DNA from: an uncultured bacterium
GTDB lineage: Bacteria > Verrucomicrobiota > Verrucomicrobiia > Verrucomicrobiales > DEV007
Assembly: GCA_963977015.1 (NCBI GenBank)
Contig: CAXBMO010000004.1
Location: 1-64,000 of the forward strand
Length of the DNA: 64,000 bases
Reading direction: 5' to 3'
The notes beneath the pieces are model-generated. The model had not been told where the DNA came from and made no database searches. It saw only the letters and a program-made list of their open reading frames with translations. Of the stretch, positions 1 through 64,000 are shown one piece after another. Positions within the stretch are counted from its first letter, which is position 1; every line of letters begins with the position of its first letter. The position numbers and the translations under genes are program-made.

Positions 1-77
1 CAAGCTACAAGCTACAAGCTACAAGCTACAAGCTACAAGCTACAAGCTACAAGCTACAAGCTACAAGCTACAAGCTA
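1..77. repeat. Perfect heptamer tandem repeat (CAAGCTA)x11, runs to the window edge
   Basis: Read directly from bases 1-77. The TAG stop of the 68..1588 gene lies inside the array. Confidence 0.98.
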
Positions 78-1588
78 CCCGTCGCTTTTTGAATCAAGGT
101 CTTCCGTGCCTCCCGAGGCCGCTTCGCGATCCGCTCATCCTCGTAGAACGAGTCGTCGTTGTAATGCGTTGTCGAGATCTCCTCAAAAATCGCCCCATGC
201 AGAGTATGAAACTTGTGCCAGGCATTGGGCTTGATCAGCAGCGTCTCACCAATCTTCATTTTGTGGGATTGACCGTCGAGCTCCACTTCTAAATCCCCAT
301 GCAACAACTGAAACGTCTCTTCCTTCCGCTTGTGAAAGTGGTAGGGATGTTTCTGGCGGGGCAACATCAAAATGATCTTCTTGCAATAGTTGCGGTTCAC
401 ACAATCGACAATCACACAGCCAAATTCCCGAAACCGCTCCAACCCGTAATGGTGGGACAGCTCGATCCCGCTATTCTCATTCACCGTGATCCGTCCCTCA
501 TTCAGCATCCCATGCGCCTGGAGCATGATTTGCGATAAAATCTGTTCGTTGGATGGCTCGTAACTCGCCAGCGCTTCCGCCAATGGCTCATTCACCTTGT
601 AGTTGCGATCCGCCTTCATCGACTCGCGCCACGATCCGCTTGAAAGTTGCTCTTCCTGAATTGGCATGGCGAAGAAGACGTCCTCACGTTTGATCTTCTG
701 CCCCTTCTTCAACGCGGCTTTCGCATACACACCCCGCGCCAGGGACTTCAACGAATCCGTTTCTTCAAGCGAAGCCGGGGCCCTGCCCTCAACTCCCACC
801 ATCTCCACCGCCAGCTTGTAAGCGGCAATCCACCGATCCAACTGTTCGGGACTCGACGAATACGCATTCAACTTGTGCTTCTTCGTCGCCAGTCCGACGT
901 GCCGCTCAAACAACTCGGCCCCCTTCGCAAAGGCGATTTGAATCGGCTCCGTCGCGTCCTGATCCTCGTGGGTCGACCAACCGATCGGCACGTTCCGATA
1001 GCGGTGCTTGAAAAGGGAGATCTGATTCAGATTCAGCTTCGCCGGCGGCGTGGGATAAATCGCAACGCAATGCATGATCGCAAATTGCTTGGCCCGTTCT
1101 TCCAGAAAATGCACCAACGCATCGATCTTGCCGATACTGAGTCCGCCCGTCGAAGCCACGATCGGCTTCTCCTCTTCCGCGATTCGCTCCAAGAGTGGCC
1201 AATCGCCCGCCGAACAACTCGCCACTTTCATGAAATCGAGATCCAGATCCATCAGCAGGCCAACCGACGTTTCGTCAAAGGGCGTCGACATCGTCAGCAA
1301 CCCGTGATCCCGGATGAAATCCGCCAATTCCTCATACTGCTTCGCCGAAAGCGCAGTCTCAATGAATCGCGGGATGTGCTTCACATCTTTCCGATCCACA
1401 AAATCCGGATGAATGAAGGTCGGGATATGGCGAAACTGAAACTTCAGAGCGCCTCGCACCCCGTGCTTTGCCACCACCTCAGCAACACCGGCAATGATGC
1501 GTTTGGCGTGATCCATATCGCCCTGGTGATTGTTGGCCAGGTCGAAGATGAAGAGGTCGTGCAAGGATGAATTTTCGGGATTTCTCAT
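68..1588 (-). CDS. NeuB/SpsE-family ulosonic acid synthase with SAF domain and C-terminal cupin (D-lyxose isomerase-like) domain
   Basis: NeuB motifs FIFDLANNHQGD, STPFD, MKVASC, STGG, MHCVAIYPT, GWSTHE, ERHV; SAF region RGVYAK..LKKGQKI; cupin YCKKII..Q.HPYHFHKRKEETF, WHKF, FEEIST. Confidence 0.85.
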   Translation of the reverse strand: MRNPENSSLHDLFIFDLANNHQGDMDHAKRIIAGVAEVVAKHGVRGALKFQFRHIPTFIHPDFVDRKDVKHIPRFIETALSAKQYEELADFIRDHGLLTMSTPFDETSVGLLMDLDLDFMKVASCSAGDWPLLERIAEEEKPIVASTGGLSIGKIDALVHFLEERAKQFAIMHCVAIYPTPPAKLNLNQISLFKHRYRNVPIGWSTHEDQDATEPIQIAFAKGAELFERHVGLATKKHKLNAYSSSPEQLDRWIAAYKLAVEMVGVEGRAPASLEETDSLKSLARGVYAKAALKKGQKIKREDVFFAMPIQEEQLSSGSWRESMKADRNYKVNEPLAEALASYEPSNEQILSQIMLQAHGMLNEGRITVNENSGIELSHHYGLERFREFGCVIVDCVNRNYCKKIILMLPRQKHPYHFHKRKEETFQLLHGDLEVELDGQSHKMKIGETLLIKPNAWHKFHTLHGAIFEEISTTHYNDDSFYEDERIAKRPREARKTLIQKATGSL

Positions 1589-2707
1589 TTAGCTAATCAA
1601 CATTTCAGGGTTCCACCGCAATTTGACTCTGGAATCACTATACAACACCGACAACGGAATCCGAAACGCCCATTGTTTCGGCGATTCCAGCTCATACTTA
1701 CGTAGTAGCTTCTTACCGCGAGATGAAAAGAAGCTGTCATACCGATGATAATTCAACAAATTGTAAGAGTCTCCGAGAACGGCTGCAATCCCTCCCATCA
1801 AAGCTTTGCCCAAAATCTCCGAGGCATCAAACGACAACGCTTTCTGATCAATCTCACCGGGAGATCGATCAATGTTTTCGTGGCCTTTTTTAGCATGAAG
1901 GTCAGTCCCTGCCTTTAGGGTTTGCTTCAACACAATGGGATCAAACTCGATTTCAAGAAAATCGCACAGTTTTCTCAAAACCTGTTCAGGTTTCCGGACA
2001 AGATCCTCATACCGTACCATCCGATAGTGATCAGGTGCCAAAGAGTAGTTATAAGCACCAGCAATTAACGAACGCTTCCATTCATAAGCCATGTTGACGG
2101 CTCCCAACCAATTCACCTTCTTACTTGCAATCACCCCTGATCGAACAATTCGTGATCGTAAATTATCAAATGGGTCACGAACGAAGTGCACAAACTTCAC
2201 CTTGGGAAAAAGCTGACGTAAACGAACGAAGTGATACTCATTGCCCGGCGTTTTCTCCAACACGTGATCCCAGTCGACAGTTCTTCTATCTACCAGTTCG
2301 GCGTAAATCGAAGCCAACTCTAGAAATATATCTCGCTCGTTCGCCCCTTCCCGAATTACCCCAATCAGACGTTCTTTGTCTTTCGACACGTCATCCGAAG
2401 ACTGACGAATTGCACTCCAAGGACCAAACAACTTCCAATTTACACTTGGATCAATCGACTCCGAAAAGGGAAGGTTTTGGCCTCGCTCGCGATCAAACGG
2501 GCGGCCAACGACATGAAGAAAGTATTGTTCCGAATCGTTACGCCAGCACTTGATCTTTGGGGCAATTTTCAAAAATTGCACCTCGTCTGTGAACGACATC
2601 ACCCTTGGATGCCCATCAATCAGGTGGCTAAAGAGAGAGGTCCCGGATCTCGACACCCCTCCGATGAAAATTAACGTCGGATCAGTTAACACAAGATTTG
2701 TCTTCAA
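1589..2707 (-). CDS. PAPS-dependent sulfotransferase (Sulfotransfer_3-like)
   Basis: IFIGGVSRSGTSL (5'-PSB loop), EKTP, VRDPFDNLRS (3'-PB), VRYEDLV..PE. Confidence 0.85.
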   Translation of the reverse strand: MKTNLVLTDPTLIFIGGVSRSGTSLFSHLIDGHPRVMSFTDEVQFLKIAPKIKCWRNDSEQYFLHVVGRPFDRERGQNLPFSESIDPSVNWKLFGPWSAIRQSSDDVSKDKERLIGVIREGANERDIFLELASIYAELVDRRTVDWDHVLEKTPGNEYHFVRLRQLFPKVKFVHFVRDPFDNLRSRIVRSGVIASKKVNWLGAVNMAYEWKRSLIAGAYNYSLAPDHYRMVRYEDLVRKPEQVLRKLCDFLEIEFDPIVLKQTLKAGTDLHAKKGHENIDRSPGEIDQKALSFDASEILGKALMGGIAAVLGDSYNLLNYHRYDSFFSSRGKKLLRKYELESPKQWAFRIPLSVLYSDSRVKLRWNPEMLIS

Positions 2708-2729
2708 GATTCATCGAATCGAGCAGCAA

Positions 2730-3827
2730 TTATGACAGTGCTCGTGCACTAAAGCCTTGCGAGTAATCAATCTTTACTAACCGCCCCTCTGCATTTGATC
2801 GGAAAGCCGCGGCAACGACCAGCATCGTTTCCAATCCGTGTTCAAGCGTCGAAACCATTTGATGGGCTGGAATCGTTCCATCGAGATAGCCCGCAACTTG
2901 GTCGATCATGCCTTTAAAATCATCGGGACGCGTCTTCGGAAACCGTTTCGTTTCCTGGGATTCAGCCGTGCCATGGACGAGGGCATCGCACCCGCTCTCG
3001 TAATTGGCATACCAGTCGAGAAAGCCATCAGCCCCCTGAATCCGGACATTCTTGATCGGCGGCTCAGTCACGACATCCTGGATCACCGAACCCGACAAGC
3101 CGGATTCCGTGCGCAGTTGCAGTTGGGCAAGCCGGTCATAGTCCGCTCCGCCCTCGCTCACGAAATCAATCGTCGCCATCACTTCGGTGACTCTACCAGT
3201 CCCCAGTTTCCGAGCAAAATGCTGCCAAATATTGACACCGTGAGAATGCTCACCAAGCGCCCCCCCACCCCGTTTCCAGAATCCGAGGTAGGTGTCCGAC
3301 GGACCAGCGAGCCAAGGATGGGCCTTGTAGATCCCGCCCCAATGCTCGACCCAGCGAACCTGAAGCGACTCCGGCGCTCCAATCTTCCCTTCATCGATGA
3401 GTTGTTCCGCAACCTGAGTATTCGGCGTGGCCGTGTGATTGTAGTCAACCAAGACACAAGTTCCGCTCTCCCTCGCCAATTCAGCCAACTCGGCACATCC
3501 TTTCAAATCCGGAGTCGCCAACGGCTTCTCAATCAACAGAACTCGAGGCGGATCCTTGGAAAGGATATCCTTTGCCAACGCGAAATGGGAATCCGGAGGC
3601 GTCCCGATAATCGCGACATCGAATCCAGCCGCACTCGCACTCCCCTCGGCAACTTCCAAGCTGATTCCCTCGTCCCATGCCTTGTAACGTTCCGGATAGA
3701 TCTCCGTGCGGGTCCGTTCCAAAGCCTTCGGGTCGAGGTCGGTCATGGTCACATCCCAACCTCGCCCCCGGCATCCGTGAGCCAAATGATTGCCGATCGA
3801 ACCGGCACCAAAAATTCTTACATTCAT
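2730..3827 (-). CDS. Gfo/Idh/MocA family NAD(P)-dependent oxidoreductase
   Basis: IFGAGSIG, TPPDSH, LIEKPLA, GGGALGEHSH. ATG at 3827 preferred to the GTG at 3851. Confidence 0.85.
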   Translation of the reverse strand: MNVRIFGAGSIGNHLAHGCRGRGWDVTMTDLDPKALERTRTEIYPERYKAWDEGISLEVAEGSASAAGFDVAIIGTPPDSHFALAKDILSKDPPRVLLIEKPLATPDLKGCAELAELARESGTCVLVDYNHTATPNTQVAEQLIDEGKIGAPESLQVRWVEHWGGIYKAHPWLAGPSDTYLGFWKRGGGALGEHSHGVNIWQHFARKLGTGRVTEVMATIDFVSEGGADYDRLAQLQLRTESGLSGSVIQDVVTEPPIKNVRIQGADGFLDWYANYESGCDALVHGTAESQETKRFPKTRPDDFKGMIDQVAGYLDGTIPAHQMVSTLEHGLETMLVVAAAFRSNAEGRLVKIDYSQGFSARALS

Positions 3828-3942
3828 AAATTTACTAAGATTGGTTCCCACCTGAAGTTTCTCGGTCTAGAAAACTTCCATCCCAAATTAGGTAACATTA
3901 AATCCTATTCTATCCTAAGACATTGCTCCCCCCGCAATGTGC

Positions 3943-5355
3943 CTACCTTTTCACCCATTCGCCCACAATCCCGGTCAGCGTCTCTGCGCCTTGCCTCGAC
4001 AAGTGATCCACATCCCTAAAGTTTGCATCTTCTAAGCCACTACAACCAGCGCGGTCAATATCTTTAAAAAAAAACGTTCCGGGATATTCTTCACTCAAGC
4101 GGATGAATCGCTCCATTAATTTTTTATATACCTCACGTCCGATACCATCATTAGCAGCAACACTGTCACCAGTTACGCCATGCGCAGGTGGCGTAAATCC
4201 ATAAAGACAAATTTTTCGGGCTCGGCAAAGCCGAATCATATTCTCCAACAATTGAATCTTGCTCTCATCAATCTCGTAGTATTTCGAACTAGACAGCGCT
4301 CGTTTCACTTTCAGCTTGAAGCCTAAATCAAAGTTTTCCGGTGCGTTTACAGGCTCTTTAAGCTCGCCAAATTCATCATAAACCCCATTTGTAATGATCG
4401 AATCAGATCTGCTCTTTTTCGCTCCGCAAATCGGCTTTGAAGCCATAAACTCGGCATAAGCGTTGCTCGACAACAATGAAGTCGCCGCTCTTTGGTGCTC
4501 TCCAACATTGAACATCCTCGGAGACAAACCAATGATGACGATCTTCAACTCTGTTGCTTCCATCAAATAGTCACGAAGAACTACCATACTATATGGCAAC
4601 CGTGTTCCAGCGATTGCAAAATTAAACGCCTTACCTTCAAATCCGGCGATCTCGTTAATTTTCGACGGCAACACCCCTTGATCAACCCGCGAGTCGCCAA
4701 TTGTAGCTACTGTGACCTCGCCGCAGATCTTGGTAAATTTTTGAACTTTTTCATCCATCACCGTGTTTGGATATCCGTTGATTTTCGGAATTTTGAGTTC
4801 CTGTCCTGAATTGATGAAAAATTTCCCGCCATGGAAATTATCATCAAATGGCAACGAATCTATTATTTGTAGCGAAGCGATTTCCAGCCAATCCCGCCTT
4901 TCGACCAACTCGAGTTCGCAGATTTCTCCAACTGAATCAAAATATCTCTGCAGAACTCGGCGATACATTCCTACTTGCGCAACCTGAACAATTTCATTTG
5001 TTTTCAAATTTTGGAATTTCTGAACTACCAAGGCAGATTCATACGGCCCATTTTGAAATCCAGGAGGAAGATCACTTGTTGCTAACAACTTGGCTTCAAT
5101 AAGGCGAGGTGACACACTAAATCCTGAGAGCTTTCCTGTTGCATCTTCAGTGCTTTCATCAGGTATTGATCCACTTTCATTCTCGGACAATCGGATCAAT
5201 GCTGCGATGCTCCCCAAAAGTCGATCCTTGTTACTCGAAAACAACCATCCTGTCAGGAAACAGGCAGCAAACAGCAAAACAGTTACCAAATTGGGACGCC
5301 CCCCAAAAACGGAAGTCAGCAACTGTAGGTTTTTCAATCGAGTAAAGAATCTCAT
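3943..5355 (-). CDS. Membrane-anchored protein with C-terminal SGNH-like domain (DltD/AlgX-like)
   Basis: N-terminal TM helix; IGDSR, FNFAIAG, IIGLSP and D-x-x-H (DVDHLS) motifs. Confidence 0.55.
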   Translation of the reverse strand: MRFFTRLKNLQLLTSVFGGRPNLVTVLLFAACFLTGWLFSSNKDRLLGSIAALIRLSENESGSIPDESTEDATGKLSGFSVSPRLIEAKLLATSDLPPGFQNGPYESALVVQKFQNLKTNEIVQVAQVGMYRRVLQRYFDSVGEICELELVERRDWLEIASLQIIDSLPFDDNFHGGKFFINSGQELKIPKINGYPNTVMDEKVQKFTKICGEVTVATIGDSRVDQGVLPSKINEIAGFEGKAFNFAIAGTRLPYSMVVLRDYLMEATELKIVIIGLSPRMFNVGEHQRAATSLLSSNAYAEFMASKPICGAKKSRSDSIITNGVYDEFGELKEPVNAPENFDLGFKLKVKRALSSSKYYEIDESKIQLLENMIRLCRARKICLYGFTPPAHGVTGDSVAANDGIGREVYKKLMERFIRLSEEYPGTFFFKDIDRAGCSGLEDANFRDVDHLSRQGAETLTGIVGEWVKR

Positions 5356-5409
5356 TTTCCTTTTTCGAACTTAGTGAGCTTTGTTCACCCTTTGTGATGC
5401 GGGTTGGAT

Positions 5410-6396
5410 CTATATCAGACCCAATCGAGAAAGATCCTGAACATCAATCAACCCTACAGGCCTGTCTTGATCGTCCAGCACCACCAGCTCGTCGATCCGA
5501 TGTCTTTCTAACACTGCCAAGACTTCTGTCGCAAAACGATCAGCTTTGGTCGTGATAGGCTGACGAGTCATCAATTCTTTGACCGGCAATCCCGCGATTT
5601 GTCCGCCGTGCTCCCTGAATGCCCGGACAAAGTCACCATGGGTAAAGATTCCCGCCAACGCCGATCCATCCCGTTCTGTCACGACCACCGCTCCCGAGCG
5701 ATGGCTGGTCATTTCGCCCAACGCATCATCAACCGTCGCTTCGCGATTCAACACTGCGATTTCTTCCAAAGGGCGCATCATATCACGAGCCAAAGTCAGG
5801 AGCTTCCTGCCAAGAGTGCCCCCTGGATGAAACTTGGCGAAGTCGTCTGCCTTGAATCCGGACGCTTCCAGCAGGACCATGGCAATGGCGTCACCCAGCG
5901 CCAACATCACCGTCGTACTCGATGTCGGTGCCAGTTCCAGCGGACAGGCTTCCCGCTCCACCCTGACGTCGATCACCACATCGCTATGTTTCGCCAGAGT
6001 CGAATTCACATTGCCCGTCATCGCGATGACGACGACTTCGAAGCGTCGCAAGGCCACCAACAAATTGATCATCTCCTCAGTCTCTCCGCTGTAGCTCAAC
6101 GCCAACACGGTATCGCCGTCAAACACGATGCCAAGATCGCCGTGCAGTGCGTTGAGCGAACTCAGCGAAATCGCCGCGGTTCCCGTACTGGTCAGCGTCG
6201 CGGCGATCTTGTCGCCAATGTGGCTGCATTTCCCCACCCCGCAGACAATGACCTTTTTTTTTGCAAGGCTGGCCACCTGGATTTTACCGACCGCATCCGC
6301 GAAACTTTCATCTAGCGACTCAGCTACCCGCCGCAGTTCATGGACTTCTAAGTCCAGAATGCGTCGACCACTCTCGATGACTTCACTTTCCGTCAC
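5410..6396 (-). CDS. kdsD: KpsF/GutQ family arabinose-5-phosphate isomerase (SIS plus CBS pair)
   Basis: KIAATLTSTGT, ALHGDLG, SYSGET, EACPLELAPTSSTT, FHPGGTLG, GIFTHGD CBS region. Confidence 0.9.
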   Translation of the reverse strand: MTESEVIESGRRILDLEVHELRRVAESLDESFADAVGKIQVASLAKKKVIVCGVGKCSHIGDKIAATLTSTGTAAISLSSLNALHGDLGIVFDGDTVLALSYSGETEEMINLLVALRRFEVVVIAMTGNVNSTLAKHSDVVIDVRVEREACPLELAPTSSTTVMLALGDAIAMVLLEASGFKADDFAKFHPGGTLGRKLLTLARDMMRPLEEIAVLNREATVDDALGEMTSHRSGAVVVTERDGSALAGIFTHGDFVRAFREHGGQIAGLPVKELMTRQPITTKADRFATEVLAVLERHRIDELVVLDDQDRPVGLIDVQDLSRLGLI

Positions 6397-6499
6397 GGCT
6401 CAGGTTCTAGAGTTAAGAACAACTTGCTCCAGATGGCGCAAGTTTCCTATTAATACAATCGAGATGCTAAGCCGCATTACCTTCCTGATCTGCTGGTCG

Positions 6500-7426
6500 T
6501 CAAATAGCTTTCCTATAGTCGTAAGCTTTTGGAAGTTTACCACCCAACACGTCGCGGAGGCGATGGTTGTGTTCAGCAAACTGCCATTGCAAGGCCTGCT
6601 CTAGCTCCTCACTGAAAATCCTGTTATCGCCCTGCAGATCCAAGCGTGGTGTTGAAATTCGAGTCCACCACCGAACAAACCGGCCACTCCACCCAATTAG
6701 CCGCGACTGAATCGGCCGCGACAATCTCGGTGCAATATGGTAGCTGGCCATGCTTCGCTTAACCAGCGTTCCCATTATGATACTTTGCGGACTCGAATTC
6801 ACGGGCGCGAGGTCAAACGGTGCTTTCAAGGGTACGTCCAACAGCTCGATTAACTGCGCTAAAACCTGTTCCGGATCATTTCGAAAGTGTTCGAAGTGAA
6901 ATACATGAAGTCGTTCTCTCCCGACAACCTCGATAAGCTTCGAAACCATCGACGCGAAATCCAGATTCAACACGGCACAGCGGCGCTTCCTATCACAACT
7001 GCCCTCTGGCGGCAGGCCGGAGAACGCGCTCCCATCCCAACCAAGAAATTGTCCAGGCGTCATATACCGGCCCTTCTTAACTGCCAGGCCATAGATCGAC
7101 TGCAGCCAATCCGTCGGCTCGCGAAGAAATAGTATAACGTCAGGAACTGGTTTCAATCTATCAATCTTGAACAGTCCTGGAAATGGTTGCGGATTCCAAG
7201 GCTGGAAAGACAGCCCCTCGGAGGAGATAAGAAGTGGTTGCTCCAAAAGCGCCTCGGCCAACAGCGAATCCAGTTCTTGGACAGTTTCATTGTAGACCAC
7301 CCTCCTATTCAAAGCAGAAAAGACTTCTGGTGAATTGTAAGCGACTCCCTCCAAGTTCGGAAACACTTTTTTCTGAAGAAAGGTGCTCGCGGTCCGAGGC
7401 AAGCCAATATGGAGAAACCATTTCAA
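6500..7426 (-). CDS. Sulfotransferase-family P-loop protein
   Basis: LHIGLPRTASTFLQ, LISSEGLS, LREPTDWLQSIY, FEHFRNDP. Confidence 0.75.
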   Translation of the reverse strand: MKWFLHIGLPRTASTFLQKKVFPNLEGVAYNSPEVFSALNRRVVYNETVQELDSLLAEALLEQPLLISSEGLSFQPWNPQPFPGLFKIDRLKPVPDVILFLREPTDWLQSIYGLAVKKGRYMTPGQFLGWDGSAFSGLPPEGSCDRKRRCAVLNLDFASMVSKLIEVVGRERLHVFHFEHFRNDPEQVLAQLIELLDVPLKAPFDLAPVNSSPQSIIMGTLVKRSMASYHIAPRLSRPIQSRLIGWSGRFVRWWTRISTPRLDLQGDNRIFSEELEQALQWQFAEHNHRLRDVLGGKLPKAYDYRKAI

Positions 7427-7460
7427 TTGAAAAGCGGATAAGAGTAAGATCTGGATGCCC

Positions 7461-9278
7461 TTAAGCGATCCCCTGAGTCACACAAAGACGGTGAAAGAAG
7501 GACTCAGAGCGTAGGTTCAAGTCGGTGAAATTCCCCTCTTCGATCAGTTTCCCTCCCCTCAAGACGTAAATTCGATCGCAATCCCGCAAGGTCGACATAC
7601 GGTGGGCAATCAAGATAATTGTCCTCTCACCAGCCAGCCTCTGGATCCCTTCGTGGACAATTTGCTCAGTTTCGGAATCCAGCGAAGCTGTCGCCTCATC
7701 GAAGATAAGAATTGGAGTTCCTTTGTAAACCTCGCGAGCGATCGAAAGTCTCTGGCGCTGTCCTCCAGAAAGGCGCACCCCACGATCACCGACGACTTCA
7801 TCATACCCATTAGGCAGGGTTTTCAGCACCTCATCGAAACGGCTCACATCGGCAGCGCGATCGAGTTTGGCGCGGTCCTTGTCTGTATTACAGCCTCTCC
7901 AAAGGGAGATATTATTGGCAACGGTGTCATGGAACACAACAGGCTCCTGGATGACATACGCAATCTGGGAACGAATTGATTTAAGGCACAGATCCCCGTA
8001 ATCATCTCCATCGAAGGTGATCTGACCTCCACTTGGTTGGATCAATCCCGTCAGTAAGTCAACCAACGTGGATTTCCCGGCTCCTGAAGGTCCGGCTATT
8101 CCGATCATCTCGCCCTTTGTGATCTTGAGAGAAATGTCATGGAGAACGGGTTCATCTCTGCAGTAAGCAAAGCTTACCTCGTTCAATTCGATAGCTTCTT
8201 GAAACCGGCAACGATCATTCTTACCTGAGATTTCCTGATTCTTCTGCAGTTCTTCCTCAATCTCAGCGACGATCTCCACGGCTCCGGCCCGATTGCAAAA
8301 AGCCTGCCACGATTCTTGCAACTTCACCAATTGCTGGAGTGCGCGGTAAAATAGTAGACCTATCACGATAACTGCAGCAACCGGTTGCCCCCGCCCAATT
8401 ACAAACGAATACATGACGGCTGCAATGCCGAACAAAAGAAGCAACTGACCAAAAGCCCGCACCCCTTCCGTCACCCAAAGCCCTCTCATTCGTAGATGGC
8501 GAAACCGAAGAATGGATTTGGTTACTTGATTTGCAACCAAATCATTCGAGGCGGTGGCCTTGAGATATTTAAAGTAATTGAGAAATTGCAGGTTGAGCTG
8601 CTGCATTCGCCCTCTCTCCCGAGATCTTAGGCCAGCTAACATTCTTCCATATCGGGCGGGAAAACGCAGCAAAACCATCGCAACCAGTCCTACTACGCCT
8701 GCACCCAAAGTGACCATCGGCTCAGCAACAAGAGCAACACTAAGAAACCCCACCGCAAACACCATTGCCGAGACGACTTGAACGAACTTGGTAAGGGACA
8801 TTACCTTGTCCCCAATCTCCGTTGTCAGACAATTGTTAAGGCGTCCCTGCGCCTGAGTCGAAAAATACGAATAACTAGCTCCACCGAGATTCGTGACAAA
8901 GCGTTCACGAAGTCGTTGTTCCAAGCCGATCTCGATCCACCCCTGCACCGTAGCTTGAAAGCTTAAGAGAACCGTGCGTAACAAACCCACCACGACTACA
9001 ATTCCAAGCATGGTTTCAAACGTCGATGACAAGCCCAATCGCTTCAATAATGCAGCCCAGAAGGAAGCGACTTGGGACGAACTATCGGCCAATTCTCCCG
9101 ATGAGAGCAACGGAAGCAACGCCATGATGTTCAGACTCTCCGCAACCACACCGAGGAAGCAGAGCCCTACAAAGGCATGGAGACGCCATCCAATCTCCCC
9201 AGCAAAGTGGCGGTAATACTGGACGACTCCACGGATTGGGTTTGCGGAGAAAGAATTTACTGAAGAGGCTCTTACCAA
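7461..9278 (-). CDS. ABC exporter, fused permease/ATPase (MsbA/PglK-like glycolipid flippase)
   Basis: N-terminal TM helices; GPSGAGKST, LSGGQRQR, ILIFDEATASLD, IAHR; located in the glycan locus. Confidence 0.85.
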   Translation of the reverse strand: MVRASSVNSFSANPIRGVVQYYRHFAGEIGWRLHAFVGLCFLGVVAESLNIMALLPLLSSGELADSSSQVASFWAALLKRLGLSSTFETMLGIVVVVGLLRTVLLSFQATVQGWIEIGLEQRLRERFVTNLGGASYSYFSTQAQGRLNNCLTTEIGDKVMSLTKFVQVVSAMVFAVGFLSVALVAEPMVTLGAGVVGLVAMVLLRFPARYGRMLAGLRSRERGRMQQLNLQFLNYFKYLKATASNDLVANQVTKSILRFRHLRMRGLWVTEGVRAFGQLLLLFGIAAVMYSFVIGRGQPVAAVIVIGLLFYRALQQLVKLQESWQAFCNRAGAVEIVAEIEEELQKNQEISGKNDRCRFQEAIELNEVSFAYCRDEPVLHDISLKITKGEMIGIAGPSGAGKSTLVDLLTGLIQPSGGQITFDGDDYGDLCLKSIRSQIAYVIQEPVVFHDTVANNISLWRGCNTDKDRAKLDRAADVSRFDEVLKTLPNGYDEVVGDRGVRLSGGQRQRLSIAREVYKGTPILIFDEATASLDSETEQIVHEGIQRLAGERTIILIAHRMSTLRDCDRIYVLRGGKLIEEGNFTDLNLRSESFFHRLCVTQGIA

Positions 9279-9416
9279 ATTTTACCTTTCTTCTAAACGT
9301 TGGATCTTAAGGCCGTGTAATTCTTTTCAGGATTGAGTAATTCCAGGACACTCTTATTCATCGACCTCTATAAACTGCAGTTTGCTCTTCTACAGTGACC
9401 GGCTTAGAAATCGTTG

Positions 9417-11348
9417 TCATTGGCCATTTGATTCAAGCCTTAGCCAGCCTAGCTCATGGATTCGCCGGCCATAATACCTTGCGCCTTCCACGGTGTAGTG
9501 GCCGTAGTCGTAAAACACTTTTCGTCCTTCCGGCGTGACTGCGAGACAGGTTTTTCGCTCCGGGTTGCTCATGTATTCTGCTTTTTCCAAGAGAACTGCC
9601 CCGGTCTTCCTGGCGATCTTGCGGATCTCCGCGTTGATGGGAGGCACTTCGTCCAGTTTACGATTGTCCCACAAAAACCGGTTAATATCATCAAATGTGT
9701 AGCTCCCCTGAGGTGTGTTCCGCACAAACCAGTCAAATGGCGGCAGATTCTCAATATACAGAAACTCGATCGTATTGGTAGCGACCAGAACATTCTTCCC
9801 TCGCTGCTGAAGGCTCCGTATCACATGTTCCAAATTCTCAATATCACGAACGCCCCCATGTTCTTTGTGGTTGGGAGCCGCAATCCGGCTAGAGATCAGC
9901 ACATGATCTGCCTTTTTAAACTTTTTGGTTTGATAGAATTCTTGAAATATGGCATCCGGCTCTCCAATTTCCAAGTTGTAGAGACAAAACTCCATGTTCG
10001 GGAAGCCGTCCTGGTTTAGCATCAATGCTACATAGAAGTCGATCGCGTGAGAATCTCCAACAATAAGGACTTTTTCCGTATCCTCTTTTGTTGAAAATTC
10101 TGGCTGTTTTTCACAGAAGAATGCTGCTTTGCCATTTTTCTCTCTCTTCAGTAGAGTATTGTCGAATTCGTAGTGGTTGTAAAGTGCTGCGAGTTTGGGA
10201 AAGCGATTCATGATCCCTCCTTCAGCCAATACGGCTCCGGAAAAAACTATGATCGCCGCGGTCGCCATCCCCATGGATGTGGCAAACTTTGGCAGGGAAA
10301 TCCTGACCGGTTTCCGGAAAAACTGTTCCACCGTAAAATAGGTCACCGAGGCGAGAATCACGGACACCCCTAGAAGCGAGAGTTTCTCCCACATGCCCAG
10401 GGAATGGTCATGAATCCTGGCGAACGCAAAGACCGGATAGTGCCAGAGATAGAGCGAATAGGAGATCAAGCCAATGAACACCATCACCTTGGTGGAGAGC
10501 AGCCGAATGACCAGACCTCCCGATCCGGCCGTAGCAATAAGCAGAACGGTTCCCCCCACACAAACCGTCGTGATCAGGCCCGGGTGGTTGTTCTGCCCAA
10601 CCCCGATAAAGGAACCGATAATCATGACAGTTCCCAGCAACGGAAGCGATCCTCGAGGAAGCCAACCAAGCTTGAGCCATGGCTTTCGATCATCGAGAAA
10701 CACCAGCATTCCCCCAGCAAGAAGCTCCCAAAGGCGACTGGGCAGCATGTAAAACGAAAAGGAAGGGTGAATTTTCGTGAGCCAGACGGCAGCCCCAAGA
10801 CTGGCAATCATCAAGAGGAGAAGAACACTAGGCAAAACCCTCGGCATCGTTCTCCAGAGGAATAATAAGAGTAGCGGGTAAAGAATGTAGAATTGCTCCT
10901 CGACCGCCAGAGACCAAGTATGAAGAAAAGGCCTCAACAAGGCGGATTCAGCCCCGTATTCCTGCAAGCTGAAGAGCCAATAGGCGTTGGAACAAAATCC
11001 GAGCGAGGCCAGCAGGGACTTCACAAAGTCGATCAGTGCGGACGGGAGCAGCAGAAACCAGGCGACCGGCAACGAAACCAGCATCACGGTTAGCAAGGCA
11101 GGGAGGATACGCCTCGCTCTGCGCTTGTAGAAATTGGCGATCGAAATCGTTCCTGTTTGCAACCATTCCCTTCTCAAGATTGAGGTGATCAGAAACCCGG
11201 AAATCACGAAAAACACATCAACCCCGAGAAATCCACCTTGGAGCAAAATCCCGTCTCCAAGAGCGAACTCCGCGTGGTAAATCAGCACCCCCAAGACTGC
11301 GAGTGTTCGCAGTCCGTCAATTTCCGGACGGTAGTGGATTCCGTTCAT
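9417..11348 (-). CDS. OafA/YrhL-type O-acyltransferase (AT3 plus SGNH domain)
   Basis: YRPEIDGLR, GFLGVDVFFVISGFLIT, HTWSLAVEEQFY, ISYSLYLWHYP, VGDSHA, DYGHYT. Confidence 0.92.
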   Translation of the reverse strand: MNGIHYRPEIDGLRTLAVLGVLIYHAEFALGDGILLQGGFLGVDVFFVISGFLITSILRREWLQTGTISIANFYKRRARRILPALLTVMLVSLPVAWFLLLPSALIDFVKSLLASLGFCSNAYWLFSLQEYGAESALLRPFLHTWSLAVEEQFYILYPLLLLFLWRTMPRVLPSVLLLLMIASLGAAVWLTKIHPSFSFYMLPSRLWELLAGGMLVFLDDRKPWLKLGWLPRGSLPLLGTVMIIGSFIGVGQNNHPGLITTVCVGGTVLLIATAGSGGLVIRLLSTKVMVFIGLISYSLYLWHYPVFAFARIHDHSLGMWEKLSLLGVSVILASVTYFTVEQFFRKPVRISLPKFATSMGMATAAIIVFSGAVLAEGGIMNRFPKLAALYNHYEFDNTLLKREKNGKAAFFCEKQPEFSTKEDTEKVLIVGDSHAIDFYVALMLNQDGFPNMEFCLYNLEIGEPDAIFQEFYQTKKFKKADHVLISSRIAAPNHKEHGGVRDIENLEHVIRSLQQRGKNVLVATNTIEFLYIENLPPFDWFVRNTPQGSYTFDDINRFLWDNRKLDEVPPINAEIRKIARKTGAVLLEKAEYMSNPERKTCLAVTPEGRKVFYDYGHYTVEGARYYGRRIHELGWLRLESNGQ

Positions 11349-11511
11349 CCAATCAACGAATTTTGTAATAATGCGACGACTCGCTCACCATTTCGGCACG
11401 GAGCGGTTCGGTAGCAGTTTTCGATGCCTTCCAAGGCTTATCCGCCGTGGACGACATTTCGTTTGCCTTGCTGGTCGCTTTCCGTTCGCCAAATAGGCCA
11501 ACTAATACCCA

Positions 11512-13035
11512 TCAATTGCCCGCCTTAACTTCCCGGAGCAATTCCCGGCGCATTAAGACCGGCAACTGATTTTGCCTAAGAAACTCGGCATAGTAAACCC
11601 GGATCTCCTGAATTGATTCGCCAGCGAATTCCCGTCGGAAAGACGGAATCATTGACCAAATATGGGCCGGGATCGGAAGATAGCGATTCCAAAGGGGCCT
11701 TTTAATCGGGTAGTTGGATCTGGCAAACTTCACGAGCACTCGATCCAGTTCGTCAGCGCGTTTCGGATCGAACTGATTTTCACCCTTGGCTCGCATCACC
11801 TCATCGTAGTCTTCGAGTGAACGACAATCTTTGAGCGCACGATAGTGGTCTTTTGAAAACACCGCACCGAAACATCCCACCATGGTCGGGCGATTGATCA
11901 GGTAATTGAACCGCGCCTGCGCCACGGGGAAATCGAACGGGCCAAAGTCTTCTGGTGCGAACCGGGTTTCCTCTCCGCGTTCGTCCACTCCAACGAACTC
12001 GAACCGGTGGGAAACCGGAGAATCGAACCAGGTTAACCCCTGCACCATTCGCGTCATCAAACCGATTCCCAAGGCCCCCAGTGCACAGTAGCCCATCTCC
12101 GTGAGTCCAAACGATCCCCACTTCGTCGCGAAATAGGCTAGAGCTAGGACGAAATACATCCATTTCCAGAACAATATGCCCGAAAGGGCAAACACTCCGA
12201 CATGGAAGCCACAAATCGCGATCGCAAAACACCACATAACAGCGGGATGAAGCGCGATTGACAGAACAGAGAGTTCCACCATCAAGGTCGCGATGAGGAT
12301 GATTCCATTAATCTTGTCAATCCGAGCACGAAGCGCCTTCCGGTGGGGCCATCGCTTCATCCAGCCGTTCTGCGCCTCAGCCGCCACAGTCAGGTTGCTC
12401 AATCGATTGGTCGGGAACCAGCCATGCAGAATTTTCGACCAAGCCGGCTTGGCATAACAGGCTCCTGTTACGGCGAGTAGCACCCCGATGAACTGAGGCT
12501 CCGTAAAATTCGGATAGAGACTCATCAGAATCGCGGAAAGACTCCCGGCAAAGTGAGCCACCAGGACGAGAGCCTTATCGGTGATACTGATATGAATCGG
12601 GGTTCCTTGGAGTCGGTAAAATCCTACCACGAGAATCGTAAAGAGAAGCGGTAGACAGGGATGCAACGATTGGATCGCGAACCCGACAAGTATGGCAAAC
12701 CGTAACCCCCATTGCCAAGTTGACTGGAGGAAGTGCGGCGGGGAAAATGCCGTTCCGAGCAACAGGGGAACAGAAATAACCGTGAGAATGACTCCAACAG
12801 CGCCGTGATCTCCCCAACCAGTAGCCGATGCCCCCCCCCAACCAGCAACACCACCACAGAACAGAAGGAAACCGATGGGCCCGAACCGTCGAACTACGAG
12901 TTTAAGGTTCGCGATGCCTACGTCCCCCTCTGCCGCCTTTGGCTTTGGGGCAATTGCCAGCACCATCAACAAATCACCGACACCGTAAAGGACTAACAAA
13001 ACAATCAACCAAGTCCAATCTGCGATCAAGTTCAT
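11512..13035 (-). CDS. Polytopic membrane protein with HTTM-like segment and soluble C-terminal domain
   Basis: Many TM helices; Y..PAWSKI..GW, TLMVEL, FHVGVFALSGILFWKW resemble HTTM-domain proteins. Confidence 0.5.
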   Translation of the reverse strand: MNLIADWTWLIVLLVLYGVGDLLMVLAIAPKPKAAEGDVGIANLKLVVRRFGPIGFLLFCGGVAGWGGASATGWGDHGAVGVILTVISVPLLLGTAFSPPHFLQSTWQWGLRFAILVGFAIQSLHPCLPLLFTILVVGFYRLQGTPIHISITDKALVLVAHFAGSLSAILMSLYPNFTEPQFIGVLLAVTGACYAKPAWSKILHGWFPTNRLSNLTVAAEAQNGWMKRWPHRKALRARIDKINGIILIATLMVELSVLSIALHPAVMWCFAIAICGFHVGVFALSGILFWKWMYFVLALAYFATKWGSFGLTEMGYCALGALGIGLMTRMVQGLTWFDSPVSHRFEFVGVDERGEETRFAPEDFGPFDFPVAQARFNYLINRPTMVGCFGAVFSKDHYRALKDCRSLEDYDEVMRAKGENQFDPKRADELDRVLVKFARSNYPIKRPLWNRYLPIPAHIWSMIPSFRREFAGESIQEIRVYYAEFLRQNQLPVLMRRELLREVKAGN

Positions 13036-13168
13036 CGATTCTTACAAATCGTTTTTGAAGCAATTTTTCTTGTCCCAGCTTTCAGATAGGCTCTGAAATT
13101 TCCCGCAATATTGGGTGCAAAGCCTAATCACGACGTAAGTCATCTTCATTTCCTGGAATAAATGCCGG

Positions 13169-14233
13169 TTATGTCTCTCGATTTCCTCTCCTGAATCTAT
13201 CAACTGCCTTGTGCGCCATCCAAAGCCAGTGATGAGAGGTCATGTTGATCAAAAAACAAAGCTGAAACCAGACTCTCCCGCCGAGTGAAGCCGATCGCTT
13301 TACGGCACGGGCATAACGATGAAGGCGTTCAGCTCTGCGAATTGTAGAGCTATACTTTCCAACTGTCGCTCCATCCAATCGCTTCAAGCCCGCCGAATAA
13401 CGATTGACGCGGTGTTCATAGGCCTGATCGCGTCCAGAGTTATTCACTGCCGCGGTGATGTTGCCGTCGTGGACCCGATAAACACACATGGGGCGGTCGA
13501 GATAGATTGCATCCCCCTTGGTCAGCAGCAAATAGGCCAGAAACTTGTCCCCCCCATGAACTTCACAAAACCAACCCGGCAATCCGGCTGGCGTCCGAAA
13601 CACCATCGAACAGGTCCGTATGCACCAATATTGAAGCACCGTAGAAAAGTCCATGCGTTGGCGATCCTTCCACAGTTTTTGATCGAGTTTTGGAGAAATG
13701 CCGGGTCGGTCCACTTTCCACGAATGAAACACGAGAGCGACACTGTCATCGTTTTGCAAAACGTCGATTTGCCGCTGCAACTTGGTCTGATCGCACCAGT
13801 AATCGTCTCCCTCGAGTAAGGCCATAAAGGGAGCCCGGCCACATGTTTGGTACAGTTCCATGGCCGTAACTGTTCCCGGCATTTCTGGAAACGGATTCCA
13901 CAAATTTCGCTTCGCCAGGATCAAGCGAATCCGATCCGGGTATTTCCGTTGGTAATTCAAAACGATTTCCCGAGTTCCATCGGTGGAGAAATCATCTCCA
14001 ATCACGATCTCAAAGGGAAAATCGGTTTCCTGCTCAAGCACACTTTCGATGGCTTGCTCAATGTATGATCTATGATTATAGGTAATCAGCCAGACGCTGA
14101 CCAACGGTTCGGTGGGAACTGTATCCGAACGAATCTCTTCAATTTCGGTATCAATAAGTTCCTGGACTTTTCGCCCGGTCTCGCAATCCCCAAGATCGAA
14201 CATCCATTCACATTTCTCGGAAACCTGCTGCAT
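13169..14233 (-). CDS. Glycosyltransferase family 2
   Basis: PLVSVWLITYNH, IEQAIESVLEQ, IVIGDDFSTDGT, ALLEGDDYW..KLQRQ. The start at 14233 overlaps the upstream stop (TGATG). Confidence 0.9.
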   Translation of the reverse strand: MQQVSEKCEWMFDLGDCETGRKVQELIDTEIEEIRSDTVPTEPLVSVWLITYNHRSYIEQAIESVLEQETDFPFEIVIGDDFSTDGTREIVLNYQRKYPDRIRLILAKRNLWNPFPEMPGTVTAMELYQTCGRAPFMALLEGDDYWCDQTKLQRQIDVLQNDDSVALVFHSWKVDRPGISPKLDQKLWKDRQRMDFSTVLQYWCIRTCSMVFRTPAGLPGWFCEVHGGDKFLAYLLLTKGDAIYLDRPMCVYRVHDGNITAAVNNSGRDQAYEHRVNRYSAGLKRLDGATVGKYSSTIRRAERLHRYARAVKRSASLGGRVWFQLCFLINMTSHHWLWMAHKAVDRFRRGNRET

Positions 14234-15360
14234 CAGTTTAGGTTCACACATTCGCGAAACACGGAACAAATCCATGCGATATCATCCGTTGATACCGTAG
14301 TTCCCGTGGGCAGAACAATGACCCTCTGGCAAAGGTTTTCCGTCACTGGCAGCAGGAGACCAGCGCTGGGAAAGGAGCTGCAGTAGGGTTCCATCCGGTG
14401 ACATCCTGGATAAAAATAACGGCGCGCGATTACATTATGCCGGTGAAGGTATTCGACGATCATGTCTCGGGATTTCGAGCACCGCTTTGAGTCCACTTCT
14501 ACTACAACATACTGCCAGTTGCAGCTTTCGTTTTCGTCATAGCTAATCAGCGAAATCCCCGGCAACCCTGCTAGTCCATCTTGATAAGCATCAAAATTCC
14601 CTCGATTCACAGCGATAAATTCCTCAATACTTTCGAGATTCGTCAACCCCATCGCTGCCGATATCTCACTCATTTTGCCGTTTGTTCCGATGTAGTCTAC
14701 CTGATCGTAATTGGTAAATCCAAAGTTTCTCATCAGCCGCATTTTGTTGGCTAATTCCCCGTTATTGGTTGTGACGATCCCTCCCTCAAAAGCATTAACA
14801 AACTTAGTAGCGTGCAGGCTGAAAACCTCTGCTTCCCCAAACCCTCCGATCATCCTGCCCTGAGAGGAACAACCAAGCGCATGTGAGGCATCAAAAAGCA
14901 GTTTCAAACCATGACGCCGAGCGATATCCTCCAGTCCTGATATGTCGCAGGATCTCCCCCAGCAATGAACTCCAAGAATGCCGCTGGTGCGTGGTGTAAT
15001 CAGGTCCTCAATCTTGCTCGGGTCGAGGTTGTGCGTCACGGGATCTACATCGCAAAACACCGGTGTAATTGCCTGCCATTGAAGACAATGTGCCGTGGCG
15101 ATAAAGGTGAACGAAGGAACAATCACCTCCCCTTCCAAACCAGCAGCTCGGGCTGCGATCTCCAAGCCGATCGTTCCATTGCACATCGCCACACAATGCT
15201 TTACACCAAGCAATTCAGAGAATTTCCGCTCAAGCTCTTCGCAGAACTGCCCGCCATTACTCAACCAGCGGCTTTCAAGGATCTCGCAAGTCCTCTTCAG
15301 AAAAACTTCTTGATCGCCGATATTTGGGCGGCCTACAAAAAAGTCACGATTGCCAATCAT
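14233..15360 (-). CDS. DegT/DnrJ PLP aminotransferase, VioA/DesI-like (NDP-4-keto-6-deoxyhexose aminotransferase)
   Basis: SRWLSNGG, CNGTIGL, PSFTFIAT, FDASHALG, SLHATKFVNAFEGG, GTNGKMSE, ARRYFYP. Confidence 0.85.
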   Translation of the reverse strand: MIGNRDFFVGRPNIGDQEVFLKRTCEILESRWLSNGGQFCEELERKFSELLGVKHCVAMCNGTIGLEIAARAAGLEGEVIVPSFTFIATAHCLQWQAITPVFCDVDPVTHNLDPSKIEDLITPRTSGILGVHCWGRSCDISGLEDIARRHGLKLLFDASHALGCSSQGRMIGGFGEAEVFSLHATKFVNAFEGGIVTTNNGELANKMRLMRNFGFTNYDQVDYIGTNGKMSEISAAMGLTNLESIEEFIAVNRGNFDAYQDGLAGLPGISLISYDENESCNWQYVVVEVDSKRCSKSRDMIVEYLHRHNVIARRYFYPGCHRMEPYCSSFPSAGLLLPVTENLCQRVIVLPTGTTVSTDDIAWICSVFRECVNLN

Positions 15361-16349
15361 TCTCCTTCAAGCTCCTTCTTTGCTGCGTCCCTTACCAATC
15401 TGTCCAACCATTCATGCATATTAATTCCCGCCTTTGCAACGGCCTCCCAAGCCAAATCCTTGGTCTTCGGCGTTACCCCTTCCAAGCGTCCCTCATAACG
15501 TGTGCGGTAGGTCCCGCCACGAATGCCGGGAATCGGAAAATCAAAATTGGCTGTCGGTTCGCCTTCGTCCACTTTAAACTCGATCAGATAAAACGCCTGT
15601 CCAATCACGAAATGGATCGAGGTCTCCCGCGCCTCGACCGGGATAGCCCCGAGCGGCAGCGGTGCCTCGAACATCGGGTTCGTCTCCTTAAGTATTCGGA
15701 AATATTGGGACTCGCGCAGCCACACCGGCACGCTCTCGTCACCGGCGACGACCTTGCCGCCAGGTTTCGCCACCCGTGCCATCTCCTTCAAAGCGCGAGC
15801 CGGGTCGGAGAATTCTCCGAGCGCGCCGAAGCTGTAAACCGCGTCGAAGTAATCGTTCGGATAAGGAAGGTGCAGGGCGTTGGCGAGGACGAAGCTCGCC
15901 ACGGCGGGATGTTGCCCGAGTTTCTTCCAGCATACCCGCATCATGTCGGCGGAAAGGTCCTGGAGATGTAGTTCCCCTGTGGCACCAACTCGATCGGCAA
16001 GGAGAACCGAGTCCCTGCCTGTGCCGCAGGCGATTTCGAGTACTTTTGATCCCTGACCGATCTCAAGTTTGTCGATGAACGACTGCCGCGTCGACGTCTC
16101 GTCGAGTCCATGGGTGAGAAAGGTTAGGTGTAGTGTGTCCTCATACTGGTCGGCACGACCGTCATAGAACGCCCGGGAGGACTCTTCGGCCACGCCAAGG
16201 CGACGGGGAAAGACCAGGTCGGCGACGCCTTCTATGACAGGATAGCGCGCGCCCTCTGATGTGAGCAGCGCAGTCGTCGCTGCGGGATCGGAGGAATCGG
16301 GGGTAAGCGAAGTGCGGGTGTCTGGATCGACCAAGGCGGAGAAATTCAT
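15357..16349 (-). CDS. Class I SAM methyltransferase with N-terminal Trm112-like segment
   Basis: LEIACGTG, DLSADMM, NALHLPYPNDYFDAV, EMARVAKPGG; N-terminal LVDP..YPVIEGVADL; ATGA overlap at the start. Confidence 0.85.
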   Translation of the reverse strand: MNFSALVDPDTRTSLTPDSSDPAATTALLTSEGARYPVIEGVADLVFPRRLGVAEESSRAFYDGRADQYEDTLHLTFLTHGLDETSTRQSFIDKLEIGQGSKVLEIACGTGRDSVLLADRVGATGELHLQDLSADMMRVCWKKLGQHPAVASFVLANALHLPYPNDYFDAVYSFGALGEFSDPARALKEMARVAKPGGKVVAGDESVPVWLRESQYFRILKETNPMFEAPLPLGAIPVEARETSIHFVIGQAFYLIEFKVDEGEPTANFDFPIPGIRGGTYRTRYEGRLEGVTPKTKDLAWEAVAKAGINMHEWLDRLVRDAAKKELEGE

Positions 16350-16927
16350 ATATCGGAATGGGATTGGGTTTCTTCCCAAGTGGAGCGGAGAAGGTCGTAA
16401 TGTATGCAGTCAATACTAATGCCGTTCTTGCGGAAGGCTTCATGCTCATAATAGAGCTTGCGGAAGCCGAACTTGAGTATGAGTCCCTCCGACGCGGCGT
16501 TGCCGACATGGTGAGCGACGACCAGTTTATTCAATCCTAGGTCGCGGAAGGCGAAGGCGATCACCGCGCGTCCAGCTTCGGTCATGAAACCTTGCCGCTG
16601 TTCGGCCGGAGCAAGCCAGTAGGCGAGTTCGGCACGGTCATATTCAATGGCCCTGTGCCGTCCGCAGATGTCGATGAGGGAAAAAAGGCCAACGATGCGC
16701 CCCTCGCGTCGCACGGCCCAGTGTATCGCCCGGCGTGCTTCTAGTGCACGGACCGCATCCTCGAGAAAAGCCTGACTTTGTTCCACGGTGGAATGGGAGC
16801 TCCACGCCATATCTTTCGATATCTCCGGATCCGACAAGAGTGGGAAAAACGTTTCGGCGTCGCTCACTTCGACGGGCCGCAGCTCAAGGCGCGTGGTGGT
16901 AAGGTTCCAAGAGGCGGGTTCGTTCAT
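16346..16927 (-). CDS. GNAT N-acyltransferase, RimJ/RimL type
   Basis: LTTTRLELRP, AELAYWL, QRQGFMTEA, NAASEGLILKFGF. Confidence 0.85.
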   Translation of the reverse strand: MNEPASWNLTTTRLELRPVEVSDAETFFPLLSDPEISKDMAWSSHSTVEQSQAFLEDAVRALEARRAIHWAVRREGRIVGLFSLIDICGRHRAIEYDRAELAYWLAPAEQRQGFMTEAGRAVIAFAFRDLGLNKLVVAHHVGNAASEGLILKFGFRKLYYEHEAFRKNGISIDCIHYDLLRSTWEETQSHSDI

Positions 16928-17868
16928 GACGTCAGTTTGCGGCGTGCGGCCCCGAATCCTCCGCACCCGAAATGGTTTCCGTTGTAAAAGAGCCAGGTAT
17001 CCCCACTGATGGCGGCGACGTCAGGGTAGGCGAGCATCTCCGAATCCCAGTCGTCGGGACCTAGGCCGATACCGGCGAGGGCATCGTTCCGCTCCCAGTG
17101 AACAAGGTCACAGGAGGAGGCGTAGCCGATGCGGTAAGATCCGTCGCCGCCACGGAAAGCCTCGCTCGAGCGACAGCAAAACCAGAGATGAAAGCGGCCA
17201 TTCTCCGCCAGCATCGTCGGTTTGGTAATGGCTTCGTTCGGACGCGACTGAGGCACGACAACCTTCCCGGTCTGCTCCCAGCGTATCCCGTCGTGCGAGC
17301 GGGCCAATTTCAGATCGTAGGTGTGCTCGAGCTTGCCTTCTACATCGACCCAAGCGATGCCAGAACAGTAAAACATGTACCACTGCCCTTCGTGGATGAA
17401 GACATGAGGAGATGTCGCTGAGTAAGGCTCCCAAGGGGTGCGATCGAGGATCGGGCCGGATCCGATCTTCGAAAAAGTCTTACCGCCGTCCTCGCTGACG
17501 GCGAGACCGGTGAAATTGGCGTAGGGCAGAGTGGTGCCCCGCGACCAACCACTGTAGTAAAGGTAAATCGTTCCGTCGTGCTCCACAACGCTGCTCGGCA
17601 TGACGCCGTGCTCATCGAACATCCCCTGGCCCCCGAGCGGCAGGATCGGCTCGGGACGCAAATAGACCTCCCGACGGAGATCCGACGCGTCGAGATCTAC
17701 GTAGGTGGTGAGGCTGAGATCGGGCTTTGGGCGCGTCGAAAAATAGACCCTAACGAGCCCCTCTGAGGCACGCGGAAGGACCGTCGGAACCTGAGCATGC
17801 GTATTCATCCAACCATTCTGCCCCCGGGGTTCAAAAAGAACACCCTGCTTTATCCACTGCTGATTCAT
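16924..17868 (-). CDS. Five-bladed beta-propeller protein (GH43/GH32/GH130-like fold) of glycan loci
   Basis: Repeated blades: LYYSGW, AVSEDGGKTF, MFYCSG, ARSHDGIRW, IGYASS.DLVHW, LFYNGN.FG. Confidence 0.65.
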   Translation of the reverse strand: MNQQWIKQGVLFEPRGQNGWMNTHAQVPTVLPRASEGLVRVYFSTRPKPDLSLTTYVDLDASDLRREVYLRPEPILPLGGQGMFDEHGVMPSSVVEHDGTIYLYYSGWSRGTTLPYANFTGLAVSEDGGKTFSKIGSGPILDRTPWEPYSATSPHVFIHEGQWYMFYCSGIAWVDVEGKLEHTYDLKLARSHDGIRWEQTGKVVVPQSRPNEAITKPTMLAENGRFHLWFCCRSSEAFRGGDGSYRIGYASSCDLVHWERNDALAGIGLGPDDWDSEMLAYPDVAAISGDTWLFYNGNHFGCGGFGAARRKLTS

Positions 17869-17959
17869 TTCGAAGATCGTTTCACTTCTCTTTTCTTCTT
17901 AAAAACAAAGATGACGTTGGCATCAACGAGTCAATTACCACGTGCAACCTTAAGCATTC

Positions 17960-18709
17960 TTACAACTTTGCAGCACATGAATTGAGGACCTTTTTCAACT
18001 TACCTCTACAAATCCGCTGGAAATTGCCGCCTTGAATGGCATACGCCAATACTCCAAGTAATGAAGCATTCGAATTTGGGGCGACGTTTTTGACAGGAAA
18101 AGGAATGTTTGGCTTTTCGACTCCGAGAAATGAACATAGCTCGTGCCACCCTTCCCCATTGGTAATGTCCATTCTTATAAACCGAGCAGCTTTTGATTCA
18201 AAAAATGCCTCCACCTCTGCGTTAGCCGAAATATAATAGTCGATAATCTTGTCCCGAGCGCCTTCTAACTTCTTAATTTGAAAAACATTCCGGAAAAACA
18301 ATGCCGAGCCATACGCTCCTCTTTGATGGTAAGACTCTAGAGCAGTAGCTAAATCTTCATCCTCGGCAAAACTTGTTATCATTCGCTCAAATGAATTATA
18401 CCACATTTCCGGATCCCTAACCGTTTGAACAAAAAAGGCATCCGGATACCAATCATATAATTGCTTATATAGCCCCCCCCCTCCCCAAGGACCGTCCGCG
18501 AAAGCATCCCAGTAATGCGTCATACGGCGAAGCTCTTCGAAGTTTCGATCTACATACAGCGCTAGATTATAGTCGTTGTGCTTCAACCTCCAATCCCCTT
18601 TGCACACATTCCTCCCAAGGTTTTCAAAAGCAGCTTCCAACGAAGTTGTTCCTGTCTTCGAGAAACCTACACCGAAAATTTTTGGCTTATCTAGTTGGGT
18701 CATCCACAA
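17960..18709 (-). CDS. Sulfotransferase family protein (Sulfotransfer_4-like)
   Basis: KIFGVGFSKTGTTSL, DAFADGPW, YPDAFFVQTVRDPEMWYNS, EGWHELCSFLG..PFP..N. Confidence 0.8.
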   Translation of the reverse strand: MWMTQLDKPKIFGVGFSKTGTTSLEAAFENLGRNVCKGDWRLKHNDYNLALYVDRNFEELRRMTHYWDAFADGPWGGGGLYKQLYDWYPDAFFVQTVRDPEMWYNSFERMITSFAEDEDLATALESYHQRGAYGSALFFRNVFQIKKLEGARDKIIDYYISANAEVEAFFESKAARFIRMDITNGEGWHELCSFLGVEKPNIPFPVKNVAPNSNASLLGVLAYAIQGGNFQRICRGKLKKVLNSCAAKL

Positions 18710-18721
18710 TCACACTTTGAG

Positions 18722-19408
18722 TTAAAGATCATCAAAATTAACCATCCGAACAAACTGGGCGCTATTCAAACGGAATGCTTTGGATGACTCCGTGAGAAAA
18801 ACTTCGTCATCGTCCGTGCATTTGGTAACCAGGGCATTGGCTCCAATGAAACAGCGTTCCCCCACCGTAACACCATGCCCCACAGTACTGTTAACCGCAA
18901 AGAAGCAGTTGTTACCAGCCGTGACCACCCCAGAAATGTTGGCGCAGGATGTCAGCCAGCAATGGTCACCAATCGTGGAATGATGACCGATCATTGCACC
19001 ACTCCAAACGAAAACGTTATCGCCCAGGATCACTCGGGGATGAATGAGAGTATTCTGCATGAGAAAACAGTTTTCTCCAATTTGACAATCTTTGGGAACG
19101 CCGGCGTCCGGATGCACATACGAAATCAAGTGGTACCCCTTTTGACGAGCTTCATCCACTTTTCTGGCGCGTAGGCCGTTCATCTCTTGATAACCTAAAA
19201 CCACGAACATATCATAAGCTTCGGCTGGAAAGGCGCCAGCTACTTCATCAAATGGAACAACGGGCAATCCATTCCAAGCTTCACCTGGCAAATGTTCTCG
19301 GTCCACAGTTATGGCAGACACTTCGTAGTCACTATGGTGCTGCAGGTAGTAGAGGACAACTTCCGCAATTTTTCCGGCACCAAAAAGGACAATAGGCTTC
19401 ATAGACAA
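18722..19408 (-). CDS. NeuD/PglD-type hexapeptide-repeat acyltransferase
   Basis: IVLFGAGKIAE N-terminal domain, LISYVHP, IGENCF/LGDNVF/IGHHSTIGDHCW hexapeptides. Confidence 0.85.
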   Translation of the reverse strand: MSMKPIVLFGAGKIAEVVLYYLQHHSDYEVSAITVDREHLPGEAWNGLPVVPFDEVAGAFPAEAYDMFVVLGYQEMNGLRARKVDEARQKGYHLISYVHPDAGVPKDCQIGENCFLMQNTLIHPRVILGDNVFVWSGAMIGHHSTIGDHCWLTSCANISGVVTAGNNCFFAVNSTVGHGVTVGERCFIGANALVTKCTDDDEVFLTESSKAFRLNSAQFVRMVNFDDL

Positions 19409-19432
19409 ACAAATTGGATTTCAGGATTGCTT

Positions 19433-20983
19433 TTAAAGAGCTTGCCGATCGATCTTACCGTTGGCGTTTTTCGGTAGTTGCTCGAGGATCGAGATCGTCT
19501 TCGGCATCATATAGGGAGGCAGGTATCGGGACGCTTCTTCAAGCAGTTCTTCCGTGCAGCGTTCCCGAGATAATGCGACAAAACCTAGAATCATACCCAT
19601 ACCTTCTCCTAATTTCTTGTAGACCGCAGCCGCTTCGTTTACTCCGTCCAACGCGTTTAGAGCCGCTTCAATTTCCTCGAGTTCAATCCGGTAGCCCATA
19701 TGTTTGATTTGAAAATCAACCCGGCCTTTAAAATGGAGATGCCCTTGAGGATCCCGCTCCACGAGGTCCCCCGTGCGGTAGCCGATATCTCGAAACAAAT
19801 TGTGGGACGGGTTCTGGACGAAGGCATTCGCTGTGCGCTCAGGGTCATGGTAATAGCCGAGCGCAATTTGCGGTCCGGTTAGAAAAAGTTCCCCAACATT
19901 CGAATCGTCGCCGGTTGCCAGAATTTCATAACCAAAGTTCGGCGCGAGGTAACCAAGCATGGCCAAATTCTTCATATCATCGAGGTCGGCGGAGGAAATG
20001 GTGTGGGCAGAACAGATGCACGTGCCCTCCGTAGGTCCATAGACGTTCTCCAAATCGGCACGGTCGGCGTAAAGTTCGAATAGTTGCTTCAGCTTGGGCT
20101 TGGGAAAACCCTCTCCCCCAAAAATAATCTTACGTACGGACGGAAAATCGTCCTGGCTCAAGGCACGAGTGGTGAGCAGATAGACGAGCAACGATGGGAC
20201 TGAAAACCAGATCGTACAACGGCTTCGACCGATCGCAGTAACCAGTTGTTTGGGATCTTTGGCCACCTCGGTCCCAATCGGCACGAGAGCTGCGCCGTTG
20301 AAGAGCGACGCATAAAAATCAAACACAGAATTGTCAAAGTAGATTGGGTTCGCATTCGAGAAGACATCTTCCGGAGTTATTTCGAAACGATCTCGAGCCC
20401 AGTCGATAAAATGAAGCAGGCTTCCGTGAGAAATAACCGCGCCCTTGGGATAGCCGGTCGATCCTGACGTGAACATGATGTAGGCCGGATCTGCACTCGT
20501 GAAGACTCCAAATCCACGTTCGAGGACTTCAGCTTCACCATCCCCCATCTTCATCGAGGCCAACTTGTCCCCCAGGTGAATCGTTTCCCTGGTAGTGTCT
20601 AGTTCGAGATGATCGATCAACTCACGATTTCTACCAGCCTCAAAAAGATCGACCAGCAATGTCGGCCGACAAGTCTGGAGCATACGTCGCGCACGCTCCG
20701 GCGGACTGGCCGGGTCAAGATTCGTGTAGATGGCACCCAAGCGCAGGCAAGCCAGCATGATCGCGAAAGCGGACGGCGACTTGTCATGAAGGAGAGCCAC
20801 CACATCATGCCTGCCTACCCCCCGCCCTTGTAACAACAGAGCAGCCCGCAAGGAGAGGTCCTGTAATTCCCGATAGCTTGTGACTACCCCGTTGGGATAA
20901 ATCAAGGCTGATCTATCTGGACTTGATTCTGCAATCTTATCAAACTGCTGCGCGAGATTGTAGATATATGGAGATACCATCAA
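19433..20983 (-). CDS. Stand-alone amino-acid adenylation enzyme (DltA-like)
   Basis: AYIMFTSGSTGYPKG, FDNSV, NVYGPTE, YRTGD, GRVDFQIK.MGYRIELEEIE, LPPYMMP, NANGKIDR. Confidence 0.9.
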   Translation of the reverse strand: MMVSPYIYNLAQQFDKIAESSPDRSALIYPNGVVTSYRELQDLSLRAALLLQGRGVGRHDVVALLHDKSPSAFAIMLACLRLGAIYTNLDPASPPERARRMLQTCRPTLLVDLFEAGRNRELIDHLELDTTRETIHLGDKLASMKMGDGEAEVLERGFGVFTSADPAYIMFTSGSTGYPKGAVISHGSLLHFIDWARDRFEITPEDVFSNANPIYFDNSVFDFYASLFNGAALVPIGTEVAKDPKQLVTAIGRSRCTIWFSVPSLLVYLLTTRALSQDDFPSVRKIIFGGEGFPKPKLKQLFELYADRADLENVYGPTEGTCICSAHTISSADLDDMKNLAMLGYLAPNFGYEILATGDDSNVGELFLTGPQIALGYYHDPERTANAFVQNPSHNLFRDIGYRTGDLVERDPQGHLHFKGRVDFQIKHMGYRIELEEIEAALNALDGVNEAAAVYKKLGEGMGMILGFVALSRERCTEELLEEASRYLPPYMMPKTISILEQLPKNANGKIDRQAL

Positions 20984-21021
20984 ATTTTTACTAGAACTGA
21001 GAGAACGAAATCCTATTTCCT

Positions 21022-21771
21022 CTAAAGGGTAAGACCACCATCGATTTCCATGACGGCGCCGTTCACATAATCATTTTCAATGATGAACCGGGCAGTGCGG
21101 TAGATGTCATCTAATGTCCCCAATTTGCGTAATGGAATTCTGCGCTCAAGTTCCGCAATCTTGGCCTCACTTAAGGCCTCCCTTGTGGAGGGAGTGTCAA
21201 TGAAACCGGGGGCGATGGAAGCAAACCGCAGTCCAAAAGGACCAAGCTCTTTAGCCCAAGTCTTCGTTAGGGCATTCACTCCGGCCTTGGCCGCAGAATA
21301 GGCCGATTGCCCGGCATTTCCCTGAGCTGAAATCGAACTCATATTAATCGCGACTCCCTTCCGTCGTTTCCGGACCCAATCGCCAACTGCTGCCCTCGTT
21401 ACGAAGAATGTGGAGTCCAGATTCGACGCCAGAGTGTCTCTCCACGTGTCAACCGAATGAAGCGGATCCAGGCGGTCTAGTAGGTTCACAAGCGGCTCGC
21501 TGTGGATTACACCTGCATTGTTGACAACTACATCGGAAACAAACCCGCTCTCCTCCAACTGTCTTAAGGCGGAGGCAACTTCATCAGCACACGAAAGATC
21601 CGCCACGACCGCCAACACTCCCGAGCATTCAGACTTCAGAGCATCGGCTGCCCCAGCATCCCTCTCGATTGTGGCAACTTTCGCACCTTCGTAGCGGAAT
21701 TTTTCCAAAAGGAAACGCCCAATTCCACGTCCAGCACCAGTGATTAAGATCTGGGATCCTTCAATTCTCAT
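21022..21771 (-). CDS. SDR oxidoreductase, FabG-like
   Basis: ITGAGRGIG, VNNAG, GNAGQSAYSAAK, IAPGFIDT, DGG. Confidence 0.9.
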   Translation of the reverse strand: MRIEGSQILITGAGRGIGRFLLEKFRYEGAKVATIERDAGAADALKSECSGVLAVVADLSCADEVASALRQLEESGFVSDVVVNNAGVIHSEPLVNLLDRLDPLHSVDTWRDTLASNLDSTFFVTRAAVGDWVRKRRKGVAINMSSISAQGNAGQSAYSAAKAGVNALTKTWAKELGPFGLRFASIAPGFIDTPSTREALSEAKIAELERRIPLRKLGTLDDIYRTARFIIENDYVNGAVMEIDGGLTL

Positions 21772-21782
21772 TCAAGATGACG

Positions 21783-22007
21783 CTAAATTTTTCCATACTT
21801 CTCCAACACATTTTTCGCATCCAAAACCGTTTTCAATTCAGCGATTTCATCTCCAGTCATTTGAAACTCATAGATTTGTTCCAAGCGTGTGATGAAAACC
21901 ATGTGGCTCATCGAATCCCATGTAGATAGATCGCTTAAGGAGCACGAATCCTGCACGTTTCCCGCAGGAACTTGAAATACCTCAGACGTAATTTCTTCGA
22001 CGGTCAT
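21783..22007 (-). CDS. Acyl/aminoacyl carrier protein
   Basis: 74 aa acidic protein with WDSMSH phosphopantetheine attachment motif. Confidence 0.88.
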   Translation of the reverse strand: MTVEEITSEVFQVPAGNVQDSCSLSDLSTWDSMSHMVFITRLEQIYEFQMTGDEIAELKTVLDAKNVLEKYGKI

Positions 22008-22037
22008 TGAAAATATGGTATAAAATTAGGTAAGATA

Positions 22038-22745
22038 TTAGGCACAAAGGCGTACATGCCGTAGGGCCGAACAGATTTCCGAAACATCATTGTGCATTAG
22101 CAAATCCAAGATGGACAGATTCGGCCCTTCGCAGCCTCCATGCTTCAACTTGATGTTTTCCCAGTTGGTTTCGAGAAAAATCAGTTCGATTCCACGTTCC
22201 GCAAAATTTTCCCGCTGATACATTTCCCGCCCACCCGACAAATTCACATACTTAGTAGCAGATAAAACTTGGCAAAGGCTCAGAATTCGCTCAGCCCCCC
22301 ACTTTCCGTCCTTTGGAAATTGGGCCGATGTCTCCACAATTTCTGTACTGACACCAAGTTGGTCACGAAGAATCCGAAGGCTGCGTGCGAGGAACCGGCT
22401 CAAGTTGAGTTCGTCAGTATCAAGTAATTCGCGCATAAGCTCTAATCCTTGGTGAAGTTGATGAGAATTTCCATACACGCCTTGAAGCGTTCGGAGCATC
22501 TTCATGCGCCATTCAGAACCTGGCTGAAGTTCAATTTCATTGATCAGCTTGTTCTGACTCGCTTTTACAAGTGGAACCGTCATCCATTGTGCCATCCCGT
22601 CAGATCTCGCGATCCGGTTTCGATTGATCCAACCTCGATTGATATAGTTGACATCATCGAGGATCACAAACCGATCCACTGCTTCCAACAATTGCCAGTA
22701 CCCCAGATAGGGTAGAAAATAGGGTTGCATGATCGCGATTGTCAC
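22038..22745 (-). CDS. WbqC family protein
   Basis: IAIMQPYFLPYLGYWQL, FVILDDVNYINRGWINRNRI, YVNLSGGREMY, LSILDLLM. Confidence 0.9.
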   Translation of the reverse strand: MTIAIMQPYFLPYLGYWQLLEAVDRFVILDDVNYINRGWINRNRIARSDGMAQWMTVPLVKASQNKLINEIELQPGSEWRMKMLRTLQGVYGNSHQLHQGLELMRELLDTDELNLSRFLARSLRILRDQLGVSTEIVETSAQFPKDGKWGAERILSLCQVLSATKYVNLSGGREMYQRENFAERGIELIFLETNWENIKLKHGGCEGPNLSILDLLMHNDVSEICSALRHVRLCA

Positions 22746-22872
22746 AATATCTGGAGTCTCAATTTTAGGTTCTCGGTTATTTTATCATCTTGCTCGATAA
22801 TAGAAAGCAATTGCCTACCACTTGCGCCCAAATGACCTACCGGAAAAAATCTTGTCACGATTCAGCCAATAA

Positions 22873-24198
22873 CTACGGTTGCCGTGACGGCTCGACAGAA
22901 ACCAGAGTTTCCGACAACCACCGACAATGTGCTCTTCTTGGTACTAAGCGGTGTGCCGCACCATTGAGAACCAACTTTTCTATTTCGCAGGCGTTATGAG
23001 GTGGAAACTTGGGTTCCTTCCGTTGGCTTTTCCCGGTTAGACGAAGTAGTCGCTGCTTGGCGAGAATCTGACTAATTCTCCGTCGATCCGTGGCTCCAAG
23101 AAGATTAAGTTCTTCCTTCCGAAAGCTAACAATATCATCTACTCGTTCGAATACCGGTCGAACTCGATCTAAGAAGGTCCCCTGTACATTGGCTATGACC
23201 GGGGCACATTTAGCCAACGCCCTTTGGATCGCCGCCGTGGGTGGATCTGCGATCAGACGCCGCTCTATCGCACGAAATACTTCATCCTCAGTGTAGGTCA
23301 CTTCGCTGATTTCAACCGGCAACGTCTGCGTGCCTGCATAGACACCATTCGGAAGGTAGGATATAGGATGATGACCACTGAACAACGCCTCAATCGCAGT
23401 AGTGCAGTCGAGGTGAATCACTATCTTCGCGCAGGAACTCGAACGTGAAATGGGTCGTCGGCCATCGTCGACAAATACATTGGGAACCAATGTAAATTTA
23501 TCCTTATAGGTTGCAGCAATTTCAACTGGATGAGGACGAATGAGAATATTAAGATCAGGATACCGCTTACTCAGATTCGATATCAACTCGAAATACGATT
23601 TCATATCCATCTTACTCTGTTCGATCGATTTGCGCTGATCGTTAGTGAGTTGTTTTCCGTTATAGATCCGAGAGTTGCAAGGAGTGAACTTTGTGTTGAT
23701 TAGAATGTACGGACGTAACTTGGAGATCTCCTGATCTAGATCGGCATGATAGCCGGCCAGTTCTTTTTTACATAGATCAAACCGCGGGTTTCCAGTGATC
23801 ATAACCTGGTCACTGGAGAACCGCTCAGGCAATCCCCTCATCAAATTTGCCTGCTTGCTGCCCCATGCCCAATAGATTTGTCTTTCTGAGACTGACCCTT
23901 TGGGAAACCGCTTCTCAATTGCCGAATGGTACCGGTTCTCGGGATAAATTCCGCCTTCTTCATCAAGGCATATTCCAAATCCACCATTCTTAACAATATG
24001 ATCCTCTTCCTCGGCGCTCACGCCACCAACTGACTTGTCGATCCACATGACGGGAAACTTATTCCTCATCACCCAAGGCTTGATCGACTCCCTTCGTCCC
24101 ACTAGGCTTGTGAAACCAAGTTCCGAGAGTTGGCACGCAGTCAGGAAACGGGGTTCAAAGTCTCTTACCCGAGTTTCAGTAATCCAGCAAAGAATCAT
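22873..24198 (-). CDS. Surface carbohydrate biosynthesis protein (TIGR04396-like, probable GT-B fold)
   Basis: ETRVRDF, LDEEGG, WGSKQ, TGNPRFDL, ILINTKF, IRPHPVE, HLDCTTAIEA. Start taken at ATG 24198. Confidence 0.7.
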   Translation of the reverse strand: MILCWITETRVRDFEPRFLTACQLSELGFTSLVGRRESIKPWVMRNKFPVMWIDKSVGGVSAEEEDHIVKNGGFGICLDEEGGIYPENRYHSAIEKRFPKGSVSERQIYWAWGSKQANLMRGLPERFSSDQVMITGNPRFDLCKKELAGYHADLDQEISKLRPYILINTKFTPCNSRIYNGKQLTNDQRKSIEQSKMDMKSYFELISNLSKRYPDLNILIRPHPVEIAATYKDKFTLVPNVFVDDGRRPISRSSSCAKIVIHLDCTTAIEALFSGHHPISYLPNGVYAGTQTLPVEISEVTYTEDEVFRAIERRLIADPPTAAIQRALAKCAPVIANVQGTFLDRVRPVFERVDDIVSFRKEELNLLGATDRRRISQILAKQRLLRLTGKSQRKEPKFPPHNACEIEKLVLNGAAHRLVPRRAHCRWLSETLVSVEPSRQP

Positions 24199-24199
24199 C

Positions 24200-25264
24200 T
24201 TAGTCTTCCGCCTTGTAAAGTCGCAATTCCGAATGAAACCCATCCACAGTTTTAAACCCAAATGGATAGACATTGGTCGCAACCAGCTCGAAGCCGCGAG
24301 CTCTGAACATTCGGTCGTAATCACTCCCAAGTATGGGCCGATCAACTCCCCAAGGGCAGGTCTCGGATCGCTTCGGTTTCCCCTCTCTCAGATTCCGTAT
24401 CAATGCATATTTTGACTCAAGCCGCTGCATATGATCGAGATAATGCTCAACGATCTCAGGTTCCATTTCCTGAAACGAAATGAAATTGACAAACAGATCG
24501 ATTGGGCCTCGAATTTTTTCCAATTGCCAGGGGCACACAACCAAGGCAGAGCCACTAAATTTGTCCATTTCAATTTCAGCGGCACGTTTAGCAAACTGAT
24601 AGTCAAAAAAGGAACCTTCAGGATAAATAGAATTTAAATAGTAGGACGCGGCGAAAGCAGATGGTGGAATGTCTACGTCAACATACGCATAATCCCGGTC
24701 CGTATCCTTAAGAAGAATCTCACCCAACGTCCCGAAGCCGCCACCAACCTCCAACACCTTTGATAGATCGGATGTATCAACATTCTGTTTTAGAAAAACC
24801 AACCCGTTCAGATAATTCAACATGGATCGACTGAAGTTTCTTCCTTCAAAATTCCAATGTTCATCTGGACACCCCACTTTCGATTCCGAGCAATTGGAAA
24901 GGTGCGGGGGTTGGTCTGCCCTGTCTCCTGCCATGTAGGTCCGATAATCAGAATTTGCTAGATATGCACCGTTCCTAAGCCACTCAAACAATGCCCGCCC
25001 TTTTTGAGTTTCTAATTTTTCATTACCAGGAAGATTGGCGATCAATTCAACAAATTCCTGTCCGTAAAATGCCAGAGAGTCTAATTGATAGGTAGGAACG
25101 AAGCACCGCTTGGCACCAGGAAGCTGACGGAAGTTTTTGATATTCTCACCACACAGTTCAGTGCCTATTTCCAACAAGGCCTTCTCCCAGAACTGCGATG
25201 GCCTGTGGAGGGCACTTTGACATGACATATCGGACAACATTTCATCGAGAAGATTAGCTTTCAT
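24200..25264 (-). CDS. Putative sugar O-methyltransferase (TIGR04371-like)
   Basis: PSQFW, ESKVGCP, VLEVGGGFGTLG, VDIPP, DLFVNFISFQEM. Confidence 0.8.
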   Translation of the reverse strand: MKANLLDEMLSDMSCQSALHRPSQFWEKALLEIGTELCGENIKNFRQLPGAKRCFVPTYQLDSLAFYGQEFVELIANLPGNEKLETQKGRALFEWLRNGAYLANSDYRTYMAGDRADQPPHLSNCSESKVGCPDEHWNFEGRNFSRSMLNYLNGLVFLKQNVDTSDLSKVLEVGGGFGTLGEILLKDTDRDYAYVDVDIPPSAFAASYYLNSIYPEGSFFDYQFAKRAAEIEMDKFSGSALVVCPWQLEKIRGPIDLFVNFISFQEMEPEIVEHYLDHMQRLESKYALIRNLREGKPKRSETCPWGVDRPILGSDYDRMFRARGFELVATNVYPFGFKTVDGFHSELRLYKAED

Positions 25265-25345
25265 ATTATTGAGTTCTGTCTTTGATAATCGGACTCGAGT
25301 TTCGCCAGATCACTACTGGCACAGATTCGGTAAAATCGGGTGATA

Positions 25346-26407
25346 CTATACGCCTCCGACACCCAATAAATCCCAATCAAGCGGAGTTCCTCGCTCAATA
25401 TCCACGGCAGCGAAACGCCCCAATACCTGTGTGATGAATTTAGGTGGCAAGCCATGACCCGGCCGGATCGCACGGATGTTTTCCGCTGTAAATGCCTCCC
25501 CAGCTCGAATACGTTTTACCGCGAATAAAGAGCGCCGGTAGTCCCGTATCCCGATATCCGCGCTGACGGGACCATAGTTAACTTCACCCATGGCCTTTTC
25601 CGCGATACGGACTGCATCGACCATCGCTTTAAACTCATTTGGCTCCAGCGAGAAGGCGCTATCGGGCCCGCCATCAGTTCGACGCAACGTTAAGTGTTTC
25701 TCGATTATGCCAGCCCCCACAGCAGCCGAAGCCACAGGGACCGCAATTCCCATGGTATGGTCGGAAAGCCCGGCAACGACTCCAAAAGCTTCGGCCAAGT
25801 GCGGGATCGTCCGCAAATTCATGTCTTCAGGAGGTGACGGGTAGGCACTTGTGCACTTGAGCAGAGCCAAATCATGTGCCCCTCCAGTAATAGCGGCATC
25901 CACCGCTTCGGCAATTTCGCTCAAATTTCCCATCCCGGTGGAAATGATTAGTGGCTTTCCAGTTGCGGCGACCTTTTGAATCAACGGAATATCGACCAAC
26001 TCAAACGAGGCAATTTTGTAGGCTGGAATATCGAGAGTTTGAAGAAAATCCACCGCAGTAGCATCAAAGGGACTACTGAAGAAGTGAACACCAAGTTCTT
26101 TGCATCGCTCAGCTAGCTTTGGCTGCCAATCCCAGGGCATTGAACCTTCGCCGTATATGTCGTGCAAATTTTTGCCGTCCCACATCGTTCCCCCACTGAT
26201 CTGAAAGTGGTCCTGATGAGCATCGATCGTCATTGAATCAGCCGTGTAGGTTTGGACCTTAATCGCATCCGCGCCAGCCTCAACAGCGGCGACCACCAAC
26301 TCCATCGCTTTCGCGAAATCACCGTTGTGGTTCGCAGACAGTTCGGCAATGATCAATGCATGGCCCGAGCGGTAAGTTTTGCCGCCCATGGAAAAGGTGT
26401 CTTTCAT
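25346..26407 (-). CDS. pseI: Pseudaminic acid synthase
   Basis: IIAELSANHNG, KVQTYTADSMT, YKIASFELVD, LKCTSAYP, GLSDHT, GGPDSAFSLEP, RRSLF, IRPGHGL; pse gene context. Confidence 0.93.
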   Translation of the reverse strand: MKDTFSMGGKTYRSGHALIIAELSANHNGDFAKAMELVVAAVEAGADAIKVQTYTADSMTIDAHQDHFQISGGTMWDGKNLHDIYGEGSMPWDWQPKLAERCKELGVHFFSSPFDATAVDFLQTLDIPAYKIASFELVDIPLIQKVAATGKPLIISTGMGNLSEIAEAVDAAITGGAHDLALLKCTSAYPSPPEDMNLRTIPHLAEAFGVVAGLSDHTMGIAVPVASAAVGAGIIEKHLTLRRTDGGPDSAFSLEPNEFKAMVDAVRIAEKAMGEVNYGPVSADIGIRDYRRSLFAVKRIRAGEAFTAENIRAIRPGHGLPPKFITQVLGRFAAVDIERGTPLDWDLLGVGGV

Positions 26408-26408
26408 G

Positions 26409-27110
26409 TTAGACTAATTTCAGGAATTCTCTTACACCACCCCAACCAACAGCCGCAATCGTATCAATGATAGAAAGATGACTGACGAAACCTATTCCGT
26501 GCTGCTCATAAGTTGGATGTAACCAATTCTGGAAAACCAATTCTACCCCTTGGCTTTCAAAGTTGGATCGTGATTCTTCAAGATAAATTGAGGAGCCCGC
26601 ATTGCTGTAATAACGATCTGCCTCGAAATGATTGCATATATTTAAGAGAAGTTGATCTCGGCCCCCGGTGCAAGGGAGTTTAGAAGCTCGAACAAATTGG
26701 GTCCTAGCCCCCAGTTCGCCAGCGACCTGCTTTATAAACGCCATATTCAGCTCTGCCAAGTATGCGTGATCTTCACCCAAAGCTGGCCCCAAAGCCATTT
26801 CCGCGTCCGCGAATGACGGCGCTTTCTGTAAGTTTGCGGCGATCGTCTTCATCTGTTTTCCCCGCCACCCCGGAGGATTTGGTGCAATCTCAATGTCCTT
26901 AATCACGGTGGAAAGAGACTGTTTGCGAATAGGAACTGAAAGCCACTGAACGTCACCTTTCGGAGTGCGTATTCGATTACGTGACTGCCAGCTTTGCTTT
27001 TCAAACTGGACGGAATCGAGGAACACAAAAACGTCCGCCCGTGCCACCAAGTCAAAATAGCCCAGCCATGGCAAATAAGTAGGTTGAGTGATTGCGATCG
27101 TTTTGCCCAA
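26409..27110 (-). CDS. WbqC family protein (second paralog)
   Basis: IAITQPTYLPWLGYFD, FVFLDSVQFEKQSWQSRNRI, HPTYEQ, FVSHLSIID. Confidence 0.9.
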   Translation of the reverse strand: MGKTIAITQPTYLPWLGYFDLVARADVFVFLDSVQFEKQSWQSRNRIRTPKGDVQWLSVPIRKQSLSTVIKDIEIAPNPPGWRGKQMKTIAANLQKAPSFADAEMALGPALGEDHAYLAELNMAFIKQVAGELGARTQFVRASKLPCTGGRDQLLLNICNHFEADRYYSNAGSSIYLEESRSNFESQGVELVFQNWLHPTYEQHGIGFVSHLSIIDTIAAVGWGGVREFLKLV

Positions 27111-27125
27111 AGCGTCGTCAAAAGG

Positions 27126-28529
27126 TTAGCCTACGTTTCCCCTGGAATCCTCCAAACCAGACTGTCCCACCACTATCGTGTCATGCACTTCTTGCAGAAC
27201 TTGCCTCATGAAGAATGATTGTCCGCTAGCGCGCCCCAATAATGTAACGTTCTCCGCCAAAGCTCCGGCCGCTTTGGTCAGTTTGGCGCAACTTCCAATA
27301 AACTGCGGAGTCATTACTGGAAACCCAGGAGAAACCAATTGGGTAGCCGATTTTAAGATTTTCGATTCGACTGGCAAAACTCCCATCTGAACGAGCTCCG
27401 CCAGAATATTCGATTCAGAGACTTTCTCATCTTGAGCGCCGTTAACAGGTGGTAGCATAACCTCAACGGTTAGCCTGGAAGGAGTCCGTCCAGGCCTACC
27501 TTCAAGCACATCATAAAGTGTGACGCGAAACGTCTTCATTGAAGGATCGTAACAGCTAACGTAGAACACATCACACATCTTGACCGGCTGATCGATGATG
27601 AAATCAAACAGCAACGTTTGGCAGAACCTCGGTCGCACCATGCCTGCCGGCATTTGTGCCCCTACCACTTTAAGTAGAGCAAACGGCGGCGCGGTCCATA
27701 TAAGCTGGTCGAAGGCGATCGTTGTTTTGTCGGCCAGATTCAGACTCGTGACTGAGCAGCCTTCTATATGGCACGAATCGATAGCCGTGCCAGCCTTAAT
27801 TGCCACACCTTTCGCCTGGAGGTCTGTGGTTACTTTCTCGGCCCATTGGCCGATTCCCCCGCTTTGGGGATAGAGATGCCTAACCGGACGCGCGCCAACT
27901 CGCGGATCGTGGAAAGCGAACCGCTCGTCGTTCCAATCGTTGGCTGCTTTCAGCGCTTTGGCCTCTTCCGGTGTGCCGCAAACCAAGCGACTCATTCCGA
28001 CAAGGTGGTGCGCCAGCGGAATCAGTTCCTCCAAATTAGTCCCAAAGAATTTTTTAAGCACCGGAGAGAAAACCTTCTCGGCAAAAACGTCACCAAAGGT
28101 CTTTCGCACATATTGGTCTAAGTTCTCGGCACCCTCGAAACGCGGGAGCCCGAGCATTTGCTTCAATCCTAGGTTGTGAACTTCATCGCCGAGCCCGCGA
28201 ACATCCACGAAACCGGATTTCGAAAGATTTCCACCAAAAAAGGTAGCGCTCGGGCATGAGGCATAGGCATTCCAACCATCGCTGGACTCCATACCTTGAA
28301 ATAGAGCCTCGTCCAGCACCTCGATACCGGTGTCTTCCAAAACGTGGGTTCCGAAGTCGAATGAGCCCATCCCTTCGATGTGGCGCGAGCGAAGTAAACC
28401 ACCCAACTTAGGAGCAGACTCAACCAACGTCACGGACTGCACTCCTTGGCGTTGCGCCAATGCCGCCGCCGCAAGGCCAGCCAACCCGCCGCCGACCACG
28501 CACACGCGATCTGTTGATTTGAGCTTCAT
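27126..28529 (-). CDS. FAD/NAD(P)-dependent oxidoreductase (protoporphyrinogen/amine oxidase-like)
   Basis: VVGGGLAGL, E...LGGLLRS, FDFGTH, YP..GG, LLGR. Confidence 0.75.
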   Translation of the reverse strand: MKLKSTDRVCVVGGGLAGLAAAALAQRQGVQSVTLVESAPKLGGLLRSRHIEGMGSFDFGTHVLEDTGIEVLDEALFQGMESSDGWNAYASCPSATFFGGNLSKSGFVDVRGLGDEVHNLGLKQMLGLPRFEGAENLDQYVRKTFGDVFAEKVFSPVLKKFFGTNLEELIPLAHHLVGMSRLVCGTPEEAKALKAANDWNDERFAFHDPRVGARPVRHLYPQSGGIGQWAEKVTTDLQAKGVAIKAGTAIDSCHIEGCSVTSLNLADKTTIAFDQLIWTAPPFALLKVVGAQMPAGMVRPRFCQTLLFDFIIDQPVKMCDVFYVSCYDPSMKTFRVTLYDVLEGRPGRTPSRLTVEVMLPPVNGAQDEKVSESNILAELVQMGVLPVESKILKSATQLVSPGFPVMTPQFIGSCAKLTKAAGALAENVTLLGRASGQSFFMRQVLQEVHDTIVVGQSGLEDSRGNVG

Positions 28530-29212
28530 GTAAGATTCAACTTCCGGCAGTCGATGTCGGTCGCGTAAACGTAGGTCGTGAATTCGTAGGGCACTACCCC
28601 TTCGCGGATGCAGTAGTCGTGGCGTAGACTAACTTTCGGGCTCAACTCCTCCTTGCAAAACTGAAACACCTTGGTTGGATCGACATAAAATAGGTGATCG
28701 TCAAGGTAATCGACATAACGCGTCAGATTGTTGAAGGCCAGCGCCACTCGAGATTTAGCGAACAGCGTCCTTAGCACCGCAGTCATCCAGCCCCAGTTGT
28801 CGCCCGTCAAATCGTTAAACGTACCGCTGATCAGAACGTAGTCGAACTCTTCATCCACCCCTTGGGAGAGAATGTCACGCACTTCAAATCGCGCCTTTTC
28901 GCCCCCAAATTTTTCTTGCGCTGCTTCAATCATTACCGGCGAGATATCGTAGCCGACGTAGCTTCCTGCAAAGTCGAATTCCCGCTTCAGAAAGGTCAGC
29001 ATATGGCCGGTGGCGCAGCCGAAATCGAGTACCTTAGCATCGCGTAGATCAGCAACTTCGCATACAAAACGCATCCGGCGTTCTTGGCTATCCAAATCGC
29101 TGTGTTCGGCACATTCCGGTCTATCGCCGTATTTGCGATAACGTTCGGAAAACATTTCAGCGACCTTGGAAATCGAGTCGCTGAATTCGTGTTTGGAATC
29201 GTTGGTGTTCAT
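28526..29212 (-). CDS. Class I SAM methyltransferase
   Basis: VLDFGCATG, GYDISPVMIEAA, FDYVLISGTFN, LRHDY...EFT. Confidence 0.85.
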   Translation of the reverse strand: MNTNDSKHEFSDSISKVAEMFSERYRKYGDRPECAEHSDLDSQERRMRFVCEVADLRDAKVLDFGCATGHMLTFLKREFDFAGSYVGYDISPVMIEAAQEKFGGEKARFEVRDILSQGVDEEFDYVLISGTFNDLTGDNWGWMTAVLRTLFAKSRVALAFNNLTRYVDYLDDHLFYVDPTKVFQFCKEELSPKVSLRHDYCIREGVVPYEFTTYVYATDIDCRKLNLT

Positions 29213-29213
29213 G

Positions 29214-30281
29214 TTATCCCCAAAATGCCGCGACGTGGCGAGCCGCGCGCTCTACCGTTTCAGTATCTACCGTTTCATCGACCCAAAGGTTGATGACGCT
29301 ATTTTCAAACCGGGTTGCGACTGGAAGTGAATCTGTATCGTGGCCAAAATCCATTGCCAAGCTCGGATACCAATTGCTGGCATGAAAATTCGCCTCTCTC
29401 AGTGACTCGGTGAGCCGCTGACAATCTTCGATTCTTTCTGTCAAATAGGTGAATCGCCAAGGTACGGAGCCAATCCTGCTATCAGGTAGCCTCACAGGTA
29501 GATTCGCGAAAGCCTCTGCATAAATCGCGGCTTTGACTCGTCGGCCGGCAATGGCATCTTCTAATCGATTCAGTTTGGCGAGCACATTGCTGAAAAAGCC
29601 GTGCTCAAAATTGGCGGAATGGATAAATGTATCTGCAAAAGGCTCGACCAAGGCTCCCGCAAGGGACCGAGTAACAGGATATTTCCGATAAAGTTTGCGG
29701 ATCTGATAGTAGGTTACGCGGTAGGCTTCATCTAGATCGCGCTTGAGCGGCAAGTCCCGCGAGACGCGTTCGACTTCTCCAATCAAATCCTTGTCGTTTG
29801 AGTGGAGCGCGCCTCCATAACCACAATCCACCGGTTTGGTGTGTCCGAAGCTGACCAAAACAGCGTTGCCTCGAGCATCAAAGTCGGCATCACCGAAAAT
29901 CTGGCAAACATCTTCAAGCAGAAACGCGCGGTTTTCATCGCACCACTCTCGAATTGAGCCCGTTTCCAAACGGTGCCCGAAACTGTGGATTGCGATTACC
30001 ACGGAAATAGGTCGATCGGTGGAAAGCGCTTCCAAACTCTCCCGGGTGATGTTGAAATCAGCCAAATTCACGTCGCAAAAAACTGGCACGTAGCCTGCCA
30101 GAAAAACAGGGTAGGCGACCGCAGGGCAAGTGATTGCGGGAATTGCCACCGCCGTTCCTGGCCGGGCCAAGGCGACCAACAACAAGTAAATCGCAGTTGC
30201 CGCTCGACTAGTGAACACACCCGATGAGCGGCCGAATCGCTTATTCAGCAAGTCTAGAAGTTGATGGCGCTCGGAAGACAT
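29214..30281 (-). CDS. Divergent DegT/DnrJ-like PLP-dependent enzyme
   Basis: RAATAIY, IPAITCP, PVFCDV, HSFGH, EDVCQ, SFGHTK (PLP Lys), VPWRF, INLWVD. Start taken at ATG 30281. Confidence 0.75.
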   Translation of the reverse strand: MSSERHQLLDLLNKRFGRSSGVFTSRAATAIYLLLVALARPGTAVAIPAITCPAVAYPVFLAGYVPVFCDVNLADFNITRESLEALSTDRPISVVIAIHSFGHRLETGSIREWCDENRAFLLEDVCQIFGDADFDARGNAVLVSFGHTKPVDCGYGGALHSNDKDLIGEVERVSRDLPLKRDLDEAYRVTYYQIRKLYRKYPVTRSLAGALVEPFADTFIHSANFEHGFFSNVLAKLNRLEDAIAGRRVKAAIYAEAFANLPVRLPDSRIGSVPWRFTYLTERIEDCQRLTESLREANFHASNWYPSLAMDFGHDTDSLPVATRFENSVINLWVDETVDTETVERAARHVAAFWG

Positions 30282-30295
30282 CAAGATAAATTTGA

Positions 30296-31321
30296 TCAGC
30301 TCACTAGCTGCAAGAATGGCTCTGCGACACGTTGTGGATTTCTGGCGCCAACCAACTGCCGTCCACAATCAATTTGACGTTTCAAACTCGTACAATCGGT
30401 TACATATAGTCGAAGTCGCGCTTCCAAGTCTTCATCCGTTGTTAGGCGAGACAAGCCCAGATCAAATGCTGCCCCAGCTGAGGCCAGCACCTCGGTGTCA
30501 GCCTGCTGTTCAGCGGTTTGCGCCAGCGCCGCAACGGGCAATCCGACGAAAGCGCATTCGTATTTCGTTAACCCCCCTCCACAGAGGCATGCATCGGCCC
30601 ACAGCATCGGTTCGCGCAAATCTGGACAGAATTTCAGCCGGTTCACAGTGCTGAATCCGCTTAAAACCTTCTCCAAATCCTGGTTCGCCGCTGCGGCGGT
30701 CAACACGCAGACGTGGGCCTGTGGCGAAATCCGACTCAACGCGGAAAGCAATCGTAGCGTCACTCCTTCGCGGTCGTTTCCTCCAGCTATGACCAAGAAG
30801 TTCTGTGGCTGGGGAACTCTCTTATCCTGACTCTGCCGGGCCGTCCGGACTTCCCGCAACCAACGGCGGGCGGGGAAAAACTCCGGTCCCAAAAACAGCT
30901 TGGCCGGCCCTTCAGGGTAGATGCGGGACTTTGCGCTGACCGTGAAATTAATCAATCCATCACAATCATATCGTTTGTGCTCGGCGAAATCGTCCAAGAC
31001 ACATAATGGCGATTCAACAAGCACCCTACTCACCTTCGACAGACGGTCGGCTGTTAATTGATAGGAGTCCAACATAACACCGGCGCCGGCAGCAAGGTAA
31101 TGTGGCACGGCCGCATGATTCCAACTGTTGAATTCAGGCGAAGGCAAAATGGGAATTCGGGCGCTCCGAATTAGGTCTCCAGCAAACTTCGAGTAGTTAC
31201 CCATGAAGGCAGTTTCGAACTCTAGGTCCATCAGCATTTCGGCGAACCCCAAGCAACGAACAACGTGCCCCAAGCCCGTACTGGCGTTTCCATCACACCA
31301 AAAGATCCATTTCCGCTTCAA
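30296..31321 (-). CDS. pseG: UDP-2,4-diacetamido-2,4,6-trideoxy-altropyranose hydrolase (PseG/SpsG)
   Basis: DGNASTGLGHVVRC, DSY, GGND, GGGLTKYE...GLP; follows pseF. Confidence 0.8.
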   Translation of the reverse strand: MKRKWIFWCDGNASTGLGHVVRCLGFAEMLMDLEFETAFMGNYSKFAGDLIRSARIPILPSPEFNSWNHAAVPHYLAAGAGVMLDSYQLTADRLSKVSRVLVESPLCVLDDFAEHKRYDCDGLINFTVSAKSRIYPEGPAKLFLGPEFFPARRWLREVRTARQSQDKRVPQPQNFLVIAGGNDREGVTLRLLSALSRISPQAHVCVLTAAAANQDLEKVLSGFSTVNRLKFCPDLREPMLWADACLCGGGLTKYECAFVGLPVAALAQTAEQQADTEVLASAGAAFDLGLSRLTTDEDLEARLRLYVTDCTSLKRQIDCGRQLVGARNPQRVAEPFLQLVS

Positions 31322-31324
31322 AAT

Positions 31325-32017
31325 TCAGTTCAGCCGGGTGGTATAAAGTTTCTCAGCCATTTCCCAATCCTCTGGAGTGTCTATGTCCTGCACCTCGTGT
31401 CGCGGTAATTTGATAACCGTAGTCCGCTCGCCAAAAAAACCGGGCTTCGGATTGAGCCATTTCTCAAAAAGCCCCCAATAAAACTGGCCCGCATCATGGT
31501 AAGCTTCTACCAAGTTGTTCGAAAATTTCTCGTAAGCTCCGGAAAACAGCATCTCGGTTCCTCCGGACTCCGAAAGCTTGAACGCGCGCTGAATTGGCGC
31601 CGGAAATGTCGTGGCGGCCAGCGCATAGTCCCAATCTCCCGACTCCATAAGCGCAACACCATTCTTTAGGGCAGATGGGCGAACGAACGGGGCGGTGGCT
31701 AGGATAAAACAAATCGCCTCGGGCGAATTTTTGTCGCTTTTCCGCAACCTCGCTTCGTGTCGCATGACGTCAATAAGCAAGTCCCGGTCACCACTCAGTT
31801 TTTCCTGCCTCAAAGATGGAACATCGGCCCCATAAGCATGGGCAACTTCGGCTATTTCTTCGGAATCAGTTGATACGCTGATCCGGAAAAAAATCCCAGC
31901 CTGCTGCGCGGCTTCTATCGAGTAAGCAATCATCGGCTTCCCACAGAACTCTCGGATATTCTTGCCTGGGATCCGTTTACTCCCTCCCCTTGCGGGAATT
32001 ATTGCTTCAGCTAGCAT
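31325..32017 (-). CDS. pseF: Pseudaminic acid cytidylyltransferase
   Basis: IIPARGGSKRIPGKNIREFCGKPMIAYSI, VSTD, ATAPF, YHDAGQFYW, VQDIDT.EDW. Confidence 0.92.
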   Translation of the reverse strand: MLAEAIIPARGGSKRIPGKNIREFCGKPMIAYSIEAAQQAGIFFRISVSTDSEEIAEVAHAYGADVPSLRQEKLSGDRDLLIDVMRHEARLRKSDKNSPEAICFILATAPFVRPSALKNGVALMESGDWDYALAATTFPAPIQRAFKLSESGGTEMLFSGAYEKFSNNLVEAYHDAGQFYWGLFEKWLNPKPGFFGERTTVIKLPRHEVQDIDTPEDWEMAEKLYTTRLN

Positions 32018-32024
32018 TATAAAT

Positions 32025-33257
32025 TCAGGGCAATATCATCTTAACTGTTGCAATCACCGTTCTGACGTCTCGGTCTGTCATAGCCGGGTAAAGCGGTAGA
32101 CTCAGGCAGCGTTGGTAATAGCTCTCTACATTCGGACACTTCCCAAGACAGTAGCCAAAATTCTCTCGATACCAAGGCTGCAGATGAACCGGGATGTAGT
32201 GAACTTGGGTTCCGACTCCCGCTTCTCGTAGTTTCTCCATGACTGCAGAGCGAGTCGATCCGATCGCGTTGAAGTTAATCTGAAGGACGTAGAGGTGCCA
32301 AGCGATCCGGTTTGTTGTGCTTGGCGCTTGGTGCCTGGAGCCTTGTCCAAGCCAATCGCCGAGTTTCGGCGTGGTGACATAATCCAAGTCAGCGAATGCG
32401 TCGTTGTAATGGGCAACGATTTCGGCGCGACGCTGAACGAATTGATCGAGTTTCCGAAGTTGATTGCGCCCCAAGGCGCACTGCAGGTCGGTGATGCGGT
32501 AGTTAAATCCGAGGTGCTGCATCTCGTAGACCCATGGACCGGGTTCCAGAGTCTGAAATCTCTTCGAGTCGCGAACCATCCCGTGGGTGCGGAATTCCCG
32601 GCAGAATTCCGCCAGATCGTCCCGATCCGTTGCCACCGCGCCGCCTTCAGCAGTCGTCATCGTCTTGACGGGGTGGAAACTGAATGTGGTCATGTCGACG
32701 CCGGGAAGACATCCGATGGGATACTGGATCTCGGAAGTCGTAGATCGGAGACCGGAGATCGGTTCTTGAGAATAAGCAACGGAACCCCCTAGAGAATGAG
32801 AGGCATCCTGGATGACAACGGCGCCGCGCTCCCTTGCCAACTGGGTAATCCTTGGGTAATCACAGGGTTGGCCGGCGAAATCGACGGCAACCACCGCTTT
32901 AGTATTGCCCTGCCAAGTTTCCTCCAGCGACTCGACGCTCAGGTTGTAAGAAACCGGGTCGATGTCCGCAAAGTCCGGCGTCGCGCCCAGGTAAGCCGCA
33001 CAGTTTGCGGAAGCGAGGAAAGTGTTAGCGGAAGTGATGACATGGTCGCCGGGCCCGATCCTAACCGCCGCCATCGCCATGTGCAGGGCAGCCGTTCCGG
33101 AACTTACGGCAATGACGTGTTTGGCTCCCACACGTTCGGCAAGTTCCTTTTCAAAAGCGTCGACCTCCGGTCCGGTTGTCAGGTAATCGCTCTTCAGAGC
33201 GCGGACCACTGCGACGATATCCTCATCGTCGATGGATTGGCGACCGTAGGGGATCAT
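32025..33257 (-). CDS. pseC: UDP-4-amino-4,6-dideoxy-N-acetyl-altrosamine transaminase, with two low-complexity insertions
   Basis: MIPYGRQSI, LTTGP, FSFHPVKTMTTAEGG, LGFNYRITD, QVHYIPVH, LSLPLYP. Confidence 0.93.
   Translation of the reverse strand: MIPYGRQSIDDEDIVAVVRALKSDYLTTGPEVDAFEKELAERVGAKHVIAVSSGTAALHMAMAAVRIGPGDHVITSANTFLASANCAAYLGATPDFADIDPVSYNLSVESLEETWQGNTKAVVAVDFAGQPCDYPRITQLARERGAVVIQDASHSLGGSVAYSQEPISGLRSTTSEIQYPIGCLPGVDMTTFSFHPVKTMTTAEGGAVATDRDDLAEFCREFRTHGMVRDSKRFQTLEPGPWVYEMQHLGFNYRITDLQCALGRNQLRKLDQFVQRRAEIVAHYNDAFADLDYVTTPKLGDWLGQGSRHQAPSTTNRIAWHLYVLQINFNAIGSTRSAVMEKLREAGVGTQVHYIPVHLQPWYRENFGYCLGKCPNVESYYQRCLSLPLYPAMTDRDVRTVIATVKMILP
32314..32348. repeat. Degenerate heptamer repeat inside pseC (5 units)
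   Basis: GTTGTGC TTGGCGC TTGGTGC CTGGAGC CTTGTCC. Confidence 0.7.
32719..32760. repeat. Degenerate heptamer repeat inside pseC (6 units, 42 nt, frame-preserving)
   Basis: GGATACT GGATCTC GGAAGTC GTAGATC GGAGACC GGAGATC. Confidence 0.8.
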
Positions 33258-33269
33258 GTTGTAAACTGC

Positions 33270-33333
33270 GAAACGACTTTCCGGGCCCGGTCGGCGGGAG
33301 TCTGCGCGGGAACGGGCCGGAAACCCGTTTTAC
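33270..33333. repeat. REP-like imperfect inverted pair between pseB and pseC
   Basis: Hairpin AACGGG-CCGGAAA-CCCGTT (33311-33329) followed by TTAC, with a degenerate reverse copy GAAACGACTTTCCGGGCCCGGTC at 33270-33292. Confidence 0.55.
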
Positions 33334-33409
33334 CTCCCGGTCGGATGCCACTGGCTATTGCGCCGATCGGCAGTAGGCCGAAAATCAATTGCCTGCCGAG
33401 CGCTGGGAA

Positions 33410-34447
33410 TCAGGTGAGGGAAAATCCCGGGTCCACATGCTCCTTGATCAAATTCCGAATCTGCTCGACGGAAAGCCATTCCTCGTTGGTACCCGAATTG
33501 TAGGCCAGCCCAGCCGGAACCAGTTTTGCCCCAAGGTCATTGAGATACCGGCTCATAACCCGAGTATTGCCCTGCGGAAGGATGACATAGTGCCCGTTGT
33601 GATGCACCGTGGTGGGCGCGTCCGCGGAAGAAACCATTTCTTCGTGGAGTTTCTCGCCGGGGCGAATTCCGACAATTTCCAGCTCCGCTTTCGGCGCGAT
33701 CGCTTTCGCGACGTCGGTAATCCGATACGAAGGGATTCGCGGCACGAAAATTTCCCCCCCAATACTGTCCTTCAGCGCACAAAGCACCAAGTCAACGCCC
33801 TGCTTCAGCACAATATTGAAACGCGACATTTCGGGATCCGTGATCGGCAGTTTCCCGGAATCGCGTCGGTCGAGAAAGAAGGGAATCACCGACCCCCGCG
33901 ACCCCATCACGTTACCATAGCGCACCACCGAAAGCGCTTCCACATGGCCACCGGAAAAATTGTTAGCCGCAACAAAGAGTTTGTCCGAGCACAGCTTGGT
34001 GGCGCCGTAAAGATTGATCGGCGCGCAGGCCTTGTCCGTGCTGAGGGCCACCACTCGCTTCACCCCCGCATCGATCGAAGCCTCAATCACGTTTTCAGCT
34101 CCGAGAACATTCGTTTTCACGAATTCCATCGGGTTGTATTCCGCTGCCGGAACCTGTTTCAGCGCGGCAGCATGGACCACATAGTCAATCTTCTCCATCG
34201 CCCGGCGAAGCCGATCCTTGTCTCGCACATCCCCGATAAAATAGCGCACCTGGGAGTATTCCTCGGAGCCAAAGCATTGCTGCATCTGGAATTGCTTCAG
34301 TTCGTCACGGCTGTAAATAACTAACCTACCGACCCCTGGGCAATTTGTCAGCAACGACTCAACAAAACTTTGCCCAAATGACCCCGTACCACCGGTCACC
34401 AGAACCCCCTTCCCTTCAAAAAAACTATAATCTACTTCCAAATTCAT
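33410..34447 (-). CDS. pseB: UDP-N-acetylglucosamine 4,6-dehydratase (inverting)
   Basis: VTGGTGSFG, YSRDELKQ, HAAALKQVPAAEYNP, ALSTDKA, NLYGATK, VRYGNVMGSRGSV, GIRPGEKLHE. Confidence 0.95.
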   Translation of the reverse strand: MNLEVDYSFFEGKGVLVTGGTGSFGQSFVESLLTNCPGVGRLVIYSRDELKQFQMQQCFGSEEYSQVRYFIGDVRDKDRLRRAMEKIDYVVHAAALKQVPAAEYNPMEFVKTNVLGAENVIEASIDAGVKRVVALSTDKACAPINLYGATKLCSDKLFVAANNFSGGHVEALSVVRYGNVMGSRGSVIPFFLDRRDSGKLPITDPEMSRFNIVLKQGVDLVLCALKDSIGGEIFVPRIPSYRITDVAKAIAPKAELEIVGIRPGEKLHEEMVSSADAPTTVHHNGHYVILPQGNTRVMSRYLNDLGAKLVPAGLAYNSGTNEEWLSVEQIRNLIKEHVDPGFSLT

Positions 34448-34566
34448 GACTGATTTTTCATCTCACGCTGCCGCCCTTGGTCGCATGCTGCTGTCCTGCG
34501 GCAAAACCAATCGAACTACGATTCGGGGCTGTGGTTCAACCGGGCTCAATAACTCGGGGAACGATG

Positions 34567-34582
34567 TTCAAATTAGCCTGAA
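34567..34582. promoter_or_regulatory. Candidate operator TTCA-N8-TGAA upstream of pseB
   Basis: TTCAAATTAGCCTGAA has palindromic arms; a similar site lies at 35214-35229. Confidence 0.4.
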
Positions 34583-34589
34583 GTCAGGC

Positions 34590-35171
34590 TCACCGGGTCA
34601 TTTTGAAGAAGTTGCGCACCAAAGGCAAGATGCCTCTTGCGTTGCGCTGCCACCCTGACAGCATTCGGATTCTTTCCTTCAAAAATCGCTTTTCCGATTT
34701 CTCGTCGGCTGACCCGTTAGGCAGCTTTTCGCTGAGGTCCACCAATTGTTTCAAATCTTCGTCGCGCTCCTGCACAAACGGTTCAACCCGCTCACTGAGA
34801 AAGCCAAACGTCAGCTTGCGCAGGGATGTCTCGGCAGTGTAGAGATCGTGCCGAATGCCAAATTCTTTTGAAACCTGAATGGCGTTGATATTGGCGAGAA
34901 ACTTGAGGGCGTAGCTGGCGGTGGCCTTGCTGATGCCCAGTTTGGCGGTGATGTCGGCCACGGTGATCGGTTCGGCGGAGCAGTACAGAAGTCCGTAAAT
35001 CTCTCCAACCGATTTGGGAATTGCCAGAAGCTTGGTGATATGAACGAACACTTCGATGATTTTCACCTCGATTTCGGTCAACGATTGACGACCTTGCACC
35101 GCTTCCTCTTCAGAAGGATTGCAAACTTGATCGTCTATGGTTTCCGGGCTGGACATCTGGTCCGTCTGCAT
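34590..35171 (-). CDS. GbsR/MarR family transcriptional regulator
   Basis: LLAIPKSVGEIYGLLYCSAEPITVADITAKLGISKATASYALKFL winged HTH, R.DLYTAET. Confidence 0.85.
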   Translation of the reverse strand: MQTDQMSSPETIDDQVCNPSEEEAVQGRQSLTEIEVKIIEVFVHITKLLAIPKSVGEIYGLLYCSAEPITVADITAKLGISKATASYALKFLANINAIQVSKEFGIRHDLYTAETSLRKLTFGFLSERVEPFVQERDEDLKQLVDLSEKLPNGSADEKSEKRFLKERIRMLSGWQRNARGILPLVRNFFKMTR

Positions 35172-35197
35172 AAGCTAGAGCGCGGGTCGATGTCAAA

Positions 35198-37246
35198 ATG
35201 AAATTGATTTCAGTTCAAAAAAAATTTAACTGGGCGAGATCCGTGCTGAATCAGCAGGATCTCACCATAATCTCCATAGCGGCTGTGCTGAGTAGCTTCT
35301 GGATGGTTCACCTCGCGGAACGATGGGGCCCGGAGGCCTGGATGGATTGGGGTCTGCACACCCACGTCGTCGTGCCCGCAGATGGTTTTGCCCAGCTCTA
35401 TTACGACGATGGGTCGGGGGTGACAGAGGAGCGTTCTGTCATTCTCCCCGTCCAGAAAGGTGCCAATCGCCTCTTTTTTCCCCTACCAGAAACCGAAGCG
35501 ACGACCATCGCCGGGTTGCGCCTGGATCCACTGAACGGTGTCGGACAGATCCAGTTGGCCAAGGTTCGCCTGACGGGACCTTTCGGATGGGAACTGGATC
35601 GCGTTTCTGAATTGCGCTTGAAAGCGGGCAAGGGCGTGGACGCTCTGACCGAGAACAAATCCGGTGGATATCAATTTTTGGCAACAACCACCGACCCCTC
35701 GATCAAGCTATCCTGGAAATCGGATCCCGTGACCACGCCTTGGGGCCAACTCAAGCTGGCGGGCTGGCTGCTCTTTGCGTCCTGGCTGGTGCCGATGTTT
35801 GCGGCAATGGCAGCGCTGAAACTTTGGCCAAACGCCCTTCGACGAGTTTGGCAGTGCCTGGGAATCGCGTGGTTGATCTGGCTCTTGGCACACTACCTGG
35901 CACCGGTCAGACGAATCGAGGCTTGGGTGTTTTTCCAACTCCTTCTCGCGCCGGGGCTGATTTTGCTGGCGCTGAAACCGCAGGAAACCTGGCGTGAAGT
36001 CCGGGAAATCGCGCGAAATCCAGCGGCGTGGGCGTTTGCCGCGTTTCTCGGCTTTTTTGGGCTGTTGGCCTTGGGCATTCCGAACGGCGGGATGCCGCCG
36101 CGCCCGGAAGTGCTCTGCTCCATCGGAGCTTTGGCGATTTGGCCGCTTTTGTTCGGAGTGATGGGCAAACGGTTCGAGATTTCGGCGCGTTGGCTGCTTT
36201 GGGGCTGGATTGCGATTGTGGCGCTGGTTGCGACCTACTGCCTTTTCCGGGTGTATGGACAGGCTTCATCATTCGAAAGCCGCCTGTCGATCCGCAACTT
36301 CAGCATGATCCCCTTGTATCGCCCCATCAGTGGCACGGCCTGCTTCATGGTGGCGTTGATCTTGCTCGTCCAATCAACAACGTGGAAGCGCCCACTGACC
36401 CGCCATTGGTGGATCGTCCTGATCGTCGCGCTCCCTCTCGTCGCCTATCTGTTTCTTTCCCAGAGCCGTTCGATCATTCTGGGAATGCTGGGCGCCAGCG
36501 TGTTTCTTTCTCTGGCACGAAACGCCTGGATCCCACGGATCTTTGCCGGCAGCCTCCTGATTCTGTTCCTGTGGTTCACGATCGGGAACGCGACGGGATT
36601 TCTCGATCAGATTTCCGGCAAAGCGGCTGCGCAAGCTTCCCGTCAGGCAACCGCCGCCATCGAACAACCGACAATCGAGGCGATCGCTGCGGAACCTTCA
36701 ACGGACGGCACCAAACCGGAAACGACTTCGCCCGAAACCGAGGATGAAACCGGGATTGCAGAGCGATCCGGCGGAGGTCGACTCACCATCTGGCGCGCGT
36801 ATCTGTCCAAAATTCGCGAACGACCGATCCTGGGCCATGGCTTTGGCGGAGAGCAAAAGATTTACATCGAGCTGCGCGAATCGATGTATGATCCTCAAGA
36901 CAGGCACCTCGCCAAAGGCACCCGCAGTTGCCACAACATCTACGTCTCCAGTCTCTACTTCGGCGGAATCATCGGGCTCCTGCTCATGTTCGGGATGATC
37001 GGGACGGCTTGGGGATGGCCGCTCTGGTTGTGGTGGAAGACGAAGGACAACCGCCTCCTCCTCGCCACGTCCTGGGTGACGATGGCGGGAATCGCGCTGT
37101 TTTTTGAGTCGACCCTCCTGGCTCACGAAAAGGAGGCGGTGCTGCTTTGGCGACCAAACGATTATTGGATCTTCTTTTGGGGAGCGATTGTCTTCTCGAT
37201 CGTTCAAACCACCTATTTGCGGCCTGAAAAGACCTCCAACATCTAA
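35198..37246 (+). CDS. O-antigen ligase / oligosaccharyltransferase-like (WaaL/Wzy_C) membrane protein with N-terminal extracytoplasmic domain; true start may be GTG 35243
   Basis: Many TM helices; LSQSRS, GRLTIW, RPILGHGFG, HNIY..LYFGGIIG; N-terminal QLYYD.G.G..E..S and LRLDP domain. Confidence 0.8.
   Translation: MKLISVQKKFNWARSVLNQQDLTIISIAAVLSSFWMVHLAERWGPEAWMDWGLHTHVVVPADGFAQLYYDDGSGVTEERSVILPVQKGANRLFFPLPETEATTIAGLRLDPLNGVGQIQLAKVRLTGPFGWELDRVSELRLKAGKGVDALTENKSGGYQFLATTTDPSIKLSWKSDPVTTPWGQLKLAGWLLFASWLVPMFAAMAALKLWPNALRRVWQCLGIAWLIWLLAHYLAPVRRIEAWVFFQLLLAPGLILLALKPQETWREVREIARNPAAWAFAAFLGFFGLLALGIPNGGMPPRPEVLCSIGALAIWPLLFGVMGKRFEISARWLLWGWIAIVALVATYCLFRVYGQASSFESRLSIRNFSMIPLYRPISGTACFMVALILLVQSTTWKRPLTRHWWIVLIVALPLVAYLFLSQSRSIILGMLGASVFLSLARNAWIPRIFAGSLLILFLWFTIGNATGFLDQISGKAAAQASRQATAAIEQPTIEAIAAEPSTDGTKPETTSPETEDETGIAERSGGGRLTIWRAYLSKIRERPILGHGFGGEQKIYIELRESMYDPQDRHLAKGTRSCHNIYVSSLYFGGIIGLLLMFGMIGTAWGWPLWLWWKTKDNRLLLATSWVTMAGIALFFESTLLAHEKEAVLLWRPNDYWIFFWGAIVFSIVQTTYLRPEKTSNI
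35214..35229. promoter_or_regulatory. Candidate operator TTCA-N8-TTAA in the regulator/waaL divergent region
   Basis: CAG-TTCAAAAAAAATTTAA-CTG imperfect palindrome, about 43 bp upstream of the regulator start. Confidence 0.4.
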
Positions 37247-37249
37247 CAA

Positions 37250-38779
37250 TCAGTTCGCTTTCTTCTTCGCGGGAGACTTCGGACTCGGAATCTCGGGCAA
37301 TTCGTCATCCGGCTGATCCCAAAGGCGAAAGGGATCGTCGAGCCGACGCATTTCGGACAACAGAAGGAGTTCCATCTCGGCGCGTTGATCGGCGTATTCC
37401 GGATCGTAGGCGAGGTTGGTGAGTTCAGGATCGTTCTTTCCGTGCTCCGCGATGAATTCGTGGGGGTTCTTCGCGAGATTGAAGAGCTGGGTCTCCCGAA
37501 CCGCGCCGTTCATCACATCATACTTGATCAGCTTCCAGTCGCCTTTCTTGACGCATCGCATCCCGGGCCTGGTCCCGCCGCAGTAAACTCCGTAGAGTTC
37601 CTCCCTCTCCGTTTGCTGGCGTCCTTCCAGCACCGACCGAAAGCTGGTTCCCTCCACGGTCTCGGGTTTCGCGATTCCGGCCACATCACAAAGCGTCGGA
37701 AGAACGTCGAGCAGGTAAATATTGCCGGGAGCACGACTGCCCGCCTCAATCCCCGGTCCTTTTGCGATGAACGGGACGCGCCAGGTGTGCTCGTAGAGGT
37801 TTTGCTTGCCCTGAAGCCCGTGGCGACCAATCGCCATTCCGTGATCGGAGGTGTAGAAAATGTAGGTGTTGTCGAGCTCACCCATCTTTTCGAGCTGCTG
37901 CAAAACTCGAGCGATCTGCTGATCGATGTACTCGCTGCAGGCAAATTCACGCCCCAGCTCATTGCGAATCGTGTTCTCGTCGCGACGTTCCCAGACTCCG
38001 CTCACAGCGACTTCATCACGCAAGCCGGGATGACCGTGGTGAAACGGATGCCCGGGCAAATAGTTGACCGGCAGGGGCGGTTGATTGAGATTCAGGGCCG
38101 GAACCGAGCTTTTGTCCTTGTGATTTACCGCGCCGTATTTGGCCAGCAGCGCCGGAGTGCCGTCGCGAACATCGTGAGGATGGGAAAAGCCGAAGTAAAT
38201 GAGAAACGGATCCTCGTCCCCGGTCTCCTCGCGCCCTTCCAGATACTCCATCACCCGGTCACCGTGCCACGCGCTTCCCGTCTCCGGGGTCCCTCCCCTC
38301 TTCGTCGCGTCGTGCCGAACCGTGAACTGCTTGTTGGCGCCTTCGTAGCTGTTCCCCTTTTTACAGGTCCGCATCGTGTCGTATCCGGCCCGGTTGAAAA
38401 CCGCCGCCATGGTCTGCTCCTCCAACTTGGGCGGAACGAGATCGGCCTTTCCTCCATTCGGATTGAACGCCTGCCCTCTGCGATCCGGCACGTGCCAAAC
38501 GGTCCTCCCGCTCATCACCATGTGGCGGGACGGCGTGCAGACGGCTCCGACCCAAGCGCCCATGTGATGCGCCGCATCCAGCGTGATCCCCTCCTTCGCG
38601 AGTCGATCGATGGTTGGTGTATGGAGCGTTGACTTTGGGTCGTAGACCTTCAGGTCAAACGGCGATTGATCATCGACGATGATGAACAGGATATTTGGGC
38701 GATCGCCTTTGGCTGCGATCGAAAGACCAGGGATCGCAAGGGCCAAGAACAGGACCACGGAAATCGAAAGGGTTTTCAC
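37250..38779 (-). CDS. Sulfatase (S1, Cys-type), secreted
   Basis: RPNILFIIVDDQ, CTPSR, PHD, TSDHG, GKQNLYE, QLFNL..P.E. GTG start at 38779 gives a signal peptide. Confidence 0.92.
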   Translation of the reverse strand: MKTLSISVVLFLALAIPGLSIAAKGDRPNILFIIVDDQSPFDLKVYDPKSTLHTPTIDRLAKEGITLDAAHHMGAWVGAVCTPSRHMVMSGRTVWHVPDRRGQAFNPNGGKADLVPPKLEEQTMAAVFNRAGYDTMRTCKKGNSYEGANKQFTVRHDATKRGGTPETGSAWHGDRVMEYLEGREETGDEDPFLIYFGFSHPHDVRDGTPALLAKYGAVNHKDKSSVPALNLNQPPLPVNYLPGHPFHHGHPGLRDEVAVSGVWERRDENTIRNELGREFACSEYIDQQIARVLQQLEKMGELDNTYIFYTSDHGMAIGRHGLQGKQNLYEHTWRVPFIAKGPGIEAGSRAPGNIYLLDVLPTLCDVAGIAKPETVEGTSFRSVLEGRQQTEREELYGVYCGGTRPGMRCVKKGDWKLIKYDVMNGAVRETQLFNLAKNPHEFIAEHGKNDPELTNLAYDPEYADQRAEMELLLLSEMRRLDDPFRLWDQPDDELPEIPSPKSPAKKKAN

Positions 38780-38871
38780 AGATGAGCGGGGATTAAGGGA
38801 ACGAAACGGGGTTTCTCGAAACCATCGCAAGAAGAAGCACACGATCAAGCCTTTGCTGAATCGAAGCAACT

Positions 38872-40281
38872 TCACGCCAGAATATCCCTGACAACGTGGC
38901 CATGGACATCCGTCAGCCGGTAGTGACGCCCTTGAAAACGGAACGTCAGCTTCTCGTGATCGATTCCTAACAAATGGAGAATCGTGGCGTGAAGATCGTG
39001 AACCGAAACGGGGTTCTCGACGATATTGTAGCCGTAGTCATCGGTCTTCCCGTAGCTCATACCGCCTTTCACCCCACCACCAGCCATCCACATCGTGAAA
39101 CAGCGCGGATGATGATCGCGACCATAACTCGCGGGGCTCAACCCGCCCTGACAATAAACCGTGCGGCCAAATTCGCCGCCCCAAACGACGAGTGTATCGT
39201 CGAGCAGACCTCGCTCTTTCAAGTCAACCACCAAAGCCGCATTCGCCTGATCCGTCTCTTTACAGCGCTGTCGCACCTGTTTGGGTAGACCACCGTGGGT
39301 ATCCCAGCCGCGATGAAAGAGTTGCACGAAGCGAACCCCACGCTCGGAGAGCCGACGCGCCAACAAGGCATTGTAGGCATAGGTTCCCGGCTTTCGCGCA
39401 TCCTCTCCATAGAGCTTGAAGGTGCTCTCGGGTTCATTCGAAACATCGGCCAACTCGGGGACCGACGTCTGCATCCGGAACGCCATCTCATACTGGGCGA
39501 TGCGCGTTTGGATTTCCGGATCCCCCATCACTTCGTGGCGTAACCGATTCATCTCACCCAAATGATCGAGCGTCTTGCGACGCAGCTGAGTCGACATTCC
39601 CTCGGGATTGTTCAAATAGAGAACCGGATCGCGCCCGGAACGAAAGCGAACGCCCTGATGATGAGAAGGCAAAAATCCAGCACCCCAAAGTCGATCATAG
39701 AGTGCCTGCCCTCCACGGTTCGAGGTCATGGCGACAAAGCTCGGGAGATTCTCGTTCTCGCTTCCCAACCCATAGCTCAACCACGCTCCAATGCTGGGAC
39801 GGCCCGCAATCTGAAAGCCGGTCTGCAAAAACGTGATCGCAGGATCATGGTTAATCGCATCGGTATGCATCGACTTCACGAAGCAGAGTTCATCCGCCAC
39901 TTTCTGCAGATGGGGAAACACCTCCGCATTCATCCATTGCCCACTCTCGCCGTATTGCTTGAAGGGAAAGATGGAACGCGCGACAGGAAACTCGGTCTGT
40001 CCCGCCGTCATGCCGGTGAGGCGTTGCCCACCAAAGACCGAGTCCGGCACTTCCTGACCGTGAACCTTGTCGAGATGCGGCTTGTAGTCGAACATGTCCA
40101 TGTGCGGCGGTCCGCCGGACTGGAAAAGATAAATCGCGCGCTTCGCTTTGGGTTGGTGATTCGGCGAGGACGAACCATCCGCACCATGCAACATCGAAGC
40201 AGCAGCAAGGGAACCGAAGGCCCCACTGCTGGTTCGCAGAAAGTGGCGGCGATTTAAGACGTTGGGTAGGGTTGAGTTCAT
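38872..40281 (-). CDS. DUF1501 family protein (Tat substrate)
   Basis: NRRHFL, KAKRAIYLFQSGGP, RPSIGAWLSYGLG, ERGVRFVQL, WDTH, GEFGRT, GRDHHP, RLTDVHG. Confidence 0.92.
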   Translation of the reverse strand: MNSTLPNVLNRRHFLRTSSGAFGSLAAASMLHGADGSSSPNHQPKAKRAIYLFQSGGPPHMDMFDYKPHLDKVHGQEVPDSVFGGQRLTGMTAGQTEFPVARSIFPFKQYGESGQWMNAEVFPHLQKVADELCFVKSMHTDAINHDPAITFLQTGFQIAGRPSIGAWLSYGLGSENENLPSFVAMTSNRGGQALYDRLWGAGFLPSHHQGVRFRSGRDPVLYLNNPEGMSTQLRRKTLDHLGEMNRLRHEVMGDPEIQTRIAQYEMAFRMQTSVPELADVSNEPESTFKLYGEDARKPGTYAYNALLARRLSERGVRFVQLFHRGWDTHGGLPKQVRQRCKETDQANAALVVDLKERGLLDDTLVVWGGEFGRTVYCQGGLSPASYGRDHHPRCFTMWMAGGGVKGGMSYGKTDDYGYNIVENPVSVHDLHATILHLLGIDHEKLTFRFQGRHYRLTDVHGHVVRDILA

Positions 40282-40286
40282 TTCGT

Positions 40287-40868
40287 CTAGTAAGCAAAGA
40301 TATCATCATTCCTCCGGCCGTTACCGGCGCCGAGGACACCATTTGGTCCAAAACTCCAAACACCAACGGAGCCAAACAATTCTTCGAATTCATCTGTTTG
40401 AGCTCTATCCGGAACCTTGATGACATTGTCGTAATTGCCATCAAGCATCACATAATATGGACGCCCCCATGGATCATTGAGTCTCAGGCTTCCATCGTCC
40501 TTTCGCCAGATCCCAGCCGAATGAGCGCCTCGTGCCTTTCTGTCAGAAAAAAATAGAATGCTTCTTCGGCTATGGTTGGGGGTAAGTATCTGAGACTCTG
40601 TTGGAATAAGCTCCCTCATTAGCCTGCTCGAATGAGTGTCTACTACCAGATCCTTGCCCTCAACCAATGGTAGTCGCTTGTATTCAGCGTAATAGTTCTC
40701 GATCGCGCTCCGAAGCTCCGCCCCAGTTTCCCGTGCTTGAGCTTCACGAATATGACTCCGGGGCGTTGTACTCGACGGAAACACAATTGAGCCAAGGAAA
40801 AAAACAAGTAGGGCAATTCCGATCATGCCAAACATCAACTTGATCCTTTTCTCGCTGCTCGCACTCAT
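40287..40868 (-). CDS. GspG/pseudopilin-like protein without a prepilin cleavage motif
   Basis: Single N-terminal TM; AIENYYAEYKRLP, DPWGRPY, WSFGPNG..DDI. Confidence 0.6.
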   Translation of the reverse strand: MSASSEKRIKLMFGMIGIALLVFFLGSIVFPSSTTPRSHIREAQARETGAELRSAIENYYAEYKRLPLVEGKDLVVDTHSSRLMRELIPTESQILTPNHSRRSILFFSDRKARGAHSAGIWRKDDGSLRLNDPWGRPYYVMLDGNYDNVIKVPDRAQTDEFEELFGSVGVWSFGPNGVLGAGNGRRNDDIFAY

Positions 40869-43800
40869 TCCTTCGTAATCACCTCATCAAGGTTCAAGAG
40901 CACGTTCGCAAACGCAGTGTGCGCGGCAAGTTCAACGGCATCGACATCTTTGGGAACAGGAGTCGTTCCAATCGCAATGAGCTTGGTGGCAGCTTCCGGA
41001 GAAGCTTGAAATTCTTTGCGATATTCATCGAGAGCACTCTGCAGAACCTTCAGTTCACGGTCTGTCGGAACGCGAGCGGCAACGGTCTTAAAACCATCCA
41101 ATACCGGAGACTCGCTCTCCAGCAACTGCGTCGCGAGATGCCGGGCGGATTCGACGAACGCGGTTTCGTTTAAGAGGGTTAGGGCCTGGAGCGGTGTGTT
41201 GGTTCGCTTCGCCCCAACCCAACACGCTTCGCGATCTGCCGCATCAAGAATCGCCATGCTTGGCGGCGCGACGGTGCGCTTCCAAATCGTGTAGAGGCTG
41301 CGTCGAAACAGGTCATCACCTTTCGATTGCTTGTACTTCATGCCCATGCTCATCTCCGCCCAAAGATTCGCGGGCTGATAGGGACTAACAGATGGACCTC
41401 CGACTCTCTCGACGAGCAATCCACCAGCAAACAGCGCCTGATCACGAATCGCGTGAGCCGGGAGGCGCATCCGGGTATTGCGCGCGAGGAGACGATTCTC
41501 CGGATCACGCTCCAACAACTCCGGCGTGATGACCGAGCTTTGACGGTAGGTCGCGCTCATCACAATCTGCTTCTGCATCGCCTTCACATTCCAACCGGAC
41601 TCGGTCAACTCCACAGCAAGCCAATCCAACAATTCCGGATGGGACGGAAGCTCGCCCTGCATCCCAAAATCTTCCGACGTTTTGACGAGACCGGTTCCGA
41701 AATACCGCTGCCACCAACGATTCACGGTGACACGAGGCGTTAGCGGGTTCTTGCCATCGACGAGCCACTTCGCGAATCCAAGTCGGTTCCGTGGATAGGA
41801 ACTCGGCATTTGAGGAAGTTCAGCCGGCACATTGCGCTGAACCAATTCACCCATTTGATCATAGACCCCGCGAACACGCACATAGGTTGATTTTGGCTTG
41901 GGAAGCTCCTGCATCACCATGGTGGTGGGCAGGGTATCGAAGTAGTTCTGCCGATCGACCCTTGCCTTCATCCAAGCATCATAGACGTCCTTCATCTTGT
42001 GCTCGCGAAAGTAAACGGAGATCACATCGTGTTTCTCAGGAAGCAGGGAAGCCAGCTTCGCTTCCTCCGGCCACAACGTGCGATCGTAATACCGAAACTC
42101 ATCAATCGCGCCGCGAAAGTTGGGTCCATGGATTCCGCCACCGAGTCGAAACGCGTCATTCTCCCCCACCCCGCCGACGTTGCTGTTGGTATTGTAAATC
42201 ACCTCCACCTCAGCCAGTTCACCATTCAGGTAAATTTTCTGACCGTTCGCACTTTGGCTCCCGTCGTTTGTCAGCGTGACGTGAACCCATTCGCCTGCCT
42301 GGAGCTTTGCTTCGGTTTCCACGACGCCGGCACCCGCGACCCAACGTGAGATCAGGAGAAACCGCAGCTTTCCGTCCTCGATTTCAAGTGCGACGCCCGG
42401 CCGGGTCGTTCCCCCTTTTTGCCGTGAGAGAATCACGCCCTCCTTGACCTCGTCCGGACGGAGCCAAAACCCGATCGAGAAACGATCGTTGGCCCGAAAC
42501 CGTCCGAACTTTCCAATCTGGAGAACGCTCTCGCCATCAAAGATGGCAGCCTTCCCCTGCAAGCCCGGCTCAAATTTCGCCTTCCCTTCCAACATCTTCA
42601 TTCCCTCGGTTGCGTCCTCCAACGGCAGATAATGAAGCAAGCCATAACTCGCGATCGGCTGATCCAAGACCGCGTTCCCGGCCGAAATCCGCTTTTGCCA
42701 TTCCCGGAACCCCGATTTCGCGATCCCGCTCTCGAACCCGGCTTCCAAAGTCGCGATTCGCGCATCCATCGCCTCCAACTTCGCAACCTGGTCCGGCAAC
42801 GGAGCCGTTACATAGGGCTCGGAGTTCCCATACTTAATCGCGCGGCCCGCTTCGGGCGTTGAATTGAAGAACGCGATGAGCTGGTAATAGTCCTTCTGAC
42901 TGATCGGGTCATACTTGTGGTCGTGACACCGCGCGCAGCCCATCGTCAGTCCGAGAAAAATGGTCGATGCGGTATCGACCCGATCGACCGCGTTTTCGAG
43001 CAAAAATTCCTCAACCACCGATCCCGCTTCCGAATTGTAGCGATGGTTCCGGTTGAACCCCGTCGCAATACTCTGTTCAAGAGTCGCGTTTGGCAATAAA
43101 TCGCCCGCCAACTGCTCGATCGCGAATTGATCGAACGGCAGGTTGTCGTTGTAGGCCTTGATCACCCAATCGCGCCAGCGCCACATCGAGCGCGGCCCAT
43201 CGAACTGATATCCGTCAGTGTCGGCAAAGCGGGACGCATCGAGCCACGGCAACGTCATCGTCTCACCATAACGCGGCGATGCCAGCAAGCGATCGACCAC
43301 CTTTTCATACGCGTTCGGCGATTCGTCCGCCAAATAGGCATCGACCTCTTCCGGCGTTGGCGGAACGCCCGTCAAATCCAGCGTCACCCGGCGAATCTGC
43401 GTCGTTTTCGGTGCTTCCGGGGACGGCTCCAGCCCTTCAGATTCCAGCTTGGCCTGAACAAACGCATCGATTCCGTTGCGAGCCCAGCCCGACTGATTCG
43501 TGGCCGGCAGCTCCGACCGCTGGGGCGGGATGAACGCCCAGTGCTGTTCCCACTCCGCGCCTTCTTCGACCCAACGCTTCAGCAATTGCTTCTCCTTCTC
43601 GCTAAGCGGACGCTTCAACTTCGCCGGCGGCATCTGCTCGATCGGGTCCTCGTGAAAAATCCGATAGATCGCCTCACTATTCGCCACATCGCCGGGCACA
43701 AACGCGATCACGCCATCATGGTTCGCCTTCGCCGCGTCCTCCTTGTCGAGCCGCAACCCAGCCTCTCGCGTTGCCGAATCCGGCCCATGACAGTGAAAGC

Positions 43801-43915
43801 ACTTGTCCGAGAGAATCGGGCGGATATCGCGATTGAATTGGATCTCCTGGGGCTCGGCGGCAACACTCAGGCTGATCGAAGCCAGGAGCAGGGGGATTTG
43901 GGGAACACGAAACAT
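40865..43915 (-). CDS. Planctomycete cytochrome c + DUF1549 + LamG + DUF1553 (PSD1) protein
   Basis: FNRDIRPILSDKCFHCHGPD, CARCHDHKYDP, LamG insert, PSHPELLDWLA, TNTPLQALTLLN. Start taken at ATG 43915. Confidence 0.92.
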   Translation of the reverse strand: MFRVPQIPLLLASISLSVAAEPQEIQFNRDIRPILSDKCFHCHGPDSATREAGLRLDKEDAAKANHDGVIAFVPGDVANSEAIYRIFHEDPIEQMPPAKLKRPLSEKEKQLLKRWVEEGAEWEQHWAFIPPQRSELPATNQSGWARNGIDAFVQAKLESEGLEPSPEAPKTTQIRRVTLDLTGVPPTPEEVDAYLADESPNAYEKVVDRLLASPRYGETMTLPWLDASRFADTDGYQFDGPRSMWRWRDWVIKAYNDNLPFDQFAIEQLAGDLLPNATLEQSIATGFNRNHRYNSEAGSVVEEFLLENAVDRVDTASTIFLGLTMGCARCHDHKYDPISQKDYYQLIAFFNSTPEAGRAIKYGNSEPYVTAPLPDQVAKLEAMDARIATLEAGFESGIAKSGFREWQKRISAGNAVLDQPIASYGLLHYLPLEDATEGMKMLEGKAKFEPGLQGKAAIFDGESVLQIGKFGRFRANDRFSIGFWLRPDEVKEGVILSRQKGGTTRPGVALEIEDGKLRFLLISRWVAGAGVVETEAKLQAGEWVHVTLTNDGSQSANGQKIYLNGELAEVEVIYNTNSNVGGVGENDAFRLGGGIHGPNFRGAIDEFRYYDRTLWPEEAKLASLLPEKHDVISVYFREHKMKDVYDAWMKARVDRQNYFDTLPTTMVMQELPKPKSTYVRVRGVYDQMGELVQRNVPAELPQMPSSYPRNRLGFAKWLVDGKNPLTPRVTVNRWWQRYFGTGLVKTSEDFGMQGELPSHPELLDWLAVELTESGWNVKAMQKQIVMSATYRQSSVITPELLERDPENRLLARNTRMRLPAHAIRDQALFAGGLLVERVGGPSVSPYQPANLWAEMSMGMKYKQSKGDDLFRRSLYTIWKRTVAPPSMAILDAADREACWVGAKRTNTPLQALTLLNETAFVESARHLATQLLESESPVLDGFKTVAARVPTDRELKVLQSALDEYRKEFQASPEAATKLIAIGTTPVPKDVDAVELAAHTAFANVLLNLDEVITKE

Positions 43916-44069
43916 CAGAATCGACAAAATAAGCCGGATTGCAGTGGGGTTGGATAGAACACTGTCAGAAATGGCGATCTCCTTCCAGAAAACTTGGTCG
44001 ACAAAAATTCGGCCCAACCCTCATTTCCTGAACTTCGTGAACAAAACCCAAGCTGAGCGTCGTGAGTAG

Positions 44070-45644
44070 ATGGTGATGCAGAATCCCCTTTCATTTCTCC
44101 TGACGGCTTGGCTCCTGGTTGGCCTTGTGTCTCCGCTCCTTGCGCTTGAGCCCGCCTCCCATTTCAGCGATCACATGGTGCTGCAACGCGGAATGAAGGT
44201 TCCTGTTTGGGGAACGGCAGCCGCGGGAAGTGAAGTGACGGTCACGTTCGCTGGTAAGTCGGCAATGGGAACCGCGGACGCGGACGGAACGTGGCGCGTC
44301 GCGTTGCCGGCTTTGGAGGCATCCGCTGAAGGTCGCCCCATGACGATCGCGGGCGGCGGCAAAGAGGTGACGATCGCTGATGTGCTGGTTGGCGATGTCT
44401 GGCTCGGCTCCGGTCAGTCCAACATGGCGGGAAGAGTCTCGAGTTACGCGAAGAATGATGAGACCCTGGCGAAGTTGGTGGAGCAGGCGCCCTACCCTTC
44501 CATCCGTCTCATGAACGGCGGGCCGAAACCGATCTGGAAGTTGGCGGCACCCGAGAATGTGAAGGCGTTTTCCGCGATCCTTTTTGCCTTTGGCGAGCGC
44601 CTCCACCGCGATCTCGACGTGCCGATCGGGATGATTGTCGGTGCGGTTGGCGGGACGCCTTCCGGTTACTGGATTCCGGCTGAGATTTATGAGTCGAGCG
44701 AGAAAGCCAAGGCGGAGGTTGCCGGGTTCGCCAAGACCTGGGACGCCGACAAAGCGATGAAACAGCATGAGGCTCGGGTCGCGATTTGGGAGGAGCAGGC
44801 CGCAAAGGCAACCGCAGCCGGCGAGAAACCTCGCGGTCGGAAACCGACTCCTCCAGTCGATCCCGGAGCGTCGATTCGAGGAGGACAGATTGGCGGGTTG
44901 TTCGACAAATTCATCCGCTCATCCATCGGCTACGGAATCAAGGGCGTGCTCTGGGATCAGGGCGAAGCGGGGTCCGGAATCCTCGGGCTCGATCAACATA
45001 CGAGCATGTCTGAATTGATTCGCGGCTGGCGTGAGCTTTGGGGGCAGGGCGACTTTCCCTTTCTCTTCGTGCAGAAGCCGAGCGGCCTTGGCAACGCGTT
45101 TTCCAACGAGGATCCGATCACGCGCGAGGCCAACGCCTTCAAATCTCAGCCTCCCAGCCCTCCCAATGGAAACGGCGCGGGTCGCTATCTCTACACTCGC
45201 CTCATGCTCGACAACGAAAACGCCTGGATGGTTCCCGCGATCGATCTGGGCCCGTCCATTCATCCGATCAACAAATGGGGCTACGGAAATCGCGCCGCCG
45301 AAGTCGCGATGCAGATGGTTTACAAGCTGGACGGAGTTCAGGCTTACGGCCCGATCTATGAGTCGCACAGCATCGAAGGCAGCACCGTCACGGTCCAATT
45401 CACCCAGGCCGGACAAGGTCTGACCACGCGACACAGCGACACGTTGCAAGGGTTCACCGTGGCAGGAAGCAATGGGGTCTGGCATTGGGCGACCGCAACC
45501 ATCACCGGCCCCAACACCGTCTCCCTGACGAGCGAAGCGGTTCCCGCACCGACTCAGGTTCGCTTCGCCTATTCGCAGGACCGCACCTGGGCCAACCTCT
45601 TCAACAAGGAAGGTTTGCCCGCGCTGGCGTTCACGACCGAATGA
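44070..45644 (+). CDS. Sialate O-acetylesterase (SASA/DUF303) family, secreted
   Basis: FSDHMVLQR, VGDVWLGSGQSNM, LWDQGE, IHP.NK, NLFNKEGLPA. Confidence 0.88.
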   Translation: MVMQNPLSFLLTAWLLVGLVSPLLALEPASHFSDHMVLQRGMKVPVWGTAAAGSEVTVTFAGKSAMGTADADGTWRVALPALEASAEGRPMTIAGGGKEVTIADVLVGDVWLGSGQSNMAGRVSSYAKNDETLAKLVEQAPYPSIRLMNGGPKPIWKLAAPENVKAFSAILFAFGERLHRDLDVPIGMIVGAVGGTPSGYWIPAEIYESSEKAKAEVAGFAKTWDADKAMKQHEARVAIWEEQAAKATAAGEKPRGRKPTPPVDPGASIRGGQIGGLFDKFIRSSIGYGIKGVLWDQGEAGSGILGLDQHTSMSELIRGWRELWGQGDFPFLFVQKPSGLGNAFSNEDPITREANAFKSQPPSPPNGNGAGRYLYTRLMLDNENAWMVPAIDLGPSIHPINKWGYGNRAAEVAMQMVYKLDGVQAYGPIYESHSIEGSTVTVQFTQAGQGLTTRHSDTLQGFTVAGSNGVWHWATATITGPNTVSLTSEAVPAPTQVRFAYSQDRTWANLFNKEGLPALAFTTE

Positions 45645-45694
45645 CGGATTGAAATACCGTGAGCGGGTTCAGCGTGATACAGGAATAGCCTGTC

Positions 45695-48238
45695 ATGCCC
45701 CGCTCCGTTTCCACCCTCCAATGTTCAGCCATCGTTATCGCGGTGGTGATGTCGGGGACCTATCGCGGGTCTGCAGATTCGGCTGATATCGACTTTTTTG
45801 AGCGAAAGATTCGCCCGGTTCTTGTCGAGCAGTGTTACGATTGTCACTCGATTGGCGCAGAAACGATCAAAGCGGACTTTCTCCTCGATACGCGTGATGG
45901 AATTCGCAAAGGCGGTGTCAGCGGTCGCGATGCGGTGATTCCGGGCGACGTCGCAGGAAGTCAGTTGATTGAAGCGATTCGCTACCAGAATGAGGAGCTC
46001 CAGATGCCGCCGAACCATGCCTTGCCGGAATCGGTGGTCGCGGACTTCGAGGCATGGATTGCGATGGGTGCTCCCGATCCGCGAGATGGCGTTTCGAAAT
46101 TGCCGCGCGAGATCGCTGCCGAACATCATTGGGCCTGGAAACGGCCGGTGCGACATGATCGCCCTGACGTTGCCAACAAAGACTGGCCGCGAGACACCGT
46201 CGACCACTTCGTCCTCGCCAAACTTGAGGCGAATGCGATGGCGCCCAACCCGGACGCGGATCGCCGAACCCTGATTCGCCGCGCGACGCTGGAGCTGACC
46301 GGATTGCCGCCCCGCCCGGAAAACATCGCCGCATTCCTGGCGGACTCGCGACCGGATGCGGATGCGTTCGCCGAAGTCGTGGATCGGCTCCTCGCTTCAC
46401 CGGAATTTGGCGTCCGCTGGGCGCGCCATTGGCTCGACGTCGCGCGCTTTGGCGAGTCGAGCGGCTATTCGCGCAACATGCTCTATCCCTACGCCTGGCG
46501 CTATCGCAACTACGTCATCGACAGCTTCAATGCCGACAAACCGTTCGATCGCTTCATCCAGGAACAGATCGCGGGCGACCTTCTGCCGGACGCGACCGAC
46601 GAAACGCGCATCGGGACCGGCTTCCTCACCATCGGCGCCAAGACCTTCAATGAGGGCAACGAACTCCTCTTTCATCTTAACAGCGCCGATGACCAGATCG
46701 ACGTGACCTGTCGCGCCTTCCTTGCCCTCACCGCGAATTGTTCGCGCTGCCACGATCATAAATACGATCCCATTCCGACAAAGGACTATTACGCGATGGC
46801 GGGGATCTTTCTCTCGAGCCGCAATCTCGCCGGATCCGAAACCAATGTTCGCAACGAGCATTCTGAAGCCTTTCCTCTCGGCGAAAACGGCTGGAAGCAA
46901 TTGGACGACATCGCTGCCGCAAAAAAGAAAGCCGACAAAGAGCAAGCCTACTATATGGAGCTGGTGAAGATTCGGAATGATCTGCGCAAACCGCTCGTAG
47001 ATCAGGGAATCGACTGGAAGAAAGCTCCGACGCCCGAATTGGCGGATGCTGAAGCCAAGGTTCAGGCGCAACAGGCCGTGGTGAAGGAAACGAAAGCGGC
47101 GATTCCCGATCCACCCGATTTTGCCATGGCCGTGGTCGAAGGACTGACCGAAGCGGAAGCTGAAGGGTTCGCCAAGAAACTGGAAGAAGAAAAAGCGCTG
47201 ATCGCGGAATTGAAGAAAGCCAAAAAACCGGCGATCAACCCGACACCCAAACGGCCCACCATCCAGGATTCACCCGTCTATGACAAAGGGCTCTTCAACT
47301 CCCCGCTCGACCCGGTTACGCGCTCCGGACTCAGCCTGTTTGACTACGAAACTCCACCGATTGGTAAAACCGAAAGCGGCCGCAGGCAACTGGCCGACTG
47401 GGTTGTCGATTCCCGCAATCCGCTGACCGCCCGCGTTTTCGTCAATCGCGTTTGGCATCATCTCTTTGGCCGTGGCCTGGTCGAGACGGTGGACAATTTT
47501 GGCTTGCTCGGCAGCGCTCCCAGCCACCCGGAGTTGCTCGATGAGCTCGCGCTCGACTTCATGGAAAGCGGTTGGTCGGTTAAAGCGTTGATTCGTCGCC
47601 TCGTTTTGACTCGCACCTTCGCGCAAAGCTCAACCTACCATTCGCAATATGCCGCGACTGATCCTGACAACACCATGCTCTGGCGATTTGCCCCTCAACT
47701 TCTGGAAGGCGAAGTCATTCGCGACAGCATCCTTGCGGTCAGTGATCATCTCGATCGCGCTCGTCCCGACGGCTCCCAGGTTCTCGAGATCAGCAAGCAA
47801 CAGGTTCTCGGTCGCCAGCGCGAGATTGGACGGCGCGACTACTACCAGAAAGACGTGGATTGGAACATTCCACATCGCAGCATTTATCTACCGATGGCGC
47901 GCGGCGTTCTCCCTGACATGCTGGCCACGTTCGACGCTCCCGATCCCAACCTGGTCGTCGGCGCCCGCAAACTGACCATCGTGCCGACTCAGGCCCTTTA
48001 CCTCATGAACAGCGAGATGGTGTTGGAGCAATCAACCCTCACCGCCAAGCGCGTCATCGCGCATTCCCAAGACCGCCGAATCGACTTCGCCTACGAGCTG
48101 ATTCTTGGTCGGTCGCCACTCGAATCCGAACGCCAAACTGCAGCGACCTTCCTGCAATCCAACGGTCACTCTGAGCAAACCTGGACGCGGCTCTGCCAGG
48201 CGTTGATGTGCTCGGGCGAGTTTCGAACAGTTTACTGA
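45695..48238 (+). CDS. Planctomycete cytochrome c + DUF1549/DUF1553 (PSD1) protein
   Basis: FFERKIRPVLVEQCYDCHS, CSRCHDHKYDP, NPLTARVFVNRVW, PSHPELLD, PTQALYLMN. Confidence 0.92.
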   Translation: MPRSVSTLQCSAIVIAVVMSGTYRGSADSADIDFFERKIRPVLVEQCYDCHSIGAETIKADFLLDTRDGIRKGGVSGRDAVIPGDVAGSQLIEAIRYQNEELQMPPNHALPESVVADFEAWIAMGAPDPRDGVSKLPREIAAEHHWAWKRPVRHDRPDVANKDWPRDTVDHFVLAKLEANAMAPNPDADRRTLIRRATLELTGLPPRPENIAAFLADSRPDADAFAEVVDRLLASPEFGVRWARHWLDVARFGESSGYSRNMLYPYAWRYRNYVIDSFNADKPFDRFIQEQIAGDLLPDATDETRIGTGFLTIGAKTFNEGNELLFHLNSADDQIDVTCRAFLALTANCSRCHDHKYDPIPTKDYYAMAGIFLSSRNLAGSETNVRNEHSEAFPLGENGWKQLDDIAAAKKKADKEQAYYMELVKIRNDLRKPLVDQGIDWKKAPTPELADAEAKVQAQQAVVKETKAAIPDPPDFAMAVVEGLTEAEAEGFAKKLEEEKALIAELKKAKKPAINPTPKRPTIQDSPVYDKGLFNSPLDPVTRSGLSLFDYETPPIGKTESGRRQLADWVVDSRNPLTARVFVNRVWHHLFGRGLVETVDNFGLLGSAPSHPELLDELALDFMESGWSVKALIRRLVLTRTFAQSSTYHSQYAATDPDNTMLWRFAPQLLEGEVIRDSILAVSDHLDRARPDGSQVLEISKQQVLGRQREIGRRDYYQKDVDWNIPHRSIYLPMARGVLPDMLATFDAPDPNLVVGARKLTIVPTQALYLMNSEMVLEQSTLTAKRVIAHSQDRRIDFAYELILGRSPLESERQTAATFLQSNGHSEQTWTRLCQALMCSGEFRTVY

Positions 48239-48290
48239 AGCCGGGTTTGTCGAAATTTCTCGCCGTCCGTCCCCGTGTAACAACTCAGGA

Positions 48291-49688
48291 ATGAATCCCA
48301 AGGCCCCCAGGCTGAATCGCCGCGAAGCCCTCCGCCAAGCCGGATGCGGATTTGGTTCACTCGCGTTGGCTGGATTGATGCAGCAATCCGGGTTTGCAGC
48401 GGCTGCCAATCCGCTCACTGCGAAAGCTCCGCATGATTCGCCCCGCGCCAAAAATGTGATCTTTCTATTCATGCGCGGCGGGCCGTCCCAGGTCGACACC
48501 TTCGACTACAAGCCGGAATTGACCAAGCGCCATGAAGAGGACCTCGGCGGCGGTCGGCGTTATTATCAATCGCCCTGGAAGTTCAAGCGCTATGGCGAAT
48601 GCGGACTCCCGGTTTCCGAACTTTTCGCCCACACCGCTCAACATGCGGACGATCTTTGTGTCATCAATTCGATGCACACGGACATCGGGAATCATCCGCA
48701 GGCGATTCTGCAGATGAACACGGGCAGCTTCCAGTTCGTGCGTCCATCCGTCGGTTCCTGGATCGTTCATGGATTGGGAACGGAGAATCAGAACCTACCC
48801 GGATTCCTCACCATCAATCCCGATTTTTCAGCGGGTGGCGCTCGCAAATACGGCTGCGCCTTTCTCCCCTCGGCGACGGCGGGAACCGCGATTGCCCCCT
48901 ACGGCGGAGGCGACTCCTCGATTCTCCCGGCTCGGCTCAAAGACTTCCAGATTCCCCATACCGAGAACGCGGCTTACGATCGGCGGCAGCAACGCGAACA
49001 GCTCGATTTCCTGCAATCGCTGAATCGGCAACGCCTGGAACGCGATCAGGCCAACCCCAACCTTGAAGGCATTATCCAGTCCTTCGAAACGGCGTTTCGG
49101 ATGCAGACGGATTTACCGGAATTGCTCGATACCGAGAACGAACCGGCCCACGTCCACAAACGCTACGGGATCAACGTCGAACCGACCGACAACTTTGGGC
49201 GCGCCTGCCTGATTGCGCGACGTGCGGTGGAATCCGGCGTTCGCTTTGTGCAATTGAATCTCGGTTTCTGGGATCAACACACCAAAATCGAGGAAGGCCA
49301 TCCCAAGCTGGCAAGCCAATCGGATTTGCCAATCGCAGGTTTGCTCACCGATTTGAAGGAACGCGGCTTGTTCGACGAAACGCTCGTGGTTTGGACCGGT
49401 GAATTCGGTCGCCCGCCGATCTACAACAAGAACAACGGCCGCGATCACAACAACCTGGGATTCACCACCTGGCTCGCCGGTGGCGGCACCAAGGGCGGCC
49501 TCCGTTACGGCCAAACCGATGAGTTAGGCTACAAGGCCGTCGAGCAGAAGGTGCATCTCCACGACCTGCACGCCACCATGCTCCACACCCTCGGCCTCGA
49601 TCACGAACGCCTCACGTTTCGCTACGGAGGACGTGATTTCCGGTTAACGGATGTTCATGGGCGGGTGGTGACGGATCTATTGGCCTAA
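48291..49688 (+). CDS. DUF1501 family protein (Tat substrate)
   Basis: NRREAL, AKNVIFLFMRGGPSQVDTFDYKP, GVRFVQ, WDQH, GEFGR, RLTDVHG. Confidence 0.92.
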   Translation: MNPKAPRLNRREALRQAGCGFGSLALAGLMQQSGFAAAANPLTAKAPHDSPRAKNVIFLFMRGGPSQVDTFDYKPELTKRHEEDLGGGRRYYQSPWKFKRYGECGLPVSELFAHTAQHADDLCVINSMHTDIGNHPQAILQMNTGSFQFVRPSVGSWIVHGLGTENQNLPGFLTINPDFSAGGARKYGCAFLPSATAGTAIAPYGGGDSSILPARLKDFQIPHTENAAYDRRQQREQLDFLQSLNRQRLERDQANPNLEGIIQSFETAFRMQTDLPELLDTENEPAHVHKRYGINVEPTDNFGRACLIARRAVESGVRFVQLNLGFWDQHTKIEEGHPKLASQSDLPIAGLLTDLKERGLFDETLVVWTGEFGRPPIYNKNNGRDHNNLGFTTWLAGGGTKGGLRYGQTDELGYKAVEQKVHLHDLHATMLHTLGLDHERLTFRYGGRDFRLTDVHGRVVTDLLA

Positions 49689-50173
49689 CAAGAAGTCGGC
49701 ACCTTCTGTGCCAGCTTCACGGAATGGGGGATCGCGCCGTCGACGAAGCCGAGGCATTCGACGGCTCCGCTTGGCTTGCCGGGGAGGGCGATGACGAGGG
49801 CGGTTTCGACGATGGCGGCGAGGCTACGGGAGAGAATCCCGTTCGGCGTGATGTCGAAGGAGCGCATTCGCATCAATTCGCCGAACCCGGGGATCTCGAC
49901 CCGCATGATGCCGCGAATCGCTTCCGGAGTGACGTCGCGTTCGGCGATTCCGGTTCCACCCGTCGTGAGAATGAGCCCACAACCTTGATCGCTAAAGGAG
50001 CGGATCGTCTGCTGGATCTTGGGAAGGTCGTCTGGCACGATCGCTTCGGCCAAAACCGACCAACCACGCTTCTCCGCTTCCGCTCGCAAGGCCGGGCCGC
50101 CGTGGTCTTCGTATTCGCCCGCGCTCGCGCGATCTGAAACGGTGATGATGCCGACTTGGATGCTGTTGCTCAT
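49685..50173 (-). CDS. mogA: Molybdopterin adenylyltransferase MogA/MoaB
   Basis: ITVSDRASAGEYED.GG, ILTTGGTG..RDVTPEA, IPGFGE, LPGKP. Confidence 0.88.
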   Translation of the reverse strand: MSNSIQVGIITVSDRASAGEYEDHGGPALRAEAEKRGWSVLAEAIVPDDLPKIQQTIRSFSDQGCGLILTTGGTGIAERDVTPEAIRGIMRVEIPGFGELMRMRSFDITPNGILSRSLAAIVETALVIALPGKPSGAVECLGFVDGAIPHSVKLAQKVPTSC

Positions 50174-50178
50174 GGCCG

Positions 50179-50634
50179 TTAATCGAGCGTTTCCTTGGTT
50201 TTTTGCAAGAGGCGCACCTCGCCGATTTCCATGGATTTGTCGATCGCCTTGCACATGTCGTATATCGTAAGCGCGGCGAGGTTCACCGCAGTGAGGGCTT
50301 CCATTTCGACGCCGGTTTGCGCCTTGGTGCGAGCGGTTCCGCGAATTTCGACACCGTCATCAACCAACTCGAATTCGACCTCGACGTGACTGAGCGGAAG
50401 CTGATGACAGAGCGGTATGAGCTGCCAGGTCTGCTTGGCGGCTTGAATCCCGGCAATCCGCGCCACGGCGAGCACGTTGCCTTTGGCGATGTGGTCGCTC
50501 TTGATGGCTTCGAGCGTTTCCGGGCGAAGGCGGATCTTTCCGGCGGCGATCGCTTCGCGCTTGGAAACGGCTTTGTCCGAGACGTCGACCATCGCCGCGG
50601 CGCCTTCTTCGTTGATGTGAGTCAGTTTGGCCAT
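50179..50634 (-). CDS. moaC: Cyclic pyranopterin monophosphate synthase
   Basis: LTH...G.A.MVDVSDK, ARIAGIQAAK.T..LIPLCH, TGVEMEAL, IYDMCKAID. Confidence 0.95.
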   Translation of the reverse strand: MAKLTHINEEGAAAMVDVSDKAVSKREAIAAGKIRLRPETLEAIKSDHIAKGNVLAVARIAGIQAAKQTWQLIPLCHQLPLSHVEVEFELVDDGVEIRGTARTKAQTGVEMEALTAVNLAALTIYDMCKAIDKSMEIGEVRLLQKTKETLD

Positions 50635-50813
50635 GTAAGGGCTAGGGTGCGTTGAAAAAATGGGACGGTCGCGCAAAAAGTCCTTAAACCTTGGAAAAAT
50701 CGCTTCTCTTTTTTCAAACGCCCCCTCACAGGGAGCCAACGCGGCAGATTTCCAGCCCTCGCGAGAATCCAGATTTGGAATCTCTAGAAGATGTGGGATA
50801 TTTACCAATCCGA

Positions 50814-51173
50814 ATGAAAATCCTGGCAATCCTCCCTCTCGTCCTCGCAAGCCTCTTTCTCAGCAGTTGCTCGAGCCCTCAAACCCAAACCGGGCTCGCC
50901 AGTTGGTACAGTGTGAAGACGAATTACGGGCGGGAAACCGCCAGCGGAGAGCGGTTCCGGCAAATGGGAATGACCGCAGCGCACAAGACCCTGCCGTTCG
51001 ATACGCGGGTGAAAGTCACCAATCTGAACAATGGGAAATCGGTGAAAGTGCGGATCAACGATCGCGGTCCCTATGTCGAAGGACGCATCATTGACCTGAC
51101 GAAAGGAGCAAGTCGCCGGATCGGGATGACCAACGACGGCGTGGTTCCGGTGAAGATCGAGATTCTGAGGTAG
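50814..51173 (+). CDS. rlpA: RlpA-like lytic transglycosylase lipoprotein (DPBB domain)
   Basis: Lipobox LSSC; GLASWY, TASGE, TAAHKTLPF, VRINDRGPY..GRIIDL. Confidence 0.9.
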   Translation: MKILAILPLVLASLFLSSCSSPQTQTGLASWYSVKTNYGRETASGERFRQMGMTAAHKTLPFDTRVKVTNLNNGKSVKVRINDRGPYVEGRIIDLTKGASRRIGMTNDGVVPVKIEILR

Positions 51174-51175
51174 GA

Positions 51176-51538
51176 TCGCTACGGCGCAAAGTCCGCGATG
51201 TTCCATGTCTCACGCAGAGGCGCTGAGACGCAGAGATTTTTTTGGGAACGAATCCTGAATCTTCCGTTGCGAGCGTTGCGCCGTCGCGTGAAACCACGAA
51301 AGGCTCGCCACGGCGCAAAGTCCGCTACGTTCTATTTCTCACGCAGAGACGCAGAGATTTTTGGGGACGAATCCCAAGTCCTCCGTTGCGAGCGTTGCGC
51401 CGTCGCGTGAAACCACGAAAGGCTCGCTACGGCGCAAAGTCCGCTACGTTTCATTTCTCACGCAGAGGCGCTGAGACGCAGAGATTTTTGGGAACGAATC
51501 CTGATTCCTCCGTTGCGAGCGTTGCGCCGTCGCGTGAA
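51176..51538. repeat. Three tandem ~119-129 bp composite repeats (BIME-like) between convergent rlpA and trpB
   Basis: Units start at 51176, 51305 and 51424. Each has ACGGCGCAAAGTCCGC, TCACGCAGAG(GCGCTGAG)ACGCAGAG and TTGCGAGCGTTGCGCCGTCGCGTGAAA. Confidence 0.95.
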
Positions 51539-51550
51539 AAAAACCGCGAA

Positions 51551-52774
51551 TCAGAATTCCAACTCTTCGCCGTATACGAAGCGAGCGGCCTGCGCGACGT
51601 CTTTGTCACCGCGTCCCGAAAGGTTGGCGATGAGGATGTCGTCTTTGCTCATCGTCGGTGCGATTTTGGTGACGTAGGCCATGGCGTGCGCCGATTCCAA
51701 GGCCGGGATGATGCCTTCAATCGAACTGAGGTCCTGGAACGCTTGCAGTGCTTCATCGTCGGTCGCGTATTCGTAATCGATCCGGCCCTGTTCCTTGTAG
51801 AAGGCGTGTTCGGGACCGACGGCGGCGTAATCGAGACCGGCTGAAACGGAATGGGTCAGTTGAATCTGGCCATCGTCATCCGCCAAAAGCCACGTCTTCG
51901 AGCCTTGCAGGACCCCGAGCTTGCCGCCCTGGAACCGCGCGGCGTGCTCGCCGTTCTTGATGCCATGACCGCCGGCTTCAACGCCGATCATCTTGACCGA
52001 TTCATCCTCCAGAAACGGGTGAAAGAGCCCAATCGCATTGCTTCCTCCGCCGACACACGCGACCAACAAATCGGGCAACCGCTCTTCGCGCTCGAGAATC
52101 TGGCGACGCGCTTCAATCCCGATCACGCGGTGAAAATCACGCACAATCATCGGGAACGGATGCGCGCCAAGGGCCGAGCCGAGAATGTAATGGGTATCGC
52201 GCGGATGAGCGACCCAATCGCGCAGCGCCTCGTTCACCGCCTCCTTCAGCGTCCGTTGACCGGCCGTGACCGCGCGAACTTCCGCGCCCAAAAACCGCAT
52301 CCGGGCGACATTCAACGCCTGCCGCGCCATATCGACTTCGCCCATGTAAATGATGCACTCCATTCCGAACCGCGCACACACCGTCGCCGTCGCCACGCCG
52401 TGCTGGCCCGCGCCGGTTTCCGCAATGATCCGCTTCTTGCCCAATCGCTTGGCCAACAGCGCCTGGCCCAGCGCGTTGTTGATCTTGTGCGCACCGGTGT
52501 GGAGCAAATCCTCGCGCTTGAGATAAATCTTCGCGCCGCCGAGTTTCTCCGTCCAGCGCTCGGCAAAATAGAGCGGCGTCGGGCGACCGCAGTAGTTGTG
52601 GAGCAACCCATCCAACTCCGCCTGAAACGCAGGATCGTTCTTCGCGGCCTCGTATTCTTCCGTCAGCTCCTTGAACGCCGTCATCAGCGTTTCGGGAACA
52701 AAAACGCCCCCGTAGGTGCCAAAGTGGCCGTGGGAATCGGGAACGGTAGCGGGATCAATCATTGCGGTTGGCAT
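51551..52774 (-). CDS. trpB: Tryptophan synthase beta subunit
   Basis: [66 protein letters not shown]. Confidence 0.97.
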
Positions 52775-53022
52775 GGGCGAGGAAACTAGAGAGCGTTTGT
52801 GAGAAGACTCATCGCCGCCCCGCGCCATCATTTCCAGTCGAAAAAATCACTCGCCGCGCGCCTCGCTTTCGTCTTCGAGCGCCCCCCTGTCTGCCAATCG
52901 ATGCGCATCAACCCTATCAAGGGCTGAAAAATGCCGGTGCCATCAGATTCACCTCACTGTAATTCCTCTTGCAAACCGTAAAAATCCCGTTTTGCTAAAA
53001 AGCCTAACTAAAAATCCTAGAA

Positions 53023-53577
53023 ATGAAACTTCGAAACGTTGGGTACACTGTTCTCTTAATCTCCACCGTGAGTCTGGTCTCCTGCCAAACTCATGATCCT
53101 TACACAAACTCCACCCGTTACATGGGTCCGGGCGAAACTATCGGACGCGGGTTCGACACCGCCAGCCGCAAGATGGGCAACGCAACCCGCAACGCCGGTT
53201 GGTTCACCAAAAGCAAAGCCTCAAACGTCGCCTCACACGCAGCCTACGGCGTCGACTCCGCCTTGCGCAATACCAGCACCGGCGTCGCCAACACCACCCG
53301 CGAAATTGGCCGCGGCCTCTTTGGCTCCTGGCGGGGAACCAACGCCGCTCCTTCCAACCTGACTCCGGTCTCCGGCGTTCAGAGCTTCCGGCGGCTGAGC
53401 CGCGACGACGCCTATTCCGCCGGCTACTCGCGAGGACGCTCTCACGCCTACAATCGACTCAACGCCGATCCCCAAGGCAATGCCCGGGCCTCGACCGCAA
53501 CCTTTCAGCGATCCTACCAACGCGGCTATGTTCGCGGCTGGAACGACGCCGTCGCTGAAATGAACGCCGCGCTCTAA
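53023..53577 (+). CDS. Hypothetical lipoprotein
   Basis: Signal peptide with LVSC lipobox; Ala/Gly/Thr-rich helical middle; C-terminal Y..GY.RG motifs. Confidence 0.65.
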   Translation: MKLRNVGYTVLLISTVSLVSCQTHDPYTNSTRYMGPGETIGRGFDTASRKMGNATRNAGWFTKSKASNVASHAAYGVDSALRNTSTGVANTTREIGRGLFGSWRGTNAAPSNLTPVSGVQSFRRLSRDDAYSAGYSRGRSHAYNRLNADPQGNARASTATFQRSYQRGYVRGWNDAVAEMNAAL

Positions 53578-53678
53578 CGAGGCAACCGCCATCCATTGAG
53601 GGTTGGGCTGTACCAACCGCGATTTCGCAACCACGTTGTTGTCGTTGATCGGCGCGGCTGCTCCGTTGGCGTCCCTAA

Positions 53679-53876
53679 GAGCCGGAGGCTCACCCAGAAA
53701 ATCGCCGGTGGTGAAGCGCAGCGAAACCACCGGACGAATCGCGAAGACCAGTTGTGTCCCGGCTGGGACGCCAGAGGCCTTCTCGCGCACCTTCCGGCGC
53801 GCCATGTTCTCCGTCTCGAGTTCCCGGGGTTCCGCTGCGCTCCACCCCGCGCTACGATCGTTCGTCCCTCCGGGAC
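53679..53876. repeat. ~200 bp palindromic REP/MITE-like element
   Basis: CCGGTGGTGAAGCGCAGCGAAACCACCGG (53705-53733) inverted to CCGGGGTTCCGCTGCGCTCCACCCCG (from 53824); small hairpins GAGCCGGAGGCTC, GTCCCGGCTGGGAC and GTCCCTCCGGGAC. Confidence 0.75.
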
Positions 53877-53975
53877 TCGGGGAAACGGCGTCAGCTTTCG
53901 CCAATCCCAACGGGATTACTTGCGGACTCCTTATTTGGAGAGCGTTCCTGCGTTCAGTTTTGGCTCACCAGTTGA

Positions 53976-54896
53976 TCAGCCCTTGATCGGAATCCAACCG
54001 TGTCCCTCAAACTCGGCGGGAAATTCCCCGGGATGAAACAGCTCGGCCAAAATCCGGGTGGATTCCAACAACCTTGGTCCGGGCCGATTGAAATAGGCGT
54101 TTCCGTCGGTGACGTAGGCGCGTTGGTTGCGAACGGCTTTGAGGTCACTCCAACCGGGGCGCTCCGTCAGGAGGTGGATCTCTTCAAGCGTTCGGCCAAT
54201 GTCGAAACCACAGGGCGTGGTGATAATGAGATCGGGGTCGGCAGCAACGAGTTCGTCCCATGTCATCCAGGGCGAATGCTTGCCGGCAACGCCGAACAAG
54301 CTGCGGCCACCGGCGATTTCGACCAGTTCAGGAATCCAGTTTCCGGCGGCCATGAGAGGATCCATCCACTCGATGCAGGCCACGGTGGGACGTTCCTTCA
54401 GCTTCGATGAACGTTCGCGAATTTCGGCCAACCCGGTCTGCAACTCGGTGACGAGATCGCGGCCTCGCCCGGCTACACCCGCCGCGTCAGCCACACGCTG
54501 GATGTCGGTCCACACGTCGCTGAGTTCGTTTGGTTCCAGCGAGACGATGGCGGGTTGGGTGCCGAGCCAATCGCAAACGGCGGCTTCAACGTCTTTCAGA
54601 TTCACCGCACAGACGTCACACTGCGTCTGCGTGATGATGATGGTGGGATCCAGTTCGATGAGAACATCGCGCCGCACTTCGTAGACCGAAAGCGCGTCCT
54701 TGAGCGCGGTTTTGACGCGATCGTCGATTTCGCGGCTGGTGCCGTTCACGTCGATGCGCGGCTTGGAGCAAACGGCGAGTTCAGAGACGTTTCCCGGAAA
54801 ATCACATTCGTGGGAGACGCCGACCAACTCGTCGCGCAGGCCAAGGCGGCAGACGATTTCCGTAGAGCTGGCGATGAGCGAAACGATGCGGTTCAT
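53976..54896 (-). CDS. BtuF-like cobalamin/iron-chelate substrate-binding protein
   Basis: RIVSLIASSTEI, LVGVSHECDFP, TQ.QCDVCAV, EW.DPLMAAGNW.PE, PCGF, FNRPGPRL; no signal peptide. Confidence 0.85.
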   Translation of the reverse strand: MNRIVSLIASSTEIVCRLGLRDELVGVSHECDFPGNVSELAVCSKPRIDVNGTSREIDDRVKTALKDALSVYEVRRDVLIELDPTIIITQTQCDVCAVNLKDVEAAVCDWLGTQPAIVSLEPNELSDVWTDIQRVADAAGVAGRGRDLVTELQTGLAEIRERSSKLKERPTVACIEWMDPLMAAGNWIPELVEIAGGRSLFGVAGKHSPWMTWDELVAADPDLIITTPCGFDIGRTLEEIHLLTERPGWSDLKAVRNQRAYVTDGNAYFNRPGPRLLESTRILAELFHPGEFPAEFEGHGWIPIKG

Positions 54897-55540
54897 GCCT
54901 CGCGCACGACCCAGGCGTTGAGCGAATCACGCGACGTCGCGGTTCGGCGAATCCAGGCCCATGAGCCATAAAGGAGGCTTCCGTAGATGAGCGTGGAAGC
55001 CAATGATCTTCCGAAATAGGGAATCGCGTTCACATAGCACATTCCCAACCCTCCTGCGGTGAGGGGATAATGCATGGGCGGCTGGCTATGGAAAAACAGC
55101 CAAACCAGAAAGTTGGTGACGACAAAGAAGATCACTTCCGCCAGCAAACCTCCTCCCAACAAGACGGCCGGTCCCGACTGATGCCGCAAACGTCTCCCCA
55201 GCAGCAAACCGATGCCGAAACTGAGGTAAACGCCGGCCGAGATCCAGGAAAACGCGAACGCCGGGCCTTTGATTGCCAGAATCGCGAGGTCCGAGACCAG
55301 CATTCCACCAAAGGCAACCAGCCAGCCCGAACCGGCTCGCAAAAAGCGGCTTCCACCAAACAGGCAAAGCGCCATCACGGGAGAAAAGTTCCACGGGTAG
55401 GCGCCGAATTCCGGATCAATCTGCATTCCCAGGGCTTCCGCCAAATACGGCAGCAAGCGGACAAAGACGATGTAACCGGCAAAGGCAATCGCCATCCAAA
55501 TGGGTAACCGAAGAAACGTGGGGTTGGAATTGGTTGTCAT
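54893..55540 (-). CDS. DUF6580-like small membrane (putative transport) protein
   Basis: About 6 TM helices; NFSPVMALCLFGG, SDL, FFVVTNFLVW, GL..CY..AIPYF. Confidence 0.7.
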   Translation of the reverse strand: MTTNSNPTFLRLPIWMAIAFAGYIVFVRLLPYLAEALGMQIDPEFGAYPWNFSPVMALCLFGGSRFLRAGSGWLVAFGGMLVSDLAILAIKGPAFAFSWISAGVYLSFGIGLLLGRRLRHQSGPAVLLGGGLLAEVIFFVVTNFLVWLFFHSQPPMHYPLTAGGLGMCYVNAIPYFGRSLASTLIYGSLLYGSWAWIRRTATSRDSLNAWVVREA

Positions 55541-55734
55541 GACAAGAATCGGGAGATGAATTCGCAGACTGTGAACAAATCACGAATCGCCTCTTCTCCA
55601 AGTGCAAATTGCATCGGATTTTGATCGCGGAGCCCCCGGGCCCAATGGCCTTGCGTTCGTTTGAGATTCCCCTTACCGATGTATCCTTCAGTCCATTGCG
55701 CCCCAGTCGCGCGACTGACAATCTTCCCTGACCT

Positions 55735-56922
55735 ATGAGCCCCAAAACCGCCCTCTCCATCGCCACCTTGTTGGGAATTTTTTCCAGCTTTTCTCTGACC
55801 ATCAGCCATGCGCAACAGCGCCCCCCCGGCAATTCCCGATTTGCCGAGCTGGAGAAGCAGGCCATCGCGCAGCCGTTTGTCGGCGTTACGACCGATGGAA
55901 CAGTGGAGAAGGGACTGTTCGAAATCCAGTCGACCGGCGTTTCGACGAGCGAACTGGTGGAAGCGACAACGGTCTTTCTGGCAGCCCTCACCGACGAACA
56001 ACGCAAGAAGACGATGTTTCCGGTTGATGACAACGAATGGCGCCGTTGGGCGAATCAGCACAGTTTACCGAGGCAAGGCGTTAGCTTTGAGGAGATGAAC
56101 GAGGAACAACGCGCGTTGGCCTTCAAGATGATCGGCGCCGGTCTCAGTGCCCGCGGGCTGAAGACGACGCAGGATATCATGAAGCTGAACCACACCATCG
56201 CGGAAATTTCCGGGCGTCACGGCGAATACGGCTACGGGCGCTGGGCCTACTTCATCACGGTGATGGGCGAACCTTCAGACACGGAACCGTGGGGCTGGCA
56301 GTTCGACGGGCATCATTGCATCATCAACTACTTTGTGTTGGCCGATCAGGTCGTGGTGACGCCGATCTTCCTGGGTTCCGAGCCGGTTTGGGCAGACGAA
56401 GGCGACTATGCCGGGACAATCGTCTTGCAGGAGGAACAAAATGCCGGATTGGCCCTGGCGCAGAGCCTGACCGACGCGCAGAAGGCCAAAGCCGTGCTCA
56501 ATTCCGCGAAAGCCGGCACCAATTCCAACAGCGAAGCCTTTCACGACAACGTGGTGATCCCCTACGAGGGAATCCCGTTTTCCGAGTTGGACGACGCGCA
56601 GAAGAAGCAGTTTCTCCACCTGTGCGAATTGTGGATCGGCAACATCAAAGAAGGGCACGCCAAGGTGAAGATGTCCGAGATCCGCAAACATCTGGATCGA
56701 ACCCGTTTTGCCTGGATTGGCGGGATGGACGACGATTCCGTGTTTTATTACCGGGTGCACAGTCCCGTGGTGTTGATCGAGTTCGACCACCAACGTCCCA
56801 TCGCGCTGGACCGGTCGGGCCTCGCAACGCGCAATCACATTCACGCAACGGTGCGGACGCCGAATGGAAACGATTACGGCAAGGACCTCCTGCGACAGCA
56901 TCTCTTGGACCATCCGCATTGA
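55735..56922 (+). CDS. DUF3500 domain protein, secreted
   Basis: FL..L..EQR, LS.RG, GEPS...PWGWQFDGHH..IN, TP.FLGSEP, YYRVHSP..LIEFDHQ, HIH...RTPNGNDYG. Confidence 0.88.
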   Translation: MSPKTALSIATLLGIFSSFSLTISHAQQRPPGNSRFAELEKQAIAQPFVGVTTDGTVEKGLFEIQSTGVSTSELVEATTVFLAALTDEQRKKTMFPVDDNEWRRWANQHSLPRQGVSFEEMNEEQRALAFKMIGAGLSARGLKTTQDIMKLNHTIAEISGRHGEYGYGRWAYFITVMGEPSDTEPWGWQFDGHHCIINYFVLADQVVVTPIFLGSEPVWADEGDYAGTIVLQEEQNAGLALAQSLTDAQKAKAVLNSAKAGTNSNSEAFHDNVVIPYEGIPFSELDDAQKKQFLHLCELWIGNIKEGHAKVKMSEIRKHLDRTRFAWIGGMDDDSVFYYRVHSPVVLIEFDHQRPIALDRSGLATRNHIHATVRTPNGNDYGKDLLRQHLLDHPH

Positions 56923-57332
56923 TTTTGCGGAACCACTCGGCACAGAATCTACAATCCACCTTTTTCTTGGCGGAGTAGAATCTCAAAGGCCGGAGGTATC
57001 GGGTGAACTCCGCGCGTTTCAGAACCGCTCCCCAACTCGAGAGAAGCCGTTTGAGAAAACTCCAGGAAATTCATAAGACTCTTCCGGGAACGGCTGTCAT
57101 TGGTGTCTCATGGCTGAAACCCCTCCAGCGCCCGAATCTCACGCCCCCGTTGTCAGGGGGGTGATCAACCCCGTAATTTTGAGGAGTTTCCGGAATGGGG
57201 CGGTCACATTGCGCGTTTTCAGATTCTGAGTTTTCGGCGACGCCATGCCCGGGATCGCGTCATGCTGAGTCGGCGGGCAGCCAAATTTTAAAAGCGAATC
57301 AAGTGGGAATTAACAACAATAGTAACAATAGA

Positions 57333-59408
57333 ATGAAAGGTTTACATCACGTTGGATTGGCGGCTGTCGTTGTCGTCTTGGCCGGCTTTGCGGAGTCGAG
57401 AGCGGCAGAGGAAGGGAACGAAAAACACCCCGAAGAGATCCCCGGCTTGTTGAGCTTCTGGGACTTTCAGGGAGAGGGCGAAGAGCGTCTCACCAGTCGC
57501 GGCAAGCACGCCTACAGGTTGAAGGAGATGCACGGGAAGATTGAGAACGCACCGGAGGGAGTGTTTGGGGATTCCGCGCTGGAAATCCAGCCGTTGCAAT
57601 GGATGATGATCGAGCGGGAGGATTGTCCGGGGCTGAATCTGCACGGTGAGCAAGCGGTGACGATGGTGGCGTGGATCAAGCGAAGTCACAACGGCATCTG
57701 GCAGTACATCGCCGGAGTCTGGAACGAGCGCGATGCCAAGCGGCAGTATGCGTTGTTCACCTGCGGACACAAACAGACCGACTACGTGACCATGGATCGC
57801 AGCGATTGTCGCTACAGGGCGCACGGCTATGTTTCCGAGGTGGGTGGAGCAACCGAGGGAAAACCATACTGTTTTTCTTATGGCACCGGAAAGACGGTGT
57901 TGGAGAAGGAACGTTGGCACATGATCGCGTTTACCTACGATCAGAAGGCGATCCGGGTTTATGTCGATGGCAGGCTGGATGAGAACGGAAACAGCAATCC
58001 GTTTCTGTGGGACAAGCCGATTTTCGATGGCGGGGAGGAAGGCGCGGACTTCACCGTGGCGCAGCGTCCACTTCCGCAATGGCCCGGCTATCCCGATGAG
58101 GCGCCGACCCATTCCGAGGGATTTGCAGGGCTCCTGGGCGGGTTGGCGGTTTACGATCGGAGCCTGACGGACGAAGAAATTGCGGGGCTTTATCAGGCGA
58201 CCATGGCTCAAGAACCGGTTCCAACCTGGGAACTGGGAACGTCGCCTCTCGATCCCGAGGGAATCACCGGGCAGATCGATGTCGTGGATGGCGTGGTCAA
58301 GCTGGACGGCAGCAACGCGTTTTCCATTCCGGCTTCGGCCCTTGGCGAGCAGAAGGACTACACCATCGAGTTCGAGGTCAAGCGACCGGCCGATGTCCAG
58401 TCCAGTGACAAGATCACCCTGCTTTCCAACACGGACGAAACCAATCAGACCGGGCTCGGCCTGAAATACTATCCGCCCTCCTACAACGCCTTCTGGCTGA
58501 TGGTCAATGGGCACCGCACGGTGGAGTATCGCGGATTCCTCAATGACAAGGTCAACAAGGTCACGATCGTGGCGAAGGACGGCCAGTTGATGCTCTTCCG
58601 AAACAGCCTCCTCCTCGCCACCACCGCGGCGGTCGAGCCGAGCTCGCAGCCGCTGGTTTTCGGGAAAGCGAACGCGAAGTTCAGTGGTCCCTACGAGATC
58701 AGCAGTCTCAAGATCTATGACACAACGGTTTATCCGCCGAGCCACGATCCAAACGCCAAGCGGATGCGCTATTATGGCGGGGAGGGCTATTCCATGCAGC
58801 GGGTCGAGCTAACCAACCCGGACTTGCCGCGCATTCTCGTGATCGGCGACTCCATTTCGGGTGGCTATCGCGGATTCCTCACCGAGCGCTACCAGGACCA
58901 GGCAAACATCGACTACTGGCTGACCGGCTACCTCAGCGCCCAGGGCGACAATTCCCCGCTGGAGCGCGCCCTGACCGGCGTCCTCTCCAACGGCCCTTAC
59001 GACGCCGTCACCTTCAACTTCGGACTGCACTGGTGGCCGCATGACGGGCGCTATTCCACGGATGAAAAGTATGTCGCAGAGATGACCAAAGTTGTCGCGT
59101 TAATGCAAAAAGTGGCTCCGGAGACGAAGTTCATCTGGAACCGGACCACGCCGTGGCGGACCACTCCCGAAGACGCCACCCCGACCCTGGAGACGCCCCA
59201 GAACGAGCGCATCATGCACGTCAATCAACTGGCCGACCGGATCATGAACGAGCACGGAATTCCCACCATCGATCTCTATTCGATCGCCGCGGCAAAGCTC
59301 GACACCATCACCCGCAGCTCAAAGGATTCCGTCCACTGGCCCCGCGACGTCTCCGCACTGTTTGCAACAGAAATGGCCGAGGAAATCGACCGGCAACTGC
59401 AAAAATAG
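57333..59408 (+). CDS. Secreted LamG/concanavalin-like domain protein with C-terminal SGNH esterase
   Basis: Signal peptide [72 protein letters not shown]. Confidence 0.75.
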
Positions 59409-59442
59409 GATGGGCCCCACCAAACCACGTTTCCCAATTTTC

Positions 59443-62400
59443 ATGCGACACCTTCAAAGAATACTGACCGTCATTGCCGTCTCCCTGGCGTTTGGCTCGC
59501 CTCCTGCATCTGCCGTTGAAGGCCGCTATGTCTGTTTCGGGAACGGTCTTTCTCCCATCCTCGGGGTGGCCGAATTTGAAGTCTGGTCCGGCGACGTCAA
59601 CGTGGTGGCGAATCGGGCCGAAGATTTCGAGCTGCTCTGCCTCACCGGTCGCGAACCGGAATCCAACGCGGCTCACCTTCGGAACATGGTGGACGGCAAT
59701 AAAAACACGTTGGAACGCTGGCCTCGCACCCTGGAGCGGTCCGCGGACGGAATGGGTTACAAGGACGGAGCGCTCAGTCTTTGCGCCTTTGAAGTTGATC
59801 TGAAAACGTCGATCCCCATCGACCGAATCGAGTTTTATCGCAGCCGCTACATGCAGGATGACAAGCCCTTCAAACTGTTTCAGGATCTGGGTTGGCGCTA
59901 TCTACTGGTGCTGGATGAGGAACGAAGGATTGTCGCCTGGAATACGTTCAACACTTATCCCGACGACTGGCGGGAACGAGAAGGTCACTGGACGTTTATT
60001 CCGGAACCCGCCGAAGGCGCGCCCGCGGGCAGGGTCGTCCCCCAAGGCAGCTTGAACTGGCTCAGTGAGGCCGAGTTCATCCGGGATTTTCTCGGCAAGC
60101 CCACCATCGATCTGAACGAGAATCTTTCCGGCGAGGATCGTGAACGACTCGAGCAGTTTGAACGCCGCAATGATCCCGAAGAGATCAACAAACTCGGTGA
60201 AACATTCTTCCGGATCGTCGATCTGGATCGACCGGGGATGAAGACGGTCAAGTCACTGGTTGCGGAGCGGCGCTACGCCGAAGCGTTCGAGGCCTTCAAG
60301 GCGCCGTTCTTCGAGACAGTCGGGGTGCTGAAAGACGTGCATGGCGATTTTGAGTACACCTGGATGAGCGATCCCAATTCCCGCTCGGGAATGCGGGCGC
60401 GGGATTTGATGAACCGGGTTTATGGCGACAAGGAGGATCTGACCGTGAAGCAATTCACGCCCGGGCTATTGCCTCCGGGGAGGCTCAAGTTCCCGTTCCA
60501 AATGCGTCCGCTCCTGCTTCAATACGCCTCCACGGGAAATGTGGAAGCGCTCCGCATGTGGGAGTCCATGACCGACGACTGGGCTCTGGGATATCAGGAT
60601 GCCGCCGACAAGGATCCGAAAAAATTGCGCGATCTCTTTGTGCTCGATGGCGGAACCGTGATGGACAACCTGCTGGATCTGGTCAATGCAGCGTCGGACA
60701 ACCCCGGTTTTGTGGCGGATGTTTCGGGCGCAACGTTGGCGCGCTTTCTGATGCCGATTCTGGAAGAGTTTCCGGTCGCGATCTGGAGGGTCTGTCGCAC
60801 CGGCACCTTCAACCATACCTACAACGCCGTCCCCGCCGGCCTGTTGCTTTCCGAAGCGATCATGGATTTTCGCGCAGGCCAGCGGCTCAATCGCGAGATG
60901 CGCGAGGCCTTCCTGCGGCTGTTCACGTATAATATGTATCGCGACGGTTCGATGGTCGAAGTCGGCGACGAAGGCCACTACATGTCGGTCGTGGTGACGC
61001 CGGCAAACCTGTATGGCCTCTACAAGAAGCATGGCCGCCCCGACTGGTTTACTCCCGCGATCGAAACCTACTTTCTGGATCACTATCGGGCGAATGTCTT
61101 GTCGCACGCCAGAAACATTTCTCCAAGCGGGGCTCACGTTCGCTGGAGTGTGTCCGACAACTCGGTCGGTCCCGTCGAATTGGAGCTTGGGCTGCGCAAC
61201 CTGGCTTACCGGAAGCCGTCCCGCGCTGATTACTATTCCGAATTGTGCAGGCCCGTCCTGACCGAGCCGGAGCCGCTGGCGATCATCGACACCGTCTACG
61301 GGCGGGGTCGGGAGCCGTTTGAAATCGAGCCCCGGGCGAGCGGTCAAAAGTCCCTGACTGACTTCTTCAACGAAAACACCGGAGACTACGCCGGTCCTCC
61401 AAAATACCGGTCGGATTGGATGCCCTACACCGGTCTGTGGTATTTTCGCGGTGGCTGGGATCACGAGGATCCGATGCTGCACCTGGTCCATCCCACGATG
61501 CCGAACTGCATGGGCGGGGCGGGTCTTTATCCCGTGACCAACACCTACGGACAGGGAGCCTTCAATACCACCAGCTATCGGTTTCACGACTACGCCAGTC
61601 CCCTCATGACCGGATTGGGAGTTTTGGTGGACGGTCTTCCTCCGTGTCCCGAGGAAGGGCGCGCCCCAAGCGGCAGCAAACAGGAAGTCTTCACTCAGGC
61701 AGCTGAGAAACCGCAGTTTTCCCGGTGGTACAGCGATTCGGAGCTCGACTTCGGCGAGGCGATCTATCGCGGCAACTACCGGAAAGTAGGGGCGGAATTC
61801 GACCACAAGCTCCGCAAACGAGTTGCCTATTCCAGCGAGGAACACGTCGATGGCGTCACCACGACCCGGCAAATTTTTCAGGTTCGCCCGGCGAGACTCT
61901 TCCTCCAGGTTGATCGGCTGCGTTACGCCTCGCCTGAGGAATTGCACACCCAAATGCTCAAGAACACCATGATCCTGATCGATCCCGATGAGGAGACCGA
62001 GGCCACGATTGATCAACTCAAAGTCGATCCCGAGGAACGCCGCATCGTGACGGAAAATCCCGGCAATGCCGGTGTCATGGTGAGCTTGTTTGGCCAACCG
62101 GAACTCGACATCGAGGTAAACGAGAGGGAGATCGGTCATCAGAGTTTCCGGAGATCGCCCACGATCACGCTGGGAGGTTATCGCAAAACCAAGGGGCGTG
62201 AAGTCAAGATTTCCTGGGAAGCACAAGGCGAAACCATTCTGGTGTCGCTGCTGCGTGGCCTGCGCCCTGACGAGTCGCCCATCGCAAAGACGGAGGACTT
62301 GTCCAATGACCAAGTTGCCGCCGTTCGAGCCACCATGAGCGATGGAGTCAACGTGACCTTGCTGGTGTCCCGCCACGAGTCGAGCGAACTGGAAGCCGGG

Positions 62401-63444
62401 CCGATCCGAATCAACGGCGAGGCGCTGCTCTTGGTGGAACAACCCGGCCATGGCATCAGCGGCCTGGTTCTTGGGGCCGAAACGATGTGGCTTGATGAAG
62501 AGACGCAGAAACTGAACTCACCGGATTTTCAATTCGACCTTGGGAATGGCCTGAGCCAAAAGGCGATCCGCCGCCCGATCGATCCCCCAACGATCGGGCC
62601 CGCAGAGACGACCTTTGCGGATTCAACCACGGTCACGATCAGCAGCGAAACGCCTGACGTTCAGATCGAATACATCGCGGAGACGATGGCCGATCAAGGC
62701 GTCAGCGACCAGATTGCCGGACCGCAGCGGAGCAGCGTGAATGCCGAAACCTGGCAGCCCTACGAAGGGCCGTTCCAGATCAAAGCAGACACCTTCATCC
62801 GGGCTCGCGCGCGACGAAACGGCGTCACGCAGATTCCGCAAGGCGCCGCCGGCATGGAAGTGAGCGCGATCAGCTACGGTTTTTTCAAGAAGCAGGCTCC
62901 GTTTCCCGCGATGGCGGAGGCGCCCGGCGAACTGTCACAAGGGTTGCGCTTTGATTATCTGGAAGACCGCTGGTTCGCCCTGTGGTCCTACGCCGATGTC
63001 CTGCCCGCGATCAAAACGGGAACGACAGACACCCTGCTGGACGTCAGCATGCGGGAGACCGAGCAAGAGTTCGGAGTTCGCTATCAAGGTTATCTGGAGA
63101 TTCCCGAAGATGGCGTCTACACCTTCTTTGGGCCGGAAGAATACGTCAATAACCTCTGCGAACCCGGCTATGACCTGCGCGTCTATATCGACGGCCAGGA
63201 ATGGGATCTGGGCCAGACGTGGCATGGGATCGGCCAATGGTCCGTGCCGCTCGAAAAAGGCCTGCATCGGTTCATGGTCACCTTTGCCGATGCCCGCGCC
63301 AAGGATCTGGAGAACCAGCGGATCGACCTCGCCTTCCACTATCCCTGGCCCGAGACGACCTGGCGTGGCGTCGCACCGATTCTGGAGATCTCCGGACCCG
63401 GGTTGGATCGTCAGGCTCTGCCGAATGAGTGGCTGAAACACTAA
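59443..63444 (+). CDS. Large secreted heparinase II/III-like protein with Fn3/CHB_HEX_C-like and PA14-like C-terminal domains
   Basis: Signal peptide; FNH, RDGSMVE..HY, PYTGLWYFRGGW; PTI.P....F....VTISSETP; GLRFDY, FGVRYQGYLEIPEDGVYTF. Confidence 0.6.
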   Translation: MRHLQRILTVIAVSLAFGSPPASAVEGRYVCFGNGLSPILGVAEFEVWSGDVNVVANRAEDFELLCLTGREPESNAAHLRNMVDGNKNTLERWPRTLERSADGMGYKDGALSLCAFEVDLKTSIPIDRIEFYRSRYMQDDKPFKLFQDLGWRYLLVLDEERRIVAWNTFNTYPDDWREREGHWTFIPEPAEGAPAGRVVPQGSLNWLSEAEFIRDFLGKPTIDLNENLSGEDRERLEQFERRNDPEEINKLGETFFRIVDLDRPGMKTVKSLVAERRYAEAFEAFKAPFFETVGVLKDVHGDFEYTWMSDPNSRSGMRARDLMNRVYGDKEDLTVKQFTPGLLPPGRLKFPFQMRPLLLQYASTGNVEALRMWESMTDDWALGYQDAADKDPKKLRDLFVLDGGTVMDNLLDLVNAASDNPGFVADVSGATLARFLMPILEEFPVAIWRVCRTGTFNHTYNAVPAGLLLSEAIMDFRAGQRLNREMREAFLRLFTYNMYRDGSMVEVGDEGHYMSVVVTPANLYGLYKKHGRPDWFTPAIETYFLDHYRANVLSHARNISPSGAHVRWSVSDNSVGPVELELGLRNLAYRKPSRADYYSELCRPVLTEPEPLAIIDTVYGRGREPFEIEPRASGQKSLTDFFNENTGDYAGPPKYRSDWMPYTGLWYFRGGWDHEDPMLHLVHPTMPNCMGGAGLYPVTNTYGQGAFNTTSYRFHDYASPLMTGLGVLVDGLPPCPEEGRAPSGSKQEVFTQAAEKPQFSRWYSDSELDFGEAIYRGNYRKVGAEFDHKLRKRVAYSSEEHVDGVTTTRQIFQVRPARLFLQVDRLRYASPEELHTQMLKNTMILIDPDEETEATIDQLKVDPEERRIVTENPGNAGVMVSLFGQPELDIEVNEREIGHQSFRRSPTITLGGYRKTKGREVKISWEAQGETILVSLLRGLRPDESPIAKTEDLSNDQVAAVRATMSDGVNVTLLVSRHESSELEAGPIRINGEALLLVEQPGHGISGLVLGAETMWLDEETQKLNSPDFQFDLGNGLSQKAIRRPIDPPTIGPAETTFADSTTVTISSETPDVQIEYIAETMADQGVSDQIAGPQRSSVNAETWQPYEGPFQIKADTFIRARARRNGVTQIPQGAAGMEVSAISYGFFKKQAPFPAMAEAPGELSQGLRFDYLEDRWFALWSYADVLPAIKTGTTDTLLDVSMRETEQEFGVRYQGYLEIPEDGVYTFFGPEEYVNNLCEPGYDLRVYIDGQEWDLGQTWHGIGQWSVPLEKGLHRFMVTFADARAKDLENQRIDLAFHYPWPETTWRGVAPILEISGPGLDRQALPNEWLKH

Positions 63445-63531
63445 CGCCAACCCCTCAGACTCCAACCAGTTCGCTGCACGCTTTGGTTCGCGGCATCGAT
63501 GTGAAGGGATTTGTTTGACGCTCGTTCAACC

Positions 63532-64000
63532 TCAACTCCCCTCCCCGCCCGTGGCGCGATAGCCTTTTTCCGGAAACGCCTGGCTGTTCATCGCCTCGCC
63601 GATCCCGTCCCAGTCTTCCGCCGGGCGGACGAAGTTTGGTTCTTCGGTCAGCTCGGTGGCCTCGAAATCCGCGCGTCCCCCGCTGGCCGTTCTGCGAAAT
63701 TTCTGCGCGGTGTTGGAAATCAGACAGTCGGTCAGGGTAATCGGCCCCTTGGCCCGGTCGTCGGTCATCGCCGCCACCTTCAGCGCGTGAAAGGTGCAGC
63801 GATTCGCGGTCACTGCCGGGCCATTGCTCCACAGCCCGGTCCCGGCCCAACCGGCAAAACAGTTTTCCAGCGAACCACCCGTCCAAATCCGGAAATTGCG
63901 CGAGTTGCGCAGAGCAACGCAGTCGATCAACTGCACTCCCGGGACTTTGAGGTCGAACCCGGCATCCTGATTGCGGATCGCGCGGCAACGCACGAATTTG
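63532..64000 (-). CDS. C-terminal part of a right-handed parallel beta-helix protein (start lies outside the window)
   Basis: C.A.RN.DAGFDLK, DCVALRN.RNFRIW, RCTF, DCLI beta-helix repeats; frame is open to the edge. Confidence 0.6.
   Translation of the reverse strand, partial: KFVRCRAIRNQDAGFDLKVPGVQLIDCVALRNSRNFRIWTGGSLENCFAGWAGTGLWSNGPAVTANRCTFHALKVAAMTDDRAKGPITLTDCLISNTAQKFRRTASGGRADFEATELTEEPNFVRPAEDWDGIGEAMNSQAFPEKGYRATGGEGS

Follow-up and report, generated by a model that had tools for sequence, protein, structure and literature searches.

The window, i.e. the whole stretch of 64,000 nucleotides analysed here, starts with a heptamer repeat, (CAAGCTA)x11, at positions 1..77. The repeat holds the stop codon of the first gene (68..1588, minus strand), an open reading frame of 506 aa in which, according to Pfam, a PDB match and an AlphaFold model, a NeuB domain, a SAF-like domain and a lyxose-isomerase-type cupin are fused. 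The NeuB TIM barrel (residues ~11-270, 779..1558, minus strand) was delimited by Pfam and alignment, and the SAF/AFP-like domain (residues ~275-345, 554..766, minus strand) by Foldseek on the predicted structure. The linker helix and the D-lyxose/D-mannose-isomerase-type cupin (residues ~347-500, 89..550, minus strand) were placed by alignment to the isomerase TsLI and by fold match. The first-pass annotation had described a NeuB paralog distinct from PseI with a C-terminal cupin at about 68-520, and both points hold. PseI, which serves the adjoining Pse pathway as its canonical pseudaminic acid synthase, is encoded separately at 25346..26407 on the minus strand (TIGR03586, 469 bits, cut-off 340).

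The genes upstream of the fusion lie on the same minus strand. The stop codon of a sulfotransferase gene (1589..2707, 372 aa; Sulfotransfer_3, 93.4 bits) abuts the fusion start with a 0-nt gap. This gene separates the fusion from a Gfo/Idh/MocA oxidoreductase (2730..3851; Pfam, ortholog HMM 547.9 bits), its conserved partner, whose translation probably begins at the ATG 8 codons further in. The EKP and GEHSH residues of the oxidoreductase are invariant in 24 orthologs, and no close characterised relative was found, the best PDB profile matches being of ~43 bits. Next comes a protein of 470 aa of the GDSL/SGNH (DUF1574/DltD-like) kind (3943..5355; C-terminal part of TIGR02171, 42 bits), which has no Pfam match. 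An Atlas feature match of 0.93 to a GDSL-like cluster serves as a lead only. This protein is lineage-specific and probably modifies the glycan. It is followed by the KdsD/KpsF arabinose-5-phosphate isomerase (5410..6396; kpsF, 280.9 bits, cut-off 203.7). Further away, at 22873..24345 (minus strand), lies a TIGR04396 "surface carbohydrate biosynthesis protein" related to the BFO_1060 glycosyltransferase family.

Domains and active sites of the fusion protein

Pfam assigns residues 47-265 of the fusion to NeuB (PF03102, 136.2 bits, cut-off 22.1) and residues 407-462 to Cupin_2 (36.9 bits, cut-off 27.2). Lyx_isomer (PF07385) reaches 27.1 bits on the whole protein against a cut-off of 20.8, with no single stretch above the cut-off alone, and 114 of the 120 best listed relatives carry it as a precomputed match. 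A SAF domain was not matched by Pfam at E<=0.01. In the AF2 model (pLDDT 91.6), Foldseek aligned 336/336 columns with 3g8r_B (TMt 0.94), including the C-terminal domain. The model also covers NmNeuB 2wqp (348 aa) in 342 columns, again with the C-terminal domain, and 337-343 columns were aligned over full-length NmNeuB and PseI chains. On this predicted structure, the SAF-like C-terminal domain of the NeuB family is present in the fusion. Residues 11-348 match PDB 3g8r with 42% identity (1e-82), and the cupin model matches the solved isomerases 2y0o (TMt 0.68, 175 columns), 7nzq (0.70, 178 columns) and 7nzo (0.71, 179 columns).

The catalytic residues of both enzymatic parts are intact. Residues H207 and H230 align with the histidines of IGLSDH and LERHF in NmNeuB, and K121 with YKIGS; all three are invariant in 42 family members. 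In NmNeuB, the two histidines are metal-binding and the lysine PEP-binding. Conservation within the protein is highest in the cupin. The metal motif reported earlier, HPYHFH..KEE, is there as H414-P-Y-H417-F-H419...K422-E-E424, and its residues are invariant in the 42 aligned members. The active site described for TsLI comprises the Mn ligands H75, H77, E88 and H143 and the substrate or catalytic residues K62, K86, E156 and D163 (PMC8378251). When these eight residues were placed on the fusion by HMMER alignment, seven aligned exactly, with K404, H417, H419, K422, E424, H458 and E470, each invariant in the 42 members. The eighth, D163, falls on N477, two residues off the invariant D479. An invariant basic tail (R492, R495, K496) lies past the end of the alignment to TsLI. 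Judged by these residues, the cupin seems to be a functional aldose-ketose isomerase.

The conserved cassette and contig C51

The fusion is a member of a large conserved three-domain enzyme family and the core of a cassette, not a local oddity. The best 120 of its listed relatives are 499-544 aa long and 58-94% identical, and all combine NeuB with Cupin_2. The family occurs in at least eight phylum-level groups; in a 301-genome sample of one phylum, 13 genomes had a match, 11 of them full-length fusions (roughly 4%). Characterisation of the family was not found in the literature.

The cassette was surveyed at 79 loci from other species, with HMMs built from the same 79 loci as those counted. 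The Gfo/Idh/MocA enzyme stands beside the fusion in 65 of the 66 loci with enough upstream DNA, which bears out its earlier naming as a partner in the route, the redox step itself being a prediction. A NeuA/PseF-like cytidylyltransferase accompanies the fusion in 63/64 loci and a HAD phosphatase, usually of type HAD-IA, in 52/64, which points to a phosphorylated intermediate. TIGR04396 is found with the cassette in 48/79 loci. In one representative (P0131, 723 aa), NeuB, cupin and HAD form a single protein. Relatives of the sulfotransferase occur in only 2/79 loci, and the 470-aa protein has none in the 79.

In this genome the cassette continues on another contig. Runs of at least three tandem CAAGCTA copies occur in the assembly only at the end of C51, a 3-kb contig, and at the window start. 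C51 carries the second cytidylyltransferase that the first-pass annotation had advised seeking to the left of the window (C51:1800-2525, minus strand, 241 aa; CTP_transf_3, 69.8 bits). Its score with the cassette HMM is 391 bits, vs 150 for PseF and 56 for KdsB. It matches CMP-Neu5Ac synthetases at 4e-26 (6ifd) and 3e-22, vs 1.7e-6 for KdsB, and the PseF model gives 127 bits while KdsB models give at most 53 against cut-offs of 155-281. By sequence, the enzyme resembles NeuA/PseF far more than KdsB. It is followed by a nonulosonate-transferase-like glycosyltransferase (373 bits with the cassette HMM), which, like TIGR04396, is related to the BFO_1060 family. In a 73% relative (L002), the fusion, the cytidylyltransferase and the glycosyltransferase family follow one another in this order. 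The pathway is split over two contigs, C51 adjoining the window start, on the basis of the shared repeat and synteny rather than a spanning read. The long heptanucleotide repeat between the synthase and the activating enzyme might cause variable expression.

No ortholog of the cassette HAD was found in this genome (95% complete), where the best HMM match reached 37 bits and a single-protein query was negative, or in the 73% relative. Both genomes lack a KdsC as well, TIGR01670 giving only a match of 25 bits, below cut-off, on C14 here, so a phosphorylated route is tentative in this lineage. The Kdn-9-P phosphatase of B. thetaiotaomicron is of the KdsC-like type, whereas that of the cassette is usually HAD-IA.

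The proposed route and its rivals

These observations support a second ulosonic-acid route distinct from that to pseudaminic acid, and the probable product of the cassette is a second acidic sugar, activated and destined for the cell surface. We favour, with somewhat better than even confidence, the reading that the cassette built around the fusion yields a second CMP-activated ulosonic acid, the fusion itself generating the aldose and coupling it to PEP to form a nitrogen-free Kdn-like acid, with kdsD outside the route. As we infer the order of steps, the cupin would convert a common ketose, most likely fructose-6-phosphate (alternatively fructose, xylulose-5-P or sedoheptulose-7-P), to a manno/lyxo-configured aldose. 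From this aldose and PEP, the NeuB domain would then form a 3-deoxy-2-ulosonic acid free of nitrogen, which may be Kdn, Kdn-9-P or a close variant. Any phosphate would be removed by the cassette HAD in most lineages and, here, by another enzyme or not at all. The Gfo/Idh/MocA enzyme would carry out a redox step. The cytidylyltransferase of C51 would activate the sugar, and the C51 glycosyltransferase would add it to a surface glycan also bearing pseudaminic acid and sulfate.

Precedents for such a synthesis have been described. Man-6-P and PEP are condensed to Kdn-9-P in B. thetaiotaomicron and Prymnesium parvum (PMC6200933), and in Serratia capsule types that produce Kdn, NeuB is fused to a sugar-phosphate-isomerase domain whose fold is a different one (PMC9000132). 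We infer the use of Man-6-P by the fusion only from these precedents and from the manno/lyxo type of its isomerase; known lyxose isomerases act on unphosphorylated sugars, which counts against a phosphorylated substrate. A plain Kdn route needs no oxidoreductase, yet the enzyme is near universal in the cassette, so something other than Kdn itself is the likelier product. Tentatively, it may be an undescribed nitrogen-free ulosonic acid, either Kdn in an oxidised or epimerised form or a homologue with eight or ten carbons. Such an acid would be common on environmental bacteria of many phyla and would be found here in a sulfated, pseudaminic-acid-bearing glycan of a marine verrucomicrobial lineage.

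A homologue reached by the same cassette through another chain length seems rather unlikely, though it fares best among the rivals. Xylulose-5-P would be turned into lyxose-5-P and a galacto-type C8 acid, or sedoheptulose-7-P into manno-heptose-7-P and a C10 acid, giving an undescribed octulosonic or decaulosonic product. Both ketoses are central metabolites, and the near-universal oxidoreductase likewise suggests something other than plain Kdn. The lyxose isomerase family, as described, prefers lyxose/xylulose and accepts mannose/fructose (PMC8378251). However, the cytidylyltransferase and glycosyltransferases resemble nonulosonate enzymes, and the sole characterised precedents use Man-6-P (PMC6200933).

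The earlier suggestion of a Kdo-like product appears improbable. In that scheme, KdsD would supply arabinose-5-phosphate, or the cupin a pentose, from which NeuB would form an octulosonic acid, an isomer of Kdo, to be modified by the oxidoreductase. It draws on the position of kdsD, which here is the second gene upstream of the oxidoreductase and in a 94% relative (L001) the first, on the lack of the cassette HAD in this lineage, and on a weak match of the C51 glycosyltransferase to Capsule_synth, the KpsC/KpsS family (24.3 bits, cut-off 20). As kdsD is near both the oxidoreductase and the fusion in these two genomes, a local link keeps some small probability. Against it, tblastn placed kdsD within 10 kb of the fusion at just 1/79 other loci, namely that of the 94% relative, and in the 73% relative the sole kpsF match above cut-off is on a different contig from the cassette. 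A cassette-carrying Kaiserbacteria genome has no kpsF match and a Dehalococcoidia genome a SIS-only match below cut-off, the completeness of both genomes not being established. The window, as noted before, holds kdsD and no kdsA, kdsB or kdsC. Canonical kdsA (374 bits) and kdsB (242 bits) are on other contigs and need kdsD, which is the only copy in the genome. PF00793 matches are confined to C10, C30 and C3, and PF02348 matches to C18, where the true KdsB is encoded, PseF (C4:31646-32005) and C51. The cytidylyltransferase of the cassette is, moreover, of NeuA/PseF type rather than KdsB, and the invariant lyxose/mannose-type isomerase site does not fit arabinose. Of the two aldose sources first proposed, the predicted isomerase of the cupin stands and KdsD is not supported. 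The latter appears to be a housekeeping arabinose-5-phosphate isomerase for the ordinary KdsA/KdsB Kdo pathway, outside the cassette.

It is still less probable that the keto acid is an intermediate consumed downstream, e.g., by decarboxylation or grafting onto another sugar. It is true that the gene of an unfused 3g8r-like NeuB (41% identical over residues 9-328) immediately follows that of a thiamine-diphosphate enzyme, that a scan of 16 neighbours there turned up neither a cupin nor an oxidoreductase, HAD or cytidylyltransferase, and that in the representative P0158 a thiamine enzyme is fused to a cupin of the fusion's type. Nevertheless, the surveyed loci have no thiamine enzyme among the genes conserved around the fusion, and the cytidylyltransferase, present in nearly all of these loci and on C51, indicates that it is the free ulosonic acid which is activated. 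The idea of a standard Neu5Ac or legionaminic acid synthase with a decorative or regulatory cupin is hardly credible in spite of generic database names (e.g., "N-acetylneuraminate synthase family protein") and intact NeuB catalytic residues, as the fusion scores far under the equivalog cut-offs of NCBIfam (TIGR03569 NeuB_NnaB, 135.6 vs 399.65; TIGR03586 PseI, 124.2 vs 340.25), is ~20-24% identical to the aligned solved NeuB, PseI and SpsE chains, has no NeuC-, LegB- or LegC-type partner in the conserved core of the surveyed loci, and keeps its isomerase site complete in its best-conserved part.

With the Kdn-like acid as the preferred reading, this single, highly conserved enzyme family seems to represent a fourth route, in addition to those to Neu, Leg and Pse. 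Nonulosonic acids shape the recognition of bacterial surfaces by phages, hosts and grazers and charge extracellular polymers. With isomerase and synthase in one chain, the enzyme should be able to start from a central metabolite, which makes it directly testable in vitro, and it could be useful for biocatalysis. The annotation of this genome is corrected as well: the pathway is complete, though divided between two contigs, and kdsD is not to be counted in it.

Comparison with known systems

Canonical NeuB, PseI and LegI enzymes (NmNeuB 1xuu, CjPseI 8h2c and the PseI of the window) share with the fusion the TIM barrel, the SAF-like domain, the His pair and the Lys. The fusion differs from them in its identity of ~20-22%, its scores under the equivalog cut-offs and its lack of partners supplying N-acetyl sugars. 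PDB 3g8r, a structural-genomics entry from Chromobacterium violaceum named "probable spore coat polysaccharide biosynthesis protein E", belongs to the same NeuB subfamily and shares an extra FRxxxTFIHxxFxxRxDVK segment with the fusion. Unlike the fusion, it has 350 aa and no cupin; one unfused relative of its kind adjoins the thiamine enzyme, outside the cassette. A functional study of 3g8r was not found.

The D-lyxose/D-mannose isomerases (Thermofilum TsLI 7nzo-7nzq, B. subtilis YdaE 2y0o and E. coli Z5688 3kmh) share the whole-domain fold of the cupin (TMt 0.68-0.71 over 173-179 columns), but identity is only 22-24%. Those enzymes are free-standing and catabolic and act on unphosphorylated sugars, whereas the cupin is fused behind NeuB-SAF. 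The NeuB of Serratia marcescens KL1/KL2 follows the same logic of making its own aldose, as an isomerase-domain fusion paired with NeuA in Kdn-making strains (PMC9000132). Its fused domain is, however, a COG1082 sugar-phosphate isomerase/epimerase, not a cupin (ORF of 2241 bp), and the available part of that account mentions no oxidoreductase, unlike the fusion cassette (PMC9000132).

The Kdn-9-phosphate pathways of B. thetaiotaomicron and P. parvum, as described, are nitrogen-free and start from a manno-configured sugar phosphate, as proposed here (PMC6200933). In contrast to them, the fusion cassette carries isomerase and synthase on one chain and includes a Gfo/Idh/MocA enzyme, BT1714 being compared by description only. 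No ortholog of a dedicated sugar-acid phosphatase was found in this genome, and P. parvum, too, is reported to be without a recognisable one (PMC6200933). Like the cassette, the B. thetaiotaomicron pathway combines a NeuB-family synthase (BT1714), a Kdn-9-P phosphatase and a CMP-Kdn synthetase (PMC6200933), and its NeuA-type CMP-sugar synthetase finds its equivalent in the cytidylyltransferase of C51.

Architecture and catalytic residues of the fusion

The leftmost gene of the window (68-1588, minus strand) encodes a NeuB-cupin fusion of 506 aa. Pfam places a NeuB domain at residues 47-265 (136 bits) and Cupin_2 at residues 407-462, and the D-lyxose isomerase model scores 27.1 bits (cut-off 20.8). 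The N-terminal 350 residues match PDB 3g8r at 1e-82, whereas canonical NeuB, SpsE and PseI reach only 1e-15 to 1e-21. The entry 3g8r is an uncharacterised NeuB-like protein of 350 aa from Chromobacterium violaceum. An AlphaFold model was built on 42 family members (mean pLDDT 91.6) and aligned with Foldseek. Its first ~340 residues align to the whole chain of 3g8r (TMt 0.94) and likewise to the complete NmNeuB (Neisseria meningitidis NeuB) and CjPseI chains, including the C-terminal SAF-like domain. The last ~175 residues match the complete D-lyxose isomerases 2y0o and 7nzo-7nzq with a TMt of about 0.7. The NeuB-SAF-cupin architecture and the HPYHFH...KEE motif described in the first-pass annotation are thus present. 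The separation from PseI also holds: against the NCBIfam equivalogs of Neu5Ac synthase and of PseI the fusion stays far under the cut-offs, whereas the other NeuB homologue of the window (25346-26407) passes as a true PseI with 469 bits (cut-off 340).

According to the study on the Thermofilum lyxose isomerase (TsLI), Mn and sugar are bound by K62, H75, H77, K86, E88, H143, E156 and D163 (PMC8378251). The deposited chain is offset by 24 residues, and the positions were mapped to the fusion by HMMER alignment. Seven of these eight residues map exactly to K404, H417, H419, K422, E424, H458 and E470, while D163 comes to lie two positions away from D479. All eight fusion residues are invariant across the 42 aligned family members, which are 45-84% identical overall to the window protein. 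In this alignment, the cupin is the best-conserved portion of the protein and ends in an invariant basic stretch (R492, R495, K496). As for the NeuB part, H207, H230 and K121 align to the matching NmNeuB residues and are invariant in the same 42 members; we take their roles to be those known for NmNeuB. Because the site residues align with TsLI and NmNeuB and do not vary, both halves look catalytically intact.

Conserved neighbours and distribution of the family

A search over 5.8 billion proteins gave 4989 hits among 8000 scored candidates. The best 120 of these 4989 relatives are all 499-544 aa long, 58-94% identical and composed of NeuB and Cupin_2. Thousands of copies are deposited in databases, where they carry generic names. 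In an even sample of one phylum, 13 of 301 genomes had a match at 1e-30, 11 with full-length fusions and two with the N-terminal part only. A pattern scan with one genome per species yielded 79 loci. By record title, the carriers are Verrucomicrobiales, many Alphaproteobacteria, Thermodesulfobacteriota, Gammaproteobacteria, Bacteroidota (Chryseolinea), Marinimicrobia, Dehalococcoidia and one Kaiserbacteria MAG. Desulfofustis glycolicus DSM 9705 (L063) is a carrier that is in culture.

The ORFs of the 79 loci were clustered, the clusters were named with Pfam and NCBIfam, and the six frames were re-scanned with cluster HMMs. As these HMMs derive from the very loci counted, the following counts describe co-occurrence and are not an independent test. 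A Gfo/Idh/MocA oxidoreductase is found in 65 of the 66 loci having at least 1.5 kb upstream, usually directly upstream of the fusion on the same strand. Among the 64 loci with at least 2.5 kb downstream, 63 carry a CTP_transf_3 cytidylyltransferase; a HAD-IA phosphatase occurs in 52/64 loci. The usual gene order is oxidoreductase, fusion, HAD, cytidylyltransferase. Less constant companions are the TIGR04396 'surface carbohydrate biosynthesis protein' (48/79) and ABC exporters (37/79). The conserved cassette contains no aminotransferase, acetyltransferase or NeuC-type enzyme. Against solved structures, the oxidoreductase gave generic Gfo/Idh/MocA matches of at most 43 bits in single-sequence and profile searches, and the HAD gave generic HAD-IA phosphatases only.

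Further domain combinations were also recovered. The cupin part alone had 98 hits at 1e-30 among 1.84 billion cluster representatives. Of the best 150 matches, 59 are 470-559 aa long, one is 723 aa and the remainder are shorter, some being gene fragments and some possibly free-standing cupins of 165-175 aa. Outside the window but on its contig (C4 142594-143013), residues 416-488 of the fusion have a weak match to a free-standing cupin-like sequence with one in-frame TGA. In the representative protein P0131 (723 aa), four domains are joined: NeuB, a SAF-like region, the cupin and a HAD phosphatase. Candidate triple fusions in four loci (L030, L062, L074, L058) were rejected, the long ORFs (607-1263 aa) being open-frame extensions without an oxidoreductase domain.

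A thiamine-diphosphate enzyme is encoded directly upstream of one of the two unfused matches (41% identity). This 3g8r-like NeuB and the 621-aa enzyme (L092, G083:C120, 9187-12134) belong to a glycan locus that also has GT2, FkbM methyltransferase and ABC-2 transporter genes, and the 16 neighbours scanned include no cupin, oxidoreductase, HAD or cytidylyltransferase. In another representative protein, P0158, the same cupin type is fused to a thiamine enzyme. Both cases indicate that NeuB and cupin also serve in a different pathway, possibly a separate one consuming the keto acid. Such a context does not apply to the present locus, since a cytidylyltransferase is present.

The locus in this genome

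As the window is the start of contig C4, the cassette seemed to end at the fusion. Positions 1-77 consist of 11 perfect copies of the heptamer CAAGCTA and contain the fusion stop codon. The same repeat, on the same strand, ends the 3002-bp contig C51 (2948-3002), and runs of at least three tandem copies occur only at these two places in the 6.9-Mb assembly. The minus strand of C51 encodes first a 123-aa protein of the 23S-rRNA-IVP family, then a cytidylyltransferase of 241 aa, next a glycosyltransferase-like protein of 452 aa and finally the beginning of a membrane protein. With the cassette HMM, the C51 cytidylyltransferase reaches 391 bits, compared with 150 for PseF and only 56 for KdsB. 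In the 73% relative (L002) the cytidylyltransferase is followed by a family whose HMM gives the 452-aa protein 373 bits; this protein also shows weak Capsule_synth and BFO_1060-family matches. The contig of the 94% relative (L001) breaks at (TTGCTTG)n (10700-10737), right after the fusion gene. Based on the common repeat, these matches and the break in the relative, C51 is read as the direct continuation of the window; its cytidylyltransferase is probably the second one sought to the left of the fusion. The contigs of four sequencing runs were examined, and none bridged the left end of the window. One relative's contig continues with another sequence from position 89 on, and C51 lacks its loose end of 30 letters even with up to 3 mismatches allowed. 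The heptamer itself recurs on many short, unrelated contigs of marine runs, at depths up to 5093.

The repeat sits between the fusion stop codon and the next gene, where it breaks the assembly. On the coding strand it gives a stop within five codons in every frame, and a few bases separate its end from the probable ATG of the 23S-rRNA-IVP gene that comes next. Changes in repeat length could alter the expression of the downstream cytidylyltransferase and glycosyltransferase genes. A promoter and terminator scan of 1-13300 found sites no more frequent than in shuffles. No ortholog of the cassette HAD was found in this genome (best match 37 bits) or in that of L002.

The first-pass annotation had offered KdsD as a source of the aldose for the fusion, a proposal that the distribution of the gene argues against. 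The full KpsF/KdsD (5410-6396) is the sole copy in a genome that is 95% complete. Bona fide kdsA (374 bits, cut-off 242) and kdsB (242 bits, cut-off 155) lie on contigs C3 and C18; no KdsC was found in this genome. By tblastn against 79 other loci, KdsD occurs at L001 only. Furthermore, kpsF was looked for in five further cassette-carrying genomes and exceeded the cut-off in three. In the L002 genome it is on a different contig from the cassette; the Dehalococcoidia genome has a SIS-only hit under the cut-off, and the Kaiserbacteria assembly, as it stands, has no match. With a single copy, kdsA and kdsB elsewhere and L001 as the one shared neighbourhood, kdsD is most simply read as a gene of normal Kdo synthesis that happens to be located in the glycan locus. 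Between kdsD and the oxidoreductase lies a 470-aa protein (3943-5355) with a GDS motif, GDSL/SGNH and DUF1574/DltD-like, which has no Pfam match and no relative in the 79 loci.

A sulfotransferase (1589-2707; Sulfotransfer_3, 93 bits) is a local feature, inserted between oxidoreductase and fusion and abutting the fusion start. Two sulfotransferase-like genes follow at 6500-7426 (a weak 19.8-bit hit) and 17960-18709 (Sulfotransfer_4, 114 bits). Sulfotransferases also occur at 10 kb or less from the fusion in 11 of the other loci, and together these genes suggest a sulfated surface glycan carrying nonulosonic acid. The window also holds a long pseudaminic acid locus on one strand (13169-34447), with PseB (33410-34447), PseC (32025-33257), PseF (31325-32017), PseG-like (30296-31321) and the PseI described earlier. 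It includes several methyltransferases, among them a NanM-type sugar O-methyltransferase (24200-25264), two WbqC-like proteins, an AMP-dependent ligase, an SDR, a hexapeptide acyltransferase, a GNAT, an FAD oxidoreductase and a GH32/43-like protein. This gene content suggests a Pse derivative with many modifications. At 51221-51539 lies a tandem repeat with a period of 119 (2.6 copies, 88% matches).

Probable pathway and relation to known systems

Literature searches on NeuB-cupin or lyxose isomerase, nonulosonic acid or Kdn, and 3g8r found no study of the fusion; for 3g8r this covers 10 of the 67 hits, all of them unrelated. A large phylogeny of NulO synthases (PMC8208679) does not use the word 'cupin'; supplementary clade lists might include the family. 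New here are the recovery of the downstream cassette half on C51 across the heptamer repeat, the placing of kdsD as a single housekeeping copy, the HAD-less, sulfotransferase-containing cassette variant in Verrucomicrobiales, and the NeuB-cupin-HAD and cupin-thiamine-enzyme fusions.

The cassette cytidylyltransferase resembles CMP-Neu5Ac synthetases (4e-26) and PseF (127 bits), versus 1.7e-6 and at most 53 bits for KdsB. The accompanying glycosyltransferase families are related to the BFO_1060 family, whose members are nonulosonate transferases. In the favoured route, a ketose phosphate would be isomerised to a manno-type aldose phosphate, which would be condensed to a Kdn-9-P-like acid, dephosphorylated to the free acid and activated to the CMP-acid. 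This route is preferred on the grounds of isomerase specificity, the Kdn-9-P precedents, the cassette parts, the type of cytidylyltransferase and the Serratia analogue discussed below. Of the nitrogen-free ulosonic acid proposed earlier, the Kdn-like part is consistent with the cassette parts and the NeuA/PseF-type enzyme, and the KdsD-derived part appears unlikely.

A plain Kdn route leaves the near-universal oxidoreductase without a role, and this enzyme has no close characterised relative. For these reasons, the pathway probably ends in an acid other than plain Kdn, modified or different in some other way; a C8 or C10 product may be an alternative. In HAD-less lineages such as the present one, the phosphate would be removed by a general phosphatase, or else the substrates would carry none. 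A general phosphatase was argued for in P. parvum (PMC6200933).

The Kdn-9-P-like route has parallels in known systems. The lyxose isomerase family acts on lyxo- and manno-configured sugars (PMC8378251), and in B. thetaiotaomicron and P. parvum a NeuB-type enzyme converts mannose-6-phosphate to Kdn-9-phosphate, with a phosphatase and a cytidylyltransferase completing the pathway (PMC6200933). The pathway outlined there consists of synthase, phosphatase and cytidylyltransferase, and the cassette has the same parts. An independent analogue of an isomerase-fused synthase comes from Kdn-producing Serratia capsule types, in which NeuB is joined to a sugar-phosphate isomerase of another kind (PMC9000132).

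Follow-up and report, generated by a model that had tools for sequence, protein, structure and literature searches.

We propose that the gene block described here is a portable module for N-acyl tailoring of a 4-amino-4,6-dideoxy sugar linked to a nucleotide, and we place the probability of this reading at about one half. The block would contain two distinct amide-forming devices, with WbqC serving as a ligase and a hexapeptide enzyme taking the group held by a carrier protein.

The block lies in a 64,000-nucleotide stretch of bacterial DNA, referred to here as the window. Its first five genes are contiguous and co-directional, all on the minus strand, at the coordinates given in an earlier note on this DNA. 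Open reading frames and domain matches bear out the gene set listed there: WbqC, a carrier protein with a WDSM motif, a FabG-like SDR, an adenylation (A) domain, and a NeuD/PglD-type acyltransferase. The WbqC gene (WbqC1; 22038..22745) matched PF08889 with 199.8 bits (E 6.9e-59). Since the database gene call is 230 aa (P0001), translation probably begins at the ATG near 22730. A gap of 30 nt separates it from the 74-residue carrier protein (21783..22007; PF00550, 21.0 bits against a cut-off of 20.8), which is followed after 11 nt by the FabG-like classical SDR (21022..21771; adh_short_C2, E 7.7e-40), after 38 nt by the stand-alone A enzyme (19433..20983; AMP-binding, E 2.4e-74, plus AMP-binding_C), and after 24 nt by the hexapeptide transferase (18722..19408; TIGR03570 NeuD/PglB/VioB, 161.4 bits, cut-off 160.8).

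These genes form the front of an 11-gene block that continues on the minus strand. A sulfotransferase (Sulfotransfer_4; 17960..18709; PF17784, 1.4e-32) has homologues in few of the related loci (L036, L066, and L151) and is an insertion in the module, outside the conserved set. Next is a five-bladed GH43/GH32/GH130-like propeller (16924..17868), assigned from weak GH32N/GH43 Pfam matches and from a model (pLDDT 95.5) whose Foldseek matches were BT_0996, GH43, GH32, and GH130 structures. A RimJ/RimL-like GNAT (Acetyltransf_3; 16346..16966; PF13302, 9.3e-30) is a candidate N-acetyl capper of a free alpha-amine, and beside it is a UbiE-like SAM methyltransferase (15357..16379; Methyltransf_11, 1.5e-20). 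The far end holds a DesI/VioA-like DegT aminotransferase (14233..15360; PF01041, 4.4e-108; TIGR04427, 476.6 bits, under the cut-off of 650), with orthologues at about 490 to 550 bits in L001, L008, L009, L045, L055, L094, and L096, and a GT2 glycosyltransferase (13169..14275; PF00535, 1.2e-16). GT2 genes are the terminal gene in many related loci, and this one is the likely user of the finished nucleotide sugar.

The A enzyme scored best against amino-acid adenylation models (TIGR01733, 315.9 bits, slightly below the cut-off of 317.4) and DltA models (277 to 289 bits, cut-offs 476 and 560). It contains FDNSVFD and IIFGGE, so that both motifs reported earlier, FDNSV and IIFGGE, are present; DltA has a Cys (FCGE) where this enzyme has a Gly. 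The pocket consists of Asp235, Asn236, Phe239, Phe278, residue 299, Gly301, Val322, Cys330, Ile331, and Lys517, and across 10 orthologues (44 to 59% identity) residue 299 alone varies. Because Asp235 and Lys517 are retained, the activated acid is probably an alpha-amino acid. The sequence of the A enzyme suggests an amino-acid type that would load the dedicated carrier, in which D31, S32, H35, and M36 are invariant across 12 orthologues, with Ser32 inside the WDSM motif.

The closest solved relatives of the SDR are FabG enzymes, i.e., 3-oxoacyl-ACP reductases (for example, 4nbu, 2.8e-35), so a keto or hydroxy acid would fit it better than a plain amino acid. The carrier could thus bear a short 3-oxo or 3-hydroxy acid, as happens in the viosamine island of Pseudomonas syringae pv. 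tabaci, where a KSIII does the loading or building that would here fall to the A domain. That island comprises the genes vioA, vioB, vioR, vioS, acp, vioM, and vioT and has homologues in the flagellin glycosylation island of P. aeruginosa PAK. Mutants in vioA, vioB, vioR, and vioT lack the sugar, and N-(3-hydroxybutyryl)viosamine is synthesized via the ACP, the FabG-like VioR, and the hexapeptide enzyme VioB. N-(3-hydroxybutyryl)-alanyl-Qui4N is also a known structure. We nevertheless consider a non-amino-acid cargo unlikely. The A domain scores best with amino-acid adenylation and DltA models, the FDxS aspartate and C-terminal lysine are kept in 10/10 orthologues, and some of the loci have the RimJ-like GNAT, which suggests that a free amine is there to be capped.

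Together with the flagellar islands of Aeromonas, the viosamine island is the closest precedent for the module. Compared by description, it shares with the window a DegT, a hexapeptide N-acyltransferase, a FabG-like reductase, a dedicated ACP, and a methyltransferase, and its genes build an N-acylated, methylated 4-amino-4,6-dideoxyglucose on the nucleotide sugar. The window differs in having an amino-acid-type A enzyme for the KSIII VioS, in adding WbqC, the GNAT, and the GH-like propeller, and in an acyl group that is probably amino-acid based instead of 3-hydroxybutyryl.

The module was found in Verrucomicrobiota, Bacteroidota, Betaproteobacteria, and many metagenome contigs, often in identical order. 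Five complete loci in other phyla have the order WbqC, ACP, SDR, A, hexapeptide, and a sixth follows it until its contig ends, a repetition across phyla that chance would not produce. The genes for A, ACP, SDR, and the hexapeptide enzyme keep together from locus to locus. Among 18 well-flanked metagenome loci seeded with the A gene (at least 3 kb on each side, A score at least 430), all had the SDR, the hexapeptide gene, and the propeller, 16 had DegT, 14 each had the UbiE-like methyltransferase (MT340) and WbqC, and 6 had the GNAT, which in the WbqC-seeded set occurred only in A-module loci (5 loci). The propeller is a constant companion of the module. In 9/9 genome loci with a full-length A, the hexapeptide gene was less than 300 bp from it.

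The stand-alone A domain, small dedicated carrier, and missing condensation domain are shared with DltA/DltC. As previously claimed for this DNA, a scan of 52 distinct ORFs over the window gave no match to condensation or MBOAT families. In a further difference from the Dlt system, the window has no match to a DltB-type MBOAT or to DltD, and the transfer we propose would be cytoplasmic, to a nucleotide sugar, by the hexapeptide enzyme. A more Dlt-like route would pass the cargo to an AT3+SGNH membrane acyltransferase (9417..11348, by family match), which lies seven genes downstream, for acylation of an exported polymer. We regard this as very improbable since AT3 homologues lie near an A gene in 0/9 genome and 2/77 metagenome loci, while the hexapeptide enzyme is the constant neighbor.

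WbqC pairs with the amine-making DegT, not with A/ACP. Of 60 WbqC loci with at least 5 kb on each side, 58 had DegT, 33 a hexapeptide gene, and 8 A/ACP; 26 loci had DegT and WbqC without a hexapeptide enzyme (e.g., GT2, Wzx, WbqC, dehydratase, DegT). The linkage of WbqC to A/ACP genes across genomes that the earlier note asked about does exist, with A/ACP/SDR in 12 of 80 WbqC-seeded genome loci (Verrucomicrobiota, Bacteroidota, Betaproteobacteria), as a minority association explained by a common acceptor pathway. Trees made by a quick method, with some long-branched rows, set the two enzymes apart. In the WbqC tree (82 rows), the presence of A/ACP required 8 label changes, of which well-supported branches force no fewer than 4. 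In the hexapeptide tree (46 rows), the 11 A-module rows formed one side of a single branch (length 1.35, SH-aLRT 95), which needs 1 label change where shuffled labels average 10.1. The hexapeptide enzyme thus coevolves with A/ACP/SDR, and we propose that it moves the carrier-borne group onto a sugar-linked amine.

Could WbqC itself take the aminoacyl or acyl thioester to the amino sugar, with the hexapeptide enzyme performing ordinary acetylation? The WbqC and carrier genes are direct neighbors in the window as well as in L001, L002, L008, L009, L033, and L050, and the presence of WbqC in most of the A-seeded loci also speaks for this route. Against it are the low count of A/ACP in WbqC loci and the two trees. 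WbqC is absent from 4/18 well-flanked A-modules, in which the hexapeptide enzyme would need another acceptor, probably the sugar amine itself. WbqC-GNAT fusion proteins were found, which speaks for the ligase reading, and 0/13 longer WbqC fusions have an AMP-binding or PP-binding domain. We judge a thioester-using WbqC to be quite improbable.

The predicted structure of WbqC1 (AF2, pLDDT 92.1) points to a BshC or class I aaRS-type nucleotide-binding fold, not an acyltransferase. The best VIA match was BshC (4wbd_A; Z 13.3, rmsd 3.2, 212 of 230 residues aligned), with class I LysRS (Z 10.7), MshC (Z 6.0), and PanC (Z 5.2 to 5.7) further down and no PP-loop amidotransferase among the 50 matches listed. 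The link to BshC predicted from this model is at the fold level only: hhalign gave a probability of 0.2, there was no Pfam cross-match, and a Foldseek search with the WbqC1 model returned no match at E 1e-3 or better. BshC is also much longer (about 520 to 540 residues versus 230), with sequence homology undetectable. BshC and MshC add cysteine to GlcN-malate and GlcN-inositol (in bacillithiol and mycothiol), and the reaction proposed for WbqC is analogous, joining an amino acid to a sugar amine through an amide bond. No reconstitution of the BshC reaction has been achieved, and the enzyme may depend on another protein to bring it an activated donor, which leaves room for a carrier-borne donor to WbqC. 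A Streptomyces operon with GT4-WbqC-LmbE adjoining a ProRS paralogue and a tRNA supports the ligase reading, in that its gene arrangement resembles the MshA/MshB/MshC logic, and would also agree with a thioester donor.

E. coli O121 provides a WbqC without A/ACP genes. Its cluster has the order rfbB-rfbA-DegT-WbqC-GNAT, and its Qui4N bears N-acetylglycine. As in the window, DegT adjoins WbqC and an N-acetyl-type capping enzyme follows, but A, ACP, SDR, and the hexapeptide N-acyltransferase are lacking, and the capping enzyme, a small GNAT, is no relative of the GNAT in the window. The remaining genes (tviB, asnB, an O-acetyltransferase, three glycosyltransferases, wzx, and wzy) plausibly serve other steps. 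E. coli O7 has vioA-vioB without WbqC and is reported to make Qui4NAc. WbqC1 and the O121 protein are 35% identical (E 4e-42), and a survey of 5426 E. coli genomes located this wbqC in 13, each of which has an O121-type cluster. By elimination from annotation, WbqC would be the enzyme of the aminoacyl step. The earlier proposal that WbqC uses an ACP-bound donor is not supported, in view of the locus counts, the tree changes, the predicted fold, and an O121 WbqC that works without A/ACP.

The sole genetically studied WbqC member, PtmG (Cj1324) of Campylobacter jejuni, is linked to conversion of an acetamido to an acetamidino group, not to aminoacyl addition. PtmG belongs to PF08889, as does its homologue ORF28 of Legionella pneumophila. 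PtmG and ORF28 are, by description, genes of nonulosonic-acid loci with a methyltransferase neighbor, and the acetamidino group of the legionaminic acid Leg5Am7Ac is attributed to both. By analogy, the hexapeptide enzyme could acylate the 4-amine directly, WbqC could make an amidine out of the resulting amide or of a different acetamido group, and a methyltransferase might methylate the amidine. In 12 of 72 loci, the gene directly after WbqC encodes a methyltransferase (MT228 in 7, MT25 in 4, MT24 in 1), as in ptmG-ptmH, and a nucleotide-binding fold could activate the amide oxygen. We doubt this reading. O121 has WbqC and is given in a review with N-acetylglycyl and no amidine; the 26 DegT and WbqC loci have no hexapeptide enzyme to form the amide first, though some may use other acyltransferase types; and the fold search is led by acid-adenylating amide ligases and aaRS cores, with the PP-loop class missing from those listed.

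The acceptor may also be different. The window has PseI, PseF, a weaker PseG (NCBIfam), a PseB-type dehydratase, and DegT, and the 95%-complete genome has no PseH above the cut-off (best 32 bits versus 93). The module could then acylate the PseC product and set the N7 acyl group of pseudaminic acid in place of PseH, with no separate Qui4N-type sugar. In L110, L130, L144, L150, and L157, it does sit inside Pse operons without a DesI-type DegT. Group II islands of Aeromonas, by description, embed an ACP, a FabG-like 3-oxoacyl-ACP reductase, and an AMP-dependent synthetase between pse genes; they also carry LuxC and LuxE, the passages describing them name neither WbqC nor the hexapeptide enzyme, and the trio is described there only as fatty-acid-synthesis-like. 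We consider this acceptor rather unlikely. The block is syntenic with L001, which has its own DesI-type DegT, and with L008 and L009, which have RmlA and dehydratases, and this synteny points to a dTDP-hexose route; the window module also has its own DegT and GT2 at the distal end.

In the tailoring module that we favor, the DesI/VioA-like aminotransferase would, from its family, make the 4-amine of the sugar, to which WbqC would ligate an amino acid directly, probably via an ATP-dependent adenylate, as its fold and O121 suggest. In parallel, the A enzyme would activate a second acid and load it onto Ser32 of the carrier, as its motifs indicate, and the FabG-like SDR, the nearby methyltransferase, and the GNAT may tailor or cap the carrier-borne group. 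The hexapeptide enzyme, not WbqC, would then take the thioester and acylate the free alpha-amine left by WbqC, doing the job of an NRPS condensation domain. The assembly line envisaged in the earlier note, in which an acid is adenylated, loaded, and tailored and then reaches an amino sugar with no condensation domain involved, is retained on the strength of the co-traveling genes and the viosamine precedent, with WbqC removed as the recipient. The predicted product is an NDP-sugar with an N-(acyl- or aminoacyl-)aminoacyl group for use by the GT2; N-acetylglycyl-Qui4N and the hydroxybutyryl-alanyl form mentioned above are comparable known groups.

Taken together, the gene set is conserved in several phyla and appears to furnish an amino sugar of the cell surface with an amino-acid-based decoration, and the module suggests a testable job for the WbqC family.

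The glycan locus, on the minus strand, extends from roughly 68 to 34447 and is flanked by genes of the PSD1, PSCyt1/2, and DUF1501 families, a set that suggests a planctomycete or other PVC-group bacterium. Family matches and gene gaps confirmed the five genes picked out in the earlier note, encoding WbqC, a carrier protein (ACP), a FabG-like SDR, a stand-alone adenylation enzyme (A), and a hexapeptide transferase, as a tightly packed block at 18722..22745 with gaps of 30, 11, 38, and 24 nt. Downstream lie genes for a sulfotransferase, a GH-like propeller (16924..17868), a RimJ-like GNAT, a UbiE-like methyltransferase (MT340; 15357..16379), a DesI/VioA-like DegT aminotransferase (14233..15360), and a GT2. 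Upstream are the pseudaminic acid genes PseI, PseF, a weaker PseG, a PseB-type dehydratase, and a DegT. The WbqC of the block (WbqC1, 22038-22745) scored 199.8 bits against PF08889 (gathering score 21.3), and a second, 32% identical paralogue in the window (WbqC2) scored 215.2 bits. The hexapeptide transferase reached 161.4 bits against TIGR03570 (NeuD/PglB/VioB; cut-off 160.8), and its closest solved relatives are PerB and PglD. A promoter and terminator scan of 12500-25500 gave matches at chance level (14 versus 11.9 and 11 versus 13.6).

WbqC2 (26409-27110) sits beside PseI in a minus-strand neighborhood at 26409-30368 that also encodes an FAD amine-oxidase-like enzyme (27126-28529), a methyltransferase (28526-29212), and a divergent DegT (29214-30368), giving the locus a second DegT-WbqC pairing. 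The FAD enzyme could have an added amino acid as its substrate. A 506-residue protein encoded at the end of the locus (68-1588, minus strand) combines a NeuB-family domain (E 1.6e-39) with a cupin domain at the C terminus; this second, unusual nonulosonic-acid-synthase-like gene adjoins a sulfotransferase and a Gfo/Idh/MocA oxidoreductase. Sulfotransferases of two different families lie within the locus (1589-2707 and 17960-18709) and a sulfatase just outside it (37250-38875), and the glycan is probably sulfated. Elsewhere in the window, a 1360-residue ORF (59362-63444, plus strand) had no Pfam match at an E value of ≤1e-4.

We scanned one genome per species for WbqC and scored the best 80 of at least 596 confirmed relatives, searching each locus by phmmer with the window's own proteins. 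DegT was found in 71 of these 80 loci, within 300 bp of WbqC in 29, while the hexapeptide enzyme was found in 45 and the propeller in 33. A occurred in 10 loci and the carrier and SDR in 11 each; the A/ACP/SDR set, whole or in part, occurred in 12, of which contig ends cut 3. These 12 come from Verrucomicrobiota (L001, L002, L008, and L009), Bacteroidota (L033, L036, and L066), and Betaproteobacteria (L021, L045, L050, L055, and L072). Cultured, nonpathogenic carriers of the A-module include Prosthecobacter fluviatilis (L009), Massilia soli (L045), and Massilia agrisoli (L055), and Flectobacillus roseus (L037) has DegT, WbqC, and the hexapeptide enzyme without A/ACP. Among the 60 of the best 80 with at least 5 kb on either side, the counts were 58 for DegT, 33 for the hexapeptide enzyme, 26 for the propeller, and 8 each for the A domain, carrier, and SDR; in 26 of the 60, DegT and WbqC occurred without a hexapeptide enzyme. 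Thus, the linkage between WbqC and A/ACP genes that the earlier note proposed to look for exists in 12 of the best 80 loci, but most lack it (8 of the 60 well-flanked loci have it). The window's order, WbqC>ACP>SDR>A>Hexapep, recurs in L001, L008, L009, L033, and L050, and in L002 as far as the contig end. Module loci are surrounded by ABC-transporter O-antigen or capsule genes, or by flagellar genes with TPR-GT41 transferases.

The gene directly after WbqC is often one for a capping-type enzyme. Among 72 loci, 17 had a hexapeptide enzyme gene in this position and 12 a methyltransferase gene, with one locus each having a GNAT (L072) or a formyltransferase (L024). ATP-grasp genes were seen in eight WbqC loci without a hexapeptide enzyme (L003, L004, L011, L013, L042, L051, L071, and L073), with a TPP enzyme additionally in L003 and L004; these are possibly alternative ways to extend the N-acyl group.

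Seeding instead on A, with an alignment of 10 orthologues as the query, a metagenome scan yielded 80 loci, many on short contigs. Tallies were restricted to loci with an A score of ≥430 and at least 3 kb on both sides (n = 18) or with 5 kb or more on each side (n = 17). The SDR, hexapeptide enzyme, and propeller were each present in 18/18 and 16/17, DegT in 16/18 and 13/17, and WbqC in 14/18 and 15/17. In the 3-kb set, MT340 was found in 14/18, GNAT in 6/18, and the carrier in 12/18, the last a lower bound because phmmer is insensitive for a 74-residue protein. The hexapeptide gene lay within 300 bp of A in all nine genome loci and in 28 of the 47 metagenome loci having both, while AT3 homologues accompanied A in 0/9 genome and 2/77 metagenome loci. 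The A/ACP/SDR/hexapeptide/propeller module is conserved in at least four phyla. The propeller itself (model pLDDT, 95.5) had BT_0996, GH43, GH32, and beta-1,2-oligomannan phosphorylase as its top Foldseek matches; it is a cytoplasmic, five-bladed, GH43/GH32/GH130-like protein and a constant companion of the module within a biosynthetic locus.

The A enzyme matched AMP-binding (2.4e-74) and scored 315.9 bits against TIGR01733, just under the cut-off of 317.4. It fell far below the cut-offs of the DltA models (277.1 bits against 559.85 for TIGR01734; 288.9 against 476 for NF003417), and the DltB MBOAT and DltD partners had no family match in the 52 distinct window ORFs scanned, which sets the module apart from Dlt D-alanylation. 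The same 52 ORFs held no condensation domain (PF00668), so the absence of both condensation and MBOAT proteins reported before was borne out. A retains the aspartate of FDxS and the C-terminal lysine, both invariant in 9 to 10 orthologues. By the usual motif rule, its pocket comprises Asp235, Asn236, Phe239, Phe278, Ile299, Gly301, Val322, Cys330, Ile331, and Lys517. These are identical in the 9 to 10 orthologues except at 299 (Ile, Val, Thr, or Ala). With overall identity of only 44 to 59%, this pocket conservation implies that one substrate is conserved across phyla, probably an alpha-amino acid of moderate size. The pocket may resemble Ile/Val-type codes, a weak guess made from the pocket residues.

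The 74-residue carrier, with the motif WDSM, reached 21.0 bits against PF00550 (cut-off, 20.8) and keeps Asp31, Ser32, His35, and Met36 in 12 sequences. By their core motifs and the phosphopantetheine serine, A and the carrier are a candidate stand-alone (type II) NRPS loading pair. The SDR scored 173.3 bits against the FabG equivalog TIGR01830, below 297.75, and its closest solved relatives are nearly all FabG enzymes (45 matches at E ≤1e-25), a hint that the cargo contains a 3-oxo or 3-hydroxy function.

Which enzyme takes the carrier-borne group? The earlier note had proposed WbqC or the hexapeptide enzyme and saw in the former case an ACP-bound donor for WbqC, which our trees did not support. 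Among 46 hexapeptide enzymes, a long branch of the tree (length, 1.35; SH-aLRT, 95) separates the 11 encoded in A-module loci, the window's among them, from all others, so that the A-module label needs 1 change against a shuffle mean of 10.1; no shuffle out of 500 was as low. The tree of 82 WbqC proteins, by contrast, requires 8 changes of this label, of which well-supported branches force at least 4, and WbqC1 falls in a well-supported 11-row group in which 6 members have the A-module at their locus and 5 do not. Allowing for the quick method and some long-branch rows in both trees, the hexapeptide enzyme is part of the A/ACP/SDR unit and WbqC part of the aminotransferase unit. Cofolding WbqC with the carrier gave a score of 0.00 in both runs, a result that weighs neither for nor against their pairing. 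Thirteen longer WbqC fusion proteins (10 with a Wzx flippase, 1 with a peptidase, and 1 with a GNAT) included none with an AMP-binding or PP-binding domain, an absence that is weak evidence. The ten flippase fusions, all outside the window, are proteins of ~730 residues in which a Wzx-type flippase (PF01943/PF13440) is joined to a WbqC domain.

If WbqC belongs with the aminotransferase, its fold may indicate what it does there. One search returned 6437 PF08889 relatives at E ≤1e-5, and judged by their titles, 15 papers naming WbqC include none on mechanism. The WbqC sequence matched no solved structure at E ≤10. When 30 members were compared with Pfam at the same threshold, they hit WbqC and scattered spurious families but never the BshC family PF10079, and hhalign against 4 Bacteroidota BshC sequences gave a probability of 0.2, with no homology signal. 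We obtained a confident AlphaFold model from 30 sequences (pLDDT, 92.1; pTM, 0.88). Invariant WbqC residues include Gln2, Pro3, Pro7, Gly10, Tyr11, Asp25, Arg37, Asn38, Ser206, and Asp209. Foldseek with this model found nothing at E ≤1e-3, its top row being BshC (E 0.086). Exhaustive alignment with VIA-align matched the model to BshC (4wbd_A) at Z 13.3, with an rmsd of 3.2 over 212 of 230 residues, followed by class I LysRS (Z 10.7), GluRS, ArgRS, and CysRS cores (Z 6 to 8), MshC (Z 6.0), and PanC and small nucleotidyltransferases (Z 5 to 6). As the best Z typical of unmatched models is 7 to 8, the BshC match stands out, and the predicted WbqC structure shares a three-dimensional core with BshC. 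The sequence profiles show no homology, so the link is at the level of fold only.

According to the portion of a 2018 review that we used, BshC attaches cysteine to the GlcN-malate amine; the same portion presumes an activated but unidentified form of cysteine and describes the reaction as never reconstituted. This keeps a carrier-borne donor for WbqC conceivable. Bacillithiol, which arises from the cysteine addition, is methylated by an SAM methyltransferase, a parallel to the WbqC-methyltransferase gene pairs.

Gene content in Escherichia coli offered a natural contrast. A query with the Vibrio DegT-WbqC stretch of L068 matched E. coli vioA and a DegT/"WbqC family protein" junction in O121 strains. 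The O121:H19 cluster reads galF, tviB, epimerase/dehydratase, rfbB, rfbA, DegT, WbqC, GNAT N-acetyltransferase, wzx, GT2, a serine-O-acetyltransferase-like gene, wzy, asnB, GT4, and GT4. We take asnB, tviB, and the O-acetyltransferase to serve other residues of the repeat unit. The relevant passages of two reviews place N-acetylglycine on Qui4N in the O121 antigen, and by elimination WbqC would be the sole unassigned gene for the glycyl step; the order DegT>WbqC>GNAT matches that of the proposed chemistry. The O7 cluster has vioA-vioB without WbqC and, by the title of a cited study, makes Qui4NAc. Of the 5426 complete E. coli genomes searched, 13 carry the O121 wbqC DNA, and each of these has an O121-type cluster. 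One of them, an O103-labeled record considered as a counterexample, was rejected as such because its cluster is of the O121 family. O121 WbqC is 35% identical to WbqC1 (E 4e-42) and 27% identical to WbqC2.

WbqC-GNAT fusions exist as an atlas cluster of 66 members and one 526-residue protein. The commonest known phylum in that cluster is Uroviricota, so some phages may carry WbqC chemistry. A GT4-WbqC-LmbE operon of Streptomyces presumably parallels the MshA/MshB/MshC pathway; a figure legend, the part of the source on which we rely, places this operon beside a ProRS paralogue and a tRNA. Against the ligase reading, PtmG, the sole genetically studied WbqC relative, has been assigned the formation of an amidine; WbqC proteins may differ in their chemistry, or that reading may be wrong for the subfamily in question.

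The gene content, co-occurrence, contrasting phylogenies, and fold match are observations; the route that we infer from them is conditional throughout, in all of its chemistry as in the sequence of its two acylations and the choice of acceptor. DegT would make the sugar 4-amine, and WbqC would ligate a first amino acid to it. A would load a second acid onto the carrier, where the SDR, the methyltransferase, and GNAT where present would tailor or cap the group. The hexapeptide enzyme would then move the carrier-borne group to the free alpha-amine, and the GT2 would use the finished sugar. Four of 18 A-modules lack WbqC (A-seeded loci without it include L085, L096, L111, and L126); there, the sugar amine is probably the direct acceptor of the hexapeptide enzyme. 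Taken together, WbqC would be a minimal, 230-residue BshC-like sugar-amine ligase, and the hexapeptide enzyme would replace an NRPS condensation domain, adding a second, carrier-borne amino acid to give a tailored dipeptide-like chain on a nucleotide sugar. We give this combined reading roughly three chances in ten. Two-part groups have precedents, in the source excerpts used, in N-acetylglycyl-Qui4N, N-[(R)-3-hydroxybutyryl]-L-alanyl-Qui4N, and the Leg5Ac7AcAla made by Vibrio vulnificus CMCP6; for alanyl-legionaminic acid gene clusters, these excerpts gave no more than the CMCP6 mention.

The acceptor in the window could instead be the PseC product. The canonical pseudaminic pathway has PseH, but the source genome (95.3% complete) has none above the cut-off (best, 32.1 bits versus 93.1), and modules with the WbqC2 type lie inside Pse operons in five loci (L110, L130, L144, L150, and L157). 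For the 4-amino sugar, L008 and L009 point to a dTDP-hexose route: both have genes for an RmlA-type nucleotidyltransferase and two epimerases/dehydratases immediately upstream of the module. The window's own Pse genes span 30296-34447, with PseG below its cut-off (122.5 versus 153.55), and N7 acylation in that pathway may be noncanonical.

The 4-amino sugar route has a genetic precedent in the Pseudomonas syringae viosamine island, described in the source portion used as carrier-protein-dependent N-acylation of a 4-amino-6-deoxyhexose. Like that island, the window has a DegT, a hexapeptide N-acyltransferase, a FabG-like reductase, and an ACP, all within 13169-22745, and the set recurs in related loci. 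Unlike it, which has the KSIII VioS, the window has an adenylation enzyme and no ketosynthase match in its 52 ORFs. In the available part of the source, Aeromonas Pse islands are annotated with a trio of ACP, FabG-like reductase, and AMP-dependent synthetase; a literature search for ACP with AMP-binding enzymes in an O-antigen context found nothing relevant. New here are the adenylation enzyme in place of a ketosynthase, the propeller and MT340 as constant companions, the evidence for the hexapeptide enzyme as the carrier's partner, and the fold-plus-context assignment of WbqC as an amino-acid ligase, for which the original O121 and Shigella dysenteriae type 7 gene-cluster papers may already propose a glycyl role.

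N-Aminoacyl or two-part N-acyl amino sugars are scattered over O antigens, capsules, and flagellin glycans and shape antigenicity; in the review sections on such decorations that we used, the enzyme adding the amino acid is not named. The fold match, the constant aminotransferase partner, and the E. coli gene-content contrast tie a large uncharacterized family, PF08889, to amino-acid addition, and the conserved A/ACP/SDR/hexapeptide/propeller module probably extends the decoration. If WbqC is indeed a BshC-like ligase, simple DegT-WbqC-cap systems would offer a tractable route to the unsolved BshC reaction.
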